A DNA stretch of 64,000 nt. Source: a bacterium (GTDB lineage Bacteria; Actinomycetota; Acidimicrobiia; Spongiisociales; Spongiisociaceae). The position numbers and the translations under genes were made by a program. How positions within the stretch are numbered: the stretch's first letter is position 1; every line of letters begins with the position of its first letter. The stretch covers positions 36,446 through 100,445 of the forward strand of contig JAPPGU010000008.1 of assembly GCA_028821265.1 (NCBI GenBank), in the 5' to 3' direction. This document shows positions 1 through 64,000 of this stretch, in pieces. Under the pieces are notes generated by a model that was not told the origin of the DNA, did no database searches, and saw only the letters and a list, made by a program, of their open reading frames with translations.

Positions 1-151
1 TGCCCAGACCATCGTCATGGTCACCCACGACGCCAACGCCGCCGGCTACGCCGACCGGGTCGTGTTCCTGGCCGACGGGAGGGTGGTCGACTCGATGGAG
101 GATCCCACCCCGGAGCGGGTTCTCGACCGCCTCAAGAGCCTGGAGTACTGA
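1..151 (+). CDS. ABC transporter ATP-binding protein, C-terminal fragment (MacB/LolD-like); 5' end outside window
   Basis: Frame ending TGA 149-151 translates ...AQTIVMVTHDANAAGYADRVVFLADGRVVDSMEDP..., a typical ABC ATPase C-terminus (H-loop and after). The stop overlaps the ATG of the downstream permease (TGATG). Confidence 0.6.
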   Translation, partial: AQTIVMVTHDANAAGYADRVVFLADGRVVDSMEDPTPERVLDRLKSLEY

Positions 152-2775
152 TGCTGCGGGTCTCCCTCAAGGGTGTCTGGGCCCACAAGGTACGCCTCGT
201 CCTCACCGCTCTGGCCATCATCCTCGGGGTCGGTCTTATCAGCGGGGTGTACGTGTACACCGACACGATCGGGAAGGCCTTCGACGGCATCTTCGCCGAC
301 GCTTATTCGGGAATCGACATCGCGATCGGAACCGAGTCCGAATTCAGCTTTGGCGAGGGAACCTACCTGGATGAGGCCGACTTCGCCCTGATCGACGATG
401 TCCCGGGGGTGGAAGAGGCCTACCCCTACCTCCAGGGCATCGGAGTGACCGTTCTGGACGCGGAGGGTGAAGTCTTGAGCAGCGGTCCGGGGCCGCCCAC
501 CTTCGTGTCCAGCCTGTCCGATCTCGAAGGAAGCGCCTACGACGACACCGGTGGCTTCACGATCGCCGAAGGCGCCTACCCGGTCGGAAGTGGGCAGGTT
601 GCCTTCGACCGCGGTGTCGCCGATCTGGGGGGATTCGAGGTCGGGGACCGGGTGACGGTGATCTCCGATCTGGTAGGTCGTCTTGATCTCGAACTGGCGG
701 GTATCGCCGTGTTCGGCGAGGGCGGCGGCCTGGGGGGCACCAAGTGGGTGTTCTTCGATCTACCGACCGCTCAGTCCGTGCTGCAACGTCCGGGAAAGCT
801 GTCCGGAGGGGCGGTGCAGGTCACTCCGGGGGCCCAGATCGATAACGTCATAGCCGGCATCCAGGCGGTACTGCCGGACCACGCCACCGTCGTGTCGGGC
901 CAGGACGCCGCGGAAGAAGAGGCCGCCGAGATCCAGGCCGCCCTCTCCTTCTTCACGATATTCCTGTCGGTGTTCGGATGGGTGGCCCTTTTCGTGGGCT
1001 CCTTCCTCATCTACAACACCTTCCGGATCGTGGTGAGCCAACGCACCCGGGAACTGGCACTATTGCGGGCCCTGGGCGCCGGTGCGCGCCAGATCCGGGG
1101 AATCGTCCTGCTCGAGGCGGTGACCATCGGCCTGATCGGCGCGGTCCTAGGGGTGGGCTTCGGCATCATGCTCGCCTTCGGCCTCCAGCTGATACTGCCG
1201 GCGGCCGGGATCGAGCTACCGACGGCCACGCTGTCCATCAAACCTCGAACGGTGATCGTCGGCCTCGCGGCGGGCACCCTGATCACGTTCTTCTCCGCAC
1301 TGATCCCGGCCAGGCGGGCCTCCAAGGTCTCAGTGATGGCCGCCCTCCGAGAGGATGCCGCCGGCCCGGCCCGGGGCGGGTTCCTGCGCCGGGCCCTGGT
1401 GGGAGCGGTGATCCTGGTGCTCGGGTTGGCCGGCCTCTTCTTCGGGTTGTTCGGCGATACAGGTTCCGGGCCGAGCCCGATCGTCTACGTGGGAGTAGGG
1501 GTCGGGGTGATCTTCCTGGCGGTCTTCGTGCTCAGCCCGCTGGCGGCGGGTCCCGTCACCAACCTTCTCGGAACCGTCCTGGAACGGTTCACCGGTACGT
1601 CCGGCAGGCTCGCCCGACGGAACGCCATGCGGAGCCCGCGGAGGACCGCAGCCACCGCCGCGGCGGTGACCATCAGCATCACGCTGGTAGCGCTGGCCTC
1701 CACCCTCACCGGCTCCATCCGAGGGACCCTCGACGAAGTGCTGGCCAACAATGTGGACGCGGAGGTGGTCGTCCTGCCGGCCGGCCAGTTTGGCGACCCT
1801 TCCGCCGCCTTCGCCCCCGAGGTAGCGGAGCGCATGGAGGGAATAGATCTCGTGGCGGATCTCACCCGGATCGGGATCAGTTGGGGACTTCTCACCGTCG
1901 AGACGCCAACAGGGACTCTTACCGACGAGATCCTGATCACCGGGGCGGAGCCGAACCTGGCCGACTTCATTCCGCCCGACGAGTTCCAGGGCTCGCTCGA
2001 CCCCGGCCCGGGAGAGGTCGTCATCGAGGCTGCGATCGCCGACGACTATGACGTCGCGTTGGGCGACTCCCTGGTCATCGAGTTCGAGCAGTCCGGCGAG
2101 TTCCCATTCACCTTGGTGGGCATCGCGGAAGGGCCCGCCTGGGCCGGGATAGTCGCCGTCCCCGCAGCTGACCTGATATCGGCCACCGGGCGGGACCAGC
2201 ACTCCCAGGTCTATGCGCAGGCGGTGGAGGACGTTACCCCGGACGAACTGAAGGCTGCCGTCGAGCCGTTGCTGGCCGACTTCCCGAACGTGGCGGTCCA
2301 GACGTTCGAGGATCTGCAGAGCGAGGCCGAAGCCCAACTGAACGGGTTGCTCAACTTCATCCTGGCCCTGCTTGCCCTGGCCGTGGTCATCGGGATGCTG
2401 GGGGTGACCAACACGATGGCCCTGGCGGTGTTCGAGCGGACCCGCGAGATAGGTCTCCTGCGGGCGGTGGGCCTCGACCGGCGGACCACCCGACGGATGG
2501 TCCGGGCCGAAGCGTCGATCGTCTCGGTGTTCGGGGCCCTGATGGGGATCAGCCTGGGCATCTTCTTCGGCTGGGCGCTGATAAAGGCCCTGGAGGACCT
2601 GGGGTTCGCGGTCTTCGTTATCCCGTGGCTACCGTCGTCGGCGACGGTCGCCGGCGTGCTGGGAAGCCTGGTCTTCTGGCTGCTCGCCACCGGAATACTC
2701 GGGATCCTGTTCGCGGTCTATCCGGCGTGGAGGGCAGCCCGGCTCAAGGTCATAGAGGCCATCGCCCACCTCTGA
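151..2775 (+). CDS. ABC transporter permease, FtsX-like, 874 aa with two FtsX/MacB-type permease modules
   Basis: 874-aa ORF with N-terminal TM, large periplasmic loops and FtsX signature TM bundles in both halves (…FLIYNTFRIVVSQRTRELALLRALGAG… and …NTMALAVFERTREIGLLRAVGL…). Translationally coupled to the upstream ATPase. Confidence 0.8.
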   Translation: MLRVSLKGVWAHKVRLVLTALAIILGVGLISGVYVYTDTIGKAFDGIFADAYSGIDIAIGTESEFSFGEGTYLDEADFALIDDVPGVEEAYPYLQGIGVTVLDAEGEVLSSGPGPPTFVSSLSDLEGSAYDDTGGFTIAEGAYPVGSGQVAFDRGVADLGGFEVGDRVTVISDLVGRLDLELAGIAVFGEGGGLGGTKWVFFDLPTAQSVLQRPGKLSGGAVQVTPGAQIDNVIAGIQAVLPDHATVVSGQDAAEEEAAEIQAALSFFTIFLSVFGWVALFVGSFLIYNTFRIVVSQRTRELALLRALGAGARQIRGIVLLEAVTIGLIGAVLGVGFGIMLAFGLQLILPAAGIELPTATLSIKPRTVIVGLAAGTLITFFSALIPARRASKVSVMAALREDAAGPARGGFLRRALVGAVILVLGLAGLFFGLFGDTGSGPSPIVYVGVGVGVIFLAVFVLSPLAAGPVTNLLGTVLERFTGTSGRLARRNAMRSPRRTAATAAAVTISITLVALASTLTGSIRGTLDEVLANNVDAEVVVLPAGQFGDPSAAFAPEVAERMEGIDLVADLTRIGISWGLLTVETPTGTLTDEILITGAEPNLADFIPPDEFQGSLDPGPGEVVIEAAIADDYDVALGDSLVIEFEQSGEFPFTLVGIAEGPAWAGIVAVPAADLISATGRDQHSQVYAQAVEDVTPDELKAAVEPLLADFPNVAVQTFEDLQSEAEAQLNGLLNFILALLALAVVIGMLGVTNTMALAVFERTREIGLLRAVGLDRRTTRRMVRAEASIVSVFGALMGISLGIFFGWALIKALEDLGFAVFVIPWLPSSATVAGVLGSLVFWLLATGILGILFAVYPAWRAARLKVIEAIAHL

Positions 2776-2839
2776 GCGCGACATCGGCGGGACGCTGCTC
2801 TCGCGTCGCTCTGGTTGGGTAGCCGGAGGATGCAGGTGA

Positions 2840-3712
2840 TCAGGCCGGTTCGACCGGTGTGAGCGTGAAGGAGATCCGGTCGTAGTAGAGGCGGGTAAGG
2901 CCCTCGAAGCCCGAGTCTGTGCCCACGATCAGCCAGGCGCGGCCCTCCTCGTCCGCCTCCACCACAACCCGACCGTCCATGCTGTCGAGGGTCTTCACGC
3001 GGAACTCGTCACCCACGATGTCGGGATGCCCCACAACGCCGAGCACTGACATCTGCGTGCCGCCCCGGGACTGGTTGCCCTTGTCGATGTCCATCCGGAG
3101 GTGGCCGGTGCTGTCGGGCGCCGCGTCGGGCTCGGTGGTGGAGGCACCCGCCTTGACGTACACGCTCTGGCCGGGGGAACCGCCTATCCCGATCGAATCC
3201 AGCGGGGCGTCGGTAGCCAGGTCCACGGCCGCGAACACGGTGTAGGAAGCCCCCGAGACAAGGCCTTCCACCCGTCGCTTCAGGTACATGAACAGGTCGT
3301 CGCTGCGATTGTGGCCTTGGAGATAGATGCCCGAGCCGTCGAGGCCGTCGGGAAGGGCACGGTGCCCGCTGTCGAGTTCATAGATCGACTGGTCGTAGTT
3401 CTCCGGCAGGTCGGCGAATCCGACCACCCAGCCGTCGGCGTCGATCGCGAAGGAGAAATCGAACTCCACCACCTCCGGAGCCGGCTTGGGAGCCTCCGGG
3501 TCGGTCGTAGCCGGCTGAGTCGTGGCCGGCTGGGTCGTGGCCGGCTGGGTCGTGATCGTCTCGACCACGGTCACCTCCGGCGTCTCCGGCTCGGTGGTGG
3601 GCGGCTGGGTACTGGTCGGGTCCGGCGCATCCGGAATGGTGGGAGACTCGGTGGGCGCGCAGCCTGCCAGGGCGATCGCCACCAGTGCGATCATCAGCAG
3701 CCGGCTTCGCAT
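2840..3712 (-). CDS. Thr/Pro-rich secreted lipoprotein (hypothetical)
   Basis: Start at MRSRLLMIALVAIALAGC (signal peptide plus lipobox LAGC). Internal PATTQ x3 region encoded by a 15-bp tandem repeat at 3511-3560. The ORF upstream of this Met looks like read-through. Confidence 0.55.
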   Translation of the reverse strand: MRSRLLMIALVAIALAGCAPTESPTIPDAPDPTSTQPPTTEPETPEVTVVETITTQPATTQPATTQPATTDPEAPKPAPEVVEFDFSFAIDADGWVVGFADLPENYDQSIYELDSGHRALPDGLDGSGIYLQGHNRSDDLFMYLKRRVEGLVSGASYTVFAAVDLATDAPLDSIGIGGSPGQSVYVKAGASTTEPDAAPDSTGHLRMDIDKGNQSRGGTQMSVLGVVGHPDIVGDEFRVKTLDSMDGRVVVEADEEGRAWLIVGTDSGFEGLTRLYYDRISFTLTPVEPA

Positions 3713-3955
3713 CCCGGCCCGCGCCGACCGAAGTCCCCACCTCGCCGCTGTCACAGGAACTCGGAGGCGTGTTGTAGGTCGTCCCCCGCGGGATGCCGGC
3801 CCGCCGGGACGCGTCATGCGGGGCCGGTTCCGAGATGCCGACACACTACGCGCAAGAATCCCGCCGCAATCATCCCTTCTTCATGATATGACACGGTTGC
3901 GGCCGGCGCGAGATCATCGGAGCATCGCCGGGCGGAAGCCGGTCCGTGGACGGTA

Positions 3956-4364
3956 CTAAGCCGCGGGGCCCGTCTCGGGTTTGGTGGGTAGCCGGAGGAT
4001 GTAGACGATCAGGCCGACCCCGAACAGCCCCAGAAGCAGCCGCATCATCGGGCTGTCGAGCGCGAACCCCAGCGTGATGGCAAAGGACAGGATGATGGCG
4101 ATCACCGCGACGGCCTTGAGGCGGACGGTGAATCCTTGGCCGGATCTCCAGTCCCTGATGATCGGCCCGAACACCCGATGCTCGACCACCCATCGATCGA
4201 AGCGGGCAGACGACTTCGAGAACAGGAAGGCTGCCAGGAGGACCGGACCGGTGGTGGGGATCAGGGGAACCCAGATGCCCACGATGCCGATCGCGGCGAA
4301 AAGGAGACCCAGCCCCAGGAGGACCGACCTCAGAACCCGGTTCTGCACTAGTCCCGTCGGCATG
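3956..4364 (-). CDS. YbaN/DUF454 family inner-membrane protein
   Basis: MPTGLVQNRVLRSVLLGLGLLFAAIGIVGIWVPLIPTTGPVLLAAFLFSKSSARFDRWVVEHRVFGPIIRDW… matches the DUF454 pattern. Start chosen at the internal Met (4364). Confidence 0.65.
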
Positions 4365-4506
4365 TCCGTGGACGTTAGGCACGGTGGATGACAACAGAAA
4401 GTCGGAAACGTTGCTTGACCCCCGCATCCGCCCGGTCCGGGCGCTGGTCGCTGCGGGTGAGACCGGGCAGCAAGTAGTGACAACGGATTGTCTAGACTCC
4501 CGAGCC

Positions 4507-5886
4507 GTGGATCGGACTCGCAAGAACTGGATCGACTCCGATCGGTTTATTCCCGCCAGGTTCGTCCGCCCGGTCCTCCGGCTTACCCATATCGAGGCTT
4601 CGTCGGGAGTGGTCCTGGTGGTGGCCGCCGTGGCCGCCATGCTCTGGGCGAACCTTCCGGTTTTCGGGGACTCCTACGTCAACTTCTGGCACGAGCACCA
4701 CCTCGAAATAACCCTCGGGCCCATCCACCTCACCGAAGACTTCAAGCACCTCGTCAACGACGGGTTGATGGCGATCTTCTTTCTGGTCGTGGGACTGGAG
4801 ATCAAGCGGGAACTCGTCCTGGGGGAACTCCGCGATCCGCGCAAGGCCGCCCTCCCGGTGGTGGCCGCCCTGGGCGGCATGGTCCTGCCGGCGCTCATCT
4901 ACCTGGCCTTCAACGCCGGCGATCCGGCCGCCCTCCGTGGATGGGGAGTACCGATGGCGACCGACATCGCATTCTCGCTCGGCGTGCTGGCCCTGGTCGG
5001 CTCCCGGGTGCCGGTCGGCGCGCGGCTGTTCTTGCTGGCGGTGGCCATCGCCGATGACATCGGCGCGATAGCCGTAATCGCCATCTTCTATACCGCCGAT
5101 CTCAGCCTCGGGTACCTGGGGTTGGGGATCGCCGTACTGGCCCTCATCGTCATAGCAACCAGGGTCAACATCCGGTCCCATATCCTCTACGCCCCGCTGG
5201 CACTGCTCGCCTGGTTCTGTTTCCTTGAGTCCGGCGTCCACAGCACCATCGCCGGCGTGATCCTCGGCTTCCTCACCCCCTCGCGCCCCCTGTACGACAA
5301 CCGCGAATTCGACCGCGCGGCGCGGGAAATCGTCGACATCTATCCGACGCACTCCACCGAGCCGGGGTTCCACGAGAAGGTCGAGTACGAGGCCCGGCAG
5401 CTCGCGGACGTGGCGAGGGAATCCATCTCCCCGCTGTCCCGCCTCCAGCACCTGCTCCATAACTGGAGCGCCTTCGTGATCGTTCCGATATTCGCGCTTG
5501 CCAATGCGGGCGTGTCCCTGGCCGGGATCGACCTGATCGATTCCGTTACCTCGAGGGTCGCGTTGGGAGTGGCGATCGGCCTGGTGGCCGGGAAGGCGGT
5601 CGGCGTGACGGGTTTCGCCTGGCTGGTGGTCAAGCTGGGTTGGGGCCGCCTGCCCACGGGTATCGGATGGCGGCACATGATCGGCACCGCGACGCTGGCC
5701 GGGATCGGATTCACGGTGGCCCTCTTCATCGGAGAACTGGCCTTCACGGACCATACGATCGTCGATCTCTCCAAGATCGGTATCTTCACGGGCTCGATCC
5801 TCGCCGGGGTGCTCGGCTACCTGATCCTGCGGTCGACACCCGAGCGCAACCAGCCCTCCCAGACAGCGGACGGCACCGTCAGCTGA
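4507..5886 (+). CDS. nhaA: Na+/H+ antiporter NhaA
   Basis: Strong NhaA similarity (…LMAIFFLVVGLEIKRELVLGEL…ATDIAFSLGVLALVGSRVP…AIADDIGAIAVIA…). Start uncertain (GTG 4507 proposed); ORF opens at 4384 and would overlap the divergent YbaN-like gene. Confidence 0.85.
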   Translation: MDRTRKNWIDSDRFIPARFVRPVLRLTHIEASSGVVLVVAAVAAMLWANLPVFGDSYVNFWHEHHLEITLGPIHLTEDFKHLVNDGLMAIFFLVVGLEIKRELVLGELRDPRKAALPVVAALGGMVLPALIYLAFNAGDPAALRGWGVPMATDIAFSLGVLALVGSRVPVGARLFLLAVAIADDIGAIAVIAIFYTADLSLGYLGLGIAVLALIVIATRVNIRSHILYAPLALLAWFCFLESGVHSTIAGVILGFLTPSRPLYDNREFDRAAREIVDIYPTHSTEPGFHEKVEYEARQLADVARESISPLSRLQHLLHNWSAFVIVPIFALANAGVSLAGIDLIDSVTSRVALGVAIGLVAGKAVGVTGFAWLVVKLGWGRLPTGIGWRHMIGTATLAGIGFTVALFIGELAFTDHTIVDLSKIGIFTGSILAGVLGYLILRSTPERNQPSQTADGTVS

Positions 5887-5888
5887 TC

Positions 5889-7295
5889 ATGGCCGCCTAC
5901 GACGCGGTAGTCGTCGGCTCGGGACCCAACGGGCTGGCCGCGGCCGTCCTGCTGGCGGAACGCGAGCACCGGGTGGTGGTGCTGGAGGCCGCTCGGACCA
6001 TCGGCGGGGGCACCCGAACCGAGGAGTTGACGCTTCCGGGCTTCCGGCACGACGTGTGCTCCGGCTTCCATCCGTTGGGCGCGGCCTCGCCGCTCTTCGA
6101 CCGGCTACCCCTGGAACGGCACGGGCTCCGCTGGATCGCGCCGGAGATCCAGCTGGCCCACCCCTTCGACACCGGCGGCGCGGCGGCGCTGTGGCACTCG
6201 CTGGACCGGACCTGCTACAACCTCGGCGCCGACTCGGACAGGTGGCGACAGGCCGTTGGATGGATCGCCGCCGGCTGGGATGACTTCGCGGCACGGACGA
6301 TGAAGCCCCTGGCCAGACGGCCCCTGCCTGCGGCCGGCGCGATCCGGGCGGCCCTTCCGGCGGCCACCTTCGCCCGGCGGTTCCGTACCCCCGCCGGCCG
6401 AGCCCTCTTCGCCGGGTTGGCCGCCCACGCCATGGCTCCGTTGGGGACTCCGGGCACCGCCGGCATCGGCCTGGTGCTGGGCGCCCTGGCCCATGTCGGC
6501 GGATGGCCGATCGCGGAGGGTGGCTCTGAGGCGATCGGTCGCGCCCTCGCCCGCTACCTCGAAGGGTTGGGCGGGTCGATACGGATCGGACACCCGGTCA
6601 GGACGCCCTCGGACATCCCGGATACGAGGGCGGTCCTGTTCGACACCCATCCCCGGGCGCTGGTTGCCGTCTACGGCCGCCGAGCGCTCGGCCGCGCCGC
6701 CCACCGCCGGATCCGCCGCTACCGGAGCGGCGCGGCCTCCTACAAGATCGACTACGCACTGGACGGCCCCATCCCGTGGACCGCACCGGAGTGCCGCCGA
6801 GCCGGAACGGTGCACTTAGGAGGAACCTACGGGGAGATCGCCGGGGCGGAGAGGTCGGTCGCGGAAGGCGCGGTCCCGGATCGTCCCTTCGTGCTGGTCG
6901 GCCAGCAGAGCCTCTTCGATCCGGCCCGGGCCCCGGAGGGCAAACACACCGCCTGGGTCTACACCCATGTGCCCTTGCGCAGCACCGAGCCGGTGAGGGA
7001 ACGGGTCGAGAACCAGATCGAGCGCTTCGCGCCCGGTTTCCGCGACCTGGTCCTGGCGGCGCAGGTCACCACGCCACTCGACTTCGAGTCCTACAACCCC
7101 AACTACCTGGCAGGCGACACCGCCACGGGCGCTTACAACATCAGCCGGATGCTCGGCCGCCCGGGCCCGTTCCGCAACCCATACCGCACCGGCATCCCGG
7201 GCGTGTTCCTGTGCTCGGCGGCTACCCCGCCCGGACCCGGCGTCCACGGGATGTGCGGCGCCAACGCCGCCGTCGCCGCCATGCGGGAGCTCTAG
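5889..7295 (+). CDS. FAD/NAD(P)-binding oxidoreductase, phytoene-desaturase-related (COG1233-like)
   Basis: MAAYDAVVVGSGPNGLAAAVLLAEREHRVVVLEAARTIGGG… Rossmann GxGxxG dinucleotide motif. Start 3 nt after the nhaA stop. Confidence 0.75.
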   Translation: MAAYDAVVVGSGPNGLAAAVLLAEREHRVVVLEAARTIGGGTRTEELTLPGFRHDVCSGFHPLGAASPLFDRLPLERHGLRWIAPEIQLAHPFDTGGAAALWHSLDRTCYNLGADSDRWRQAVGWIAAGWDDFAARTMKPLARRPLPAAGAIRAALPAATFARRFRTPAGRALFAGLAAHAMAPLGTPGTAGIGLVLGALAHVGGWPIAEGGSEAIGRALARYLEGLGGSIRIGHPVRTPSDIPDTRAVLFDTHPRALVAVYGRRALGRAAHRRIRRYRSGAASYKIDYALDGPIPWTAPECRRAGTVHLGGTYGEIAGAERSVAEGAVPDRPFVLVGQQSLFDPARAPEGKHTAWVYTHVPLRSTEPVRERVENQIERFAPGFRDLVLAAQVTTPLDFESYNPNYLAGDTATGAYNISRMLGRPGPFRNPYRTGIPGVFLCSAATPPGPGVHGMCGANAAVAAMREL

Positions 7296-7372
7296 TTGCT
7301 AGTTGCTATTTGTTAGTCGATAGTTATAATTGATATTATTGGTCGTATGGGCACCCTTTGTACCCTTGGAAC
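7296..7372. repeat. AT-rich heptad tandem repeat (TAGTTGC TAGTTGC TATTTGT TAGTCGA TAGTTAT AATTGAT ATTATTG) between convergent genes
   Basis: ~25% GC island in a ~70% GC genome; 7-bp periodic TAGTTGN units seen directly in the sequence. Confidence 0.5.
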
Positions 7373-7391
7373 TACTGGTCTGGAGGCGGGA

Positions 7392-8426
7392 TCAGCCGAT
7401 CGGGGTGTCGAGACGGCCTTTCCTCCAGGCCATGATGTAGTTCATGCACATCTCGTCGCGGCCCAGCAGGGTGTCCTCGGCCAGCCTGTAGGCCGCGGAG
7501 TCGCGATCCACCGAGAAGACCGCGGCCAGCGGGTTCATCACCGGGTCGATGATGCCACTGTCCGCACCCGCCTCGACGGCCAGGTTGATGAAGGCGGCGT
7601 TCATCAGCTTGCGGGCGGGTATGCCGAACGAGACGTTGCTCATGCCGCCGGTGATGTGTATCTCCGGCCCGTAGCGCTCCCGGAGGGTACGAATCGCCTC
7701 GAGGGTGTGAAGACCGAAGCTGCCGTCCACCGAGATGGGGAAGACGAGCGGATCCACGAACAGGTCTCCGATACGAAGGCCCGCGCCGAGCGCCCTCTCC
7801 ACCATCCGGGAGGCGTTGTCGATGCGCTCACTTGCGCTGGACGGCATACCGTCGGCCCCGGCGGCGGTGACGATCGCCCTGGCGCCGTACTCCAACGCGA
7901 GCTCCACCGCCTCGGTCCGCTCCAGGGAGGCCGAGTTGAGGATCGGCGGGGTGTCACCGGCCCGGCGAGCGGCGGCCAGCCCGGCCTCGATGACGGTGAT
8001 GTCGGAGGAGTCCACGGAGATCGGGAGATCGGTCAGCGAGCCCACGTAAACGACCAGCCACTCCATGGCCGCCCGCTGCTCACCGGTCCGGAGCGAGATC
8101 TCGTCCACGTTGACGTCCAGGTAGTGGGCGCCGGTCCGCTCCTGGTCGGCCACCACACGCCGCAGGTACTCCAGGCCCAGGTCCGGGTCGCCCCCTCTCC
8201 CCATGGCGGCATCCACCGCCAGGGCGATGTGCTTGATCCGGCCCTCGTCGTAGGCCTTCGTGGCCCGCATCGCGGCCGAGATCGGGAGGAGCCCCGTCTC
8301 CCCGTCGAGGGTCTCGAAGGTGACGCCCTCCACGCCGTTCTCCACGGCGAAGCGCTTGCCCTTCCTGAGGACGATGCGGCTGGTGTGGACGTTCTCGCCG
8401 ATGACGACGAACCTCGGTTGCTTCAT
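7392..8426 (-). CDS. Pterin-binding methyltransferase (methyl-tetrahydrofolate:corrinoid methyltransferase, MT-II; AcsE/MtrH/DHPS-like)
   Basis: 344-aa TIM-barrel pterin-binding domain protein (…DVNVDEISLRTGEQRAAMEWLV…ITGGMSNVSFGIP…). Start ATG overlaps the stop of the upstream RACE gene (ATGA). Confidence 0.75.
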   Translation of the reverse strand: MKQPRFVVIGENVHTSRIVLRKGKRFAVENGVEGVTFETLDGETGLLPISAAMRATKAYDEGRIKHIALAVDAAMGRGGDPDLGLEYLRRVVADQERTGAHYLDVNVDEISLRTGEQRAAMEWLVVYVGSLTDLPISVDSSDITVIEAGLAAARRAGDTPPILNSASLERTEAVELALEYGARAIVTAAGADGMPSSASERIDNASRMVERALGAGLRIGDLFVDPLVFPISVDGSFGLHTLEAIRTLRERYGPEIHITGGMSNVSFGIPARKLMNAAFINLAVEAGADSGIIDPVMNPLAAVFSVDRDSAAYRLAEDTLLGRDEMCMNYIMAWRKGRLDTPIG

Positions 8427-10114
8427 CGCATCATCAACTCGGGCGCAGCCGGGCTCGCGCTCTCAGGGGCCGGCGGGAGGGTGTCGGGCATGGGCTTCAT
8501 CTGACATCCCTCCACGAAGATCTCGAAGAAGTCGGGCGTGGTCTCCAGCTCGAGATGGGTCACCCGCTTGGCCAGTTCCTCCGCCCGGGGGCGTCTGGTC
8601 CTGTCCAGAAGCAGGGCGCGCGCTCCCTCGATGGACGCGTTCCCCACCTTGACCACCCGCTCCTCGGGCACGGGCGCGATGAGGCCGATCTCGATGGCGT
8701 TACGGACGTCCAGGTAGTTGGCGAACCCTCCCGCCAGGTAGAGGCGGTCGATGCCGGATGGAGTGACCCCGGCGGTACGCATCACGATGAACTGGCCGCA
8801 GTAGTTGGCGGCCTTGGCCTGGGCGAGGTTGCCGATGTCACGCCTCGAGAAGGTGATGCCCCGATCGGGCACCAGGTCGATGGCGCCCAGCTTGCGATCG
8901 CTGGTGAACACGCCCAGCGGCGTCATGAGTTCGAGGCGGCGAAGCTCGGCCAGCAGGTCGGTGAGGCCGGAGCCGCAGATCCCGGACGCCGGAGCGTCGC
9001 CGATGGTCCTGTAGGAGCCGGCCGATCCGTCGCGGTCGAGCCGGATCGACTCGATGGCCCCGTCGTACGCCCTCATGCCGTAGGTGACCAGCCCCCCCTC
9101 GAAGGCCGGCCCCGCCGGGCAGGAGGCCGCGTAGAGACGGCCCTGATGGTGGAGCACCACCTCGGTGTTGGTGCCGATGTCCACCAGCATCTCGGTCTCC
9201 CCGGTCCGGCCCAGCCGGACGGTCTCGAGGCAGGCCACCGCATCGGCGCCCACATGGCTGGCGATCAGTGGCAGGCCGTAGACCCGGGCACGCCGGTTGG
9301 CGCGCAGGCCCAGGTCGCGGCTCAGAGCCAGCAGGGCGGTGTGGGGGCGCCGACCGTCCAGGTACTCGTGCTCGATGAGCGACTTGTAGGGCTTCTGGCC
9401 GATGCTCTGGACATCGATGCCGAACAGGATGTCGCGCATGGTGGAGTTGGCCGCCACCACGATCTCGTAGACATGGGGAGGGCGCTTGCCGAGGTGGCCG
9501 ACCATCTCGCGGACACCCTGGCCGATGGCCGCCACGGCGGCGTTTCGCAGCTCGCCGGCCACGCCCCGCCCGGCCTCGTAGGAGATGCGGTTCATGACGT
9601 CGCTGCCGCCGAACTGCTGCGGATTCTCGAAGCTGGTGACGGCGACGGTCTCGCCCGACTCGAGGTCGACCAGCTCCAGGACCACGGTCGTGGTTCCCAG
9701 GTCGACCGCCACACCGAGGATGGCCCCGCGGTAGGTGTCGATCACCTCGCCCGCATACCTGACCTGGTCGCCGGTCCTGATCACCATCGGGTCGAGCCGT
9801 TCGTCCGGATCCGGGCGCCGGCGGCCGGATTCCAGGATCCTCGGACGGCGGCGGAGCGGCTCGAAGCTGATCGGGCGCGCGTCGCTCACGATCCTGGCCT
9901 GGCAAGCCAGCCTGAAGCTGCCCCGGAGGAAGCTCTCCGGCTCGGTGCGCGGCGCCAGTGACTCCATGCCCCCGGTTATCTCCACCACGCACTCGTGGCA
10001 CCGGCCGGTACGCAGGCAGGAGGTGGGAACTTCGACCGACAACTCATCGGCGTAGTCGAAGATGGTCCGGCCGATCCGCAGCTTCCTGGTCGTGCCCAGG
10101 TGGGAAACGGTCAC
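8423..10114 (-). CDS. Corrinoid reductive activase (RACE/RamA-like ASKHA ATPase with N-terminal plant-type [2Fe-2S] ferredoxin domain)
   Basis: N-terminus VTVSHLGTTRKLRIGRTIFDYADELSVEVPTSCLRTGRCHECVV…LACQA carries a CX5CX2C…C 2Fe-2S motif. Followed by a large ASKHA/DUF4445-type ATPase body. GTG start at 10114; the ORF extension to 10558 looks like non-coding read-through. Confidence 0.75.
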   Translation of the reverse strand: MTVSHLGTTRKLRIGRTIFDYADELSVEVPTSCLRTGRCHECVVEITGGMESLAPRTEPESFLRGSFRLACQARIVSDARPISFEPLRRRPRILESGRRRPDPDERLDPMVIRTGDQVRYAGEVIDTYRGAILGVAVDLGTTTVVLELVDLESGETVAVTSFENPQQFGGSDVMNRISYEAGRGVAGELRNAAVAAIGQGVREMVGHLGKRPPHVYEIVVAANSTMRDILFGIDVQSIGQKPYKSLIEHEYLDGRRPHTALLALSRDLGLRANRRARVYGLPLIASHVGADAVACLETVRLGRTGETEMLVDIGTNTEVVLHHQGRLYAASCPAGPAFEGGLVTYGMRAYDGAIESIRLDRDGSAGSYRTIGDAPASGICGSGLTDLLAELRRLELMTPLGVFTSDRKLGAIDLVPDRGITFSRRDIGNLAQAKAANYCGQFIVMRTAGVTPSGIDRLYLAGGFANYLDVRNAIEIGLIAPVPEERVVKVGNASIEGARALLLDRTRRPRAEELAKRVTHLELETTPDFFEIFVEGCQMKPMPDTLPPAPESASPAAPELMMR

Positions 10115-10449
10115 GCCGTTGGCTCTTCTCCGGCTGCCTCCCGCCGGCGGGAGGAGGCCTCCTCCTTGATGGCGGATATCTTCGCGCTGGCCCTCTGCCG
10201 GGAGCGGGGATGGCTCTCCCATGCGGTGCGGTAGTCGAAGGTCCCGTCGTGGCCGCAGGTCAGCAGATCGGCTTCGGGGTCCGCCGCTATCTGGTTGCGA
10301 CACCTGAACAACGCCGTGCAAAGGTCGTGGCGGTCCCGGTAGGGGCAGCGGGTGCGGGATGACACCTCGGCATGGCCGACGATATCGGTGAAGAGGCGGC
10401 CGATCCGGTCGAGCCGTTCCTGGAAGGCCTGCTGGTCTTGGTCCGCCAT
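10111..10449 (-). CDS. Hypothetical small Cys-rich protein (112 aa) embedded in the corrinoid methyltransferase operon
   Basis: Fits exactly between the corrinoid protein stop (10470) and the RACE start (10114). High GC3. Five Cys (RCPYRDRHDLCTALFRCRNQ…LTCGHDG). No family recognised. Confidence 0.4.
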   Translation of the reverse strand: MADQDQQAFQERLDRIGRLFTDIVGHAEVSSRTRCPYRDRHDLCTALFRCRNQIAADPEADLLTCGHDGTFDYRTAWESHPRSRQRASAKISAIKEEASSRRREAAGEEPTA

Positions 10450-10469
10450 GGCGTGGCTCGGGTGAAGGT

Positions 10470-11222
10470 TCAGCGGCGGACTTCGAGCGCCAACTGCTTG
10501 GCCAGCGCCACGCAGGCCAAGGCGTCCTTGCCGTAGCCGTCCGACCCCACCTCTTCACCGAACTCCGGAGTCACCGGAGCTCCACCCACCATGAACCGCA
10601 CCTGCTCCCGGAGGCCGGCGTCCTTGAAGGCCTCCACCGTCCTGGCCATGTTAGGCATGGTGGTGGTGAGGAGGGCCGACATACCGATCAGGCGGGCCTC
10701 GCTGTCCTTGACAGCGGCGAGGAACTCGTCCGGCGAGGTGTTGACGCCGAGGTCGATCACCGTGAACCCGCCGCCGCGGAGCATCATGATGCAGAGGTTC
10801 TTGCCGATGTCGTGCAAGTCGCCCTGGACGGTCCCCATGATGACGGTACCGATCGGTTCCACTCCTGACGCGGCCAGGATCGGCTCGATATGGGCCATAC
10901 CGGCCTTCATGGCCCGGGCCGACACCAGTACCTCGGGGACGAAGACGTAGCCCTCCCGGAACTTGATGCCCACGATGCCCATGCCGGCGATCAGGCCGTC
11001 GTCCATGATCTCCAAGGCATGCACGCCGTCCGCGAGGGCCGCGACGGTGAGCCGGTCCACGGTCTCGTTGTCCCCCTCGATGAGGGCGGCGGCGATGTCC
11101 TGCATGGCCGGAGAGGCGCGGCTGAACAACTCCACGTTGCGTTCGATCTCTTCGGGCCGTTCGAGGAACTCCTCGATCTCGGCCCGTATCGTCTCGTTCG
11201 CTATACCGGATAGCTGAACCAT
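10470..11222 (-). CDS. Corrinoid (B12-binding) protein, MtmC/MtbC/OdmA-like
   Basis: N-terminal B12-binding-2 helical cap plus Rossmann B12-binding domain with DxHxxG motif (QGDLHDIGKN) and …GMSALLTTTMP…. Confidence 0.85.
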   Translation of the reverse strand: MVQLSGIANETIRAEIEEFLERPEEIERNVELFSRASPAMQDIAAALIEGDNETVDRLTVAALADGVHALEIMDDGLIAGMGIVGIKFREGYVFVPEVLVSARAMKAGMAHIEPILAASGVEPIGTVIMGTVQGDLHDIGKNLCIMMLRGGGFTVIDLGVNTSPDEFLAAVKDSEARLIGMSALLTTTMPNMARTVEAFKDAGLREQVRFMVGGAPVTPEFGEEVGSDGYGKDALACVALAKQLALEVRR

Positions 11223-11351
11223 TGGAATCGGTCAATCCTGCTTAATCGGTTGGAAGCGGTTTCTGGGAGACCCTTACGAACTCGGAAAGGCTACCCCGAT
11301 CAGGTCGGGCAGGCAAAGGTGGCGCGGACCGGCGATCTCCCGTCGGCCGGG

Positions 11352-12449
11352 CTAGCCGTCACCACCGGCCTCCGGCGGATCGTGGACCACGAACCGGCCA
11401 TCCGGGCGGTGCGCGTTGGAATAGTCCCGGGCGGAGTCGGCCAGCGCCGCCAGGACCTCCATCTTCGTCCCGAGCGGTACCGAGCCCTCGGGCGCCACTC
11501 CCTGCACCCCGGCGTTGAGCACGGTCATGCAGGCCTCGTAGCAGTCCTCGTAGTTGCCGCTGAACAGGATGGTCGGGTTGTTGATGTTCCCGAACAGCGA
11601 CATGCGGTCACCGGCGATCTCCTTCGCCTTGACCGGATCGACCTGGGACTCGAAGTGGAAGCAGTCCCAGCCCGCCTCGGCGAAGTAGTCGATGCGATCG
11701 GTGGTCTCGCCACAGCAGTGGAGGATGCTGGGACCGCCCACCTCGGCCTGGATCTGCTGATGCATCTCGAGGAGGAAGTCACGGTACATGTCGGGGCTGA
11801 CCAGTTCCCGGTTGGCGTGATCGCACCACATGATGGCGTCGGCCCCGGCTTCGAGCTGGGCATGGGCGGACATCATCGACGCCGGCAGCAGGACCTCCAG
11901 GTAACGGCGGATCTTGTCGGGGTCGAGGATGGTGTCCATCAGGAAGTTCTCGATACCGACCATATGGAAGCCCACCGACCAGGCTCCGTAGACCTTGCCG
12001 ACGATGCCCACGTCCGGGTAGCGCTTCCTGAGCAGGCGGATGGCGCCGAGGGCCGCCTTGAACGAGCGGCGCTCCAGGTAGTCGGAGGGGACCTTGAAGT
12101 CCTCGGGGTCGGTCAGGACGTGATCGTCGACCGCCGGCCAGTTGTCCTTGGTGCCCCACCAGGTCGAGGCGTCGAGGGCGTCGGCCTCGAGTTGGGAGTG
12201 GAAGACGGGCATCACCGTGTCGAGTCCCAGGTTCTCGTGGGCGGTGGCCGCCAGGCGGGCCATCTTCTCGGCGTCCAGATGGGCCTCCGGAAACTCGGCG
12301 TCGGCGATCTCCATAGCCTCGAGGGTGATCACCGAACTCAGGGTCATGGCCGGGACCTTGTCGACCCGGCCCCCGTACAGGGCCGACAGGAAACGCCGGC
12401 GGGGGGTCATCCATTCGCCGCTGAGTCGGGGGTACTGCTGTTCGGTCAT
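11352..12449 (-). CDS. Uroporphyrinogen-decarboxylase-family methyltransferase (substrate:corrinoid methyltransferase, MT-I; MtaA/CmuA/OdmB-like)
   Basis: 365-aa URO-D fold (…ILHCCGETTDRIDYFAEAGWDCFHFESQVD…) typical of corrinoid-dependent MT-I enzymes. First gene of the minus-strand operon. Confidence 0.75.
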   Translation of the reverse strand: MTEQQYPRLSGEWMTPRRRFLSALYGGRVDKVPAMTLSSVITLEAMEIADAEFPEAHLDAEKMARLAATAHENLGLDTVMPVFHSQLEADALDASTWWGTKDNWPAVDDHVLTDPEDFKVPSDYLERRSFKAALGAIRLLRKRYPDVGIVGKVYGAWSVGFHMVGIENFLMDTILDPDKIRRYLEVLLPASMMSAHAQLEAGADAIMWCDHANRELVSPDMYRDFLLEMHQQIQAEVGGPSILHCCGETTDRIDYFAEAGWDCFHFESQVDPVKAKEIAGDRMSLFGNINNPTILFSGNYEDCYEACMTVLNAGVQGVAPEGSVPLGTKMEVLAALADSARDYSNAHRPDGRFVVHDPPEAGGDG

Positions 12450-12647
12450 GCTTGCCTCTTTGCCTTGCTCTGGTGGAGTCCTGCCCGGTAAGTCGGATGC
12501 GTCGAAGATAGTAGTTGCCTCCTGCGTAGCCAGGCGCCACGAGCGAGGGCTGGGGCGGTGACGGGACCGGACCGTTCTCAGCGGTGGCTTGCCCGTGTCC
12601 GGCTAGGGACAGCGCGGGGATAGACTCGGCGACCAGGGAGGTTTGAC

Positions 12648-13886
12648 GTGAGCAAAGAGAGAGAGCACGCCAAACGCGACGGCTCATGGGAGGAAGGCTC
12701 CACCGGGTTCGCGGAGCTGGGCGACCTGTTGCGGTCCGGCTTCAGTGACGGCCGCGACGGAGGGTCGGCGGCCGGTGCCGAACTCCGCTCGGCCTGGAGC
12801 GGCTTCGTGGATGCCGCCCGCGACCTGGGCCAGGCGCTGGCGGCGACCGCCAACGACCCCGAGGTCCGGGCGGCTATGAAGAGCGCCATGCAGACCGTGG
12901 TCGAGACGGTCGGGACCGCTGCTCGGGACGTCGCCGACACCGCCGCCGAACGCGTGAGGCAAACCGCAGAGAGACGCAAAGGGGAGGCCGGAGACGCGGA
13001 GGGTGGCACCGAGGGTCCGGCCCGGCCCCTTGTCACGTGTAGCTGGCTGGCCGACCATCTGGACGACCCCGGCGTGCGGATCGTGGATACCCGGTGGTTC
13101 CTGGGACAGCCCGGCGCCGGAAAGCTCCGGTACGAGGAGGATCACGTCCCCGGCGCCGTGTTCCTGGACCTCGACGATGACCTGGCGGCCTCCGAGGGTC
13201 CCGGCCGCCACCCTCTCCTATCCCCGGACGACCTGGCCGACCTGCTGGGCCGCCACGGGATCGGCAACGAGCACCACGTGGTGGTCTACGACCAAGGGCC
13301 CGGGGCCATAGCCGCCCGCCTCTGGTGGATGCTCCGCAGCGTCGGTCACGAACGCGTGAGCGTGCTCGACGGCGGGTACGGTCGCTGGTCTAGCCAGGAC
13401 CACCCGCTCACCACGGACCCGCCCGACGTCGTTCCCACTACCTACGAGACCGAGGAAGGCTCCACGCTCACCGTCGATCGCGACCAGCTGCTCGACCGCC
13501 TGGGAACCGCGCAGGTGATAGATGCCCGGGAACCGGAGCGCTACCGGGGCGAGACGGAGCCGATCGACAGCGTGGCCGGTCACATCCCTACCGCCCTATC
13601 GGCTCCCACCGCCGGAAACGTCGGCCCGGACGGCACCTTCAAGCCGGCTCACGTGCTGGCGGCCCGGTTCTTCGAGATGGGCCTGGAGAAGGATGAGCCG
13701 GTGATCAGCTACTGCGGAAGCGGGGTCACCGCCTGCCACAACCTCCTGGCCCTCCACATCGCCGGTTACCCGGAAGGCATCCTGTACCCCGGATCCTGGT
13801 CCGACTGGTCCGCCAGCGGGATGCCGGTAGCAGTGGGCCCCGACCCCGGCCCACCGCCGGAGCACCACCCAGGCGACGTCGCCTGA
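12648..13886 (+). CDS. Rhodanese-domain sulfurtransferase (thiosulfate/3-mercaptopyruvate sulfurtransferase-like) with ~125-aa N-terminal low-complexity extension
   Basis: Tandem rhodanese domains with active-site CGSGVTA. The upstream 125 aa (Ala/Glu/Arg-rich, high GC3) are in frame with no stop. Confidence 0.7.
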   Translation: MSKEREHAKRDGSWEEGSTGFAELGDLLRSGFSDGRDGGSAAGAELRSAWSGFVDAARDLGQALAATANDPEVRAAMKSAMQTVVETVGTAARDVADTAAERVRQTAERRKGEAGDAEGGTEGPARPLVTCSWLADHLDDPGVRIVDTRWFLGQPGAGKLRYEEDHVPGAVFLDLDDDLAASEGPGRHPLLSPDDLADLLGRHGIGNEHHVVVYDQGPGAIAARLWWMLRSVGHERVSVLDGGYGRWSSQDHPLTTDPPDVVPTTYETEEGSTLTVDRDQLLDRLGTAQVIDAREPERYRGETEPIDSVAGHIPTALSAPTAGNVGPDGTFKPAHVLAARFFEMGLEKDEPVISYCGSGVTACHNLLALHIAGYPEGILYPGSWSDWSASGMPVAVGPDPGPPPEHHPGDVA

Positions 13887-13952
13887 CGACTCACTTGCTG
13901 CCGGAGGCGGGGCGCGACCGCAGGTAGCAGCTATCGTGCGACGATCCGACCC

Positions 13953-14891
13953 TTGAACACATTCCGGTCATGGGTGGCCTCCCGCACGAGCCGCCCGAAG
14001 CGGATCAGACGGGTTGTCATACCGGTGGTGATCCTCGCGCTGATCTATGCGGCCGTGTCCTTCTACATCGCTGACAGCGCGCTCGACGCCGAAGCGAACC
14101 CACTCGACGAACACCCTCAGGACTTCGCCCTGCACTACGAGGAGGTCGAGTTCACCCCGCGCGGTTGGCCCACGACCGTCCTTCGAGGGTGGTGGTTACC
14201 GGCCCCTGACGCCCGCGCGACGGTGATCCGCGTGCATGGCATCGACAGCAACCGCAGCTCCATGCTGGCCATGGCCCCTACTCTGATCGAGAGCGGCTAC
14301 TCGGTGCTCGCCTTCGACCTGCGGGGCCACGGCGAGTCCGATCAGGCCCAGATGGGCGCCGGAGTCCACGAGCAAGACGACCTGCTGGGCGCGGTCGACT
14401 ACCTGGTCCGCGAACGCGGGGCGGAGGCCGGAGCGATCTTCCTGCATGGCAATTCCTACGGCGCGGCGATCGCCCTGATGTCAGGATGGCGCGAACCCGC
14501 CGTCGCCGGGGTCTTCGCCGACTCGTCCTTCGCCTCGCTGTCCGATCTGGTAGTCCAGGAGGTAGCGCGGCGCACCTCCGCGCCCTCCTGGCTGGCTTCC
14601 GTCCTGCGGCCGGGTGTGATCCTGATGGCTCGCCTCTCCAAGGGCATCGACATCGAGGGGGTGTACCCGGCGGGCGACGCCGCCAGATACTCCTACGCCA
14701 TCGGTCTTGCCCACTGCGAAATGGATGACCGCATCCCGATCAGCCACCTGGAACGCATCCGGACCGGGCTCCGGCACACGCCACGACTCACCGTCTACGA
14801 AGGCTGCGCCCACGGCGACGCCTGGGACGACTACCCAGGTCGCTACGAGGCAGCCCTTATCGCCTATCTCGACGAGCGGCTGGGACTCTGA
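13953..14891 (+). CDS. Alpha/beta hydrolase with N-terminal membrane anchor
   Basis: N-terminal TM; HGIDSNRS…LRGHGESD…LHGNSYGAAIA (GxSxG nucleophile elbow). Confidence 0.7.
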   Translation: MNTFRSWVASRTSRPKRIRRVVIPVVILALIYAAVSFYIADSALDAEANPLDEHPQDFALHYEEVEFTPRGWPTTVLRGWWLPAPDARATVIRVHGIDSNRSSMLAMAPTLIESGYSVLAFDLRGHGESDQAQMGAGVHEQDDLLGAVDYLVRERGAEAGAIFLHGNSYGAAIALMSGWREPAVAGVFADSSFASLSDLVVQEVARRTSAPSWLASVLRPGVILMARLSKGIDIEGVYPAGDAARYSYAIGLAHCEMDDRIPISHLERIRTGLRHTPRLTVYEGCAHGDAWDDYPGRYEAALIAYLDERLGL

Positions 14892-15020
14892 TCGGGCGAG
14901 CTCCCGAGGTGGATCGCGGTCACCGATTCCAAGGCTCGCTTTGACGGTCGCGTGTGCACGTCGGGCGGTACTGTCGAACCGACGTCTGCGAGCCGGACTC
15001 GGCATGTGAAGGAGCTGACC

Positions 15021-15980
15021 ATGGTGGACTTCGATGATCGTCTCGATGAAGCGCACAAGGCCGTTCTCGAGATGATTCCGGATGCCCTCCTGGATCTCAC
15101 GGACATACCCAAGGCGCGGCAAGCGCTCGACGGCTTCATCGCCGCCAGGGTCGCACAGGCTCCTGTGTTTCCCGGCGTTGAGGTCGGGGACCACTGGGCT
15201 CCTGGGGCGGACGGGGACCCGGATGTGATGGTTCGGGTCTACACACCGTCAGGTCTGGACGCTGGTGCACCGGCTCTCTACTGGATCCATGGCGGCGGAA
15301 TGGTGATGGGAAGTGTCACCAGGAACGACATCGAATGCAAGGGTTGGGCCACCGACATGCGGTGCGTGGTGGCGTCCGTGGAGTACCGCCTCGCCCCCGA
15401 GAATCCGCATCCCGCGCCGATCGAGGACTGCTTCGCCGGGCTGGCGTGGTTGGTGTCCAACGCGGAGAGCCTCGGAGTCGACGCCGATCGGATAGCGGTG
15501 GGTGGCGCCTCCGCAGGGGGTGGACTGGCGGCTGCCCTGGCCCTGGTTGCGAGGGATCGGGGTGTTGACATCATCTTCCAGCAGTTGATCTGCCCCATGC
15601 TGGACGACCGCAACATCACCCGTTCCAGTCATTGGGTCCAGCATCCCAAGGTATGGAACCGGGCGGCGAACATCGCCGGCTGGAGCGCCCTGCTGGGCAA
15701 GCCGGCCGGTTCCGATGACGTCTCTCCCTACGCTTCCCCCGCCCGAGCCGAGGACCTGTCCGGGCTGGCGCCGGCCTTCATCATCATCGGGGACCTGGAC
15801 CTGTTCGTGGACGAGTCCATCGAGTACGCCCAGCGGCTGGCCGCGGCCGGCGTGCCGACCGAGCTGCACGTACTCCCAGGGGCAGTCCACGGCACGCAGT
15901 TCTACCTCCCGACGGCGGAAATAAGCATGCGTTGGAAGGCCCTCGAGGCGGACGCACTGCGTGTGGCCCTCCACGGGTAG
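15021..15980 (+). CDS. Alpha/beta-hydrolase fold-3 esterase/lipase (HSL family)
   Basis: HGGG oxyanion motif (LYWIHGGGMVMGS) and GGASAGG nucleophile. Start ATG 15021 preceded by GAAGGAG RBS. Confidence 0.8.
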   Translation: MVDFDDRLDEAHKAVLEMIPDALLDLTDIPKARQALDGFIAARVAQAPVFPGVEVGDHWAPGADGDPDVMVRVYTPSGLDAGAPALYWIHGGGMVMGSVTRNDIECKGWATDMRCVVASVEYRLAPENPHPAPIEDCFAGLAWLVSNAESLGVDADRIAVGGASAGGGLAAALALVARDRGVDIIFQQLICPMLDDRNITRSSHWVQHPKVWNRAANIAGWSALLGKPAGSDDVSPYASPARAEDLSGLAPAFIIIGDLDLFVDESIEYAQRLAAAGVPTELHVLPGAVHGTQFYLPTAEISMRWKALEADALRVALHG

Positions 15981-16045
15981 GGAGATCCAGGGCCCGTCAT
16001 GGTCGGGCAGCGGCTTGATAGAGGGGCTGGGCCGGCGAGGTATGG

Positions 16046-16672
16046 ATGGCGAGGATGTGGCAAGATCGGGGGGACATGACGGATTCTGGGAGCATCACCG
16101 GGGACCTGCCCGAGGGCGTAGAGGAAGAGTTCACCTCTGTGGCGGGGCAGTTGCTGGTGGCCATGCCGGGGATGGTCGATCCCAACTTCAACCGGACGGT
16201 GGTGCTGATGATCGAGCACACCCCGGAGGGGGCGGTCGGCTTGGTGCTGAACCGGCCCACGGAGGCCGATCTGCTGGATCACCTACCGGGGTGGTGGTCC
16301 GCTGCGGCGAACCCACGTGTCGTGTTCGTGGGCGGCCCGGTCGGCGAAGGCGGCGGTCTGGGTCTGGCCAGGGGCGCCGGGGCGCAGCCGCTGGAGGGCT
16401 GGCCGGAAGTGGTGGGTGTCCAGGTGGTCGATCTGGAAGCCGAGCCTGACGTGGACTCCGGACTGGAGGCCCGGGTCTTCTCCGGTTACAGCGGATGGGG
16501 CCCCGGGCAACTCGAATCGGAACTGGAGGCCAGCGGATGGTTCGTGGTCGACGGCCAGCCCGAGGACGCGTTCACGTCCCAACCGGAGAATCTGTGGGAA
16601 GAGGTACTGAGGCGGGCCGGAGGCCGGTACGCCTTCTTCTCCACCTACCCGGAGAACCCCCGGCTCAACTAG
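16046..16672 (+). CDS. YqgE/AlgH family protein (UPF0301)
   Basis: …LLVAMPGMVDPNFNRTVVLMIEHTPEGAVGLVLNRPT… is a characteristic YqgE/AlgH signature. Confidence 0.75.
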   Translation: MARMWQDRGDMTDSGSITGDLPEGVEEEFTSVAGQLLVAMPGMVDPNFNRTVVLMIEHTPEGAVGLVLNRPTEADLLDHLPGWWSAAANPRVVFVGGPVGEGGGLGLARGAGAQPLEGWPEVVGVQVVDLEAEPDVDSGLEARVFSGYSGWGPGQLESELEASGWFVVDGQPEDAFTSQPENLWEEVLRRAGGRYAFFSTYPENPRLN

Positions 16673-16755
16673 AGGTCTGCCAGCGGCGGCGTTCCTCACC
16701 TGCCCGCAGGTTGCGTGGGGGTATGCCCACCATTGGTAACTAGGGTATCCCGACA

Positions 16756-17817
16756 GTGCGTTCGACCGACCCGGATACCCTCAAGGAATACACCCTCAGG
16801 ATCTGGCATTACAAGCAGGGCGAGGTTGTCAGCCTCATGGTCCACCTCGGGGATCGGCTCGGCCTCTACCGGGCTATGGCCGGAGGCCAGGAGATGACCT
16901 CCGGTGAGTTGGCCGAGCGTACCGACCTGTCGGAGCGCTGGGTCCGCGAGTGGCTCCTCGGCCAGGCCGCGGCCGGGCTGATCGACCGCACCCCGGAGAA
17001 CGGGTTCTCGCTCAGCCCAGAGGGCGAGCAGGTGATGGTCGATGAAGACGCCATGTCCTTCGCGGCCGGTGCCTTCATCGGAGGGTTCCATCCCGAGCGC
17101 ATCGACGAGATGGTCAACGCCTTCCGCACCGGCATCGGCATCACCTACCACCGGATGGGGGAGCCGGTGGCCCGCCAGGTGGACCGCATGAACAGGGTCG
17201 GGGTGGGTCCCTTCCTGCTGGAGCGGGTCCTGCCCTCCGTGGACGGCCTGGTAGGGAAGCTGGAGGCCGGGTGCCGGGTGGCCGAAGTGGGGAGCGGAGG
17301 GGGCATCGCCCTCCGAACCCTGGCCGAACGATTCCCGGCCTGCACCGTGGATGGCTACGAACCCTCCGGTATCGCCTGCTCCCGGGCCAGGCAACGCATC
17401 CGCCACCTGCCCAACGCCACCATCCACGAGACCGGCGGCGAGAACCTGGCGGGTGAGGGCCGCTACGACCTGGCGCTGGCCCTCGACTGCATGCATGACG
17501 CGCCCTTCCCGGATCGCATCGCAGCCGCGGTCCGGCGATCCCTGAAGGACGACGGGGTGTGGCTGATCAAGGACACGTATTGCTACGAGACCTTCGAGGA
17601 CAACCTGAGGAACCCCATGCTGGCCATGCAGTACGGCTACAGCCTGTCGGGGTGCCTGCTCTCGGCCGCCTCCCAGGAGGGCGCCGCCGGGCTCGGCACC
17701 CTAGGATTCCACCCTGCCGAAGCGGAGCGCATCGTGAGGAGTGCCGGCTTCACCTCTTTCCGCATGTTCCGCCTCGAAGACGATCCCATCCACAACTACT
17801 ACGAGGTCCGTCCTTGA
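16756..17817 (+). CDS. Class I SAM-dependent methyltransferase with N-terminal winged-helix domain (Rv2258c-like)
   Basis: Motif I VAEVGSGGGIAL; N-terminal wHTH-like dimerisation region. Confidence 0.6.
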   Translation: MRSTDPDTLKEYTLRIWHYKQGEVVSLMVHLGDRLGLYRAMAGGQEMTSGELAERTDLSERWVREWLLGQAAAGLIDRTPENGFSLSPEGEQVMVDEDAMSFAAGAFIGGFHPERIDEMVNAFRTGIGITYHRMGEPVARQVDRMNRVGVGPFLLERVLPSVDGLVGKLEAGCRVAEVGSGGGIALRTLAERFPACTVDGYEPSGIACSRARQRIRHLPNATIHETGGENLAGEGRYDLALALDCMHDAPFPDRIAAAVRRSLKDDGVWLIKDTYCYETFEDNLRNPMLAMQYGYSLSGCLLSAASQEGAAGLGTLGFHPAEAERIVRSAGFTSFRMFRLEDDPIHNYYEVRP

Positions 17818-17848
17818 CCCCACTCGCCCGCGAGGGGAAGCGCCGCCC

Positions 17849-18427
17849 ATGGCAGTAGACATCGCCGGCTTCATCACCGACATGAAGGCTCATGCGGTAG
17901 ACCACGGGTTCCACGTGCACGCCGAGCGCCACTTCATCGAGTCCTTCTCGCTGGGCCAGGCCTGGGAGGTGGACCTGCATCCTGAGGAGGCCTGCGAGGG
18001 ACCGCTCGAGATGCTGATGGTGCTGGAGGTGGAGCCCCGGGTGATCCTGGCCTTCGAGGACCTGATGGCGCAGCATCTCGAGATGGACGAGGAGCAGGAA
18101 CGCCAGCTGGAGCTGCCCCTGTTCTTCAAGTGGGCCTTGCCGCCGCTGCCCAACCCTCCCGATCTCCTCATCCTCGCCACCGAACTGGCCGGGGTCTCGG
18201 GCACGACCCTGCCGGTGGAGGTGTCCGCCACCGACACCTACATGTCGGTGACCGACCCGGCCCGGCGCAGCCTGTCGCTGGTGGGCCGGCTCGACTTCCG
18301 GCTCCGGGACATGTTCATGCGGGAGGTCAACGTGTGCGACGTCCTCGAGTGCGCCCACGGCCTGAGCATGTGGCTCCTGGAACAGTCGGAGTCCTGGCTG
18401 GAGGGACTGGAACCCCCCGGCCTCTGA
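17849..18427 (+). CDS. Hypothetical acidic protein
   Basis: High-GC3 ORF beginning MAVDIAGF. No recognisable family. Confidence 0.4.
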   Translation: MAVDIAGFITDMKAHAVDHGFHVHAERHFIESFSLGQAWEVDLHPEEACEGPLEMLMVLEVEPRVILAFEDLMAQHLEMDEEQERQLELPLFFKWALPPLPNPPDLLILATELAGVSGTTLPVEVSATDTYMSVTDPARRSLSLVGRLDFRLRDMFMREVNVCDVLECAHGLSMWLLEQSESWLEGLEPPGL

Positions 18428-18451
18428 GACCTGCCGGGACCGGGATGGACG

Positions 18452-19552
18452 TCAGGAGCGGCGTCGGCGCAGAACCAGGTCGAGATCCTCTACGAAGCGT
18501 TGGTTCTCGGACTCGGTGCCTATGGACACCCGCGTCCACTCCTCTGTTCCCTTGCGAATGAGGGTGCCCATCTCCAGGAGTTCCTGGACTATCCCCGGCG
18601 TGCCGGGGCCGAGCCGGAACCAGATGAAGTTGGCCTGGGTGGGAACGTACCGGATGCCCCGGTCGGACAGGGCGCCCTCGAGGCATTCGACTCCCCGGCG
18701 GTTGAGCTCGAACCTTTCCCTCACCCGCTCGGGATAGCGAAGGGCGGTAACGGCGGCCACCTCGGCCAGGGAGTTGACCACGAAGGGACTCTGCGCCTTT
18801 CGGAGCGATCGGAGCGTGGCGGTCTGGCCGACCATGTAACCGACCCGGAGGCCCGCCAGCCCGTAGATCTTGGAGAAGGTGCGGGCTACCACCACGTTGG
18901 GGCGTTCGACGGCGAGGGAGACGAGGCTGGAATCCTCCTCCGCCGCCACGAACTCCCCGTAGGCCTCGTCGACCAGCACGAGGACCGACTCGGGAACCCG
19001 ATCGGCGAACTCGTGGATCTCAGCCCGGGTCACGTAGCTCCCCGTCGGGTTGTTCGGATTGCAGATGGTCACGAGGGTGGTGTCCTCCCGGACCGCGCTG
19101 TACATCGCCCCGAGGTCGGCCCTGAGGGCTCCGTCCAGCGGGACCATGATGCTCTCCGCGTCGGCGTACACCGCGTTGATGGGGTACATGGCGAACGAGG
19201 GCCACGGGTAGACGATGCTGGTCCCCGGGCCTCCCACAGCCCGGGCCGTCGTGGTGAGGTTCTCCGAGCTACCGGCGCCGGGCCACACGCAGTCCGGGGT
19301 GATGCCCAGGGTCTCGGCCAGAGCCTCTCTCAGGCGGACCGTGCCCGCATCCGGGTACCGGTGGATGCCTGCGGCGGCCGCCGAGATGGCGTCCAGAACC
19401 TCGGGAAAGGGAGGAGTCGGGTACTCGTTGCCGGCCAGCATGGCAATCCCTCTGGCGCCGAAACGGTGGGCGAACTCCTCGAAGCCGGGGCCGCCGTCGT
19501 ATGGAACGAGGTCATCGATGGCGGCTCGTATGCGGACCACTGACGGGAGCAT
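18452..19552 (-). CDS. Class II (PLP) aminotransferase, histidinol-phosphate aminotransferase-like
   Basis: …ICNPNNPTG…FSKIYGLAGLRVGY… The Lys in SKIYG is the PLP-Lys context. Confidence 0.75.
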   Translation of the reverse strand: MLPSVVRIRAAIDDLVPYDGGPGFEEFAHRFGARGIAMLAGNEYPTPPFPEVLDAISAAAAGIHRYPDAGTVRLREALAETLGITPDCVWPGAGSSENLTTTARAVGGPGTSIVYPWPSFAMYPINAVYADAESIMVPLDGALRADLGAMYSAVREDTTLVTICNPNNPTGSYVTRAEIHEFADRVPESVLVLVDEAYGEFVAAEEDSSLVSLAVERPNVVVARTFSKIYGLAGLRVGYMVGQTATLRSLRKAQSPFVVNSLAEVAAVTALRYPERVRERFELNRRGVECLEGALSDRGIRYVPTQANFIWFRLGPGTPGIVQELLEMGTLIRKGTEEWTRVSIGTESENQRFVEDLDLVLRRRRS

Positions 19553-19701
19553 AGTGAGACAGACGGTGACCGAGCCAGGGTCTCCGAACCGCGCCCTGCG
19601 GGAAACTTTTCGCTCGCCCCGATGGTCATAAACAAGTCGAGCGCTTTGGAGCCCGGCCGTAGACTCGGCGGATAGCGGGCGGGGGGCCTTGCCTCCCTAA
19701 A

Positions 19702-21801
19702 ATGCCGCCAGCAAGCGGAAGGAACAGTTCGGTGTTGCAGATCCTGGATCCGGCGGGGAAGCTGGTCGGCGAGCCGCCCGATCTGGACGGCAAGGACCTC
19801 TTGGAGATGTACCGGTTCATGGCGCTGGGACGGCGCTTCGACCGGCGGGCCATGAGGTTGCAGCGCCAGGGCCGTCTCGGCACCTTCCCGCCGGGAGAGG
19901 GACAGGAGGCTGCCCAGGTGGGTTCGGCCTACGCGCTCGAACCTGACGACTGGGTCTACCCCAGCTACCGGGAACACGCCACCCAACTGGTCAGAGGGAT
20001 GCCGTGGTCGGTCATGCTGTCGTACTACCGGGGCCTTCCCAACCGTGACTGGGATGTGCACCGGTACCGCATGAACATCCACACGATCCCGATCGCCACC
20101 CAACTGCCCCACGCTGTCGGGCATGCCCACGCCGCCCGCCTGGCCGGGGAGAACCTGATCACGATGGTCTACTTCGGCGACGGGGCCACCTCCGAGAGCG
20201 ACTTCCACTCCGCGATGAACTTCGCAGGGGTCTGGAAGGCGCCGACCGTGTTCCTGTGCTCCAACAACGGCTGGGCGATCTCGATGCCGACCCGGCGCCA
20301 GACCGCCGCTACCGATCTGGCCGACAAGGCGATCGGTTACGGAATGCCCGGCGTCAAGGTCGACGGGATGGACGTGCTGGCCGTCTACTCGGCCACCAAG
20401 GAGGCCGTGGACCGGGCCCGCCGCGGGGAGGGACCCACCCTCATCGAGGCCATCACGTACCGGTTCGGCCCTCATGCCACCGCCGACGACCCGAGCCTGT
20501 ACCGGAGCGAGAGCGAGGTGGAGGCCTGGCGGGTCCGTGACCCGCTCGACCGCATGCGCCGCTACCTCGACAGCCTGGACCTGTGGTCGGACGATATCGA
20601 CGAGCAGGTGACGGACGAGGCGAGCGAGATGGACCTGGCCCTGGCGGAGATAGAAGGGCGGGAGCCGCCACCCCGGGAGGAAGCGGTGCGGCACGTCTAC
20701 GCCAAAGTGCCCGAGGCGCTGTCCCACCAGTACGAGACGGCTCTGAGACGTGAGGACTCCGGCCCTTCCCGGCTGGAACCAGACGAGCGGTGGCGGATAG
20801 GGCACGATCCCGTGCTCGAGGGCGCCACCGCCCACTGGAACATGGCGGAGGCGATCAACGCCGCTATGGCGGAGGTCATGGACCGCCATCCGGAGGCCAT
20901 CATCATGGGCGAGGACGTGGGCCGGACCGGAGGCGTGTTCCGCATCACCGCCGGCCTCCTGGACCGATTCGGCGCCGGCCGGGTCATCGACTCCCCGTTG
21001 TGCGAGACCGGCATCGCCGGGACAGCGGTGGGAATGGCCATCGGCGGGGCGCGTCCTCTGGTCGAGATCCAGTTCGACGGGTTTGTCTACCCGGCCTTCG
21101 ACCAGATCGTCAGCCACATGGCCCGGTTCCGTTTCCGCACCAGGAGCAACGTTTCGCTCCCCATCGTGGTGCGCTGGCCCAACGGCGGCGGTATCGCTCC
21201 CCACGAGTTCCACGGCGACAGCCCGGAGGCCTACTTCGTCCACACTCCGGGCCTGACGGTGGTGGTCCCGTCCACGGCCGTGGACGCCAAGGGCCTGCTG
21301 GCCGCGGCGGCGGAGAGTCCGGATCCGGTGCTCTTCCTTGAGCCCAAGGTGCTGTACCGGGCCGGACGCGAGGACGTCCCCACCGGCTACTACACCCTCC
21401 CGATCGGGCGGGCGCGGATCCGCAGAGCCGGCGACGACGTGACGGTGGTCACCTACGGGGGAATGGTCCGCGTGGCGATGTCCGCCGCCGGCCAGTTGGA
21501 ACGCGAGGGGGTGTCGTGCGAGGTGATCGACCTGCGCACCCTGAAGCCCTGGGACCGCGACACCGTGCTCGACTCGGTGGCCAGGACCGGGCGCCTCGTA
21601 CTGGTTCAGGAGCCTCCCCGAACCGCTGGAATGGCCGCCGAGGTGGCGGCCACGGTGGCGGAGGAGGCTCTGTACGATCTCGAGGCCCCGATAGCGCGGG
21701 TGGCCGGCTTCGATGCCCCCTGGCCCCAGTTCGGGGTGGAGGCGCACGCCATCATCACCCCGCGACGGGTGGTCTCGGCCGTGCGGGAGACCCTCGGCTA
21801 G
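19702..21801 (+). CDS. Fused 2-oxoacid dehydrogenase E1 component, alpha and beta subunits in one 699-aa polypeptide (TPP-dependent)
   Basis: N-half is E1-alpha (TPP motif …VYFGDGATSESDFHSAMNFAGVW…); C-half is E1-beta/transketolase-like (…GEDVGRTGGVFRIT…IDSPLCETGIAG…). No E2/E3 genes adjacent. Confidence 0.8.
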   Translation: MPPASGRNSSVLQILDPAGKLVGEPPDLDGKDLLEMYRFMALGRRFDRRAMRLQRQGRLGTFPPGEGQEAAQVGSAYALEPDDWVYPSYREHATQLVRGMPWSVMLSYYRGLPNRDWDVHRYRMNIHTIPIATQLPHAVGHAHAARLAGENLITMVYFGDGATSESDFHSAMNFAGVWKAPTVFLCSNNGWAISMPTRRQTAATDLADKAIGYGMPGVKVDGMDVLAVYSATKEAVDRARRGEGPTLIEAITYRFGPHATADDPSLYRSESEVEAWRVRDPLDRMRRYLDSLDLWSDDIDEQVTDEASEMDLALAEIEGREPPPREEAVRHVYAKVPEALSHQYETALRREDSGPSRLEPDERWRIGHDPVLEGATAHWNMAEAINAAMAEVMDRHPEAIIMGEDVGRTGGVFRITAGLLDRFGAGRVIDSPLCETGIAGTAVGMAIGGARPLVEIQFDGFVYPAFDQIVSHMARFRFRTRSNVSLPIVVRWPNGGGIAPHEFHGDSPEAYFVHTPGLTVVVPSTAVDAKGLLAAAAESPDPVLFLEPKVLYRAGREDVPTGYYTLPIGRARIRRAGDDVTVVTYGGMVRVAMSAAGQLEREGVSCEVIDLRTLKPWDRDTVLDSVARTGRLVLVQEPPRTAGMAAEVAATVAEEALYDLEAPIARVAGFDAPWPQFGVEAHAIITPRRVVSAVRETLG

Positions 21802-21848
21802 CCGGGTGCGGCTCGGCCTCCGGGTCGGGCGGCGCCCACGTCAGGTGT

Positions 21849-22541
21849 CTATGCCGGGCGCCCCGCCTTGAGGAATCTCGAACCGAGCATGATGAACCAG
21901 ATCACCCACGGGAAGTAGCAGGCGCGTCCGATCGCGATCATGGCCTCGCTCGGGGTGGTGTAACCGATGATCAGCGCTGCAACGGAGATGGCGGACACCA
22001 CGGCGATCACCAGTGCGGCCGTCCTGTGGAGGCCGCTACGTTCCCTGGCCGCCAGGCTCAGGCTGAAGGCCAGCAGGCCCAGCGATACGGCAACACCGGA
22101 TACCAACGTGATGCCCAGCCCGGTCCGGTAGGTCGGTATGGCGGCTGCTAGAGCCTCCGCTGACGACACCCTGGTCTGCGCGAGCAGGTGGTCGAGCCCG
22201 GTGGCGAGTATCCATCCGACACCGCCCACGGTTGCGCTCAGCAGACCGAACCTCGTTCCGGCGGCGGCGTAATCAGGCCCCGTGGTCACCCGGCTCACTC
22301 CGGACAACCCGTAGAGCAGGAGGAGCAGGCCGAGCGGTACGAAGAGCGCGGACAGATGCGCCAGGAAGGGATTCGCGGCCAGCGCGGTAATCCTGCCGAC
22401 GGAGTCCATCGAATCCGCCGGCTCGACGAGCAGCCCGCCCGGCTCGACCAGGAAGAAGACCAGGGCCATGGCCGGCCCCACCATGAGCGCCCAGGCCTCC
22501 AGCCTGTGGATCGCATCGGTTCTCATGGAATCGGTTCTCAT
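21849..22541 (-). CDS. Hypothetical integral membrane protein
   Basis: Six predicted TM segments. N-terminus MRTDSMRTD encoded by a 12-bp tandem duplication. Confidence 0.5.
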   Translation of the reverse strand: MRTDSMRTDAIHRLEAWALMVGPAMALVFFLVEPGGLLVEPADSMDSVGRITALAANPFLAHLSALFVPLGLLLLLYGLSGVSRVTTGPDYAAAGTRFGLLSATVGGVGWILATGLDHLLAQTRVSSAEALAAAIPTYRTGLGITLVSGVAVSLGLLAFSLSLAARERSGLHRTAALVIAVVSAISVAALIIGYTTPSEAMIAIGRACYFPWVIWFIMLGSRFLKAGRPA

Positions 22542-22790
22542 GGTTCACCCCTTTCCCCCGAACGCACTGAAGGAGAACCCCTCTCGTGCGCCGGATGGTA
22601 GCGGCCACCCGTCTCGCCCTCCGGGGTTTCGGGGCCGGCGAGCCGCGGCGGAGGGAGCACACGGGCCGGCTCCTGGCTTTCGGACCAACCTGCAAACCCC
22701 ACATGGTTGGGAACGACGAGTAGGTGCCCGACCGTTGCCCACCGAACGGCCCTTCACCCTTAGCTAGCGGTCAGAGGCGACCCCACCCTC

Positions 22791-23047
22791 CCCAGAACGC
22801 GAAAATCGCGGGCGCCCGCCTCCGGCCCAGGGCCCTCCCCCGCCACCACCTGTCCTGCCTGGAGCGTGGTCGGCCATGCCCGGCCGGCTGCCGGGCGATC
22901 GGCCTTCGCTCCTCGAAGCTCGTCTGACCCCTTGGCCGGCAAACCGATCGGTCGGTAGCTGTTCACCGGCGTAGGTGACTAGCGTCAAGCAAGGTATACC
23001 GGGGTTGTGACAGATCCGGGCCATCCCGGGGAGAACGCGAGAAATCG
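22791..23047 (+). repeat. Copy A of a ~230-bp intergenic repeat family bounded by GAACGCGAAAAT-like direct repeats
   Basis: Shares conserved core with 25500-25707 and 32392-32600: …GGGCCCTCCCCCGCCACCACCTGTCCTG..GGAGCGTGGTCG.C.ATGCCCGGCCGG..GCCGGG…CCGATCGGT…TGTGAC. Begins CAGAACGCGAAAATCG and ends GAGAACGCGAGAAATCG. Confidence 0.6.
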
Positions 23048-23130
23048 GGTCAGGACCGGTGGGCAATGGCGTCCAAGGATCTCCTCGTCACCCGTTACCC
23101 GACTAGCCGGATCCGGCGGCCGCGCCCGGG

Positions 23131-23922
23131 TCAGGCCAACTCTGCGGTCGTGAACACCACGTGGAACGGCACGCAGTAGATCACCAGGGTCACCTGCTCG
23201 GGTATCACGTAGTCAGCCGGCACCTCATAGTTCTGCGAACCGATATTCCCCTTGAGGGGGCCCAGATCCACGTAGCCGGCCTCCCGGAGATGGTCACGAC
23301 CCGCCAATCCATGGACCGGAGTCAGGAGGACGTGGAGTTGGGGACCGTTGGTCACCTCGATGTCCTCGAGACGGATGATCCTCGATCCGTCCTCGAGCTC
23401 GTACAGGACGACCTGGCCGGATCCCTTGTGGAACGAGTCGGCATCCACCAGGTTCCCCGAGAGCAAGGCCACCGGGCCGGTGGGCGCGGGCGGCAGGGTC
23501 GTGGTCGGCTCGGGCGGCAGGGTCGTGGGCGGCTCGTCAGCTGTCGCCGCCGTGGTCGCCGGCGCATCGCCATCCGGAGCCGCGGTCGTAGCCGTCGAGG
23601 TGGTGCTCGCCACCGCTGGCGTCGTTGTCGTGGGCATCTCGGGCATGTCTTCGTCGGCCGGTGTATCTGTCGATGCGGCATCGAGCATGATCGCCTCGAC
23701 CTCCTCGGCGGTCATGTCGTCTGGGACGACCGCCATGGCGGCGAGGGGGAAGGGTTCGTCCACCACCCGGTCGATGAAGAGCGGCGATCCTAGCCACCAG
23801 GCCAGGCCGATTGCCGGTAGGGCGACGATGACCGCCGCCACCTGGATGGAACGTCGCTTGTAGAACGGAGTGCGGTTGCTGCTCAAGCCGGCCTCCCCTG
23901 TTTGCCTCTCCATAGATGACAA
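23131..23922 (-). CDS. DM13-domain secreted/membrane-anchored protein with Thr/Pro-rich linker
   Basis: N-terminal TM; low-complexity TTTPAVASTTST… linker; C-terminal DM13-like domain (…SGQVVLYELEDGSRIIRLEDIEVTNGPQLHVLLT…). Confidence 0.6.
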   Translation of the reverse strand: MSSMERQTGEAGLSSNRTPFYKRRSIQVAAVIVALPAIGLAWWLGSPLFIDRVVDEPFPLAAMAVVPDDMTAEEVEAIMLDAASTDTPADEDMPEMPTTTTPAVASTTSTATTAAPDGDAPATTAATADEPPTTLPPEPTTTLPPAPTGPVALLSGNLVDADSFHKGSGQVVLYELEDGSRIIRLEDIEVTNGPQLHVLLTPVHGLAGRDHLREAGYVDLGPLKGNIGSQNYEVPADYVIPEQVTLVIYCVPFHVVFTTAELA

Positions 23923-23990
23923 CGCCGGGCCCGCTCAGTTTGTTCCCCCAACGAGGATCGCCATCGGAGGTGCTGTACCCTGACCCTCCT

Positions 23991-24542
23991 ATGGGAGACA
24001 GGATTGTCGCAGTCTACGGCTCCTCGCGGGCTCTCCCCGGTGACGGTGTCTACGAGGAGGGAGTCGAGCTGGGCCGCCGGCTGGTAGAGGCCGGGTTCGG
24101 GGTCACCAACGGCGGCTACTCGGGGCTGATGGAGGCTGTGTCGAAGGGCGCGGCGATCGCGGGCGGACGGGTCGTCGGCGTGACCGCCCCGGTGCTCTTC
24201 CCGCACCGGCCGGGCGGGAACGGGTTCCTGACCGAGGAGATCCAGGCCGCCGGGCTGCTCGACCGGATCAGGACCATGTCCGAACTGGCCAGCGCCTTCA
24301 TCGTGATGCCGGGCAGTATCGGGACCCTCACCGAGCTGATGATCGCCTGGAACGACGCCTACCTCGCCGCGGGGCGGGGGGCGGCGCCGATGCCGATCCT
24401 CGCGTTCGGGGACGCCTGGAGCGAGATCGTCGATCGCCTGACCGGGGAGCTCCGGACCACTGCCGGCCTGGTCACCATGGTGGACAGCCCCGCCGAGGCG
24501 GTGGAGGTGTTGCGGCGCCGGCTCGGAGACGGGGCGCGATAG
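23991..24542 (+). CDS. LOG family protein (TIGR00730; cytokinin riboside 5'-monophosphate phosphoribohydrolase-like)
   Basis: GGYSGLMEAV and PGSIGTLTEL motifs. Start at internal Met (MGDRIVAVYGSS). Confidence 0.75.
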   Translation: MGDRIVAVYGSSRALPGDGVYEEGVELGRRLVEAGFGVTNGGYSGLMEAVSKGAAIAGGRVVGVTAPVLFPHRPGGNGFLTEEIQAAGLLDRIRTMSELASAFIVMPGSIGTLTELMIAWNDAYLAAGRGAAPMPILAFGDAWSEIVDRLTGELRTTAGLVTMVDSPAEAVEVLRRRLGDGAR

Positions 24543-24627
24543 CTCACGGACCGGCAGATGCGGCCGGCGGGGCCGATAAGATGCGGCATACCTCGATGAC
24601 CCGACCTGCTCCCCGGTACCTGCCCGT

Positions 24628-25491
24628 ATGAGGGACTCCCCTGTCGAACAGGCTGCCGGTGGCGTGGTGTGGCGGGAGGGACCTCTGGGGATCGAGGTTC
24701 TCCTGGTCCACCGGCCCGGATACGACGACTGGACGTTTCCCAAGGGCAAGCTCGAGTCCGGCGAGTGCCTGGTGGCGTGCGCCAGGCGCGAGGTGCGGGA
24801 AGAGACCGGCGCGCGTCCGCTGATCGGGCGCTACCTGGGTGAGATCTCCTACGCCAAGCGAGAGGGCCTCCGTAAGGTGGTCCACTACTGGGCGATGCGG
24901 GCCGATGAGGTCGATTTCGTGTCCTCCTCCGAAGTGGACCGGATCCGGTGGGTCGACGAAGCATCCCTGGCCGACCATGTCTCCTACCCGACCGAGCGCG
25001 CTCTGAGCGAGCGCCTCACGGACGGTTGGCGGGATCCGGCCGACCGGATCCTGCTGGTCCGGCACGCCGATGCCGGCAAGCGAGACCGGGGGCCGAGGCC
25101 CGACAGCGCCCGGCCGCTGTCGGAGCGGGGCCGAGCCGAGGCGGTTGGTCTGATCGAGGGACTGGAGGGCTTCCCGATCGACGCCGTGATCACCAGCTAT
25201 GCGGCGCGTTGCTGCCAGACCGTCACGCCCCTGGCCACCGCCCGCAAGCGCGTACCGCAGATGGCGATCGAACTCTGGGAGGAGTCCCGGCCCGCCGAGG
25301 TGAGGGCCCTGTTGCGTAATCGGCCTGAGGGGACCAGCCTGCTCTGCTCCCATCGCCCGATCGTGGGAACGATCCTGCGGACGCTCATGGGAGAGAAGCA
25401 GGCTCCAATACTCCAGAAGGGCTCGACCTGGGTGCTGGACTTCGCGGACGGTGAGTTGGTCGCCGCCAACTACCTTCCCCCACGCCGCTAG
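24628..25491 (+). CDS. NUDIX hydrolase fused to histidine-phosphatase (SixA-like) domain, MutT1-like
   Basis: Nudix box GKLESGECLVACARREVREETG in the N-half; histidine-phosphatase RHADAG motif (LLVRHADAGKRD) in the C-half. Confidence 0.75.
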   Translation: MRDSPVEQAAGGVVWREGPLGIEVLLVHRPGYDDWTFPKGKLESGECLVACARREVREETGARPLIGRYLGEISYAKREGLRKVVHYWAMRADEVDFVSSSEVDRIRWVDEASLADHVSYPTERALSERLTDGWRDPADRILLVRHADAGKRDRGPRPDSARPLSERGRAEAVGLIEGLEGFPIDAVITSYAARCCQTVTPLATARKRVPQMAIELWEESRPAEVRALLRNRPEGTSLLCSHRPIVGTILRTLMGEKQAPILQKGSTWVLDFADGELVAANYLPPRR

Positions 25492-25499
25492 GAGCCGAA

Positions 25500-25707
25500 C
25501 TCGCGAAAGACGGGTGCTCCGCACCGGGCCCTCCCCCGCCACCACCTGTCCTGTTCGGAGCGTGGTCGCCCATGCCCGGCCGGTGGCCGGGAGGTGGACC
25601 TTCGCTCCATGAGCTGTCATGTTCCCTCGGGCCGGCCGTTCCGATCGGTCTGTCTCATCGGCCGGTATTGGTGCTTGGCGATAGGCACCATATATCAGGG
25701 CTGTGAC
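25500..25707 (+). repeat. Copy B of the ~230-bp intergenic repeat family
   Basis: ~80% identity to copies A and C over the core; ends CTGTGAC. Causes the spurious N-terminal extension of ORF 25594. Confidence 0.6.
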
Positions 25708-25887
25708 ATTTTCTGCCCGTCAACCCATGGAGGAGGCCCGTTCGGCTCCTGCCGGGAGGATCGCCCGGTTGTCACCGGGCTGGGTCGTTTGGCCGGGCAG
25801 GGGAATATGCTGGGTCCTCGTATGGGTACGGGTCGCTTGGTTAGGAACGCACCGGCATGGTTGCCGGCACTTCGCACGAGCCGCGTC

Positions 25888-27252
25888 ATGTGGCTCGGAG
25901 TCCTGTTGGCGGCGTCGTTGCTGGTGGCGGGGTGTGGGGCCGCCGACGATGGGTCCGAAGTCCCGGCCGAGCCGCCCGCCACCACGGCCGATCCGGCCGC
26001 CGCAACAGAAGGTTCGAGCACCGTCCCCGGGTCCACGCAGGCGGCAACCACGACCGGCGCGGCGGATGCTCCCGCGCCCTCCTCGACCGCCGCGCCGGAT
26101 CCGGAGGGGGCGGCGCCGGCGGTGGCAGAGCCGGCGGTAGCAGACCCGGCACCGGAGGATCCGGAGGGCGGGCCCGACCCTAAGCAGGGCCTGGATCCGG
26201 TGGTGGCCTATGCCACCGAGTCGTGGCCCACCGACTGGGCAAACCGCACCGTCGACCTGTCGGAGCTGCTGCTCGGGATCGGCATGATCGATCCGCGGGA
26301 TGCCATCCCGCCCATCGATGACCCGATCTTCGAGTCCCTCGACCAGGCCGCCGAGTGGCTCGACAGCAGGGCGCCGGGAATGCTGGTCTCCATCGGCGGC
26401 GACTCCCGCTTCTACGCGCTCAGCATCCTCCATCGCCACGAGATCGTGAACGACCGGATCGGGGGCATCCCCGTCGCGGTCACCTACTGCCCGCTGTGCA
26501 ACACGGCGCTGGTCTTCGACAGCCGGGTGGGCGGCGAGGAGCTCCGCTTCGGGGTGTCGGGACTCCTCCGCAACTCCGACCTGGTCATGTGGGACGACGG
26601 GACCGTCTCGCTGTGGCAGCAGGTCACCGGCGAAGCGATCGTGGGCGCCGCGGCGGGAACGGTCCTCACCCACATCCCGAGCGCCATCGTGTCGTTCGGG
26701 GAGTTCGCCGCCGCCTATCCGGACGGACGATCCCTTTCCCGGGACAACGGTGGCGGCATACCGTACGGCTTCAATCCCTACGAGGGGTACTCCAGCCGGG
26801 CGGCGCCCTATCCCTTCTTCACCGGCGAGGTCGATCCCCGCTACGGGGCCCTGGAACGGGTGGTGGGGGTGACCATCGGCGGCGCCGCCACTGCCTACCC
26901 GTTCCCCCTGCTCGCCGAGGTCGGGGCGGTCAACGACTCCGTCGGAGGGGTTCCGATCACGGTGTTCTGGGGCGGGGACACCGCCGACGCCCTCGACAGC
27001 CGGGTGGTGCGCGAGGGGCGGGCGATAGGGACGGGGATCGCCTACCTGCGCCAGGTGGACGGGCGCCCGCTGACGTTCTTCAAGGAAGGCGAGGTGTTCC
27101 GGGACCAGGAGACCTCGTCGACCTGGACCCTGCTGGGCGAGGCGGTCAGCGGCCCGCTGGCCGGGTCCAGGCTGGAGATCGCCATCCATCGCAACGAGTT
27201 CTGGTTCGCGTGGGGCGCCTTCTTCCCGGAGGGGGACGTCTACGAAGGGTGA
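25888..27252 (+). CDS. DUF3179-family lipoprotein
   Basis: Start MWLGVLLAASLLVAGC (lipobox); Ala/Pro/Thr-rich linker; conserved body …VAVTYCPLCNTALVFD…. The ORF-track N-terminus (25594-25887) is translation of repeat copy B. Confidence 0.65.
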   Translation: MWLGVLLAASLLVAGCGAADDGSEVPAEPPATTADPAAATEGSSTVPGSTQAATTTGAADAPAPSSTAAPDPEGAAPAVAEPAVADPAPEDPEGGPDPKQGLDPVVAYATESWPTDWANRTVDLSELLLGIGMIDPRDAIPPIDDPIFESLDQAAEWLDSRAPGMLVSIGGDSRFYALSILHRHEIVNDRIGGIPVAVTYCPLCNTALVFDSRVGGEELRFGVSGLLRNSDLVMWDDGTVSLWQQVTGEAIVGAAAGTVLTHIPSAIVSFGEFAAAYPDGRSLSRDNGGGIPYGFNPYEGYSSRAAPYPFFTGEVDPRYGALERVVGVTIGGAATAYPFPLLAEVGAVNDSVGGVPITVFWGGDTADALDSRVVREGRAIGTGIAYLRQVDGRPLTFFKEGEVFRDQETSSTWTLLGEAVSGPLAGSRLEIAIHRNEFWFAWGAFFPEGDVYEG

Positions 27253-27368
27253 CCGGCCAGGGCCTGAAGGTCACCCGGATGGCATCGGTGTCGCGCCCGC
27301 TCGAAGGGACGATCCCGGCGCACGTGCTCGCTCGACCCCCGACCCGTCCGGCGGCGCGGGAGATCCGG

Positions 27369-28520
27369 CTAGATGAGGTCCTGCTCGCGGATCCCGAACG
27401 AAGGGTGGCGCAGCCGGCAGAGGGCCAGCTTCTCGAGCTGACGGATCCGCTCCCTGGTGAGGTTGAACTCCTCACCGATCTCCTCCAGCGTCCTCGGAAC
27501 GCCGTCCAGGAACCCGTACCGGAGCGAGAGTATCCGGCCTTCCCGGTAGGGAAGCCGGTCGATCGAGCGGCGCAGGCAGTCGGACACGTCCAACTCCACG
27601 GTGACCTGCACCGGGTCATCGGCGTCCTGGTCCTCGATGAAGTCCCCGAGCTGGGCGCCGTCCTCGCCGACCGGCTTCTCGAGCGAGGCGGCGTCCGAGA
27701 CGCTCAGAGCCAGCTCCACCTTGTCGAGGGTGACGCCGGCCTCTTCGGCAATCTCGGCCGGCTTCGGATCGCGGCCCAACTCCGCCTTGAGGCTGGCTTG
27801 CGCGGCCCGGACCGCCGCCAACGTGTCGTGGAGGTGGACGGGGATGCGGACGGTACGGGACTTGTCGGCGATGGCGCGGGTGATGGCCTGGCGGATCCAC
27901 CAGGTGGCGTAGGTGGAGAACTTGAAGCCCTTCCGCCAGTCGAACTTCTCGACTGCCCGGATCAGACCCAGGTTTCCTTCCTGGATCAGATCGAGGAAGT
28001 CGATTCCCGAGGTGTTGGCATACCTCCGGGCGTTGGCGACCACCAGCCGGAGGTTGGCAGTGAGGAACTCGTCCTTGGCCCGGCGGCCCCGGTCCCGCTT
28101 GCGCTTGAGCCTGAGCCGATCCTTCTGGAGCTTCTTCCGGTCGTCCCTGAGCCTGCTCCAGGACTTCTCGAGCTTGTGCCGCTCCTCCTCCGGAAGCTTC
28201 ATCTCCCGGTTACGGAGCCGGCGCTCCCTGGCCCTTAGCCTGTCCTCCCTCTCGTCGAGATCACCGTCCTCCAGCGCTGCGCCGGCCTTCAGCCCCTCCT
28301 CGATGGCCTGGGCCAGCTCGACCTCCTTCTCGGCGTTGAGCAACTCGTACTCGCCTATGGCGGCCAGGTACTGGCTCACGAGGTCGGTTGTGAGCCGACC
28401 CTTCTCGTCGGTCAGCTTGTTGCTGTTTCTGTCCCGCTCCCGCTTGGCTACCGAGCCTGCGGGTGCCACCGGTTTCTGCCGGGTCGGGTTTGCGACAGCC
28501 ATGCGGTTCCCTCCACTCAT
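27369..28520 (-). CDS. RNA polymerase sigma-70 family factor (principal/RpoD-like group 1/2) with Lys/Arg/Glu-rich insertion between regions 1.2 and 2
   Basis: Regions 2-4 are canonical (…[45 protein letters not shown]…[20 protein letters not shown]…). Region 1.2 [17 protein letters not shown]. ~55-aa charged insert [59 protein letters not shown]. Confidence 0.85.
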
Positions 28521-28555
28521 CGCCCGCCGGCCGTTCCGGCGATTAACTCCTTGCG

Positions 28556-28583
28556 GTAAGACCGGCCCCGGGGCCGGTCTTAC
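28556..28583. promoter_or_regulatory. Perfect 28-bp palindrome GTAAGACCGGCCCCGGGGCCGGTCTTAC in the divergent promoter region between sigma factor and thioredoxin-domain gene
   Basis: 14+14 perfect inverted repeat ~36 nt upstream of the sigma factor start codon; candidate operator or 5'-UTR hairpin. Confidence 0.35.
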
Positions 28584-28897
28584 CGAGACTACTCAACTCC
28601 TGCCTGCCGCGTGTCCAGCGCGTGAAGCCGACCCCCGCCGGTCCCTCAACACCGAACACGTTCATGCTACGCGCACCGGCGAGGTAACGAGGACGCTGGT
28701 CGGTCGGGCTCTCGCGGCAAACGATGCCCGTACGCCGACATACTCCACAACGCCTTTCCGGCCGCGTTTCTTCCGCCTTTTCGATTAGCGATGCCTTTTC
28801 AACGCCCGGAGCCGCCCCGGACGGCAAGCACACGCACCTACGTAACATGGTGCTGACGACCCCAGGGGGATTTCATGCGCCGACACCGTGACCTGCC

Positions 28898-30943
28898 ATG
28901 GCGCTGCTGAGAGACCTGCCGCTCGAGGGGTTGTCCCCTTACCTGATCCAGCACCGGGACAACCCGGTCGACTGGCACCCATGGGGAGAGGAGGCCTTCG
29001 AGGCCGCCAAGACCGCGGACCGCCCGATCCTGCTCTCGGTCGGATACTCGACCTGCCATTGGTGCCATGTCATGGAGCGGGAGTCCTTCCACGACCATGC
29101 AACGGCCGATTTCATGAACCGGCATTTCGTATCGGTCAAGGTTGACCGCGAGGAACGACCCGACGTGGACTCTATCTACATGGACGCGGTCCACACCATG
29201 ACCGGCCGGGGCGGCTGGCCCATGACCGTGTTCCTGACGCCCGGCGGCCGCCCGTTCTTCGCCGGGACGTACTTCCCCGATGTGGACCGCCACGGCATGC
29301 CCAGCTTCCGCCGCGTGCTGGAGGCGATCGAGCACGCCTGGCGGAACAGACGGAAAGACGTGCGGGAACAGGCGGACCAGCTGACCGGGGCGATCGGGCT
29401 CACCCTCCCACCCGCCGAGGACCTGCCCGGCCGAGCCCGGGTGAGCGCCGCCTACGAGACCCTCTCCCGGCAGTTCGACTTGCAACACGGCGGCTTCGGC
29501 GGCGCCCCCAAGTTCCCCCAGGCGCCGATCCTGGAGTTCCTGGCCAGGATAAGCGGCCTCGCCACGGCGACCAAGGCCAAGCCGATGCTCACCACCACAC
29601 TGACCCGCATGGCGCGAGGCGGCATCCGCGACCACCTGGGCGGCGGGTTCGCCCGCTACTCCGTGGATCGGATCTGGCTGGTCCCCCACTTCGAGAAGAT
29701 GCTCTACGACAACGCCGATCTGGCCCGCCTGTACGTCCGGGCGTGGCAGATCACCGCCAACCCGTACTACCAGGAGGTGGCGGTCGACACCCTGGGGTAC
29801 ATGTTGCGGGATCTCGCCCATCCCGGGGGCGGCTTCTTCGCGGCGGAGGACGCCGACTCCGAGGGGGTGGAGGGCAAGTTCTACGTGTTCGATCACGAAG
29901 AGTTCCACGAGGTGGTCGGACCGGACGACGGGCCCGTGGCCGCCACCTACTTCGGGGTGTCGAAGGGCGGCAACTTCGAGGGCGACAACATCCTCTACGA
30001 GTCAGCCACCACCTCGGAGGTGGCGGAAAGGTTCGGCACCGGGGTCGAGGAGGTGGAGAGCGCGATCGGGCGGGCCAAGGAGAGGCTCCTGGCCCGCCGG
30101 GGCACCAGGATCCGGCCCGGCCGGGATCACAAGATCATCACCGTGTGGAACGGTTTCGCCCTGCGGGCGCTCGCGGTGGCGGGCGCCGCGCTGGGGACGG
30201 AGGACTACCTGGAGGCGGCCCGGGCGAACGCCCGGTTCGTCCTCGGCGAGATGCGCCGCCGCGACGGGCGCCTGGCGCGGGTCTGGAGCAACGGCCTGGC
30301 GCCGATCCCCGGGTTCCTGGAAGACCACGCGGCGTACTCCCTCGGGCTTCTGGAGCTCTACCAGGCCACCGGCGAGGTCGAGTGGTTCGTGGCCGCCCGG
30401 GAGCTGGTCGACCTGCTGGAGGAGCACTTCGGCGGCCCGACCGGGGTGGTGTTCGCCAGCGCCGCCGACGCCTCCAACCTGGTGGTAAGGCCGTCCGACC
30501 AGCAGGACAACCCGAGCGCCTCCGGCGCATCGCTGGCGGCGGAGTGCTACCTACTGCTCGGTCATCTCACCGGGGACCACAGGTATCACGAGCGCTTCGA
30601 GCAGATCGTCCGGGCGGGGGACCGGCTCCTCGAGGCGGCCCCTTCCGCGGCCGGTCACCTGCTGGCGGCCCTGGCCGCGTCCCAGATGGGCATACGGGAG
30701 GTGGCCGTGACCGGGCCTCGCGCCCTGGAGTGGGCCGGGCGGCTCGCCGGAACCTACCGGCCCGATCTGGTGCTGGCCCCGTCCCCGGGTCCTGCCGATG
30801 AGGTTCCCGTGGTGGCCGGGCGCTACCGGGAGGGCGAGACCCTCGGCTACGTCTGCGAGCGGGGCGCCTGCCGGATGCCGGTCGGATCCTACGCCGAGCT
30901 GGAGGTCCAGGTAGCCGGGAAGGGCTACGATCGACCCTCGTGA
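28898..30943 (+). CDS. Thioredoxin-domain protein, DUF255/YyaL family (N-terminal Trx-like plus six-hairpin glycosidase-like domain)
   Basis: …[23 protein letters not shown]… CxxC Trx-like motif; 681 aa. Confidence 0.8.
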
Positions 30944-31887
30944 TACACGGGAACGCCCTCGACGCCATCGGCTGGACGCCCCTGGTCCGGCTGGCCCGAC
31001 TCCATCCACCCGGGAACCTGGTGGCCAAGCTCGACTACCTGAACCCGGCCGGGTCGGTCAAGGAGCGGATCGCGGTCAACATGATCGACCAGGCCGAGCG
31101 GCAAGGATTGCTGGGTCCGGGAGGGACGATCATCGAGCCCACCTCGGGCAATACGGGGGCCGGCCTGGCCATGGTCGGGGCGGTCCGGGGTTACCGGGTG
31201 ATATGCACGGTCCCCGACAAGGTGGCGACCGAGAAGATCCGCCTGCTCGAGGCCTACGGAGCGGAGGTCATCGTCACCCCCACGAACCTGCTCCCGGAGG
31301 ACGAGGACTCCTACTACGGCGTCGCCCGCCGCCTGACCGAGGAGATCGACGGTGCCTTCAGCCCCGACCAGTACTCCAACCCGTCCAACCCGGAGGCTCA
31401 CTACCTGACGACCGGACCGGAGGTGTGGGAGCAGACCGGAGGGGAGATCGACGTGTTCGTGGCAGGCGTGGGCACCGGCGGGACCATCTCGGGGACGGGA
31501 CGGTACCTGCGGGAGCGCAAGCCGTCGGTGGAGCTGGTGGGGGCCGATCCGGAGGGATCGATATACACCGCGGCCCGCGAGGAGGACATCCACCAGTACC
31601 GGGTGGAGGGCGTCGGGGAGGATTTCTGGCCCGAGACCCTGGACCGGGACATCGTCGACCGCTACATCATGGTGGACGACCAGCAGTCGTTCGACATGGC
31701 CCGGCGGGTGGCCGAGTGCGAGGGATTGTTGATCGGCGGCTCCGGGGGCATGGCGGTGCATGCGGCGCTCAAGGTTGCGGCGGAGGACACCGGCCGCCTG
31801 GTGGTGGTGCTTTTACCCGATTCGGGGCGGGGCTACCTGTCGAAGATCTGGAACGAGGAGTGGCTGGCCAAACACGGCCTCGAATAA
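30940..31887 (+). CDS. PLP-dependent cysteine synthase family protein (CysK/CysM/CBS-like)
   Basis: …[12 protein letters not shown]… (PLP-Lys) …[10 protein letters not shown]…[10 protein letters not shown]… GTG start overlaps the upstream stop (GTGA). Confidence 0.8.
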
Positions 31888-31920
31888 GCCGCTCGGAGCC
31901 GCCTTCCGAGTCAAGAAAAG

Positions 31921-31950
31921 AGTCCGGGGCCCCGTCAATGGGGCCCCGGA
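31921..31950 (+). terminator. GC-rich hairpin (12-bp perfect stem GTCCGGGGCCCC, 6-nt loop) 34 nt downstream of the cysteine-synthase stop; intrinsic terminator candidate
   Basis: Perfect inverted repeat seen in sequence. Trailing sequence UACGUUCGCUUAUCC is only weakly U-rich. Confidence 0.45.
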
Positions 31951-32160
31951 CTACGTTCGCTTATCCAGAAAGCCTACCCGTACTTCATCGTGAAATCCTT
32001 AGCCTCACTCGATGCCGCATGAGGACCGGCATGCGGACGGGAAAGCCCGGTGGTCCGAGTTGGAGTCGCCACCGGACCGGCGGTCACGCCTGAGGGCGAC
32101 CACCGGAAGCGACCCGTGGCCGCTAGCGCTCGGCCACCTCCAGAGTCCTACTAGAACTGG

Positions 32161-32186
32161 GTAACAAGTCGGATCACCTCCTTTCT
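32161..32186 (+). other. 16S rRNA 3'-terminus-like fragment (…GTAACAAG..GGATCACCTCCTTTCT) in an 835-bp intergenic region
   Basis: Exact 16-nt match to the conserved bacterial 16S rRNA 3' end, including the anti-Shine-Dalgarno CCTCC. Preceded by GTAACAAG, as in the 16S helix-44/45 junction. No further rRNA body detected. Confidence 0.4.
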
Positions 32187-32391
32187 CTGGTACGCGCCAA
32201 TATAGCGGCCCGTTGTGCATGAGAGGTGCATGACGTGCCCGGCGATCGCCGGCGGGACCTTCCCGAGGACCCGGCCCGCAGGCGACGACCGGCCACCATC
32301 AGGCTCACAACGTCACACACGGTGCCGTGAACCTGAGGCTCAGAGCGTCATATATGACGCCCTCTGCCTCAAGAACCGCCTAGCGCCGCAA

Positions 32392-32634
32392 GTCGCGAAA
32401 ATCCGTGCCCCGCACCGGGCCCTCCCCCACCACCACCTGTCCTGTTGGAGCGTGGTCGGCGATGCCCGGCCGGCTGCCGGGTGTCGGCTGTTCGCTCCAT
32501 CGAGCTGTCATGTTCCCTCGGACCGGCCGCTCCGATCGGTACTCACATCATCGGCCGGTGTAGGTGCTTGGCGGTAGGCAACGTATATCAGGGGTGTGAC
32601 GCGTTTAACCCCTTTTCTTCAGAACGCGAAAAAT
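32392..32634 (+). repeat. Copy C of the ~230-bp intergenic repeat family (core 32392-32600 plus 3' GAACGCGAAAAAT direct repeat)
   Basis: Aligned with copies A and B; begins GTCGCGAAAATCC, ends GTGTGAC, then CAGAACGCGAAAAAT 20 nt further on. Confidence 0.6.
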
Positions 32635-32722
32635 ATCCGGCAGGACTCGAGGAAGCCGTGCTGCGCCGGCCCCCGGCGCGCCACCCGGGCGGGCAGCCGG
32701 CGTCCGGGTCGGCGATCCGGGG

Positions 32723-33328
32723 TTAGAGGGCGTCCGACAGGGCGCGCCAGAGGTCGGTCACGGCGGACCCCAAGCCTCCCAGCGCCCAGCGCAGGACCAG
32801 GGCCACGACGGCGATCCCGGCCGCGGCGAAGATCATCCGGAGCCGGTAGGTCATCGTCTCCTCGCTGTCCTCCAGGTAGGAGGGATTGGCGACCGGCGCC
32901 CGCGCCATGGCGCGCCGTCGCCCGAGGGATTGCCTGGCTCTCGAGATCAGTTTCGACCCGGGCGCCTCCGAGAACTCAAGAGGGGCGCTCTCCGGGTGTG
33001 GGAGATCCGGCGGCTCCTCCAGCTCGACGAACTCGATGTCGTACAGGGTGTCCTCGTCCAGATCGGTGTCCGGCTCGGGCGGCGGCAGCAGCATCCTGTG
33101 CTCGTCGACCCGCCGCAAGGCTTCCTCCAGGAGAGGCATCGGCAGCCTCAGCGCGGCGGACACGTCCACCAACTCGTCGGCGTCAGGTACGGCGGAGCCC
33201 TGTTCCCAGCCGACCACCACTTCGATCGGCCGCCCGGTTCGGGTGGCGATGTCCACCACGGAGACGTCCATCTCTTCACGGCGCTTCGCGAACAGGCGGG
33301 CGAACGCCAGCCCTTCGTCCGGCGACAT
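32723..33328 (-). CDS. HTH (XRE-like) domain membrane protein, RodZ-like architecture
   Basis: Start MSPDEGLAFARLFAKRREEMDVSVVDIATRTGRPIEVVVGWE (HTH), acidic linker, C-terminal TM helix. ATG overlaps the stop of the upstream gene by 1 nt. Confidence 0.5.
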   Translation of the reverse strand: MSPDEGLAFARLFAKRREEMDVSVVDIATRTGRPIEVVVGWEQGSAVPDADELVDVSAALRLPMPLLEEALRRVDEHRMLLPPPEPDTDLDEDTLYDIEFVELEEPPDLPHPESAPLEFSEAPGSKLISRARQSLGRRRAMARAPVANPSYLEDSEETMTYRLRMIFAAAGIAVVALVLRWALGGLGSAVTDLWRALSDAL

Positions 33329-33732
33329 CAGTGGGTCAGTATCTCGGGGAGGCTGTCGGGTTCCGGCCCGGCGGTGACCCGCAGCAGACCGAGGTCCTTG
33401 ACGTTCCAGCACAGGGTCATGCCACCCGGCACCAGGAGCCGCAGGATCGACTCACCGTCGGCGCGGCCGGCGTGAACCTCACCGAGCGCCAGCACCTCGG
33501 TCAGGGGGATCGAGGCGGAATAGGCGCCGTCGGCGCTGAGGGCCGTGACGTGGGTGGCGCCCGTCCGGGGCCGGGCCGCCTCGATCAGCGGGCGCATGGC
33601 CACCACCACGCCCGCCGCGCCCTCCTCCGGAGTTCCCATGTCGTGGAGGGTGTCCAGGTCGTAGCCCCGGGGACGGTCGACCAAGCCGGTCACCCGCAGC
33701 AGCGGTAGCTCGTTGGATGTTCCACCAGACAC
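33328..33732 (-). CDS. Small sulfite-oxidase-fold (Oxidored_molyb-like) domain protein, no obvious Mo-ligating Cys
   Basis: …LLRVTGLVDRPRGYDLDTL…AYSASIPLTEVL…ILRLLVPGGMTLCWNVKDLGLLRV… resembles the Moco-domain core of the YedY/sulfite-oxidase family, but only 134 aa. Confidence 0.4.
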   Translation of the reverse strand: MSGGTSNELPLLRVTGLVDRPRGYDLDTLHDMGTPEEGAAGVVVAMRPLIEAARPRTGATHVTALSADGAYSASIPLTEVLALGEVHAGRADGESILRLLVPGGMTLCWNVKDLGLLRVTAGPEPDSLPEILTH

Positions 33733-33787
33733 GGTCCAACGGTAGCGTTAACGGGATGCCAAGCCGCGCCTTGGACCCCGCAGGTCA

Positions 33788-33882
33788 TGGCGGAGGCGGA
33801 CGGGAATCGAACCCGCCGGGGCACTCTCGTACCCCCACTGGTTTTGAAGACCAGGGAGCCCACCAGGCGCTCGTTCGCCTCC
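33788..33882 (-). tRNA. selC: tRNA-Sec (selenocysteine tRNA), anticodon UCA
   Basis: Minus-strand sequence GGAGGCGAACGAGCGCCTGGTGGGCTCCCTGGTCTTCAAAACCAGTGGGGGTACGAGAGTGCCCCGGCGGGTTCGATTCCCGTCCGCCTCCGCCA. 95 nt; anticodon loop CU-UCA-AA; long variable arm (GGGGG…CCCC). T-arm GCGGG-TTCGATT-CCCGT, then an 8-nt acceptor 3' strand, G73 and CCA, giving the 8/5 acceptor/T architecture diagnostic of bacterial tRNA-Sec. -10-like TATCCT 7 nt upstream. Confidence 0.8.
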
Positions 33883-33983
33883 ATCCCGGAGGATACTCCG
33901 CGCCGATGTCGTCGGGCCGGCGTGTCCAGGTCTTCTGCGGACGCGGCTACGCTCATGCGACCGGAACACGAGAACACGAGAAC

Positions 33984-34292
33984 ATGGCTGCCGGCAGAAA
34001 CGACAATCACGATTCGAACGGTTACCGGATCATGCCGGGATGGCGGGTCGGTCACCTGATGGAGCAGTCGACCACCCGGTCCGGCCTGCTGGTTCCGCCG
34101 GGGACCGAATCCACCAGCGACGCTCTGGCACTGGTGGACATCCACACGGGCCGCCGGTTCTGGGCGGTGCCGACCGGGGCCTGGCGCTTCCTGTGGCCGG
34201 AGAACAACCGGCTGGCGGTGGCCGTGAGGAACTCCCAGATCATCGCCGAGGAGCAGGACGACCCGCCGACCGGCAAGGACTCCTATCTGTGA
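33984..34292 (+). CDS. Hypothetical small protein (102 aa)
   Basis: High-GC3 ORF MAAGRNDNHDSNGYRIMPGW… No family recognised. Start chosen to avoid overlapping selC. Confidence 0.3.
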   Translation: MAAGRNDNHDSNGYRIMPGWRVGHLMEQSTTRSGLLVPPGTESTSDALALVDIHTGRRFWAVPTGAWRFLWPENNRLAVAVRNSQIIAEEQDDPPTGKDSYL

Positions 34293-34329
34293 CCCTTCCG
34301 GCCTGCCACACTCCGGGAAGGGAGCGGGC

Positions 34330-35637
34330 ATGACATCCGAAGGCCGCCGGGGACGACGCCTCACCGCCACCGTCACCGACCTGGATGTCGCCCGGCAGAA
34401 GGCCTACCTCATCAGCGTCGACTTCGAAGGGGCCGGCATTGGCGACGTCGATCGGTCACTCGAGGAGCTGGTCCTCCTGACGGATACGGCCGGGTCGACC
34501 CCGGTGGCGACCGCACGGGTCCGGCGCCGCTCACCGCATGCCGCCACGCTGATCGGTCCCGGCCAGGCCGAAGACCTGGCCCGGGACGCCCAGGCCCTGG
34601 ACGTGGACGTGGTGGTGTTCGACAACGACCTGGCACCGGGCCAGCAGCGCAACCTCCAGCAGCTGTTCGAGTGCGACGTGGTCGATCGGGTGGCCGTGAT
34701 CCTGGACATCTTCGCCCAGCACGCCACCAGCCGGGAGGGCATGCTCCAGGTGGAATCGGCGCTCCTCCGCTATCACCTGCCCCGGCTGCGCGGGAAGGGC
34801 ACCGAGCTAAGCCGCCTCGGCGGAGGCATCGGCACGAGAGGGCCCGGCGAGACCAAGCTGGAGACCGACCGCCGCCGGATCCGGCAGCGCATCACCCACG
34901 TGGAGAAGCGCCTCAAGGAGGTCCAGAAGGTCCGGGAGGCCCAGCGCAAGACGCGCAGCGGCTCGGCCATCCCCCTGGTGTCGCTGGTCGGATACACCAA
35001 CGCCGGCAAGTCCACGCTGCTCAACGCCCTCACCGGCGCCGGGGTGCTCACCCAGGACCGCCTGTTCTCCACCCTCGACTCGACCACCCGCCGGCTCGAA
35101 CTCTCCAACGGGCGCCAGGTGCTGCTGTCCGACACGGTGGGGTTCGTCCGCAGGCTGCCCCATCAACTGGTCGAGGCCTTCCGCTCCACCCTCGAGGAAA
35201 CGGTCCAGGCCGACCTGCTGCTCCACGTGGTGGACGTCTCCGAACCCGGCGCGCCCGACCAGATCTCGGCGGTGAGGGGGGTCCTCGACTCGATCGGCGC
35301 CGGCCACATCCCCGAACTCCTGGTGCTCAACAAGGCCGACTCCGCCGACCTGACCAGCCTCTCCCCCGTCGAGCAGCTGTATCCGGACGCGGTGCTCGTC
35401 TCGGCTGCGGAGCCCACCGGCCTCGAGGAGCTGGCGGACCGCATCGCCGGCGTGCTGGCCCGAGGCTTCCTGGAGATCGACCTGGTGATCCCCTATACCG
35501 ACGGAGCCGTCCTGGGCGAACTCCGCCGCGAGGCGGAAGTCCTGACCGAGGACCACGGGGCGGAGGGCACCCTGGTCAGCGTCCGGCTGCCTCCCGATCG
35601 GGCCGGACGCTACCGGCGCTTCGCCGCGGTCGGCTGA
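34330..35637 (+). CDS. hflX: GTPase HflX
   Basis: HflX N-terminal domain plus G domain (GYTNAGKSTLLNALTG, DTVGF, NKAD). Confidence 0.85.
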   Translation: MTSEGRRGRRLTATVTDLDVARQKAYLISVDFEGAGIGDVDRSLEELVLLTDTAGSTPVATARVRRRSPHAATLIGPGQAEDLARDAQALDVDVVVFDNDLAPGQQRNLQQLFECDVVDRVAVILDIFAQHATSREGMLQVESALLRYHLPRLRGKGTELSRLGGGIGTRGPGETKLETDRRRIRQRITHVEKRLKEVQKVREAQRKTRSGSAIPLVSLVGYTNAGKSTLLNALTGAGVLTQDRLFSTLDSTTRRLELSNGRQVLLSDTVGFVRRLPHQLVEAFRSTLEETVQADLLLHVVDVSEPGAPDQISAVRGVLDSIGAGHIPELLVLNKADSADLTSLSPVEQLYPDAVLVSAAEPTGLEELADRIAGVLARGFLEIDLVIPYTDGAVLGELRREAEVLTEDHGAEGTLVSVRLPPDRAGRYRRFAAVG

Positions 35638-36383
35638 GCGACCCGCTGCCCGGCGGCCCACAGCGCCGCACCGACCATGCCGGCATCGTTGCGCAGCGCG
35701 GCGGGAACTACCTCGGCCCGGGAGCGCAGGCGGGGGCCGAACTTCTTGAAGCGCTTCGAGACTCCCCCGCCGATCACCACCAGATCGGGAGAGAGCAGCC
35801 GGTCCAGGTGGGCCAGGTACTCGTTGAGCCGCTCCGTCCACTCGCCGAGCGAGAGCCCCTGGGCCTTGCGCGCTCGGTTGGAGGCACGGCTCTCGATCAC
35901 CTGCCCGCCCAGCTCGAGGTGGCCCAGCTCGGTGTTGGGGACCAGCCGGCCGCCGTTCAGCAGGGCCGAGCCGATGCCGGTTCCGAGCGTGAGCACCAGG
36001 ACCACGCCGGACCGCCCGGCCGCCGCACCGAACCGGGCCTCGGCCAGGCCCGCCGCGTCGGCGTCGTTGATCATCACCACCGTCCTCCCGCAGGCCTCCG
36101 AGAAACGCTCTCCGGCATCGACCCCGATCCAGCTGCCGTCGAGGTTGGCAGCCGAGTAGATCCGGTCAGTGATGACGATGCCCGGGAAGGCGCAGCCGAC
36201 CGGACCGCTCACGCCGGGGAAGGAGCCGGCGATCTCGCGGAGGGTCCGGGACACCGGCTCGACCAGGGCGGGCTGCGGGGTGGGGATGCGGCGCCGGTCC
36301 GCGGTGAGGGCGCCGGACAGGACGTCGACCGGGGCGCCCTTGATGCCGCTCCCGCCGATGTCGATGCCGAGGTGAATGCCCAC
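35610..36383 (-). CDS. ROK-family sugar kinase, polyphosphate glucokinase-like
   Basis: [20 protein letters not shown]… ROK ATP-binding motif; ~257 aa. GTG start proposed (36383); 3' end overlaps the hflX 3' end. Confidence 0.7.
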
Positions 36384-36474
36384 TCCCCTAGCGTACGGCA
36401 ACGCCGAGTGTCGGCCGGATCGGGCGAATGCGGAATACCTCGGTAGATTCGGGCCTGAATGACCGAGGGGACAC

Positions 36475-37899
36475 GTGAGAACCGCTGACATCGGATTGAT
36501 CGGGCTGGCCGTCATGGGCCAGAACCTGGTGCTGAACATGGCCGATCACGGGTACACCGTGGCCGTCTACAACCGGACCACTAGTCGAACAACCGAATTC
36601 GTCAACGGCCCGGCCGCCGGCGCCGCCGTGATCGGGGCCGAGACCCTGGAGGAGTTTGTGGGGCGACTCACGAGGCCCCGCCGGGTGATGGTGATGGTCA
36701 AGGCCGGGCGGGCGGTGGACGCCGTCCTCGAGGGATTGGTCCCGCTGCTGGATGAGGGGGACATCGTCATCGACGGCGGCAACTCCCACTTCGAGGACTC
36801 GGCACGGCGGGTGAGCGATCTCCGGGAACGGGGGCTGTCGTTCGTGGGTGCGGGCGTATCCGGGGGCGAGGAGGGCGCCCGCAACGGCCCGTCCATCATG
36901 CCGGGCGGCTACGAGGCGGCCTGGCCGGAGGTGAAGGGCGTGCTCCAGGCCATCGCCGCCAAGGTGGCGGACGGGACACCGTGCTGCGACTGGGTGGGCC
37001 CGGACGGCTCGGGCCACTACACCAAGATGGTCCACAACGGCATCGAGTACGGCGACATGCAGGTGATCGCCGAGGCTTACCACCTCATGCGGATGGTGCT
37101 GGGCATGACCTGCGAGGAGATGGCCGGGGTCTTCCGGACCTGGGGACGGGGCCTGCTCGACTCCTACCTGGTCAACATCACCGCCGACATCCTCGGCCAC
37201 GTGGACGGCAACGGTGAGCCCACCCTCGAGCGGATCCTCGACGCCGCCGGCCAGAAGGGGACGGGTAAGTGGGCGGTCATATCCTCGCTCGACCTCGGCT
37301 ACCCGTTGACCCTGGTGGCCGAGGCAGTCTACGCCCGGGTGGTGTCCTCCCTGCGAGACCAGCGGTTCGAGGCGGCGGAGCTGGTGGGCTCGGGGGTGAA
37401 GCAGGCCGACGGCCTGGGCGCCGAATTCGTGGACGACATCCACGACGCCCTGTACGCCTCCAAGATCGTTTCCTACGCCCAGGGCTTCATGCTGCTCGGC
37501 GCGGCCGCCTCCGAGTACGGCTGGAACCTCGACTACGGGCGGATCGCCCAGCTCTGGCGGGAGGGTTGCATCATCAAAGCGGCCTTCCTGGACGACATCA
37601 CCGCCGCCTTCCGGAGGAGACCCGACCTGCCCAACCTCATCCTGGACCGCTTCTTCGCCGATGCGCTGGGCAATGCCGAGGCGGGCTGGCGGCGGGTGGT
37701 GGCGACCGCCGTCCGGGTCGGGCTGCCGGTTCCGGCGTACGCATCGGCCCTGGCGTTCTACGACTCCTACCGGTCGAAGCGCCTTCCGGCCAACCTCATC
37801 CAGGCCCAGCGCGACTATTTCGGCGCCCACACCTACGAGCGGGTCGACCGCCCCCGCGGAGAGTTCTTCCACACCGACTGGACCCGCCCCGGCGGTTAG
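36475..37899 (+). CDS. gnd: 6-phosphogluconate dehydrogenase, decarboxylating
   Basis: MRTADIGLIGLAVMGQNLVLNMADHGYTVAVYNRT… full-length Gnd signature. Confidence 0.9.
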   Translation: MRTADIGLIGLAVMGQNLVLNMADHGYTVAVYNRTTSRTTEFVNGPAAGAAVIGAETLEEFVGRLTRPRRVMVMVKAGRAVDAVLEGLVPLLDEGDIVIDGGNSHFEDSARRVSDLRERGLSFVGAGVSGGEEGARNGPSIMPGGYEAAWPEVKGVLQAIAAKVADGTPCCDWVGPDGSGHYTKMVHNGIEYGDMQVIAEAYHLMRMVLGMTCEEMAGVFRTWGRGLLDSYLVNITADILGHVDGNGEPTLERILDAAGQKGTGKWAVISSLDLGYPLTLVAEAVYARVVSSLRDQRFEAAELVGSGVKQADGLGAEFVDDIHDALYASKIVSYAQGFMLLGAAASEYGWNLDYGRIAQLWREGCIIKAAFLDDITAAFRRRPDLPNLILDRFFADALGNAEAGWRRVVATAVRVGLPVPAYASALAFYDSYRSKRLPANLIQAQRDYFGAHTYERVDRPRGEFFHTDWTRPGG

Positions 37900-37970
37900 C
37901 ACGCGATGGAGGCATCCAGGTCCGGTGGCCGGCATCTGCCTCCGGCGCCGGACATGAGAAGGGACCCGGG

Positions 37971-38990
37971 CTAGCCGGCCGGTACCAGGCCGATCTCCAG
38001 GAGGGTGGTTCCCTCCTCGGGTCTGACCACCGCTGAAAACGCTCGGGCGGCGGGGATCGCAGTCGTGCCTCCGGCCGGGACGCCGGTTGGCGAAGCGTTC
38101 CCGTTCCCGACGGAGACCGAGCCACCGGCGACCATCAGGATCCGCAGCTCCGCCTCCCGGACGAGCGCCGCACGGTCCCCTGCGGCAAGGCGATGCTCCC
38201 TCATCCAGTAGTGGGGCGTGGATACCAGCAGGCGGCCTCCGTCGCCGTCCGCAGGCGGGATCGAGGGGACCGGCCGATGCTCGGCAGCCAGCGCCCCGAG
38301 CGCGTCCTCGACATGGAGCGGACGTTCGGGACGCCGGTACTCCTCGGTCCAGTCGTAGAGGCGGAAGGTGGTGTCCGACGGGGTCTGGACTTCGGCGACG
38401 GTGACGCCGGCGCCCAGTGCGTGCACCGTCCCGGCCGGGAGATGGTGGAAGTCGCCCCGCTTCACGGGGATTCTCCGCAGGAGCCCGGCCAGACCGGGCG
38501 TTCCGGCGGCGGCACGGACGTCCTCGATGGTGACTCCGGCACGGAGGCCCTTGAAGATGGCGGCGCCGGGTTCGGCGTCCAGCACGTACCAGGATTCGGT
38601 CTTGGCGAACCATCCACGGCGCCGGGCGGCGTACCCCTCGTCCGGATGCACCTGGATCGAGAGGTGTTCGGCGGTGTCGAGCAGCTTGACCAGGAGGGGA
38701 AAGTCGCCGGCCGGGGTGGGCGGCGCGGAGCCCAGCAGCTCGCGTCCCGACTCCGCGATCAGCTGCCGGAGGCTCTTGCCACGATGGGGGCCGCCAGCCA
38801 CCAGCGTCCGGCCCTCGGCGGATGCCGACAGGGCATCGTCGGGAAGGTCGGCCACCTCCCAGGACTCCCCGTAGGTCGTTCCGGCGGGCAAGTGCTCCGG
38901 CAGGGGCTTGCCGAGCCCTTCCAGCCGGTGCCCGCCCCACGGCTTGGGGACGAGGATGGGCTCGAGAGCGAGCGGGCCGCTTCCCTTCAC
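37971..38990 (-). CDS. manA: Mannose-6-phosphate isomerase, class I
   Basis: …PWGGHRLEGLGK…SWEVADLPD…LLVKLLDTAEHLSIQVHPDE… type I PMI cupin motifs. Confidence 0.8.
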   Translation of the reverse strand: MKGSGPLALEPILVPKPWGGHRLEGLGKPLPEHLPAGTTYGESWEVADLPDDALSASAEGRTLVAGGPHRGKSLRQLIAESGRELLGSAPPTPAGDFPLLVKLLDTAEHLSIQVHPDEGYAARRRGWFAKTESWYVLDAEPGAAIFKGLRAGVTIEDVRAAAGTPGLAGLLRRIPVKRGDFHHLPAGTVHALGAGVTVAEVQTPSDTTFRLYDWTEEYRRPERPLHVEDALGALAAEHRPVPSIPPADGDGGRLLVSTPHYWMREHRLAAGDRAALVREAELRILMVAGGSVSVGNGNASPTGVPAGGTTAIPAARAFSAVVRPEEGTTLLEIGLVPAG

Positions 38991-39127
38991 CGGTGATCAC
39001 CGGAGAACCGGACGGCCGGGCAGGTCACGGTGCTGCGTAACATGGCGGCGATGCCGAGCTGGTACATGGATCAGATCGTATCCCGTTCGGGCATCTCCCT
39101 CCCCGATTCCCGAGCCATGGAGTCACG

Positions 39128-41677
39128 ATGACCGAGCCCTCCTACCGGTTGCCCCGCCAGGTAGTCCCCAGCCACTACCGATTGCGGATGGAACCCGATC
39201 TCGATACCGCCACCTTCACCGGGTCCGAGGTGGTGACCTTCGACGTGGTCGAGGCTACCGACCGGGTGGTGCTTAACGCCGCCGAGCTGCAGATCGATGA
39301 GGCTCGATTCGTCCGTGGCGACGCCAGCGCCCAAGCCGAGGTCGAGTATGACGAGGAACTGCAGCGAGCCACCCTCCGGGTCCCTAAGCCCCTGTCGACC
39401 GGCCGATGGGAGCTCCACTGCCGCTTCACCGGGATCCTCAACGATCAGCTCCGGGGCTTCTACCGGTCCACGTTCGACGACGAGGACGGGAACTGCCAGG
39501 TCATAGCCACAACCCAGTTCGAGGCCACCGACGCCCGCCGCGCCTTCCCGTGCTGGGACGAGCCGGACTTCAAGGCCTCCTTCGGGGTCACCCTGGTGGT
39601 GCCGGAGGACCTGATGGCGGTCTCGAACGGCGCCGAGGTCGAGCGGGCGCCCCTCGGCGACGGCCGGGTGGCGATCACCTTCGCCGACACCATCGTGATG
39701 TCTACGTATCTGGTGGCCTTCGTGGTGGGTCCCTTCGAGGCAACCGCGCTGATCGATGTGAACGGGGTGCCGCTCCGTATCGTGGCGCCCAGGGGCAAGA
39801 TGCGCCTGACCGGGTACGCGCTGGAGTGCAGCCGGTTCTGCCTCGACTACCTGGCCACCTACTACGGCATCCCCTACCCGGGCGACAAGGTGGACATGGT
39901 GGCCATCCCCGACTTCGCCTTCGGCGCCATGGAGAACTTGGGATGCATCACCTACCGGGAATCGGTGCTGCTGGTCGACGAGGAGATCGCCACCTCGGCG
40001 GAGAAGATGCGGATCCTGGACGTGATCGGGCACGAGCTGGCCCACATGTGGTTCGGGGACCTGGTCACGATGAAGTGGTGGAACGGCATCTGGCTGAACG
40101 AGGCCTTCGCCACCTTCATGGAGATGAAGGCCGTCGATGCCTTCCGTCCCGAGTGGAAGCGCTGGCTGGAGTTCGCGGCGGCCGAGCGTCCCTGGGCGTT
40201 CAAGACCGACGAGCTGGCCGGAACGAGGCCGGTGGAGTTCGAGGTGCGTTCTCCCGCCCAGGCGGAGGGGATGTTCGACGGCATCACCTACGGCAAGGGC
40301 TCGGCCGTGCTCCGGATGATGGAGCAGTACGTGGGCGAGGAGCCGTTCCGGTCCGGGGTCGAGAGCTACCTGCGGCGGCACGCCTACGGCAACACCGAGA
40401 CGAGGGACTTGTGGGAGAGCCTGGACGAGTCCTCGGGCCGCCCGGTGGGCGAGATCATGGACACCTGGATACTCCAGGGCGGCTACCCGCAACTGAGCGT
40501 CGGTATCGCGGACGGCGGCGTCTCCCTGGAGCAGAGCCGGTTCCTGCTGATCCCCGATCCTGCCGACACCAGTTCCTGGAAGGTCCCCGTCCGGCTACGA
40601 GGCATGGCGGGCGGGGACCCGTTCGAGACAAGCGTGCTGGTGGAGGGGTCGCGGATCACGATCCCGCTGGGCGGACCGGTCGACTGGGTGATCGCCAACG
40701 CGGGCGGGCACGGGTTCTTCCGGTCGCGATACGAGGAGTCCCTGCTGGAGGCTCTCGTGGACCGGCTCCACCTGCTGGACCCGGTGGAGCGGTTCGTGCT
40801 GGTGGACGACGCCTGGACCTTCGTCGAGGCAGGACGATCCGGCGTGTCAGGGTTCGTGGGCCTGGCCTCCGCCTTCAGGGACGAGCAGGAGCAGGCGGTC
40901 TGGGGGGCCTTACTGGGCGCCATCGGCGCCATCGGGCACCATCTGGTCACCGACGGCACCCGGCCCCGCTACGAACGGTGGGTGGCCGGCCTCCTCGCCC
41001 CCCTGGCCGATCGGCTGGGATGGGCGCCCGCCGGTGAGGAATCCGATCTGGTGCGCCGCCTCCGGGGGCGGGTGATCGACTCGCTGGGCCGGCTGGCCAA
41101 CCTCCCCCAGGTCGTCGAGCAGGCCCGGAGCGTCCACGAGCAGCGGGTGGCCGATCCCACGTCGGTGGATCCCGAGGTGGCCGGGGCGGCCATCTCGGTC
41201 TGCGCCGCGCACGGGGACGCCGACACCTACGAGAGGTTCCTCGACCGGTACCGGACCGTCCGCAATCCCCAGGAGTCCCTCAAGTACCTGCGGGCGGTGG
41301 CTTCGTTCGACGCCGAGGATGCCGTGGATCGCACCTTCGAGCTCATCGCCGACCGCAGCGTCCGCAACCAGGACACCAGCTGGGTGCTGGCCCGGATGCT
41401 GGCCAACCGGGTGACCGGTCCCTATGCCTGGTCGAAGTTCAAGGATCGCTGGGACGGCATCCTCGAGATCGCCCCGCCGATGACCCAGGCCCGAATGGCG
41501 GACGGCTTCCCCGCTCTCTCCCATCCCGAGGTGGCGACGGACGTGGCGGCCTTCCTGGCCGACAACCCTCTCCCCCATGCCGCCAAGGCCGTGGAGCAGA
41601 AGCTGGAGCGCCTCTCGGCCCTGGTCAAGATGAGGGAGCGCGAGACGGGAGCGATGGCCGGGGCTCTCCCCGAGTAG
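39128..41677 (+). CDS. pepN: Aminopeptidase N (M1 family zinc metallopeptidase)
   Basis: GAMEN (FGAMENLGC) and HEXXH-(18)-E (IGHELAHMWFGDLVTMKWWNGIWLNEAF) motifs; 849 aa. Confidence 0.9.
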   Translation: MTEPSYRLPRQVVPSHYRLRMEPDLDTATFTGSEVVTFDVVEATDRVVLNAAELQIDEARFVRGDASAQAEVEYDEELQRATLRVPKPLSTGRWELHCRFTGILNDQLRGFYRSTFDDEDGNCQVIATTQFEATDARRAFPCWDEPDFKASFGVTLVVPEDLMAVSNGAEVERAPLGDGRVAITFADTIVMSTYLVAFVVGPFEATALIDVNGVPLRIVAPRGKMRLTGYALECSRFCLDYLATYYGIPYPGDKVDMVAIPDFAFGAMENLGCITYRESVLLVDEEIATSAEKMRILDVIGHELAHMWFGDLVTMKWWNGIWLNEAFATFMEMKAVDAFRPEWKRWLEFAAAERPWAFKTDELAGTRPVEFEVRSPAQAEGMFDGITYGKGSAVLRMMEQYVGEEPFRSGVESYLRRHAYGNTETRDLWESLDESSGRPVGEIMDTWILQGGYPQLSVGIADGGVSLEQSRFLLIPDPADTSSWKVPVRLRGMAGGDPFETSVLVEGSRITIPLGGPVDWVIANAGGHGFFRSRYEESLLEALVDRLHLLDPVERFVLVDDAWTFVEAGRSGVSGFVGLASAFRDEQEQAVWGALLGAIGAIGHHLVTDGTRPRYERWVAGLLAPLADRLGWAPAGEESDLVRRLRGRVIDSLGRLANLPQVVEQARSVHEQRVADPTSVDPEVAGAAISVCAAHGDADTYERFLDRYRTVRNPQESLKYLRAVASFDAEDAVDRTFELIADRSVRNQDTSWVLARMLANRVTGPYAWSKFKDRWDGILEIAPPMTQARMADGFPALSHPEVATDVAAFLADNPLPHAAKAVEQKLERLSALVKMRERETGAMAGALPE

Positions 41678-41876
41678 GTGGTCTGTCTGCGGGTTGGCGG
41701 TGCGGTATGGCGTCGGCAGCGGGGTTCCTCGCAAGGCCCGCTGACGAAGGCGTGGCCGCAGCGGCACGTTGAGGAAGCGGAACGCAGCGACGGGGCGCCG
41801 ATGACCGCCAGAGCACGCCAAGCTTCCCGCCGGCAGACCACTAACGTCAGGATCGACGCAGGAGAGGAAGCAGGCC

Positions 41877-42512
41877 ATGGACATTTCATTCTGGGTGGAC
41901 CCGCTCTGACCGTGGTGCTGGGTGACGGCCCGGTGGGTTGTCGACGAGGTTACGCCGGAGCGGGACGTACGGGTTGAGTGGGAACCCATCAGCCTGATGT
42001 TCAAGAACGATCCGGAACCGGGTTCGGACCGGCACCGGACCACCTCCCGGACCCACGGCATGCTGCGGGTGATGGAGTCGGTGAGGACGGAGTTGGGCAA
42101 CGAGGGCGTGTTCCAGGCCTACTGGGCGTTCGCCACCCGCATCCACCACGACCGGAACCTGTTCGACTTCGATGTCGCCCAGGTGTTGGCGGCCATCGGC
42201 ATCGACTCCGGCCACGCCCGGGCCTTCGGGGACGGCTCGTGGGACGGGGAGATCCGCCGCCGCATGGATACCGGGCTCGCTCTGGTCGGCGATGACGTGG
42301 GCACCCCGATCATCGCCATGGAGGATGCCCGGGGCGACCGGGTGGGGATGTTCGGGCCGGTGATCACCCGGGTACCCGGCCGTGACGACTCCTTGCGGCT
42401 CTGGGACGGTCTGGTGGCGGTCACCACCGTGCCGGGCTTCTGGGAGCTGAAGCGAACCCGCACCGAGGACCCCGAGTTCGGCGAGCGCCCTGCCGGGGCT
42501 ACACCCGTCTAG
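41877..42512 (+). CDS. DsbA/FrnE-like thioredoxin-fold oxidoreductase, candidate selenoprotein (in-frame TGA 41907-41909 replacing the first Cys of the CPWC motif: U-P-W-C)
   Basis: ATG 41877 with GGAGAGGAAG RBS. Reads MDISFWVDPL-[TGA]-PWCWVTARWVVDEV… in frame with downstream ORF 41922-42512. FWxDxxCPWC is the DsbA/FrnE family active-site signature. Confidence 0.7.
41923..41943 (+). promoter_or_regulatory. Candidate bacterial SECIS element: hairpin UGACGGCCC-GGU-GGGUUGUCG
   Basis: Starts 14 nt downstream of the UGA. 8-9 bp stem including G·U pairs; apical loop containing GGU ~23-25 nt from the UGA, matching the spacing and loop-G/U requirement of SelB-binding SECIS elements. Confidence 0.4.
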
Positions 42513-42530
42513 CCGGCCGGGAAGGAGAAC

Positions 42531-43325
42531 ATGAGCTACCCCATCAGGATCGCCGTGCAGATCCGTCCCCAGCACGGCGACTACCGGGACATCAGGGCGG
42601 CCGCCGTCCAGGCCGAGGAGATGGGCGTGGACGCGGTGTTCAACTGGGACCACTTCTACCCGCTCTACGGCGATCCGGACGGCAAGCACTTCGAGTGCTG
42701 GACCATGCTCGCCTCGTTCGCCGAGGTGACCGAGCGGGTGGAGATCGGCGCCCTGGTCACCTGCTACTCGTACCGCAACGCCCACCTGCTGGCCGACATG
42801 GCGCGCACGGTGGACCACATCAGCGACGGTCGCCTCATCCTGGGCCTCGGTGCCGGATGGTTCGAAAAGGACTACAGCGAGTACGAGTACCCGTACGGCA
42901 CCGGCGGCACCCGGCTCCGGGACTTCGAAGCCGGTCTGTACCGCATCACCAAGCGCCTACGGCTGCTCAACCCTCCCCCGGTGCGGGACATCCCCATGCT
43001 GATCGGCGGCATGGGCGAGAAGCAGACCCTACGGCTCGCAGGCCGCTACGCCGACATCTGGCACGGGTTCGGCGGTCCGGAGACGCTCACCCGCAAGAGC
43101 CGGATACTGGACGGTTGGTGCCGCGAGGCGGGACGTGACCCGGCCGAGGTGGAGCGCGCCATCGAGGTCGAGGACCCGACGGACATCGACCGCGCCGACG
43201 GGCTTCTGGCGGCCGGGGCCACCCTGATAACGCTGTCGATCAACGGACCCCGATACGACCTGTCGGCCGTGCCGGACTGGCTCAGCTTGCGGGACGGCCG
43301 GAACGCCGCCCGACAAGGGGGTTGA
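42531..43325 (+). CDS. Luciferase-like monooxygenase family, F420-dependent oxidoreductase class (LLM class F420)
   Basis: …AEEMGVDAVFNWDHFYPLYGD…LILGLGAGWFEKDY… TIM-barrel LLM signature. 19 nt after the selenoprotein gene stop. Confidence 0.7.
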   Translation: MSYPIRIAVQIRPQHGDYRDIRAAAVQAEEMGVDAVFNWDHFYPLYGDPDGKHFECWTMLASFAEVTERVEIGALVTCYSYRNAHLLADMARTVDHISDGRLILGLGAGWFEKDYSEYEYPYGTGGTRLRDFEAGLYRITKRLRLLNPPPVRDIPMLIGGMGEKQTLRLAGRYADIWHGFGGPETLTRKSRILDGWCREAGRDPAEVERAIEVEDPTDIDRADGLLAAGATLITLSINGPRYDLSAVPDWLSLRDGRNAARQGG

Positions 43326-43358
43326 ACCCGCCGCCGTCCCGCCCCATACTGCCCGGCA

Positions 43359-43527
43359 GTCACAAACACCACCGGGCTCTTGCTTTTCGACGTCGGAGGG
43401 ACCGGACCAGGGATCAATCGGGAGCGGACCCGTGCGGGGATGGCGGAACGCGCTCGGACCAAAGGAGGTGGTGGCTGGGGGCCGGGCCCGCCGGGTGGGG
43501 TGTTCTTCGGCGATTTTCGCGTTCTCG
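43359..43527 (-). repeat. Degenerate inverted-orientation copy D of the ~230-bp repeat family
   Basis: Reverse complement reads GAGAACGCGAAAATCGCC…CCGGCGGGCCCGGCCCCCAGCCACCACCTCCTTTGGTCCGAGCG…CCGATTGATC…GGTGTTTGTGAC, alignable to copies A-C. Confidence 0.35.
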
Positions 43528-43686
43528 ACGACCGGGAAGGGCACGGCGTGTCCGATGATCTTCGTGGCCGGTGGCCGGTGGTCAGTGGCCAGTTTGCGAT
43601 CTAGAGGTAATCAAGTCCCTTGCACCCGCAAAGCTTTTGGCGTTGTGTATTTCTCCCGAGTTACAGCATCCACTGACCACTGGTTG

Positions 43687-44895
43687 CTAAACCCGCTCTA
43701 CGACGAGCGAGATCCCCTGGCCGACCCCGATGCACATGGTGGCCAGGCCGAAGCGGCCCCGGCGGCGGGCCAGCTCGTGTACGAGGGTGGTGACGATGCG
43801 CGCCCCCGAGCACCCGAGCGGATGGCCCAGGGCTATCGCCCCGCCGTTGACGTTGAGCCGGTCCGGGTCCAGGTCCAGCTCGTCCCGGCACGCCACGGCC
43901 TGGGCGGCGAAGGCTTCGTTCAGCTCCACCAGGTCCAGGTCGGACACCTCGAGGCCGGCTCGTGCCAGCACCGTGCGGGAGGCCGGCACCGGGCCGATTC
44001 CCATCACGTCCGGATGTACCCCGGCGGCCGCCGATGACACGATGCGGGCCATCGGGGCCAGCCCGGTCCGCTCCAGGCCGGCGGCCGTGGCCAGGATCAG
44101 GCCGGCGGCCCCGTCGTTCATCGGGGAGGAATTGCCGGCGGTGACCGTGCCGCCCTCCACGAAGACGGGCCGGAGCTTGGCCAGTGCCTCCAGGGAGGTG
44201 TCCGGTCGCGGGCCCTCATCGCGGCCGATCAGCGCCATGGTGCGCCTCTTGGGCCCGGCGGGCGCCTCGATGGGAACGATCTCGGCGTCGAAGCGGCCCG
44301 CCTCCTGGGCGGCGACCGCCCTCCGGTGGCTGGCCAGCGAGAACGTGTCCTGGTCGTGGCGGGTGACGCCGTAGGCCGAGGCCACATTCTCGGCCGTCTC
44401 GCCCAGGCTGATCGGCGGGTAGGCGGCCTGCATCCGGCGGTTGACCAGCCGCCATCCCAGCACGGTGTCGACCATCTGCGGCGCTCCCACCCCGTAGGCC
44501 CGCTCCGGCTTGGTCACCACGAAGGGCGCCCGGCTCATCGACTCGGAGCCCCCTGCCACCATCACGTCTCCCCATCCCGCCATGAGCGAGTGGGCGGCGG
44601 TGATCACCGCCTGCATACCCGAACCGCACAGCCGGTTCACGGTCTGGCCGGGCACCTCGATGCCCAAGCCACCCAACAGCGCCGCCATCCGGCCCACGTT
44701 CCGGTTGTCCTCTCCGGCCTGGTTGGCCGCTCCCCAGACAACGTCCCCGACCATCTCGGGTAAGAGGCCCGGGTTGCGTTCGAGGAGGGAGCGGATCACG
44801 TGAGCAGCCAGGTCGTCGGGCCGGACTGCGGCCAACTGACCGCCCAGGAGACCCATCGGGGTCCGGCAGGCGTCGACTATGAAGACATCAGGCAT
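43687..44895 (-). CDS. Acetyl-CoA C-acetyltransferase (thiolase II)
   Basis: [15 protein letters not shown]…; C-terminal active-site region …[20 protein letters not shown]…. Confidence 0.85.
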
Positions 44896-44948
44896 TATCA
44901 GTCCCGTAGGAGGATCCCCCCGCAAGCGGGAGGCGTCGGCCGCTTACG

Positions 44949-45158
44949 CTAGCCCTGATTATTCCTGTTCCCAGCACACCAACACGAATCAGGCCACTTC
45001 AACCACATAATCCGTAAGCGGCCACCCTTCACCCGGCGGTTTTATTCCAAACCCGGCCGGGAGATGGGGCCGTCGAATGGCCATGACTCCAGGCCAGGAT
45101 CATGGAACAACCAATTCCGTCACCCGGACAAACCCCCACCATGAATAATCGGGGCTAG
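44949..45158. mobile_element. MITE-like element copy 1 (~202 bp core flanked by CTAG target duplications; 12-bp terminal inverted repeats CCCTGATTATTC / GAATAATCGGGG, 11/12; IS5-family-like ends)
   Basis: ~85% identical to 54850-55057. Both copies bounded by CTAG on each side, as in the IS5-family YTAR target duplication. No ORF inside. Confidence 0.55.
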
Positions 45159-45228
45159 GTCCCGCCGGAAACGGAGTGGCTGGTTCACAGGCTCGGCGGG
45201 TCCATACCGCCGTGGCAACTAGCTCGGA

Positions 45229-46281
45229 TCAAACGGCGAAGATTCGTTTCGGGTTCTCGATGAGCATGTCGTCGATCTGGTCTCGGGTGACACCGGCATC
45301 GAGGAGCTGGGGAACGATCTCGTTGAGGATGTAGGCGTAGCCCTTGCCGCCGTAGGCGACCAGGTGCGTCTTCAGGCACCGGTCCTGGGCGAGCATGATC
45401 TGCCGGCTGTAGCCGTCAGCGCAGAGGCGGGCCAGCGTTTCGACGCGCTCCCGGTCGGAGATCCAGTGGTCGCCGCCGAAGAGGAGGTGGGTGTCGGTCC
45501 ACGATGTGTCTCCGAAGCAGTCGTAGTCGATGGAGACGCCCCGGTCCATCACCGACTCGTGATACTCGTAGTCGGGGCAGCTCCCGTCCATATGGCTCAT
45601 GTAGACCTTGTCGAGGTCGGCGCCCTCCTCCTCCAAGATGTCGATGTAACGGTGAGCCTCCTTCATGAACACCATCGGATGCACGGTGAGCGGAACCCCG
45701 GTGGCCGCCTGGGCCCTACCCCCGGCCCGGAGGACCTTCTCCTCCTGGGGGTGCAGGGGCTCGCACATGCCCAACTCGCCGATGACGCCCGCCCGAATGT
45801 CGGTCCCCTGGATACCCACCTCGATGTCGCTGATCAACATCTCGGCCAACTCTCCCACCGATGCCGTGGCGTGGCCGGAAGGATGGGACGGAGCGATGTA
45901 CCAACCGGTGGAGGCGACGATGTTGACTCCGGTGGCTTCGCTGGCGACCACGAGGTCATCGGGGTGCCAGCCGGGGATCCGGCCGCTGACATCGACGAAG
46001 CTCTGCCCGCCGGCGTCGGCGTACAGCTGCAGCTCCCGGATGGCGACGTCCAGCTCCGTCATCCGCAGGTTGTCCTTCGATACGTACGGGTGGGCGGCGA
46101 CGTCGCCGGCGTTCTCCGGGGTCACCGGGCCCGCTGCCAGAGCCTGGATCTCGGGCGGATCGCTTGTCGAAGGCTCGTGCCAGAACAGATGCGAGGTGTC
46201 GAGCAGCAGGTGCTCGTGGCTCATAGTGACGCCGAGGTCATCCGGTGAGATCTCGCCGAGGACGGTACGGACGTTGGCCAT
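45229..46281 (-). CDS. Phosphotriesterase-family (PTE/PHP, amidohydrolase superfamily) protein
   Basis: …GVTMSHEHLLLD… (HxH metal site) …TGVPLTVHP… full-length 350 aa. Confidence 0.8.
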   Translation of the reverse strand: MANVRTVLGEISPDDLGVTMSHEHLLLDTSHLFWHEPSTSDPPEIQALAAGPVTPENAGDVAAHPYVSKDNLRMTELDVAIRELQLYADAGGQSFVDVSGRIPGWHPDDLVVASEATGVNIVASTGWYIAPSHPSGHATASVGELAEMLISDIEVGIQGTDIRAGVIGELGMCEPLHPQEEKVLRAGGRAQAATGVPLTVHPMVFMKEAHRYIDILEEEGADLDKVYMSHMDGSCPDYEYHESVMDRGVSIDYDCFGDTSWTDTHLLFGGDHWISDRERVETLARLCADGYSRQIMLAQDRCLKTHLVAYGGKGYAYILNEIVPQLLDAGVTRDQIDDMLIENPKRIFAV

Positions 46282-46298
46282 GAGCTACCGGCTTCCCC

Positions 46299-47201
46299 TC
46301 AGTTCTCCTGATCCTTATCGGAGCCGTCGAGTTGGAGGAGGCGGGCAGCGTTGCCGCCGAGGTAGGCGGCGATGTCGTCGTCGGTCAGGTCGGGGAGGCC
46401 GGGGGCGATGTTGAGCTCCTTGGCGAGGCGGGGGAAGGACTTGATGTAGGGGACGTCCTCGCGGCAGTCGTAGTTGTCGGTGCCCCACAGACACTTGTCG
46501 AGGACCTTGAAGTGCTTGGCGTACTTCAGGAACCGCACGTTGGCCTCCAACGGTTGGAGGAACCCCCACCAGCCGGTCCCGGCGTACATGTTGCGGTTCT
46601 TCAGCATCATCATCACGACCTCTTCGTAGTAGTTGAATCCGGCATGGACCACGATCAGCTTCAAGTCGGGGAACCGAACCGAAACCCTGTCCAGATACAG
46701 GGGATGCTGCTGGCTCAACAAGTCGTATCCCGCCCACCCGGTGTGGACCTGGATGATCATCCCCAACTCCTCGGCCTTCTCGTAGATAGGCATTATCCGC
46801 TCGTCGTCGAGGTTCATGTCGTAGTCGGGCGCCGGGGTGATCTTCATGCCGATGAGACCCATATCCACGATCTCCTCCATCTCCCGCAGCGCGGGGAGGC
46901 CGCCGAGGAGGTCGACGCTGCCCATGCCGATCAGCCGATCGGGGAACTTGGCCACCTCGCCCGCCACGAACTCGGACGGCACGTGGGCGTTCAGATGGGG
47001 CATTTTGATCGCGTGACTGATGGCCATGTCGACGCCTGCTTCGTCCATACGGGCGACCATCTGTTCGCCGCTCATCCCCTGGTTCAGGCCCGTCTTCTCA
47101 CCGATCTCGGTCCAGCCGGCATCGATCATCGCGTCGTCCATCATGGTCAGGTCGCCCCAGCTGTTCGGCTCCGACAGCCAGACGTGGGTGTCGATGATCA
47201 T
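46299..47201 (-). CDS. Amidohydrolase-2 family (TIM-barrel metal-dependent hydrolase, ACMSD-like)
   Basis: MIIDTHVWLSEP… N-terminal metal-binding His/Asp pattern of PF04909-type hydrolases. Confidence 0.65.
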   Translation of the reverse strand: MIIDTHVWLSEPNSWGDLTMMDDAMIDAGWTEIGEKTGLNQGMSGEQMVARMDEAGVDMAISHAIKMPHLNAHVPSEFVAGEVAKFPDRLIGMGSVDLLGGLPALREMEEIVDMGLIGMKITPAPDYDMNLDDERIMPIYEKAEELGMIIQVHTGWAGYDLLSQQHPLYLDRVSVRFPDLKLIVVHAGFNYYEEVVMMMLKNRNMYAGTGWWGFLQPLEANVRFLKYAKHFKVLDKCLWGTDNYDCREDVPYIKSFPRLAKELNIAPGLPDLTDDDIAAYLGGNAARLLQLDGSDKDQEN

Positions 47202-47371
47202 GGATACTCCCGTTCAGGCGTTTGCGCGCGCTCCTTGAGCCACTCCGGCGCCGCGCATGGACTTGAGCCCCACGATACAATCACGACCCCTGCCATCAAC
47301 GATGCACCGAGGGCGTTTCTTGCATGGAAAGGAAGCGATACGGGGCGATTGGCACTGACGAGGGTGGGCGC

Positions 47372-48556
47372 ATGAAGATCACCGGCATCCGTGTGACGCA
47401 TGTGAACGTCCCCTTTGATGCACCTTTCTGGTGGACCGCCGGTCTCTATCCGGGTGCGTCGAAATCGATCGTCGAGGTGGAAACCGACGAGGGCATAGTC
47501 GGCCTTGGGGAGGCGCCGTGGTGGCATTTCGGCGAGGTGATCGAGCGAGAGATCGCGCCCGCTCTGATCGGTGCCGACCCGTTCGATCTCGCCGACTGCG
47601 AGGCGCGGTGCGTGCCTGCCTATCAGATCACCGCGAACACCGGCGAGACTGCCTCGATGGTCGCTTTCGGCGCCGTCGAATTGGCACTCTGGGACATCCA
47701 GGGCAAAGCCCTCGACATGCCCCTCTACAGGCTGCTGGGCGGAGCCGTGCGCAAGGAGATCCCTTTCACCGAATACTTCTCGTTCCGGCCTGAGCACAAG
47801 GGCGCGGGCGGCGAGATGTCGGCCGAGGCCATCGTCGAGTACTGCCTGAGGATGTGCGAGGAACACGGCTCGACCTACTTCGAGGGCAAGCTGATTCTGG
47901 GCGACCCCGAGCTGGAGATACGGACTGTCGCCATGTTGCGCGAGGCCCTCGGCGCGGACGCCATGATCCGCCTCGACTCGAACATGCAATGGTCGCTGAC
48001 CACCGCCCGCTGGGTGTTGCGCGAGGTCGAGGCGTTCAACATCCGCAACTACGAGGACCCGGTCGCAACGTTTGAGGAGATGGCAGAGTTGCGCCGCCAT
48101 ACGATGATCCCCTTCTCCACCCATGTGCCGGACCTGCGCCGCGCCGTCGCGCTGGGGGCGCCCGATGCCTTTGTCTGCAACTTCGCGGCACTCGGCGGCA
48201 TCAGGGCGACGCTCAGATTCGTGGCCGCTTGCGAGGCGATGGGCAAGGACTTCTGGTGCTACTCGAATGACCTCGGCATCATGACCGCGGCCTATCTACA
48301 TCTGACGGCTGCGACGCAGTGGATCACCGAGCCGTCGCAGTCGTTGTTCCGCTGGCAGATCGGGGACGTGGTCGAAGGCGGACCCTTCCGCCAGACCGAC
48401 AACACCATCCGCGTTCCCGAAGGACCCGGCCTCGGCGTCGAGCTCGACCCCGAGTCGATGGCGCGCTGGCACCAGCATTTCGTGGATAACGGGCCGATGA
48501 GCCATTTCCATCATCCGGAGAGCCCGGACCATTACACGCGTTTGCCGCTCAACTGA
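47372..48556 (+). CDS. Mandelate racemase/muconate lactonizing enzyme family (enolase superfamily)
   Basis: MKITGIRVTHVNVPF…IVEVETDEGIVGLGEAP… capping domain plus TIM barrel with metal ligands. Confidence 0.8.
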   Translation: MKITGIRVTHVNVPFDAPFWWTAGLYPGASKSIVEVETDEGIVGLGEAPWWHFGEVIEREIAPALIGADPFDLADCEARCVPAYQITANTGETASMVAFGAVELALWDIQGKALDMPLYRLLGGAVRKEIPFTEYFSFRPEHKGAGGEMSAEAIVEYCLRMCEEHGSTYFEGKLILGDPELEIRTVAMLREALGADAMIRLDSNMQWSLTTARWVLREVEAFNIRNYEDPVATFEEMAELRRHTMIPFSTHVPDLRRAVALGAPDAFVCNFAALGGIRATLRFVAACEAMGKDFWCYSNDLGIMTAAYLHLTAATQWITEPSQSLFRWQIGDVVEGGPFRQTDNTIRVPEGPGLGVELDPESMARWHQHFVDNGPMSHFHHPESPDHYTRLPLN

Positions 48557-48590
48557 TGCGCTCCATCGTGAAGCCGGGACTGGAGGGATC

Positions 48591-51038
48591 GTGAAGTCGC
48601 AGTACCGGGTGGTGGTGATCGGGGGCGGCGTGGTCGGCGCCAGCGTGCTGTATCACTTGACGAAGCTGGGTTGGAGCGACGTGGCGATCGTGGAGCGAGA
48701 GGTGTTGACAGCCGGGTCGAGTTGGCACGCCGCCGGCGCTGTGCATGCTCTCAACGCCGATCCGAATATCGCGGCTCTGCAGGCGTACACGATCGATCTG
48801 CTTTCCGAGATCGGGGAGGAGTCGGGCCTCGACGTGGGGATGCACATGACGGGTGGCATCTCGGTGGCTTCGGCGCCGGAGCGGTGGGAGTGGTTGCAGG
48901 CGGCGTATCGAGTGTTCCAGACGATGGGTATCGAGGACGTGCGGCTGATCGGCCCCGATGAGATCGAGCAGTGGTGCCCGATCATGAACGTCTCTGATGT
49001 GCTCGGGGGTCTGTGGGCGGACCGTGAGGGGTATATCGATCCGTCGGCGGTGGTCCATGCCTACGCCAAGGCTGCCCGGTCGCGGGGTGGCGACGTGATC
49101 GAGCACAACCGGGTGCTCGAACTACGCCCACGCCGGGACGGGTCGTGGGAGGTGGTGACCGAGGGTGGAACCATCGTCGCGGAGCACGTCGTGAACGCCG
49201 CCGGGCTGTGGGCCAAGCAGGTGGGGCGAATGGCGGCGGTGGAGCTTCCGGTCTCGCCGATGCAGCATCACTACCTGGTCACCGAGACGATCCCCGAGAT
49301 CGCGGCGCTCGACTTCGAGGTGCCGATCATGATCGACCTCGAGGGCTACACCTACATGCGTCAGGAGCTCCAGGGGGTGTTGGTCGGGGTCTATGAGCGC
49401 GATTGCCGGCATTGGAACATGGACGGTGCGCCGTGGGATTACGGCGTGGAGCTGATCCCACCGGAGGTGGATCGGATCTCGAGCGAGCTGTCGTTTGCGA
49501 TGTCCCGCTACCCGGTCCTAGAGCACACCGGTATCAGCCGCTGGGTGAACGGGGCGTTCACGTTCTCGCCGGACGGCAACCCCCTGGTGGGTCCGGTGCC
49601 CGGGTTGCGCAACTACTGGTCGGCGTGTGCGGTGATGGCCGGTTTCCTCCAGGGCGGCGGCGTGGGCAAGTCGCTGGCGGAGTGGATGATCGAAGGGGAA
49701 CCGGAGGAGGACATCTTCGCGATGGACGTGGCCCGTTTCGGGTCCTACGCCGAGAACCGTGAGTACATCCGCCAGATGACCGCGCAGTTCTACTCGCGCC
49801 GGTTCGTCATCACCTACCCCAACGAGGAGTTGTGGGCGGGCCGGCCGTTGCGCATGGCCCCGGCGTACGATGCGATGACCGAGGCCGGGGCGCAGTGGGG
49901 GTGCTCGTACGGTCTGGAGATCCCGATCTACTTCGCCCCCAAGGGCTTAGAAGAGGTGCCTACCCTGCGCCGCTCCAACGCGTTCGACATCGTCGGCGAA
50001 GAGTGCCGCCGGGTGCGTTCCACCGTCGGGATCCTCGACATCGCCGGGTTCTCCCGCTACGAGGTCACCGGTCCCGGCGCCGCGGCATGGCTCGATCGGC
50101 TCTTCGCCGGCGCGTTACCCGCACCCGGGCGGATCAAGCTCGCCCCGATGCTGGGCCACGACGGCCGGCTCAAAGGAGACCTGACGTTGTTCAACTGGGG
50201 GGACGGCACGTGGTGGATCGTGGGCTCGTACTACCTGCGGGCCTGGCACATGCGCTGGTTCAACGACCACCTCGGCGACGGGGTGGCGGTGCGTGACATC
50301 TCGGATGCCGTCGTCGGCTTCTCGCTCTCCGGGCCGGGTTCTCGCGACCTGTTGCAACGGGTCGCGTCGGATGACGTCTCGGCGGAAGGCATGCGCTTCA
50401 TGGGGTGTCGTGAGCTAGACGTCGGCATGATCCGGGCCCGGGTGGGCCGGATATCGGTCACCGGAGAGCTCGGGTACGAGATCCACTGCCCGGCCGCCGA
50501 GCACATCGCCCTGCGCCGCCTCCTTCTGGAGGCCGCCGACGGTCTCGATGCGATCGAGTACGGCTACAACGCTCTGATGTCGCTCCGGATCGAGAAGAGC
50601 TTCGGCGTCTGGTCGACCGAGTTCCGCCAGGAGTACACCCCGGCCATGACCGGGTTGGACCGATGGATCGACTGGTCCAAGGACGGCTTCATCGGCGCCG
50701 GGGCGGCCCGCAAGGAGCGGGACGACGACAGCGCCGCCAGGAGGCTGGTCACCCTCGAAGTGGACGCCACCGACGCGGACGCCACCGGGTACGAGCCGGT
50801 GTGGAACGGTGACCGGAGGGTCGGCTACATCACCTCGGGCGACTACGGCCACACCATCGGCAAGAGCCTCGCCATGGCCCTCATCGACCGGGAGCACACC
50901 GCGGAAGGTACCGAACTGGCAACCCATATCGTCGGGGTCGAACGCCCGGCCCGGGTGATCGCCCCCTCACCCTACGACCCGGACGGCCAGGCGATGCGAG
51001 CCGGTTCAGCACCCATGAATCGCACCCCGGATGGGTAA
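48591..51038 (+). CDS. Dimethylglycine/sarcosine dehydrogenase-like flavoprotein (FAD oxidoreductase fused to GcvT-type aminomethyltransferase/folate-binding domain)
   Basis: N-terminal VVVIGGGVVGASVLYHL (FAD); C-terminal GcvT-like domain. 815 aa, as in DMGDH/SarDH. Confidence 0.85.
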   Translation: MKSQYRVVVIGGGVVGASVLYHLTKLGWSDVAIVEREVLTAGSSWHAAGAVHALNADPNIAALQAYTIDLLSEIGEESGLDVGMHMTGGISVASAPERWEWLQAAYRVFQTMGIEDVRLIGPDEIEQWCPIMNVSDVLGGLWADREGYIDPSAVVHAYAKAARSRGGDVIEHNRVLELRPRRDGSWEVVTEGGTIVAEHVVNAAGLWAKQVGRMAAVELPVSPMQHHYLVTETIPEIAALDFEVPIMIDLEGYTYMRQELQGVLVGVYERDCRHWNMDGAPWDYGVELIPPEVDRISSELSFAMSRYPVLEHTGISRWVNGAFTFSPDGNPLVGPVPGLRNYWSACAVMAGFLQGGGVGKSLAEWMIEGEPEEDIFAMDVARFGSYAENREYIRQMTAQFYSRRFVITYPNEELWAGRPLRMAPAYDAMTEAGAQWGCSYGLEIPIYFAPKGLEEVPTLRRSNAFDIVGEECRRVRSTVGILDIAGFSRYEVTGPGAAAWLDRLFAGALPAPGRIKLAPMLGHDGRLKGDLTLFNWGDGTWWIVGSYYLRAWHMRWFNDHLGDGVAVRDISDAVVGFSLSGPGSRDLLQRVASDDVSAEGMRFMGCRELDVGMIRARVGRISVTGELGYEIHCPAAEHIALRRLLLEAADGLDAIEYGYNALMSLRIEKSFGVWSTEFRQEYTPAMTGLDRWIDWSKDGFIGAGAARKERDDDSAARRLVTLEVDATDADATGYEPVWNGDRRVGYITSGDYGHTIGKSLAMALIDREHTAEGTELATHIVGVERPARVIAPSPYDPDGQAMRAGSAPMNRTPDG

Positions 51039-51047
51039 AGTGAGGTC

Positions 51048-51170
51048 ATGAGGGGAGTGGTCGGCAACGCTGCGCCCGTGTTCGACTTCCGCGGTGAGAT
51101 CAGCGGGGCCCTCGCCATGGCCGGCAAGGTCGATCGAATCCCGGTTCATGAGGCTGCGCTCGCTTCTCGT
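51048..51170 (+). pseudogene. IclR-family regulator C-terminal remnant
   Basis: …GVVGNAAPVFDFRGEISGALAMAGKVDRIP… matches the IclR effector-domain C-terminal signature (APVFDxxGxxxGAxS). No HTH N-terminal part upstream (DMGDH ends at 51038). Confidence 0.4.
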
Positions 51171-51253
51171 GATCGCAGCGGCCAACCAGATCTCGTACGA
51201 GTTCGGCCGGCTTGGCCCGGGCCGGCAATGACCAGCAAAGGCGGAGCGGCGAC

Positions 51254-51958
51254 ATGACCTACACGATCCTCGGATGTGACTCTGCGACGGGCCGCGTCGG
51301 CATCGGCATCGCCACCCACTCGATCGCCGCCGGCGGGTACTGCCAGGTGGTCCGGTCCGGCATAGGCGCGATCGCCAGCCAGGCGTACGCCGACCCCAGG
51401 CTGCTCCCCGTGGCAACCGACATGCTGGAGCGCGGCCTCTCCCCTGCGGAAGTCGTCACCGGGTTGGCCGACGTTGATCCCGACTACGCCTTTCGCCAGA
51501 CCGCAGTGCTGACCCCGGACGGGGTCGCCGCTGCGCACACCGGGGACAGGACAGGCCACTGGTCCGGCCACGTCATCGGCGACGGCTACATCGCCACGGG
51601 GAACTCCCTCGAGGGTGAAGGGGTGGTCGAAGCGATGGCCGACGCGTTCGAGTCGGCGGCGGGTAGTCCTGTGGAGGACCGCCTGGTGGCCGGCCTGGAG
51701 GCCGGCCGCGATGCCGGAGGCCAGGTCGGGGACTACTACGAGCGCTCGGCCACGCTTGTGGTGGCCGAGACGGATACGTTTCCCGACATCGATCTGCGCA
51801 TCGACTTCCACGCGTCCGACGCCGTCGGCGAGCTTCGCTCCCTGCTCCATGTCTACCGGCCATACCTGCACATCTACAACCACGTCCGCACCAAGGAGCC
51901 TCGACAAGCCGTCGGGATGACCTACGAAGAGTGGAATCCGCTTCCCCCGGAAGGTTGA
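51254..51958 (+). CDS. DUF1028-family (Ntn-hydrolase-like) protein
   Basis: MTYTILGCDSATGRVGIGIATHS… N-terminal Thr/Cys nucleophile context typical of DUF1028. Confidence 0.55.
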   Translation: MTYTILGCDSATGRVGIGIATHSIAAGGYCQVVRSGIGAIASQAYADPRLLPVATDMLERGLSPAEVVTGLADVDPDYAFRQTAVLTPDGVAAAHTGDRTGHWSGHVIGDGYIATGNSLEGEGVVEAMADAFESAAGSPVEDRLVAGLEAGRDAGGQVGDYYERSATLVVAETDTFPDIDLRIDFHASDAVGELRSLLHVYRPYLHIYNHVRTKEPRQAVGMTYEEWNPLPPEG

Positions 51959-51959
51959 G

Positions 51960-52943
51960 ATGCGCTACCGAAAGCTCGGGCGTACCGGGCTGGAGGTGTC
52001 GGAAGTCGGCATCGGGACGTGGGGCATCGGAGGGCTGGACTGGGGCTCGCGGGACGACCGTCGCTCCCGTCGGGCCCTACACATGGCCGTCGACTCCGGC
52101 GTCAACTTCGTCGACACGGCCTACGGCTACGGGAAGGGCCGCTCCGAGGCGCTGATCGGGCAGGTACTGCGTGACCTCGGCGCCGGCCCGAAGCCGATCG
52201 TGGCGACCAAAGTGCCGCTCAAAACCGGTGTGTGGCCCGCGACGGACGACATGGCGATCGAGGACTGCTACCCGGGAAGCTGGATCCGGGGCTGCACCGA
52301 GAAGAGCTTGCGCCGCCTCGGCGTCGACCGCATCGACCTGCAGCAGTTCCACTTCTGGGCCGACGCGTGGACCGAGCACGGTGGCTGGCGCGAAACGGTG
52401 GCGGATCTGAAGCGGGAGGGAAAGGTGCGCTTCTTCGGGGTGTCGACCAACGATCACGATCCGGATTCGGTCCTGCGCGTGCTGGACACGGGCGCGCTGG
52501 ACACCGTGCAGGTGATCTACAACGTCTTCGACCAGTCGGCCTCGGAGCGGCTGCTGCCGAAGTGCGCGGCGCTCGACATCGGCGTGATCGCACGCTCGCC
52601 CTTCGACGAGGGGAGCCTCACGGGGACGCTGCGCGACGACACCGTGTTCGCCGAGGACGATTGGCGCCGCGGCTACTTCCGGGGTGATCGGCTCGCTACT
52701 GCGGCAGCGAGGGCGCGCGGCGTCGCGTCGGTGATCGGCGCAGAGGCTTCGAGCCTCGCCGACGGCGCCCTGCGCTTTTGTCTCAGCGAGCCTGCCGTGT
52801 CCACCGTCATCCCGGGGATGCGCTCACCCGGCCACGTAGGCGAGAATTGCGCGGTGTCGGACGGACGATTGCTCTCGGCCGGTGTCCTCGAGCGGCTGCG
52901 TGACCACGCATGGGCTCGCAACTGGTACGCCGATGCGTGGTGA
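51960..52943 (+). CDS. Aldo/keto reductase
   Basis: MRYRKLGRTGLEVSEVGIGTWGIGG…VNFVDTAYGYGKGRSE… AKR signature. Confidence 0.85.
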   Translation: MRYRKLGRTGLEVSEVGIGTWGIGGLDWGSRDDRRSRRALHMAVDSGVNFVDTAYGYGKGRSEALIGQVLRDLGAGPKPIVATKVPLKTGVWPATDDMAIEDCYPGSWIRGCTEKSLRRLGVDRIDLQQFHFWADAWTEHGGWRETVADLKREGKVRFFGVSTNDHDPDSVLRVLDTGALDTVQVIYNVFDQSASERLLPKCAALDIGVIARSPFDEGSLTGTLRDDTVFAEDDWRRGYFRGDRLATAAARARGVASVIGAEASSLADGALRFCLSEPAVSTVIPGMRSPGHVGENCAVSDGRLLSAGVLERLRDHAWARNWYADAW

Positions 52944-53113
52944 CGGCAGAGCACGGGGCCTGGGAGGGCTGATGTTTGTCGTGGTCGTCTTGCCGATACT
53001 GCTTTATCTGCTCCCAGTTGAACTCGCGGACCATCCCCGACCTCCCTGATGCTCGGCTCCGGCCTTAGTAGTGAGTCAAATCCGTTGGCATGCCTGGAAA
53101 TGGGCCTGGTCGC

Positions 53114-54355
53114 TCACCGAGCGACACCGGGCAGTATGGCCCTGGCGTTGTCTCCGAGCACCATCCGGCCGGCTTGTTCCGCCTCCGCCTCGGTCCACTC
53201 CAGGTCGGCAGAGAGATCGCTCAGCACGTGTGTCAGATGTTTCCGCATCCGGTGTGCGCTGTAGCCGAGCCATTCGGCCGATGCGTAGGAATCGCTGCCG
53301 TAGAGCACCTTGTGCGCAGGAGCTATGGACAGAATGGTGCGCAGAATCGAATTGAGGCGCCCCGGTATCCGCATCGTGTGGGACAGGTCGACGTACACGT
53401 TGGGAAACTGCCAGGCCAGGTAGGCGGCGTTCTCGTGGTACGGCGCCCCGGCATGGAGCATGACGAACGTCGTTGCGTTCGAAGCCGGGTCCGAGAAAAG
53501 AGAGAACAAGCGTGCCGGATCCGCGGCGGGCAGGTTCTGGTTGGGCGAGTACTGGGCCCCGGTGTGAATCAGCTGCAGCAGGCCGAGATCGCCGGCGCGG
53601 GCGACGATGTGGCGGATCACGAAGTCCTCGTATGCCCGCGCCGCGCGCCCTGTCGCCTCGTCGTAGATCCCGATGCGCCCGAACAGGAACGACTCTTTCA
53701 CGTCGGCCGGGGGCGTCGCCGCTACACGGCGCAGCCCGGAAGCGGCTTCATCGGCGGTGGGCCTCGAGACGTCGAGCGCGCGGTAGTAGCCCATCAGGTT
53801 CTTGAACCCGACGCACCCTTGCGACACGGCAATGTCGATCGACTCGTCGACCCACCTGATGGCGTCGTCGAGCGAAGTGATGCCTCTATCGATCACGGCT
53901 AGTGGAGAGAGCAACGGGGTGATTCCGTAGATCCACACATAACGGTCGTCCGGGAATCCGGCGGCCCCGTCACGCAACTCGCCGAGCAGGTCGAGCACAA
54001 CGAGGTCGATACGCTCCCGGTCGAGCACCGATTCCAGATACATGCTGAAGCCCTGCTCCATCGCGGCAGAGAGCGTTTCGTCGATCTCCATGACATCGGG
54101 CTCGCATCCCAGGGCCCCGGCCACGTACCTGATCAGCATGCGGTACTGCGAGTTGAGCGGGTGGGCCCATTGCGCCATGCCGCGCTCGTAGTCGGGGACC
54201 GGTTGAAGATCGTCCCAGCGATATGACCTGCCCGGCGTGCCGTGGAAGAGGTTCAGTTGGGCGGTCACGTCGCGCCGGATCAGCTCGCCCACACCGATCT
54301 GGAGCGACATGTGGGCATGGAAATCGACTACGCCGGCGTCGGTGAGGTCGATCAT
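53114..54355 (-). CDS. Amidohydrolase-family protein (TIM-barrel metal-dependent hydrolase)
   Basis: MIDLTDAGVVDFHAHMSLQ… (HxH); 413 aa. Confidence 0.6.
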   Translation of the reverse strand: MIDLTDAGVVDFHAHMSLQIGVGELIRRDVTAQLNLFHGTPGRSYRWDDLQPVPDYERGMAQWAHPLNSQYRMLIRYVAGALGCEPDVMEIDETLSAAMEQGFSMYLESVLDRERIDLVVLDLLGELRDGAAGFPDDRYVWIYGITPLLSPLAVIDRGITSLDDAIRWVDESIDIAVSQGCVGFKNLMGYYRALDVSRPTADEAASGLRRVAATPPADVKESFLFGRIGIYDEATGRAARAYEDFVIRHIVARAGDLGLLQLIHTGAQYSPNQNLPAADPARLFSLFSDPASNATTFVMLHAGAPYHENAAYLAWQFPNVYVDLSHTMRIPGRLNSILRTILSIAPAHKVLYGSDSYASAEWLGYSAHRMRKHLTHVLSDLSADLEWTEAEAEQAGRMVLGDNARAILPGVAR

Positions 54356-54468
54356 GCTGCGAACTGGTAGACCTGTAGCCGGTCGCCTTCGGGGTGATAG
54401 AGCTCGAGTGACGTGTCGAAATCGCCGACGTAGAACATGACCGCGCCGATCTTCATCATCTCACCCCC

Positions 54469-54740
54469 TCAGACGGCGAAGATCCGCTTCGGGTTCTCCA
54501 CCAGGAGATCGTTCAACTGATCTTCGGTGACCCCGGCCTCGCGCAGCATCGGAACCACCTCGGTCAGAGCGTACACCCATCCCTTGCCGCCGTGCTCGGC
54601 GAAGTGCGCCTCGAGACAGTGGTCGTGCGCAATCATGACCTGCTTGCTGTAGCCGTCTGCGCCCAACCGGGCGAGCGTTTCTACCCGCTCCTGGTCCGAG
54701 ACCCGGTGGTCTCGTCCGAAGATGAGGTGCGACTCGTTCC
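54469..54740 (-). pseudogene. Truncated phosphotriesterase-family gene (C-terminal ~90 aa only)
   Basis: …FGRDHRVSDQERVETLARLGADGYSKQVMIAHDHCLEAHFAEHGGKGWVYALTEVVPMLREAGVTEDQLNDLLVENPKRIFAV is ~60% identical to the C-terminus of the intact PTE-like gene at 45229-46281. No N-terminal 260 aa. Second MITE copy lies 110 bp upstream. Confidence 0.6.
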
Positions 54741-54849
54741 ACCTCGGCGACTACCTGGATCTTCTCGACCAGCTCCGCCCCGTAGTGAACGTCGCCACCC
54801 CGGTGCCCAACGGCAACCTCCGGATCGCTTCAGTCGTTGATGGCCCTGT

Positions 54850-55057
54850 CTAGCCCTGATTATTCCTGTTCCCAGCACACCAACGCGGATCAGGCCACTT
54901 CAACCACACAATTCGCAAGCGACCACACTGCTCCCTGCGGTTGATTCCGCACCGAATGGAAGACGGGTCTATCAGATGGTTGTAACCCCAGGCCACGAGT
55001 ACGAAGCATCCATTCTCGTCACCCGGACAGACCCCCACCATGAATAATCGGGGCTAG
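54850..55057. mobile_element. MITE-like element copy 2 (CTAG-flanked, same 12-bp terminal inverted repeats)
   Basis: CTAGCCCTGATTATTCCTGTTCCCAGCACACCAAC…GAATAATCGGGGCTAG, ~85% identical to copy 1. Confidence 0.55.
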
Positions 55058-55157
55058 CAGCGTATCGATCCCAACTACCCGGACATCGCCGCAACCGCAC
55101 CCACCGCCACTGCGCCACGACAACATCGGGGATTGGGTCGGTCGGTAGGCTACGCCG

Positions 55158-56132
55158 GTGCTCTGGCTGGGTCTAGCTCTTATCGCCGCCGGCATCGTCC
55201 TGCTCTGGGTATCAGCGGATCCCTTCGTGGTGGCGGCGGCCCGCCTGGCCCACATCTGGGGGGTCTCCCCGGTGCTGGTGGGAGCGCTCGTGATCGGGTT
55301 CGGTACCTCCGCGCCCGAGATGGTGGTTAGCGCGGTGGCGGCGGTCCGGGGGGAGCTGGCCGAGTCGGTGGGCAACGTGGTGGGTTCCAACGCCGCCAAC
55401 CTGTCGCTGGTGCTAGGAGTCAGCGCGGTCATCTCGCCGGTGGTCGGGCAGTTGCGGACCATCCGCCGCGAGGGGATTATCACGCTGGTCGCCATGGCGG
55501 CGATGATGGCCGCTGCCTGGGATGACACGCTGGCCCGGTGGGAAGGCGTCCTGCTGGTGTCGGGCATGGCCATCGCCACGGTGTGCCTGCTCGCCTGGTC
55601 CAGGCACGACGTCAAGGCCCGGGTAGCCGTCACGTCCCCCGGCTCTGTATTCGACGAGATGATCGAAGGGACCGGCGACAAGGCGGCGCCGGAGATCGGA
55701 CGCGCCTCCATGTCGATAGTGGGGATCGTGGCGGGGGCCTGGCTCCTTGTCGAGGGAGGCAGCCAGGTGGCCGATGTCTACGGGCTGGCCGGGGGGTTCG
55801 TGGGCGCCACCATCTTCGCCCTGGGAACCAGCCTGCCCGAGCTGGTGACCGCGGTGGCCGCCGCCCGGCGGAAGGCCAACGAACTGGTGATCGGCAACCT
55901 CCTGGGGTCCAACCTCTTCAACTCCTTCCTGGTGGTCGGGGTGGCCGGGATGGTGGGCGCCGGCCCGATCGGGGAGCGACGAGTCTGGGAGCACGTCATG
56001 ATGATGGTGATCGGAGTTGCGGTGGGGATCATGGCCGCTACCCGATCCCGTCTGGGACGCTCCCACGGCGTAGTCCTGCTGGGGTTGTTCGGGCTGTTCA
56101 TCGCGGTGGTCGGCACCAACGCCACGGTGTGA
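55158..56132 (+). CDS. CaCA-family cation/Ca2+ exchanger (YrbG-like Na+/Ca2+ antiporter)
   Basis: Two alpha-repeat regions (…GFGTSAPEMVVS… and …ALGTSLPELVTA…). GTG start. Confidence 0.8.
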   Translation: MLWLGLALIAAGIVLLWVSADPFVVAAARLAHIWGVSPVLVGALVIGFGTSAPEMVVSAVAAVRGELAESVGNVVGSNAANLSLVLGVSAVISPVVGQLRTIRREGIITLVAMAAMMAAAWDDTLARWEGVLLVSGMAIATVCLLAWSRHDVKARVAVTSPGSVFDEMIEGTGDKAAPEIGRASMSIVGIVAGAWLLVEGGSQVADVYGLAGGFVGATIFALGTSLPELVTAVAAARRKANELVIGNLLGSNLFNSFLVVGVAGMVGAGPIGERRVWEHVMMMVIGVAVGIMAATRSRLGRSHGVVLLGLFGLFIAVVGTNATV

Positions 56133-56227
56133 TCCGGCTGCCTCGCGGCGCGCCCCGGCAGTGGTGCGGGTAGGGTTCTGCCCAGTGGCATACCAACGGC
56201 CAACAGCCTCCGGAGTGACGGTCTAGC

Positions 56228-56820
56228 GTGCAAGCGATCGGTGCCTTTCTGGACGCGATCGCCCGGACTGTGGTAGTGGTGGCCGACACCCTCACCGAGA
56301 GTTGCGGATGGATCGCCCGGGTGCTGGTGGCGATCCTCATCCCGGTAGGTTTCCTCAATGTCTTCCTGCGCTACGTCGGGCGCTATACCGAGACCCAGTT
56401 GGTGAACAACACGTGGATCGAGGCGCAGTGGTACATATACGGAGTCCTCTTCCTCCTCATGTTCCCCTACCTGCTGCGTCACGACGGGAACGTGCGGGTC
56501 GACTTCTGGTATGCCGAACGTTCCGAGAGGGTGAAGACCAGGATCGACCTGGTCGGCCACCTGGTCGCCCTGGCGCCTTTCGTCACCCTGGCCGTATGGG
56601 TGTCGTACAAGCCGGTACTGGACTCGTGGCGCATCTGGGAGGTCTCGCCCGATCCGGGCGGCCTGCCCCGGGCGCCGCTCAAGGCGATGATCCTGGCGGC
56701 CTTCCTCTTGCTGGGCCTCCAGACGATCGCCACCCTGATCCGGCTCGGGGCTCGCCTGACCGGCCGGGAAATCGGCATCCGGGAAAGGCGCTCCGACGCG
56801 CCACTGAGGATCGAGTAATG
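56228..56820 (+). CDS. TRAP transporter small permease (DctQ family)
   Basis: Four TM helices, DctQ-like. Stop TAA overlaps the DctM ATG (TAATG). Confidence 0.8.
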
Positions 56821-58182
56821 GGCGCGGAATGGCTCGCCATGATCATGTTCGCCATCTTCCTGGTGCTCCTGCTGGTGGGCTACCCGGTGGCCTTCTCGTT
56901 CGCCGGCACGGCCGTCATCTTCGGGGCCATCGGTCTCCTCCTGGGAGAGTTCGACCTGAACCGCCTGATCATCCTGTTCAGCCGCTGGTTCAAGGCGGTG
57001 GACAACTTCACGCTGCTGGCGGTGCCCTTCTTCGTGTTCATGGGGGCGATCCTCGAGAAATCGGGGCTGGCGGAGCGCATGCTCACCACCATCGGGATGG
57101 CGCTGGGCCGGCTCAAGGGAGGTCTGGGGCTGACCGTGGTGATAGTCGGAGCCATGCTGGCGGCGGCCACCGGCGTGGTGGCGGCCACCGTGATCGTCAT
57201 GGGCCTCCTGTCCCTTCCCACCATGGTGCGCTACGGGTACGACCACCGGCTCGCCACCGGCCTCATCACCGCCTCGGGCACCCTGGCCCAGTTGCTCCCG
57301 CCCTCGCTGGTCCTGATCCTGCTGGCCCAGGTGGTAGGTGTATCGGTGGGCGACCTGTTCCTGGGGGCGATGGTCCCCGGGTTGATGCTGGCCACCATCT
57401 ACGGCCTCTGGGTGATCTTCAAGGCCTACACCAAGGAGGGGGTGGCGCCGGCCCTTCCCGAGGAGGCGCGCACTATCCGCGGCCTGGCCCTGGTGGGCGA
57501 GTTGCTGATCGCGGTGGTGCCCATCCTCCTCCTGATCCTGGCCGTGCTCGGGTCGATCTTCACGGGAATCGCCACGCCGACCGAGGCCGGCGCGGTGGGG
57601 GCCACCGCCGCGGTTGTCCTGGCCGCCCTGAACCGGAACATGAAGATGCCGGTTCTGGCAGGCGCCACCCGTTCGACCGCCCACATCACCGGTCTGGTGC
57701 TGATGATCCTGTTCTGCTCGACCTTCTTCCAGCTGGTCTTCGACCAGCTCGGAGGCCAGCGGCTGGCCCAGGAGATACTCACCGGCCTGCCGGGCGGTTT
57801 CTGGGGATTCATCATCATCGCCAACATCGCGGTGTTCCTGCTCGGCATCAACCTGGAGTTCATCGAGATCACCTTCATCGTCATGCCGATCTTCGTCCCG
57901 GCGATCCGGGTGCTTCACGAGCTGGGGGAAACGCCCTTCGAGACCCTTCCTTCCCTGATGATCTGGTTCACGGTGATGATCGCCATCAACCTCAACATGG
58001 CCTTCATCTCACCGCCGGTCGGGTTCTCCCTGTTCTACCTCCAGAGCGTGGCTCCACCCGAGGTCAAGACGCTCGACATCCACCGGGGCGCCCTTCCCTT
58101 CATGGCCCTCCAGGGCGTGGCGCTCATCCTGGTTATGGTGTTCCCCGCCACCGTCCTCTGGCTGCCATCGGTGGTCGGCTGA
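56820..58182 (+). CDS. TRAP transporter large permease (DctM family)
   Basis: [30 protein letters not shown]… ~450 aa, 12 TM, DctM signature. Confidence 0.85.
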
Positions 58183-58377
58183 CCGGCGGCTACCGCCCGG
58201 ATCTCGGTTGAGTCAACACGCCTGAGCCACACAATTGTTCGGTACGGGTTTCTTCCGATAAAGCGAACAAATACGATCCGTGCCCGATCCCCTGCCATCA
58301 TCCAGGCTGAACCCTGAACGCTCGCCCGTGTGATCCACCCTCCCGTGGGCCGGGTACGAGCAAAGCCCGAGGCCGGC

Positions 58378-58767
58378 TCAGATCGACGCAACTAGTCGCC
58401 GAAGGCCCGCTGCTAACCGATCGACATCGTCCGAGCCTGAGGCCGTGGCCACCAAGAATTCGTAGACATCGTCGTTCGGGATCGCTGTCACGGCGACACC
58501 GTTTATCTCCAGGAACGTGGCGGTGGCCAGCCAACCGAGGCGTTTGTTCCCATCCACCAGCGGATGTCCCTTCACGATCGACTGCAGAAGGGCCCCGGCC
58601 TTTGTCCAGAGGTCCGGATACGCTTCATCGCCGAATACGGTCGTTTGGGGCCGCGCTACCGCGGCGCCGAGCAGGCCCACCTCACGAACGGGCGGTGGGT
58701 TCCCCAGCAGCATCCCGGCCAGGTACAAGAGGTCCTCGAGGTCGAGATAGACGACCGGACGGTTCAT
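58378..58767 (-). CDS. Type II toxin-antitoxin system toxin, death-on-curing (Doc/Fic fold)
   Basis: Fic/Doc motif HPLVDGNKRLGW. ATG overlaps the stop of the upstream antitoxin (ATGA). Confidence 0.8.
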   Translation of the reverse strand: MNRPVVYLDLEDLLYLAGMLLGNPPPVREVGLLGAAVARPQTTVFGDEAYPDLWTKAGALLQSIVKGHPLVDGNKRLGWLATATFLEINGVAVTAIPNDDVYEFLVATASGSDDVDRLAAGLRRLVASI

Positions 58768-58967
58768 TCACCCAGGCGTCTGAGCGCGTCGGCGTGGGCC
58801 TCCATCACGCGCCGGGCAGCGGCGGACACCCGTTCTCGATGCTGTCCCCTCAGGACGTAGTCCCTGACAGCCCGCCGCGCAGCCTCCTGCATGGAGATCC
58901 CCTCAGTCGCGGCGCGTTCCTGCAGCGCCCTGTGCTCGTCTTCGGTCAGGCGAAGGGTCATGGCCAT
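58764..58967 (-). CDS. Ribbon-helix-helix (CopG-like) antitoxin partner of Doc
   Basis: 67-aa MAMTLRLTEDEHRALQERAATEGISMQEAARRAVRDYV… RHH beta-strand/helix pattern. The rest of ORF 58764-59900 is antisense shadow of the + strand gene. Confidence 0.55.
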   Translation of the reverse strand: MAMTLRLTEDEHRALQERAATEGISMQEAARRAVRDYVLRGQHRERVSAAARRVMEAHADALRRLGE

Positions 58968-59051
58968 CGCATGATGATACCAGATTGATACCACATTGGC
59001 CTCCTCGCTCTGCCGACGGGCCAGGCCGCCATCGGTACACTCCATCGGCTG

Positions 59052-60599
59052 ATGAACTATGACATCGTCTTTCTCGACCGGGTGGAGTTGACACCGGTCT
59101 CGCGCCGGGCGCTGGAGGGAGTCGGGACCGTGAGGACGGTTACGGTGACCGTACAGGAGGACCTCTTGGCGGCGGTGCGAGATGCCGACGCCGTCGTCTA
59201 CCACCTGTTCCCCAACCAGCTCACACGGGACGTTCTGGAACGTTGCAGGCGGCTCAAGGTCATCGGCCGGATCGGCATAGGCATGGACCAGGTGGACTTG
59301 GCGGCGGCCGGAGCCTGCGGTGTCACGGTCGTCAACGCGGCCGGCACGCAGGCCGCGGCAGTGGCCGACCATGCCATGGCCCTCATGCTCTGCCTGGCCC
59401 GCAACGTGGTGGCGTCCCACAATTCCCTCCTGGCCGGGGACCGGCGCCCTCCCCGGGACTTCATGGGGTTCGAACTGGAGGGCAAGACTCTGGGAATCAT
59501 CGGCTTCGGCGCCATCGGGCGGCGTCTCGCCCAGCGCGCCTTCGGGTTCGGGATGGCGGTCCAGGCTTACGATCCCTACGTACCGCCTGACGCCATCGAG
59601 GAAGCCGGAGCGACACCCGTGGGTCTGACCGAGTTGCTTGGCGGAAGCGACTTCGTCTCCATCCATGTCCCCCTCACGGATGAGACCTGGCATCTCATCG
59701 GGGCGAACGAACTCGCCATCATGCGGCCCGGCGCCTACCTGGTCAACACCGCGCGCGGTCCCATCATCGACGAGGCGTCCCTGGTAGCCGCCCTGCGCGG
59801 CGGCGTGATCGCCGGCGCCGGACTCGACGTATACGAGGAGGAGCCGCTGGCCCCCGGTAGCCCGCTGCTGGCACTCGGTCAGGTAGTACTCACCCCACAT
59901 ATCGCCGGGTGGGCCATCGAGACGCAGCTCCGCTCCCAGGAGAGCGTCGTGAAGGACGTGGCCCGTGTGCTACGGGGCGAGACCCCGGTCAGCCCCGTCT
60001 CGAGTGGCAGTGGTACGGCAGCACCGTCCCATTCTCCCCTGACCGGCACCTGGCGACGGCCCGGTGGGTCGCGCTCGGCCACGCAGGCCATGCTTCCCTA
60101 CACCGAATGGGAGGAGACCGGGTTACCTCACCCCAGCGCCACCCATCCGTTCGGGGCCGTCCCGGGGCTACGGCGGATCATCGAGACGGAAGGGCCGGTC
60201 ACGACCGACCGGGCCTACAAGGTCTACATACGGGGATCGGGCTCCACCCGGGTCACCAAGCTTGCTCGGTCCAAGCTGGATCAGGCCGTCAACCGTTTGC
60301 TCGCTCAGAAGCAGGCGCAGATCGACGAGCTGGGCAGTCCCGGAGACAGCGAGTACCAACGCGTCCTCCGCGTCCCCGGGAGTGCACCGGTAGTCGTTCG
60401 CGAGATCGGAAGCCGCGATCTCTACGAGGTGCCGATGAACGAGGTGGTTGCCCTGATGCGGCAACGACTCGAAGGGTTTCCGCGTGCGTCACACGAGGAA
60501 CTGATGCGCTTCGTCCTCGATACCTACGGATGGAAACGCCTCACCGACAAGGCCCGTACCTACCTGACCGATGCGATCCGCTTGATGTACGAGGGGTAA
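59052..60599 (+). CDS. D-isomer-specific 2-hydroxyacid dehydrogenase (PGDH-like) fused to a ~200-aa C-terminal domain of unknown function
   Basis: Residues 1-~315 form a complete D-2-HDH (GIIGFGAIGRRLAQRA NAD motif; catalytic R…E…H: NTARG…VLTPHIAG). Residues ~320-515 (…RVLRVPGSAPVVVREIGSRDLYEVPMNEVVALMRQRLEGFPRASHEELMRFVLDTYGWKRLTDKARTYLTDAIRLM) are unrelated to dehydrogenases. Confidence 0.7.
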   Translation: MNYDIVFLDRVELTPVSRRALEGVGTVRTVTVTVQEDLLAAVRDADAVVYHLFPNQLTRDVLERCRRLKVIGRIGIGMDQVDLAAAGACGVTVVNAAGTQAAAVADHAMALMLCLARNVVASHNSLLAGDRRPPRDFMGFELEGKTLGIIGFGAIGRRLAQRAFGFGMAVQAYDPYVPPDAIEEAGATPVGLTELLGGSDFVSIHVPLTDETWHLIGANELAIMRPGAYLVNTARGPIIDEASLVAALRGGVIAGAGLDVYEEEPLAPGSPLLALGQVVLTPHIAGWAIETQLRSQESVVKDVARVLRGETPVSPVSSGSGTAAPSHSPLTGTWRRPGGSRSATQAMLPYTEWEETGLPHPSATHPFGAVPGLRRIIETEGPVTTDRAYKVYIRGSGSTRVTKLARSKLDQAVNRLLAQKQAQIDELGSPGDSEYQRVLRVPGSAPVVVREIGSRDLYEVPMNEVVALMRQRLEGFPRASHEELMRFVLDTYGWKRLTDKARTYLTDAIRLMYEG

Positions 60600-60657
60600 T
60601 CGCTAGCCGGTACCCACCGGCTGCCGGTGACCGGCGGCCAGTGGGCACTGTTTCGAC

Positions 60658-61761
60658 CTACTCGAGGACGAGGGTGTGGGCGAGCTCCCAGGAGGCGGAG
60701 ACCCGGTCGCCGGTCCGGTAGGCGGACTCGTCCTCGTGGGACATGCGCTGGCTGACGAGCTGGCCCAGGCCCGGTATGTCGACGTGGAAGAGGCTCATCG
60801 CCCCGAGGTAGATGACCTCCTCCACCGTTCCTACGACCACGGACCCGTCGGGATGGACAGGAGCGCCGGCCGGACCCAGGGCGATGCGCTCTGGTCGGAC
60901 CGCCGCCCGCAGCGTGGTCCCGACCGCCACATCCGCATCCACACGGGCGATCACCCAGCCTTCACCGACCGTCATACCGCCGGTATCGTCCTGTCGCTGC
61001 TGGATCTTCAAGTCCATGGCGTTGAGGGATCCGATGAACCCGGCCACGAAGGAAGACTCGGGGTGCTCGTAGATCTCCCGTGGAGTACCGACCTGCTCCA
61101 CCCGGCCCAGGTTCATGACCGCGATGCGGTCGGACATGGTGAGGGCTTCCTCCTGGTCGTGGGTGACGTACACGAAGGTGGTCCCCAGATCGTGCTGGAT
61201 GGCCTTCAACTCCAGCTGCATCTCGCGGCGCAGCTTCACGTCGAGGGCGCCGAGCGGCTCGTCGAGCAACAGGGCCGACGGCCGGTTGACCAGAGCCCGG
61301 GCCAGGGCCACCCGCTGCTGCTGTCCCCCGGACAGCTGGAAGGGCTTGCGCTTCTGGAACCCGGGCAGCCGGACGATCTCGAGTATCTCCGCCACCCGCT
61401 GCACCCGCTCCTTCTTCCTCACGCCGGAGACTCGCAGCCCGAACATCACGTTGTCCTCCACGTTCATGTGGGGGAACAGGGCGTAGTGCTGGAAGACCAT
61501 GTTGACGTTGCGCTTGCTGGGCAGGTCCCCGCTCACGTCCTTGTCGCGCAGGAGAATCCGGCCGGTGTCCGGTACCTCGAAGCCGGCGATCATCCGCAGG
61601 CTGGTGGTCTTGCCACACCCGCTCGGCCCCAGCAACGAGTAGAACTCCCCCTCACGGATGACGATGTCGACGTCGTCGACCGCTACCACCTCGCCGAAGG
61701 TCTTGGTTATGCCCTTGAGGTGGATCCCGACCTCGGATGTCACAGAAGAGCTAGCCGTCAT
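60658..61761 (-). CDS. ABC transporter ATP-binding protein (PotA/MalK-like importer ATPase with C-terminal TOBE domain)
   Basis: Walker A GPSGCGKTT, signature LSGGQQQRVALARAL, Walker B LLLDEPL. Start MTASSSV overlaps the upstream stop (ATGA). Confidence 0.85.
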   Translation of the reverse strand: MTASSSVTSEVGIHLKGITKTFGEVVAVDDVDIVIREGEFYSLLGPSGCGKTTSLRMIAGFEVPDTGRILLRDKDVSGDLPSKRNVNMVFQHYALFPHMNVEDNVMFGLRVSGVRKKERVQRVAEILEIVRLPGFQKRKPFQLSGGQQQRVALARALVNRPSALLLDEPLGALDVKLRREMQLELKAIQHDLGTTFVYVTHDQEEALTMSDRIAVMNLGRVEQVGTPREIYEHPESSFVAGFIGSLNAMDLKIQQRQDDTGGMTVGEGWVIARVDADVAVGTTLRAAVRPERIALGPAGAPVHPDGSVVVGTVEEVIYLGAMSLFHVDIPGLGQLVSQRMSHEDESAYRTGDRVSASWELAHTLVLE

Positions 61762-63512
61762 GATCCATCTCCTTGGTGCAGGGTGAAGGTTACCGATGAC
61801 TCGCGGCCCGGTTCGTGGCAAATGCCGTGCATGGCCGCTATCCCGTCCCAAGTAGGGGTCGCCGCGGGCAAAGCACCGGTCTGCGGGTTGATGTCGAAGG
61901 CCGGGAAGGCCCCGCTGGTCACGTGGAGGCGCAGCTGATCACCGGGGCGGATCAGGGCGGCGGTGGACTGCATCCGGATCTCGACCTCCGCCACACCGTC
62001 CTCGTCCCGAGCCTCGGCGAGATCCTCGGCCGTCATCCGCCTGATCCCGTCGCTGATGTTGAGCGACGTGCCGTTGTGGACCAGGCACAGCCGGGTGACG
62101 TAGTCGGCGGAGACCGCCTCGGTGGCGGTCCACAGACGGGCGGTGACCGGTCCGGCGAGGGTGACCTCCTCCGTGAAGGGCTCCGTCGAGTAGACGAGGA
62201 TCTCGGGCAACCTCTCCAGGAAGTGCTGGCTGCGCGGTCCGGCGGGCATGGCGTTCTCGTCGCAGCAGGTGTGCCCGCCGGCCGCGGCCACCGGGATGCG
62301 GGGAACGAAGTGGTACAGGTCGGCCGGTTCCGGCTCCCCTGGAGGCGCCTCGTCGAGACGGCCGTCTCCACCCACCGTGTTGGCCGTTCCATCCGAGCGA
62401 AGGTAGAGGGTGGTCTCGGTTCCGGGCGGCGGCCAGGACGGGACATCGTGCCAGCTGTTCTCGTACAGCACGTAGTAGCGGACCCGGTTCTGGCCGGTCT
62501 CCGGGGCCTCCCCGTCGAGATGGCGGTGGAAGAAGTCGACCTGGACCTGGTCGAGATTGACCGTCCCCCTGGCCTGCGGCCCCAGGATCAGGTCTCCGAT
62601 GCACTCCCCGCCTGGGAGGTGTCCCCACGGACCGAGGATCAGCCATTGCTCGGGACCGTCCGGCCGGGCCGCCAGTTCCCGGTAGGCGACCAGGGCGCCT
62701 TCGAGGAACGTGTCGAACCAGGCGCCTATGTGCAGGACGGCGCAGTTCACGGAGTCCATGCGGTGAAGGGCGCTCCGTTCCTTCCAGAAGGAGTCGTTGG
62801 TGGGGTGTTCCAGCCACTCCTTGTAGAACTCGGCGTTCTCCAGCGGCTCGAGGTCGGCCGGCGCCGCCGAGCCCAGCCAGGCGGCGGCCTGCGATGGTAC
62901 GGCCCGGATGGCCCTGCCGCGGGCCGTCAACCCGGGGTCGCCCCGTCTCCTACCGGCTTCCATCATCAGGGCGGCCGTCCAGTGGGGAACGAACAGGCGT
63001 AGGGCTCCCCCCTCGTACGTCCAGTGGCTGTAGAGGTCGGCGGCGGCAACCGTGGGGGAGATCGCGCCCAGGCTGGGGGGAGCCTCGGCGGCCGCAAGGT
63101 ATTGAACCATTCCGGGATAGCTGGCCCCGTACATGCCGACCCGCCCGTTGGAGCCCTCGAGGCCGGCCGCCCACTCCACCGTGTCGTAGCCGTCCTCCAA
63201 CTCGTTCAGGTAGGGCACGAACTCGCCGTCCGACCCGAATCTGCCCCTCACGTCCTGCACCACCACCACGAAGCCATGCCGCACGTACCAACCCGGGTGC
63301 AGGTAGTGGCCGTCGTGCACGAAATCCTTGCCGTAAGGGGTGCGGTGCAACAGGACCGGCGAGGGTCCGTCGCCGAGCGGTCGGTAGATATCGCTCCGCA
63401 GGGTGACCCCGTCCCTGGTCTGCATCTCGACGTTGCGTTCGAGATCCACGCCTGCCCAGGTGTGGGTCCGCCGCGAGTAGGGCTGCCGCAACGACGCCTG
63501 GTCCGGCATCAC
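61758..63512 (-). CDS. CocE/NonD family hydrolase (S15 X-Pro dipeptidyl-peptidase-like alpha/beta hydrolase)
   Basis: …LLHRTPYGKD…GMYGASYPG… (nucleophile elbow GxSYxG); 584 aa with C-terminal beta-sandwich. Confidence 0.8.
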   Translation of the reverse strand: MMPDQASLRQPYSRRTHTWAGVDLERNVEMQTRDGVTLRSDIYRPLGDGPSPVLLHRTPYGKDFVHDGHYLHPGWYVRHGFVVVVQDVRGRFGSDGEFVPYLNELEDGYDTVEWAAGLEGSNGRVGMYGASYPGMVQYLAAAEAPPSLGAISPTVAAADLYSHWTYEGGALRLFVPHWTAALMMEAGRRRGDPGLTARGRAIRAVPSQAAAWLGSAAPADLEPLENAEFYKEWLEHPTNDSFWKERSALHRMDSVNCAVLHIGAWFDTFLEGALVAYRELAARPDGPEQWLILGPWGHLPGGECIGDLILGPQARGTVNLDQVQVDFFHRHLDGEAPETGQNRVRYYVLYENSWHDVPSWPPPGTETTLYLRSDGTANTVGGDGRLDEAPPGEPEPADLYHFVPRIPVAAAGGHTCCDENAMPAGPRSQHFLERLPEILVYSTEPFTEEVTLAGPVTARLWTATEAVSADYVTRLCLVHNGTSLNISDGIRRMTAEDLAEARDEDGVAEVEIRMQSTAALIRPGDQLRLHVTSGAFPAFDINPQTGALPAATPTWDGIAAMHGICHEPGRESSVTFTLHQGDGS

Positions 63513-63539
63513 ACCTCCGGTCCTCTCCTGCCTCTCATA

Positions 63540-64000
63540 TCACTCCGTATCGGCGTCGGCCACGCCGAGCAGGCCGGCGGTCTGGCTGAGCACCTGGTAG
63601 CGCCGCTCGAAGACCCGGCGCATGATTTCGGCGCCCACCACCACCAGCAGCGAGAGCGTCACGACGACCACCGAGATGGCGATGATCTGCGGTACTCGCA
63701 CGGGGACCTGCAGCTCGGCCAGGACGAAGATCGGGAACGTGGTGACCGGACCGCTCACGAACACCGCCACCGCGTACTCGTTGAAGGAAATGATGAAAGA
63801 GATCACGTAGGCAGCCGCCAGGGCCGGCGCTATGAGGGGCAGGATGATGGTCCGGAAGGTCCGCCACCCGCTGGCGCCCAGGTCCTGGGCGGCCTCCTCG
63901 AGATGGGCGTCGATACGCTGCAGTCGGGGTATCAGGATCAGGACGATCAGCGGCATCAGGACGACAACGTGGCCGATAGCCACTGCCGGCAACGACAGGG
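63540..64000 (-). CDS. ABC transporter permease (PotC/PotB-like), C-terminal part; N-terminus beyond window end
   Basis: …EEAAQDLGASGWRTFRTIILPLIAPAL… EAA-loop-like motif of ABC importer permeases. Confidence 0.7.
   Translation of the reverse strand, partial: LSLPAVAIGHVVVLMPLIVLILIPRLQRIDAHLEEAAQDLGASGWRTFRTIILPLIAPALAAAYVISFIISFNEYAVAVFVSGPVTTFPIFVLAELQVPVRVPQIIAISVVVVTLSLLVVVGAEIMRRVFERRYQVLSQTAGLLGVADADTE

Follow-up and report, generated by a model that had tools for sequence, protein, structure and literature searches.

How is a gene to be read when a stop codon falls exactly where its catalytic residue should be? In the window (the whole stretch of 64,000 nucleotides of DNA that was analysed), the ATG at 41877-41879 opens a frame reading MDISFWVDPL*PWCWVTARW…, which meets an in-frame TGA at 41907-41909 and runs on without a frameshift to a TAG at 42510-42512 (Table 1). 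The mechanical list of open reading frames gives a 196-aa ORF here, starting at GTG 41922. A first-pass annotation had traced the frame from ATG 41877 through the TGA into this 196-aa ORF, and every one of its statements about the sequence matched the window. Its core proposal, that of a thioredoxin-fold gene with UGA at the CxxC nucleophile, a SECIS hairpin and a tRNA-Sec nearby, is supported. We consider it highly likely that 41877-42512 is the gene of a cytoplasmic selenoprotein, 211 residues long and belonging to the Rv2466c / mycoredoxin-2 family, and that its UGA stands for selenocysteine (Sec); mycothiol-type chemistry is assigned to it by analogy.

Table 1. Features of the locus and its surroundings, in window coordinates.
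Feature	Position	Strand	Remarks
Predicted selenoprotein CDS, complete	41877..42512	+	211 codons plus stop; Sec (U) at codon 11; active site U-P-W-C
UGA, putatively read as selenocysteine	41907..41909	+	Corresponds in alignment to the nucleophilic Cys, the first of CPWC
Shine-Dalgarno-like GGAGAGGAAG	41861..41870	+	6 nt 5' of the start codon; direct reading
SECIS-type hairpin, intragenic	41924..41942	+	8-bp stem, beginning 14 nt after the UGA
Hairpin 5' arm GACGGCCC	41924..41931	+	
Hairpin loop GGU	41932..41934	+	
Hairpin 3' arm GGGUUGUC	41935..41942	+	
tRNA-Sec (selC), anticodon UCA	33792..33880	-	ARAGORN; Rfam RF01852
pepN-like M1 aminopeptidase, upstream neighbour	39128..41677	+	Pfam Peptidase_M1, M1_N, ERAP1_C
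F420-dependent LLM-class oxidoreductase, downstream neighbour	42531..43325	+	TIGR03856; Pfam Bac_luciferase

Is the TGA a genuine part of the gene? At exactly this codon, TGA is found in 78 of 80 loci from species-representative Acidimicrobiia genomes and, despite the use of a Cys-form query, in 72 of 80 metagenome loci; the remainder in both sets have TGT or TGC. The 150 loci with the TGA form (genomes plus metagenomes) come from independent projects and technologies, and the carriers include one cultured isolate (Salinilacustrithrix flava EGI L10123), single-cell genomes and chromosomes assembled from long reads. Complete chromosomes with the TGA form are OZ241858.1, OZ243930.1, OZ241390.1, OZ246890.1 and NZ_CP133888.1, whereas OZ251578.1 and OZ241841.1 have the Cys form. 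The TGA-bearing genomes span 43-73% GC, and among them are Ca. Spongiisocius and MAGs labelled Ca. Microthrix. One relative (L023) has the active site U-K-W-C. The homologues in the databases that have the Cys form carry TGT or TGC at the UGA codon, within a CPWC or CPFC motif, and the two forms make up a Sec/Cys pair at a redox-active site. That the TGA corresponds to the first Cys of CPWC, as had been proposed, is seen in the alignment both with these Cys homologues and with the solved Rv2466c structures.

A lone in-frame stop near the 5' end resembles a nonsense mutation, and gene callers treat it as one, but a sequencing or assembly error or a nonsense-mutated pseudogene is effectively refuted by the number and independence of the TGA loci, which are not copies of one contaminant (130 unique 60-mers among the related loci), by purifying selection on both sides of the TGA over protein divergence down to ~56% identity, and by a GC3 of 0.90 across 41877-42512, similar to that of the neighbouring genes. 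The earlier concern that resequencing might show TGC or TGT is answered by the same 150 independent loci, and what relatives show is conservation of both the TGA and the hairpin instead of pseudogene decay.

Where does translation start? Counting back from the UGA, codons -10 to -1 carry a coding signature, with much higher entropy at third positions than at the other two; W, D and P never vary in this stretch, and no stop occurs in it. The signature begins exactly at codon -10, where 126 of 142 unique relatives have ATG, GTG or TTG, and 5' of that codon there is only noise. A GGAG/GAGG/AGGA-type motif at the stretch equivalent to the Shine-Dalgarno-like sequence is present in 62 of 142 related loci, and this signal is therefore supportive, not conserved.

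Public annotation has it differently, with a start at GTG 41922, a 196-aa product without CxxC, and the ATG…TGA stretch serving as a 10-codon leader peptide or left untranslated. Translation could begin at GTG 41922, and the databases contain dozens of entries that open at this point with 'MTARWVV', but the resulting product would be without the whole active site of its family. Moreover, the P-W-C-W between the TGA and the annotated GTG is invariant as protein, its codons showing synonymous variation only, and the upstream FW[VI]DP motif, an element of the family fold, has been kept in frame with the conserved start codon. A leader peptide would not mimic the active-site sequence of the family, and we regard the GTG start as most improbable. 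The gene is translated on both sides of the UGA, with coding conservation in a single frame. In the full-length product, the active-site U is residue 11 and the conserved start lies 10 codons 5' of it, so that there is no room for a signal peptide; neither an N-terminal signal peptide nor the periplasmic location of a periplasmic DsbA disulfide oxidase was found for this protein.

A tRNA-Sec gene lies 8.0 kb upstream, as the first-pass annotation had claimed. It was found by ARAGORN and matches the Rfam model over its full length (77 bits, gathering score 47, E = 4.5e-14), and two relatives (L002 and L009) have a tRNA-Sec at the equivalent, syntenic upstream position. No selA, selB or selD was found in the 64-kb window by Pfam search of ~48 GC3-supported ORFs, and a regular expression for the SelD active-site pattern found no match in 1.8 Mb of flanks. 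Sec machinery has been reported from another Acidimicrobiia order (bioRxiv 10.64898/2026.04.03.716425). A scan of the window for in-frame TGA between high-GC3 segments revealed no other selenoprotein gene in a redox-motif context. The window also holds a DUF3179 gene, which has no in-frame TGA in a redox-motif context and is apparently not of the Sec form here.

Bacterial SECIS elements have a small apical loop with a G (PMC1088965), and a conserved stem-loop with a small G-containing loop is found just 3' of the UGA. Single-sequence folding was dropped as evidence for it: the MFE fold includes the hairpin, and the 60-nt fold has z = -0.66, with 56 of 200 shuffles folding as well, which is uninformative at 69% GC. 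Thermodynamics alone cannot tell the hairpin from chance, and its non-randomness comes only from comparative data.

Those data are extensive. Among 70-130 unique sequences, 96-97% of the hairpin cells are paired, the mean energy is -12.5 kcal/mol, the hairpin is present in 60 of 70 MFE folds with a base-pair probability of 0.66-0.87, and the apical loop always contains G or U (GUU 86, GGU 43). Pair 4 joins two synonymous sites, the third position of a Thr codon and that of a Val codon, and occurs as five pair types with one mismatch in 130 unique sequences (GC 118, UA 4, AU 3, CG 3, GU 1, CC 1); in one relative (L040) the two codons are ACA and GTT. At four-fold sites the entropy amounts to 0.33-0.55 bits within the hairpin, compared with 1.6-1.9 bits 3' of it. 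None of 500 shuffles reached the observed percentage of pairing, the cells changed on both sides or the further pair types, and 3 of 8 same-peptide Cys forms lack an intact pair 4, compared with 1 of 130 among the Sec forms (Fisher p = 5e-4), both statistics overstating independence because the sequences are phylogenetically related.

Not all of the stem is informative in this way. The peptide VTARWVV forces four of the eight pairs, and five of the eight same-peptide Cys forms keep the hairpin, a partial separation only, so that part of the structure is a fossil or follows from the coding. In the window's own copy the covarying pair is the weaker G·U, and an Rfam search of the window matched the tRNA-Sec but no SECIS family, Rfam having no model for this hairpin. 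In low-GC genomes, the excess of G/C-ending hairpin codons over each genome's own bias was not significant (0.58 vs 0.49, p = 0.28), and the changes seen there are mostly C-to-U, with G·U pairs retained.

A de novo consensus from RNAalifold gave a different structure, with two helices and the UGA included, and was rejected. It consists of invariant columns with no compensatory pair and was equalled by 500 of 500 shuffles; its energy lies above that of the hairpin in 66 of 70 sequences, its base-pair probability is 0.02, 1 of the 70 MFE folds contains it, and it has a break at the very place where column 21 covaries with column 33. The SECIS-like hairpin that had been proposed 14 nt 3' of the UGA is borne out by compensatory changes together with reduced variation at synonymous sites, and selection on 41924-41942 is strongly supported by this comparison.

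Could the UGA be read as something other than Sec? A near-cognate tRNA might insert Trp, Cys or Gly, or the tRNA-Sec itself might be charged with Cys. The search results for selA, selB and selD in the window and for the SelD pattern in its flanks would agree with such read-through, as would the lineages in which TGA has given way to TGT or TGC, so that Cys must be functionally acceptable. However, the window contains a dedicated tRNA-Sec gene, a selected stem-loop sits where a bacterial SECIS is expected, and the position is the classic Sec/Cys-exchangeable nucleophile of the UxxC motif (PMC1088965). Furthermore, TGA is the commonest ordinary stop in the window, ending 23 of 41 supported genes; the reading of UGA here is therefore not a change of code, and general read-through would be costly. 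Insertion of an ordinary amino acid is accordingly quite improbable.

In the preferred reading, the UGA at 41907-41909 would be decoded as selenocysteine by the bacterial Sec pathway. SelB would deliver the Sec-tRNA(Sec) encoded 8 kb upstream while tethered to the hairpin, which begins 14 nt past the UGA and lies within the codons for V-T-A-R-W-V-V, and Sec would replace the nucleophilic Cys of CPWC to give a U-P-W-C active site.

To which family does the protein belong? It matches Pfam PF22234 over the whole domain (profile positions 1-180 of 180; 131.9 bits, 3.9e-38, cut-off 27), while PF01323 covers the first 72 residues only (32 bits vs a cut-off of 25.6). Full-length matches to the solved Rv2466c structures (PDB 4ZIL, 4NXI and 5XUR; E = 2.8e-37 to 4e-34) span residues 4-205, and identity to M. 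tuberculosis Rv2466c (mycoredoxin-2) is 37% over the full length. The family motif C-P-W-C is present as U-P-W-C, with Sec for the first Cys, and the product is predicted to have a DsbA-like thioredoxin fold. The initial assignment to a DsbA/FrnE-like family needs a correction: the protein is DsbA-like with a thioredoxin fold, but the family is that of Rv2466c (PF22234, 131.9 bits) and not FrnE. The selenoprotein exceeds the cut-off of no NCBIfam model, and the Sec form is thus not recovered by any of them.

Rv2466c, or mycoredoxin-2, resembles DsbA and acts both as a nitroreductase and as a reductase that depends on mycothiol; its electrons come by way of mycothiol and mycothiol disulfide reductase (Mtr) (PMC6178380), and its CPWC motif is essential (PMC9841431). 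By analogy, the target of Sec11 would be a mixed disulfide, on a protein S-thiolated by mycothiol or in some other way, or else a different substrate that is oxidised or electrophilic. Either Cys14 or a low-molecular-weight thiol would then resolve the selenenylsulfide; the likeliest such thiol is mycothiol, which would be recycled by its reductase. The gene for mycothiol S-conjugate amidase is near-universal in Acidimicrobiia (PMC5962788), which for this lineage gives an indirect hint of mycothiol-dependent activity.

The genomic neighbourhood has been read as pointing to another partner. In 21 of 75 loci, every one of them in the sponge-associated clade, a pepN-like gene directly precedes the selenoprotein gene in the same orientation; presumably this mirrors M. 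tuberculosis, where we take pepN to adjoin Rv2466c (Rv2467/Rv2466c). Downstream, after an 18-nt spacer, the ATG at 42531 starts a gene for an F420-dependent LLM-class oxidoreductase (TIGR03856, 380 bits vs a cut-off of 243.7), and the two genes are probably co-transcribed in the sponge-associated clade. The first-pass annotation had read this arrangement as a redox pair, in which case the selenoprotein and the LLM enzyme would be dedicated to each other and the former would be recycled by F420H2 instead of mycothiol. An LLM orthologue does lie immediately downstream in 17 loci, a distant LLM paralogue is found ~2.2 kb downstream in ~6 marine low-GC loci, and two Cys-form relatives adjoin a gene of FrhB/FdhB type (an F420-binding family). 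However, the immediate adjacency is confined to the sponge-associated clade (17 of 75 loci), and none of the neighbours is conserved across the Sec clade as a whole among the 75 loci. To our knowledge, no F420-dependent recycling of a DsbA-fold protein has been described, which also counts against the pairing. Finally, the characterised homologue uses mycothiol and the reductase Mtr (PMC6178380). The position of the LLM gene directly downstream therefore stands, but the redox pair is weak, and recycling by F420H2 is rather unlikely.

What follows for the lineage? The selenoprotein is very probably conserved in at least 78 Acidimicrobiia species and systematically mis-annotated: public gene calls at no fewer than 150 loci, including NCBI 'DsbA' entries and the genome of the cultured isolate, start at the internal GTG and so delete the active site. 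The finding suggests that abundant Acidimicrobiia, living in the plankton or as sponge symbionts, need selenium. The selenoprotein also provides a natural Sec/Cys series of a characterised enzyme (Mrx2, an activator of prodrugs in M. tuberculosis), with which the gain from Sec in a mycothiol-type redox system could be measured.

A broader scenario is possible, which we offer tentatively. Sec mycoredoxin-2 may be ancestral and dominant across most Acidimicrobiales, with repeated Sec-to-Cys reversions, and may be a main selenoprotein keeping the Sec-decoding trait in this abundant marine, sponge and wastewater lineage. The SECIS would have co-evolved with the active-site helix W-V-T-A-R-W-V-V and would constrain it, and in the sponge clade the protein would perhaps be wired to the F420 oxidoreductase. 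If all of this were true, a single RNA segment would be selected in two ways at once, for SelB binding and for the catalytic helix, and selenium, mycothiol-type and F420 redox chemistry would be linked in a clade of sponge symbionts.

How does the protein compare with known systems? A selenoprotein family named 'DsbA-like protein' (form 1, UxxC; COG2761/FrnE; PF01323) was described by Zhang et al. 2005 and 2006 and in later surveys, was recorded in 41 organisms by Peng et al. 2016 (PMC5029168), and appears in a 2026 review (PMC13188914). The likeness is considerable, since both have UxxC in a domain of the DsbA superfamily (PF01323), with its thioredoxin fold, and Sec first in the redox motif, even as the same U-P-W-C. 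In both, the distance from the start to the UGA is 10-17 codons, and a SECIS with a G in its small apical loop comes next (PMC1088965). Beyond the active site, however, no similarity to the published FrnE-type members was found: BLASTP alignments with the published Sargasso members are limited to 16-17 residues around the motif, and the signatures of the Rv2466c family, TARWV or ELKRTR, occur in none of the nine published Sargasso sequences. Where FrnE-type members have a G[IV]xxVPT loop, the protein here has DVGTPII. Identity with the 2005 Sargasso 'DsbA-like' selenoproteins was rejected by this direct comparison with the sequences of the supplement; judged by sequence, the protein shares their superfamily and apparently their chemistry and belongs to a different subfamily. 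It adds a well-supported Sec subfamily, of the Rv2466c / mycoredoxin-2 type, to the thioredoxin-fold UxxC selenoproteins, which will be conceptually unsurprising to selenoprotein specialists; a literature search found no publication linking Rv2466c with selenocysteine.

The closest counterpart is Rv2466c itself, which falls in the same length class, is cytoplasmic without a signal peptide, and shares the FWxDPLxPWCW active-site context and the C-terminal ELKRTRTE motif; the equivalents of its D16, W23 and T25 are present as D, W and T. The differences are the putative Sec (UGA) in place of the nucleophilic Cys, the intragenic SECIS hairpin, and a host from the Acidimicrobiia and not the Mycobacteriales. 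Another actinobacterial mycothiol-dependent thiol-disulfide reductase annotated as DsbA is NCgl2478 of C. glutamicum (PMC8280269), of a CPFC 'DsbA-mycoredoxin' cluster; the basal Cys-form relatives found here have the same CPFC motif, and NCgl2478 differs from the present protein in having Cys, not Sec, and CPFC, not UPWC.

The gene at 41877-42512 (+), which the first-pass annotation had put forward as a candidate selenoprotein, is very probably genuine, a reading supported by a conserved TGA, coding on both sides of it, a covarying hairpin and a tRNA-Sec gene. The coordinates and sequence features noted for it were all correct on recheck. Translation from the ATG gives MDISFWVDPL, then the TGA (41907-41909), then PWCWVTARW…, and continues unshifted to a TAG at 42510-42512; the mechanical ORF list begins the gene at GTG 41922.

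Features of the selenoprotein gene and its surroundings in the window
Feature	Position	Strand	Basis and remarks
Shine-Dalgarno-like GGAGAGGAAG	41861-41870	+	read from sequence
Start codon ATG of the Sec gene	41877	+	read from sequence
Hairpin GACGGCCC / GGU / GGGUUGUC	41924-41942	+	14 nt past the UGA; in the single-sequence MFE
tRNA-Sec, anticodon UCA	33792-33880	-	ARAGORN; Rfam RF01852, 77 bits vs gathering score 47
F420-dependent LLM-class oxidoreductase	42531-43325	+	18 nt downstream of the Sec gene; TIGR03856, 380 bits vs cut-off 243.7

What kind of protein does this gene encode? With U written as C, the product matches the whole profile of the Rv2466c-like, mycothiol-dependent nitroreductase family (Pfam PF22234, 131.9 bits) and gives a weak match to the general DSBA family, PF01323; no NCBIfam model scored above its own cut-off on it. 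Its alignment with the M. tuberculosis Rv2466c structures 4ZIL, 4NXI and 5XUR covers the full length (E ~1e-37, 37% identity), and a C-terminal ELKRTRTE motif is likewise conserved. FWVDPL-U-PWCWVTARW falls over FWFDPL-C-PWCWITSRW, thus placing the UGA on the first Cys of CPWC, as had been supposed. The earlier DsbA/FrnE-like label was right in that the protein is a DsbA-type relative; FrnE has to give way to the more precise Rv2466c/Mrx2. Since the active site lies at residue 11, there is no signal peptide, and the product is of the reductase type and cytoplasmic, unlike the periplasmic DsbA oxidases. Rv2466c acts as mycoredoxin-2, with electrons arriving via the mycothiol/Mtr pathway (PMC6178380), its activity is abolished by mutations that destabilise the CPWC motif (PMC9841431), and mycothiol S-conjugate amidase is encoded almost universally in Acidimicrobiia (PMC5962788). 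By analogy, a Sec-dependent mycoredoxin-2-type reductase is the predicted function that we somewhat favor, in which Sec11 would be the attacking nucleophile and the selenenylsulfide would be resolved by Cys14 or a low-molecular-weight thiol.

Protein searches returned dozens of clusters with 62-91% identity, all starting 'M/V-TARWVV', that is, at a GTG just after C-W, together with remoter matches of 204-225 aa that were full length and carried CPWC or CPFC. This combination is the signature of gene callers halted by a conserved in-frame stop. The public calls (clusters P0001-P0120, 171-199 aa) start at that GTG or further downstream and are therefore annotated without their active site; among them are NCBI records named 'disulfide bond formation protein DsbA'. 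In DNA fetched for 80 species representatives, all Acidimicrobiia/Acidimicrobiales, TGA stands within FW[VI]DP[ILV]-U-PWC in 77 loci and within U-K-W-C in one more, the last two having TGT or TGC. This set spans long-read closed chromosomes, single-cell genomes and the cultured Salinilacustrithrix flava EGI L10123; the locus of a sponge MAG (L001) is 100% identical to the window. TGA was also present in 72 of 80 metagenome loci, despite a scan seeded with a Cys-form alignment. The Sec-form loci total 150 (130 unique 60-mers), from genomes of 43-73% GC. In the U-K-W-C locus (L023, 5107-5118, MAG JBFGJH010000074), which departs from the U-P-W-C found elsewhere, the downstream hairpin is unchanged; proteins of this fold do not usually lose the motif proline.

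Compared over 142 unique sequences, the 10 codons that precede the TGA contain no stops (0/142), keep W, D and P invariant and have third-position entropies of 0.7-1.9 bits, far above those of the first and second positions. Codon -10 itself is an ATG, GTG or TTG in 126 of the 142, and there is no conservation upstream of it. The P-W-C-W codons that separate the TGA from the annotated GTG vary only synonymously (CCG/CCA/CCC/CCT and TGC/TGT). Judged from this codon variation, a single reading frame spanning the TGA is under purifying selection. Such selection rules out the annotated internal start (GTG 41922), a sequencing error and a pseudogene; the last had been raised from the outset, and the relatives checked for it have conserved both TGA and hairpin. 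A reassigned code is ruled out, TGA being a normal stop in 23 of 41 supported window genes.

The 60-nt fold at the hairpin is not unusually stable in a window of 63-71% GC (z = -0.66), and the case for it must therefore rest on comparative evidence. In an alignment of 78 sequences, 96.1% of the cells of the 8-bp stem are paired; sliding the partner by 1-3 columns lowers this to 17-61%, and none of 500 shuffles matched the observed percentage paired, double changes or pair types. Four of the eight pairs are forced by the peptide V-T-A-R-W-V-V. The informative one is pair 4, which joins the third positions of the Thr and first Val codons, both synonymous: among 130 unique sequences it is G-C in 118, U-A in 4, A-U in 3, C-G in 3, G-U in 1 (the window's own copy) and a C·C mismatch in 1. 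Four-fold sites have entropies of 0.33-0.55 bits within the stem versus 1.6-1.9 bits in the codons directly downstream. The apical loop is GUU in 86 cases and GGU in 43, and it widens to 5 nt in sequences with AGG for Arg, in which the closing pair is open. Low-GC genomes showed no significant tendency to retain G/C-ending hairpin codons. Eight Cys forms share the peptide V-T-A-R-W-V-V; the hairpin still forms in five of them, where it is fossil or pre-adapted, and pair 4 is broken in 3 of the 8 versus 1 of 130 Sec forms (Fisher p = 5e-4, the sequences being phylogenetically non-independent). RNAalifold's alternative consensus, which consists of invariant columns only and was equalled by 500/500 shuffles, has an energy above the hairpin's in 66 of 70 sequences, a base-pair probability of 0.02 (hairpin, 0.66-0.87) and a place in 1 of 70 MFE folds (hairpin, 60), and is regarded as an artefact of the penalty on C-to-A and U·U cells.

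Neighbour joining of 217 distinct sequences, with Rv2466c as root, gave a crude tree, indicative only, that has a CPFC-type Cys group at its base and all 146 Sec forms in one large clade with 31 Cys forms scattered inside, which suggests that Sec was gained once, early on, and that switches from Sec to Cys have been repeated. Just two of the 80 genome loci are Cys forms, L043 (TGT) and L062 (TGC), on Ca. Spongiisociaceae chromosomes OZ251578.1 and OZ241841.1, and both look like such reversions. They have pepN synteny in common with the Sec clade, their peptide is now (I/V)THRWVA, and an insertion of one additional gene precedes the LLM gene.

The reported upstream tRNA-Sec gene was found by both ARAGORN and Rfam, and lies at the equivalent position in two relatives (L002 and L009). 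Its neighbors in the window are HflX and a small ORF without family, not sel genes; selA, selB and selD were not found by Pfam in essentially all GC3-supported ORFs of the 64 kb, nor did a SelD-site pattern match in 1.8 Mb of fetched flanks. In Actinomarinales, another order of Acidimicrobiia, selA, selB, selC and selD are reported to occur throughout (preprint, bioRxiv 10.64898/2026.04.03.716425). Two high-GC3 ORFs overlap in different frames directly beside the tRNA (33328-33747 and 32723-33451, both -), one with a weak sub-threshold Oxidored_molyb match (23 bits) and the other without family; they may represent a small protein with a molybdopterin domain, a gene with a frameshift or a spurious ORF.

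The suggested pairing of the selenoprotein with an F420 enzyme is weak: an LLM orthologue lies directly downstream in 17 of 75 loci and pepN upstream in 21, and the order pepN, Sec gene, F420-LLM is kept only in the sponge-associated (Spongiisociaceae-like) clade. When all neighboring ORFs were clustered, none proved to be a conserved partner throughout the Sec clade. There are still weak hints of an F420 theme: some marine low-GC genomes have a distant LLM paralogue ~2.2 kb from the Sec gene, and a gene of the F420-binding FrhB_FdhB type lies directly upstream of two Cys forms from unrelated metagenomes (L161, 3861-4565; L162, 256-1452), a second, independent F420-flavored neighborhood of the family.

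Elsewhere in the window, 7392-12602 (-) holds a cluster of four genes of the sort that make up corrinoid-dependent methyltransferase systems (pterin-binding MtrH-like, RACo-type reductive activase with a 2Fe-2S domain, B12-binding, and URO-D/MtaA-like methyltransferase), which, together with a DAO, FAO_M and GcvT fusion resembling dimethylglycine/sarcosine dehydrogenase (48501-51038, +), suggests methylated-amine metabolism. DUF3179 (25492-27252, +; PF11376, 304 bits) has Sec-containing members with UxxC/T (2026 review, PMC13188914); the window copy is apparently not a Sec form, since the in-frame-TGA scan found no redox-context TGA in it. A 683-aa Thioredox_DsbH/DUF255 thioredoxin-domain protein (28892-30943, +; 247 bits) matches the TsoB selenoprotein model faintly and below threshold (29 bits vs 805), with no in-frame TGA seen. 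Double rhodanese, alpha/beta hydrolase and Abhydrolase_3 esterase genes (12624-15980, +) run head to tail in the same frame with single stop codons between them, probably by coincidence, because TGA 13884 was without redox-motif context in the same scan.

How does this protein compare with known selenoproteins? As a thioredoxin-fold UxxC selenoprotein with an intragenic SECIS, it is of a well-known chemistry and kind. The Sargasso Sea study (nine sequences, COG2761; PMC1088965) made 'DsbA-like' UxxC selenoproteins known; later finds came from Anaeromyxobacter, Desulfovibrio and Desulfotomaculum and from 41 organisms (Peng 2016, PMC5029168), and the family is listed as 'form 1, PF01323' in the 2026 review (PMC13188914). 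The 2005 Sargasso sequences share U-P-W-C with the window protein, but align with it over only 16-17 residues around the motif, and none in the supplement has the Rv2466c-family signatures. No paper in the literature searched brought Rv2466c and selenocysteine together, and matches for mycoredoxin with selenoprotein were incidental only. Thus, there appears to be no earlier description of the Rv2466c-like Sec subfamily, of how widely it occurs in Acidimicrobiia or of its systematic mis-annotation, although large automated surveys (Peng 2016, deep-Sep) may have counted some members as 'DsbA-like'. The finding is solid and useful and can be tested in a cultured isolate; to a selenoprotein specialist, it would come as no surprise.

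Follow-up and report, generated by a model that had tools for sequence, protein, structure and literature searches.

A high-copy MITE family of sponge-associated Acidimicrobiia, most likely mobilized by IS1380-type transposases rather than by the IS5 family

Introduction

Insertion sequences of the IS1380 family are described in ISfinder as ~1.5 to 2 kb long, with one open reading frame (ORF), ends starting with CC, and a 4- to 5-bp target duplication. Ends of the IS5 type start with GG or GA in the same resource, and the IS5 group has a 4-bp YTAR target. To our knowledge, the processing of donor and target DNA by IS1380-type transposases has been little studied. The family member IS1247 is 1672 bp long with a 5-bp DR (PMC3281130, Table 2). 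The eukaryotic relatives of IS1380 form the piggyBac superfamily (PMC5718144); piggyBac has a 13-bp terminal inverted repeat (TIR) starting with CCC, a palindromic TTAA target, and a transposase related to that of IS1380 (PMC5381638, PMC5718144). A limited literature search found no published description of IS1380-derived MITEs in Acidimicrobiia.

Here we analyzed a 64,000-nucleotide stretch of an acidimicrobial contig, JAPPGU010000008.1 (the window), in which two short repeats lie near phosphotriesterase (PTE)-family genes. The explanation that we favor, at a probability of roughly 80%, is that the repeats belong to a ~200-bp MITE family with a partner most likely of the IS1380 type, that the two copies are separate simple insertions, and that the truncation of one PTE gene is older.

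Results

The two copies, their target-site flanks, and the terminal inverted repeats of copy 1 were located as follows.

44949..44952, no strand: CTAG, left target-site copy of MITE copy 1
44953..45154, plus strand: MITE copy 1, window-type subfamily, 202 nt, in the PTE-thiolase spacer, with the stop codon of the former on one side and the start of the latter on the other
44953..44964, plus strand: left terminal inverted repeat of copy 1, CCCTGATTATTC
45143..45154, minus strand: right terminal inverted repeat of copy 1, read on this strand as CCCCGATTATTC
45155..45158, no strand: CTAG, right target-site copy of MITE copy 1
54850..54853, no strand: CTAG, left target-site copy of MITE copy 2
54854..55053, plus strand: MITE copy 2, window-type subfamily, 200 nt
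55054..55057, no strand: CTAG, right target-site copy of MITE copy 2

The initial annotation had described these repeats, at the coordinates above, as ~85% identical, non-autonomous MITEs with 12-bp TIRs and CTAG on both sides of each copy, and most of that description holds. Overall identity is 86%, falling to ~70% in the middle, while the first 31 element nucleotides (35 with CTAG) and the last 23 (27 with CTAG) are identical between the copies. Inverted ends are present, but the match between CCCTGATTATTC on the left and CCCCGATTATTC on the right (reverse complement) is imperfect, at 11/12 positions. The 28-nt left end occurs twice in the window, compared with 0.00 occurrences expected from shuffles, and the 12-mer terminus occurs four times, compared with 0.34. 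CTAG occurs 41 times in the window where 102 occurrences are expected, yet it stands on all four flanks. Searches with tblastn found neither an IS5-family nor an IS1380-family transposase in the window, and an HMM of the MITE family found no further copy there. At 202 and 200 nt, the copies lie within the size usual for MITEs (<~300 to 500 bp, with no coding capacity). Their sub-lineages differ: copy 1 groups with a copy in “Ca. Spongiisocius” sp. OZ241858.1 (L061; 94% identity), whereas copy 2 groups with one in “Ca. S. variivorans” (L062; 92% identity) and has an orthologue in a 97% identical relative (L063).

A scan of GTDB genomes in which only the two termini were required matched more than 117 stretches; almost all of these lay in Acidimicrobiia MAGs, among them OY760694.1, OZ246890.1, and “Ca. 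Spongiisocius”. MITE blocks number at least 84 in OY760694.1 and at least 37 in OZ246890.1. The 129 usable, oriented copies from which flank statistics were derived have unique flanks and lie in both orientations at unrelated sites. Their termini are 98 to 100% conserved (121 aligned copies). The flanking tetranucleotides follow YTAR (CTAG, TTAA, CTAA, or TTAG), the central TA is 95 to 98% conserved, and the first flank base on the left equals that on the right in 89% of copies. The family is polymorphic for presence and absence, and the empty sites hold a single tetranucleotide: TTAG in L087 (MITE in L069), CTAG in L097/L043 (MITE in L095), and TTAA in L094 (MITE in L040). Because flanks vary among copies and empty sites retain one tetranucleotide, CTAG is target derived and not part of the repeat, and the MITE reading of the initial annotation is borne out. 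No empty-site counterpart was found for either window copy, and for this reason we infer their mobility from that of the family. Rearrangement associated with the MITE does occur elsewhere; the orthologous MITEs L111 and L023 have a common left flank and differing right flanks.

Ends closely resembling those of the MITE were found on IS1380-family elements. Six full-length elements were sampled, on metagenome contigs that are similar in GC content and have another Acidimicrobiia motif in common. They are 1697 to 1704 bp long, with a single ORF encoding a 454- to 456-amino-acid transposase, CCCTG ends, a 13/13 TIR (CCCTGATTGTTCA), and perfect 4-bp duplications in 6/6 cases (CTAG three times and TTAG, CTAA, and TTAA once each); in size, ORF, ends, and duplication, they fit the family description. 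The transposase at L134:7260-8627 passes NCBIfam model NF033539 (278.8 bits, cut-off 180) and contains the Pfam domains PF13701 (DDE_Tnp_1_4) and PF01609 (DDE_Tnp_1). MITE ends match the IS1380 ends at 11 to 12 of 13 positions and at up to 16 of 20, and several MITE copies carry exact CCCTGATTGTTC. A more distant IS1380 relative has CCCCGATCGTTCA ends and CTAG/TTAG flanks. An IS1380 relic with a CCCTGATTCTTCATGG end lies at CTAA in L144, a 94 to 97% identical relative, and the window is the empty site at that position.

53065..53068, minus strand: unoccupied CTAA site (TTAG on the plus strand); L144 has an IS1380-family terminus and the last ~52 codons at the exact site

Encoding nothing itself, the MITE would move only if a transposase made elsewhere recognized its 12- to 13-bp ends. 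That transposase most likely belongs to the IS1380 family, the bacterial relatives of eukaryotic piggyBac, and would insert at YTAR (CTAG, TTAA, CTAA, or TTAG), duplicating the tetranucleotide. In some sponge-associated Acidimicrobiia, the MITE family has reached at least ~100 copies per genome. We infer the partnership with IS1380 from the resemblance of the ends, since no sampled autonomous element has exactly CCCTGATTATTC ends; nor did the window or any of the 117 8-kb blocks bearing MITEs yield an IS1380 transposase. MITE and IS resemble each other over only ~13 to 27 terminal nucleotides, which means that simple internal deletion of the sampled elements did not produce the MITE.

The genes around the two copies are listed below.

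43687..44925, minus strand: thiolase gene (Pfam Thiolase_N/C); 28 nt separate copy 1 from the start codon of the longest possible ORF
45229..46281, minus strand: intact PTE-family gene, 350 amino acids (Pfam PF02126 PTE, 231 bits)
54400..54459, minus strand: first ~20 codons of a glyoxalase/VOC gene, the remainder deleted here and intact in L144
54469..54742, minus strand: 3′ fragment of a second PTE-family gene, last 88 to 89 codons plus stop (PF02126, 64 bits)
54743..54849, no strand: 107 nt from the PTE break-point to the CTAG of copy 2, present in L063 and absent from L144

Copy 1 lies 74 nt from the stop codon of the intact PTE gene (~70 bp in the initial annotation), and the fragment proposed to keep its last ~90 codons is real, with its break-point 111 nt from copy 2. 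It covers PF02126 profile positions 215 to 297/298 only, with a stop codon and unrelated sequence upstream. The further suggestion that the element was associated with this truncation is unsupported by related genomes. L063 (97% identical) has both the fragment and copy 2; L144 has the same break-point with no MITE there, adjoining an IS256-family transposase fragment. Because L144 has this break-point without copy 2, copy 2 cannot be blamed for the truncation. In L145, a PTE 3′ end lies directly upstream of the orthologous amidohydrolase. Copy 2 itself lies between two matching CTAG tetranucleotides, the arrangement that a simple insertion leaves. We take the truncated paralogue for an older pseudogene, situated where rearrangements are frequent, that did not arise through copy 2. 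Copy 1 would be an insertion into the PTE-thiolase intergenic spacer and copy 2 an insertion into a stretch of decayed genes, and the two appear to be independent events. The locus is rich in mobile-element relics.

The same comparisons make it improbable that the copies acted jointly, whether as the two ends of a composite transposon of 10.1 kb (44953-55053) with the PTE/amidohydrolase/oxidoreductase cassette as cargo or as recombination substrates that caused the PTE truncation. Direct orientation of the copies and CTAG on both outer flanks would suit such a unit, as would the relics in the locus and the rearrangement at L111/L023, where the left flank is common and the right is not. The 43.2- to 55.16-kb stretch is also missing between the same flanking genes in the distant relative L114, but that gap is 1.8 kb larger than the MITE-bounded unit, and L114 is only 70 to 78% identical. 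Moreover, with CTAG on all four flanks, either copy is enclosed by a matching duplication of its own; identity between the copies is only 86%, and they fall into different sub-lineages (L061 versus L062); and the break-point, 111 nt away from copy 2, recurs in L144.

The flanks of the family are asymmetric. On the left, the tetranucleotide is usually a palindrome (CTAG or TTAA) and never ends in a pyrimidine, even where the right fourth base is C or T. Left and right fourth bases match in only 55% of copies, a mismatch not predicted by plain 4-bp duplication; the commonest class is CTAG...CTAA (39/129). An IS630/Tc1-mariner-like MITE that duplicates TA and has its real ends at G-CCC...GGG-C, inserted in CTAG, would give the same sequence as a 4-bp duplication wherever CTAG stands on both sides, and the classes (CTAG,CTAA), with its 39 copies, and (TTAG,CTAG), with 6, fit its form x-TA-[G...C]-TA-y. 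We nevertheless regard this reading as highly improbable. Different terminal bases would be needed for (TTAA,TTAA) (15 copies), (CTAA,CTAA) (6 copies), (TTAG,TTAG) (4 copies), and (ATAG,ATAG) (1 copy), and the product expected at a TTAA target with fixed G...C ends, (TTAG,CTAA), was never seen. In 89% of copies, the outermost base on the left recurs as the first base on the right, so the duplication spans at least 3 bp. L040 (TTAA,TTAA) and L069 (TTAG,TTAG) both have empty counterparts that keep one 4-mer, four different tetranucleotides are duplicated around the related autonomous elements, and no IS630-type partner was seen.

Under mobilization by an IS1380-type transposase, the asymmetry could conceivably be the footprint of piggyBac-like synthesis-free cut-and-paste, a doubtful proposal that we offer as speculation. 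The excised element would retain 4-nt 5′ overhangs copied from the donor site, and these would be ligated into a degenerate YTAR target when the 5′ end of the overhang pairs; the donor would then supply the element-adjacent base, and the target the outer one.

The assignment to the IS5 group in the initial annotation does not survive, and there is only a very slight chance that an IS5-family transposase duplicating CTAG/YTAR mobilized the MITE. A 4-bp YTAR target is known for the IS5 group, and the duplication is present here, but it is common to that group and to the IS1380 clade and does not discriminate between them. The perceived likeness of GAATAA to an IS5 end is out of register: IS5-type ends begin with GG or GA, and the MITE begins with CCC. 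The same genomes contain many IS5-family transposases (NF033580), one of them within a 1164-bp MITE-bounded unit in L025. We rejected that unit as a parent: it is a MITE with an IS nested inside it, and this inner IS is bounded by TIRs of its own (GAGCGTCCGCGGGTAGG) and by a TAA duplication. Twelve copies of inner-IS relatives (L118 to L129) end in GAGCG with clean 3-bp TTA/TAA (TWA) duplications, and 0/12 have CCCTGATTATTC ends. The matching ends, with their 4-bp YTAR duplications, sit on IS1380-family elements. The IS5 reading is thus largely refuted, and an IS5-family element with CCCYGATTRTTC ends would be needed to sustain it.

A non-mobile conserved structured RNA gene or regulatory/REP-like repeat is scarcely credible: both strands fold better than shuffles (z of about −3.4) and the ends are more conserved than the middle, but pairing of the terminal inverted repeats makes up much of the fold, no Rfam match was found even at an E value of ≤1, copy 1 showed no promoter- or terminator-like site, one copy is interrupted by an IS, and the family shows both orientations, unrelated sites, target duplications, and empty alleles.

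Discussion

The main value of these results is correct annotation; assignment to IS1380 rather than IS5 links the MITE to bacterial relatives of piggyBac. The results reveal an IS1380 clade whose tetranucleotide target resembles that of piggyBac (CTAG/TTAA) and whose 13-bp TIR starts with CCC, and over 100 dated natural insertions, their flanks partly mismatched, provide material on donor and target DNA processing by IS1380-type transposases. In sponge-associated Acidimicrobiia MAGs, a high-copy family of this kind introduces repeats at which short-read assemblies break. The MITE adjoins genes (copy 1 lies 28 nt upstream of thiolase) and marks rearrangement-prone loci; gene decay is under way in these symbionts, as exemplified by the truncated PTE gene, the deletion in the glyoxalase gene, and the IS relics of related genomes.

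The MITE is an ordinary kind of element. Like bacterial MITEs in general (Correia, IS630-derived, IS5-derived), it is ~200 bp long, has TIRs, a target duplication, and no ORF, and combines high copy number and intergenic location with fold-back potential; it differs in its likely IS1380 partner, in its uncultivated sponge-associated acidimicrobial hosts, and in the unusual left/right asymmetry of the fourth flank base. With the IS5 group it shares the 4-bp YTAR/CTAG target duplication, but its ends start with CCC, and no IS5-type element with MITE ends was found. The likeness to piggyBac comprises the 13-bp CCC-initiated TIR, a 4-bp palindromic target (CTAG/TTAA preferred here), and a related transposase family, whereas the elements here are bacterial and have a degenerate target (YTAR). 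The closest likeness is to the IS1380 family itself (IS1380, IS1247, ISEcp1), seen in the transposase models of the partner elements, their ~1.7-kb size, one ORF, CC ends, and 4-bp duplications. The window differs in having only a 200-bp non-coding derivative, and the partner clade differs in its strict YTAR target and 13-bp TIR, CCCYGATYRTTCA.

The MITE is a dispersed family

The features on which the analysis rests, in window positions, are as follows.

44953-45154: MITE copy 1, 202 nt
54854-55053: MITE copy 2, 200 nt
45229-46281, minus strand: full phosphotriesterase-family (PTE) gene (PF02126, 231 bits)
54469-54742, minus strand: PTE paralogue fragment, last 88 to 89 codons (PF02126 profile positions 215 to 297 of 298)

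The initial annotation had described two repeats at 44953-45154 and 54854-55053, bounded by CTAG and lying beside an intact and a truncated PTE gene. Both repeats were recovered at those positions with CTAG on 4 of 4 flanks, and both neighboring PTE genes were confirmed by PF02126. In an end-to-end alignment the copies are 86% identical; the first 31 and last 23 nt of the element (35 and 27 with the flanking CTAG) are the same in both, and the middle is ~70% identical. The left end is CCCTGATTATTC, and the right end, reverse complemented, is CCCCGATTATTC; inverted repeats are thus present at both ends, as described, but they are imperfect, matching at 11 of 12 positions. For the 28-nt left end, the window has 2 occurrences versus 0 in 100 shuffles, and for the 12-mer end 4 versus 0.34 expected. 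A family HMM search detected no third copy in the window, Rfam gave no match to the element at gathering or E-value thresholds, and a promoter/terminator scan at copy 1 found nothing. CTAG is strongly depleted across the whole window (41 sites versus 102 expected from dinucleotide-preserving shuffles), and the MITE flanks supply 4 of the 41 sites.

One genome per GTDB species was scanned with a sole criterion, the two 12-nt ends of the element spaced 162 to 192 nt. This terminus-only scan returned >117 stretches, nearly all in Acidimicrobiia MAGs. Two large Acidimicrobiia MAGs, OY760694.1 and OZ246890.1, contain at least 84 and at least 37 MITE-bearing blocks, respectively, with more copies in "Ca. 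Spongiisocius" sp. OZ241858.1, "Ca. S. variivorans," and two Acidimicrobiia bins. The 129 orientable copies have unique flanks. There are two subfamilies, a major type in the two large MAGs and a window type comprising the two window copies and those on contigs L016, L061, L062, and L063; the HMM built from the major type matches both window copies end to end (E = 2e-15). The nearest relative of copy 1 is on L061 (94%) and that of copy 2 on L062 (92%), both at different sites, indicating that the window copies derive from different sub-lineages and not from each other. The 7.2-kb contig L063, which aligns to window 48622-55795 at 97% identity, carries copy 2 and the PTE fragment in the same place.

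Comparison between genomes gave 3 clean filled/empty site pairs, in which the empty sites hold a single TTAG, CTAG, or TTAA. A search for further empty sites with 400-nt flanks returned the same few pairs only, none of the CTAG...CTAA class. As a bacterial MITE the element is typical, whether judged by its length, its termini, its duplication, the number of copies, or where they lie. Two copies from the large MAGs (L111:733 and L023:1113) have orthologous left flanks and unrelated right flanks, which suggests that the MITE marks one boundary of a rearrangement.

The target site is YTAR

Among 128 MITE copies, TA occupies the two central flank positions in 95 to 98% on each side. On the left, the outer base is C in 89 and T in 37 and the inner base G in 91 and A in 37, and the first bases of the left and right tetranucleotides agree in 89% of copies. 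The largest flank classes (left, right) are CTAG, CTAA (n = 39), CTAG, CTAG (n = 24), and TTAA, TTAA (n = 15), followed by TTAG, CTAG (n = 6), CTAA, CTAA (n = 6), and TTAG, TTAG (n = 4). The YTAR tetranucleotide belongs to the target, not to the element. The initial annotation had allowed that CTAG might be part of the repeat; its reading of CTAG as target sequence survived, since the flanks vary among copies as YTAR. The same variation rules out the reading in which a G...C end is fixed and TA alone is duplicated. A strict 3-bp duplication leaves large flank classes unexplained, and so does a TA-only (IS630-like) duplication, whose test the MITE fails.

IS1380-family elements have similar ends and the same target

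The lead to IS1380 elements was a stray terminus match in contig L126. A 1,704-bp element at L134:7140-8843 has a perfect 13-bp TIR, CCCTGATTGTTCA, CTAG on both sides, and a single ORF of 456 aa, which scores 278.8 bits against the IS1380 family model NF033539 (cut-off, 180). Five further copies encode transposases 72 to 86% identical to that of L134 and have identical ends and perfect 4-bp duplications, which across the six full-length copies are CTAG (three times), TTAG, CTAA, and TTAA. The six elements pass every IS1380 membership test runnable in silico. MITE ends match the ends of these elements at 11 to 12 of 13 positions and at up to 16 of 20 ungapped, and the exact CCCTGATTGTTC is present in some MITE copies. 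A 59%-identical IS1380 relative has ends CCCCGATCGTTCA and CTAG/TTAG flanks, which gives a clade consensus of CCCYGATYRTTCA plus YTAR.

L144, a metagenome contig 94 to 97% identical to the window, carries an IS1380-family relic (L144:7292-7620) that consists of an end, CCCTGATTCTTCATGG, and the final ~52 transposase codons. The relic sits at a CTAA just 3′ of the amidohydrolase gene. The corresponding site is empty in the window (53065-53068), so the lineage of the window has itself hosted active elements of this type. Neither the window nor any of the 117 MITE-bearing blocks contains an IS1380 transposase gene, and none of the elements sampled has exactly the MITE ends CCCTGATTATTC...GAATAATCGGGG. 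From the sequences of ends and target sites, we infer with good support that the MITE would be mobilized by an IS1380-type enzyme. Within a limited coverage of the literature, no account of Acidimicrobiia MITEs derived from IS1380 came up, nor anything on "Ca. Spongiisocius."

The initial annotation had instead placed the repeats in the IS5 group. YTAR flanks agree with IS5 membership, but YTAR is also common to the IS1380 clade found here; the MITE ends do not start with GG or GA and are shared with no IS5-family element found in these genomes, and the IS5 assignment is not supported. One unit, L025:6229-7392 (1,164 bp), carries MITE ends around an IS5-family ORF (NF033580, 158 bits) and as a whole mimics an autonomous element with MITE ends. 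Relatives of its transposase (L118 to L129; 8 + 4 identical copies) lie in 963- to 977-bp elements that are bounded by separate GAGCG... TIRs and cleanly duplicate 3 bp (TTA/TAA), and the same inner ends (TIRs GAGCGTCCGCGGGTAGG) with a TAA duplication are found inside L025. L025 is thus a MITE with a nested IS5-family element of ~960 bp, and the relatives, with their GAGCG TIRs and TWA duplications, rule it out as the autonomous parent.

IS1380 relatives on contigs L130 to L133 were rejected as partners of the MITE, having different ends (CCTGGATCC) and 5-bp CTTAG or CTAAG flanks. They form a second IS1380-family lineage (TIR CCTGGATCCACCG) in the same assemblies, and IS5-family elements have repeatedly inserted at the TTA/TAA flanking it. 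Contigs bearing P0356 are assembly chimeras across a repeat, and their left/right flank pairs were left out.

Decay of the PTE locus

The PTE fragment breaks off after window 54742, 111 nt away from copy 2. These 111 nt (54743-54853, including CTAG) match nothing except the L063 orthologue, and the window's PTE protein has no exact record in public assemblies. L144 carries the same fragment, and its break-point is identical to the base; beyond it, fragments of an IS256-family transposase (PF00872), a pseudogene (L144:4368-5374) that abuts the break-point, take the place of the 111 nt and the MITE. The PTE gene was truncated before the window, L063, and L144 diverged, and the junction has been rearranged again since. 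An element-associated rearrangement had been proposed for this locus. The locus does gather mobile-element debris, but the MITE is not implicated, since the break-point is common to L144, where the MITE is missing. The CTAG to the left of copy 2 matches that to its right, as after simple insertion.

An intact 122-aa glyoxalase-family gene (PF00903; L144:5640-6004) lies between the PTE fragment and the amidohydrolase gene in L144; the window retains a glyoxalase/VOC remnant of the first ~20 codons only (54400-54459, minus strand). This decay is a second recent gene loss at the locus. On contig L145, an amidohydrolase orthologue (68% identical) has a PTE 3′ end directly upstream, after which the contig ends. 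Ancestrally, the gene order was probably PTE-(glyoxalase)-amidohydrolase. In the distant relative OY760694.1 (L114:2418-2576 versus window 43229-55158), the luciferase-like gene (window 42531-43325) adjoins the Na/Ca-exchanger gene (55158-56132); that position therefore lacks the 12-kb stretch with both MITEs, both PTE copies, the thiolase, the amidohydrolases, and the DAO/GCV_T gene.

Other features of the window

A recurring 150- to 230-nt non-coding motif, unrelated to the MITE, and a tRNA gene were also noted.

43300-43540, plus strand: non-coding motif
22825-23011, minus-strand sense: non-coding motif
25521-25707, minus-strand sense: non-coding motif
32411-32600, minus-strand sense: non-coding motif
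33792-33882, minus strand: selenocysteine tRNA gene (Rfam RF01852, 77 bits; ARAGORN anticodon TCA)

The motif recurs in L007, L022, L023, L040, L047, L061 (1881-2113; 83% identical to a window copy), L094, L099, L102, and L121. Its core reads ...GGAGGTGG.GGC.GGGGG.GGGCCC..., with GATTTTCGCGTTCTCG 20 to 40 nt on, and Rfam gave no match to it. It may be an uncharacterized structured RNA or leader or another Acidimicrobiia repeat family.

Asymmetry of the MITE flanks

The sole feature worth follow-up is an asymmetry of the flanks. At the fourth flank base, left and right agree in only 55% of MITE copies, whereas the duplications of the six full-length IS1380 elements are perfect. Of the 128 copies, 83% have a palindrome (CTAG or TTAA) as left tetranucleotide, and no left tetranucleotide ends in a pyrimidine. 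On the right, the fourth position holds A in 71, G in 46, C in 8, and T in 3; of the 11 copies with C or T there, 9 have CTAG or TTAA on the left. The CTAG...CTAA class (n = 39) far outnumbers its mirror image (n = 6). When heritability of the element-adjacent base was assessed by clustering on the MITE alignment, genome of origin itself did not cluster (p = 0.19), which left this assessment without power.

A piggyBac-like carry-over of donor bases into a degenerate YTAR target could conceivably lie behind this asymmetry, a hypothesis to which we give low odds. Excised piggyBac reportedly retains 5′ overhangs of 4 nt with the donor-site sequence, which are ligated into the target without DNA synthesis. 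By such a route, the element-adjacent base would come from the donor and the outer base from the target, which would reproduce most flank classes; the left/right bias would be left unexplained unless slightly different ends (CCCT versus CCCC) were processed differently. Deamination of methyl-cytosine, turning CTAG into CTAA, predicts four equally frequent single-change classes, and the counts are 39, 6, 1, and 0. Neither recombination between copies nor fixed extra end bases fit the flank-class counts.

IS1380 is the recognized bacterial counterpart of piggyBac (PMC5718144), which has 13-bp TIRs starting CCC and a TTAA target (PMC5381638) and whose excision goes via hairpins on the transposon ends (PMC8151067, citing Mitra et al. 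2008).
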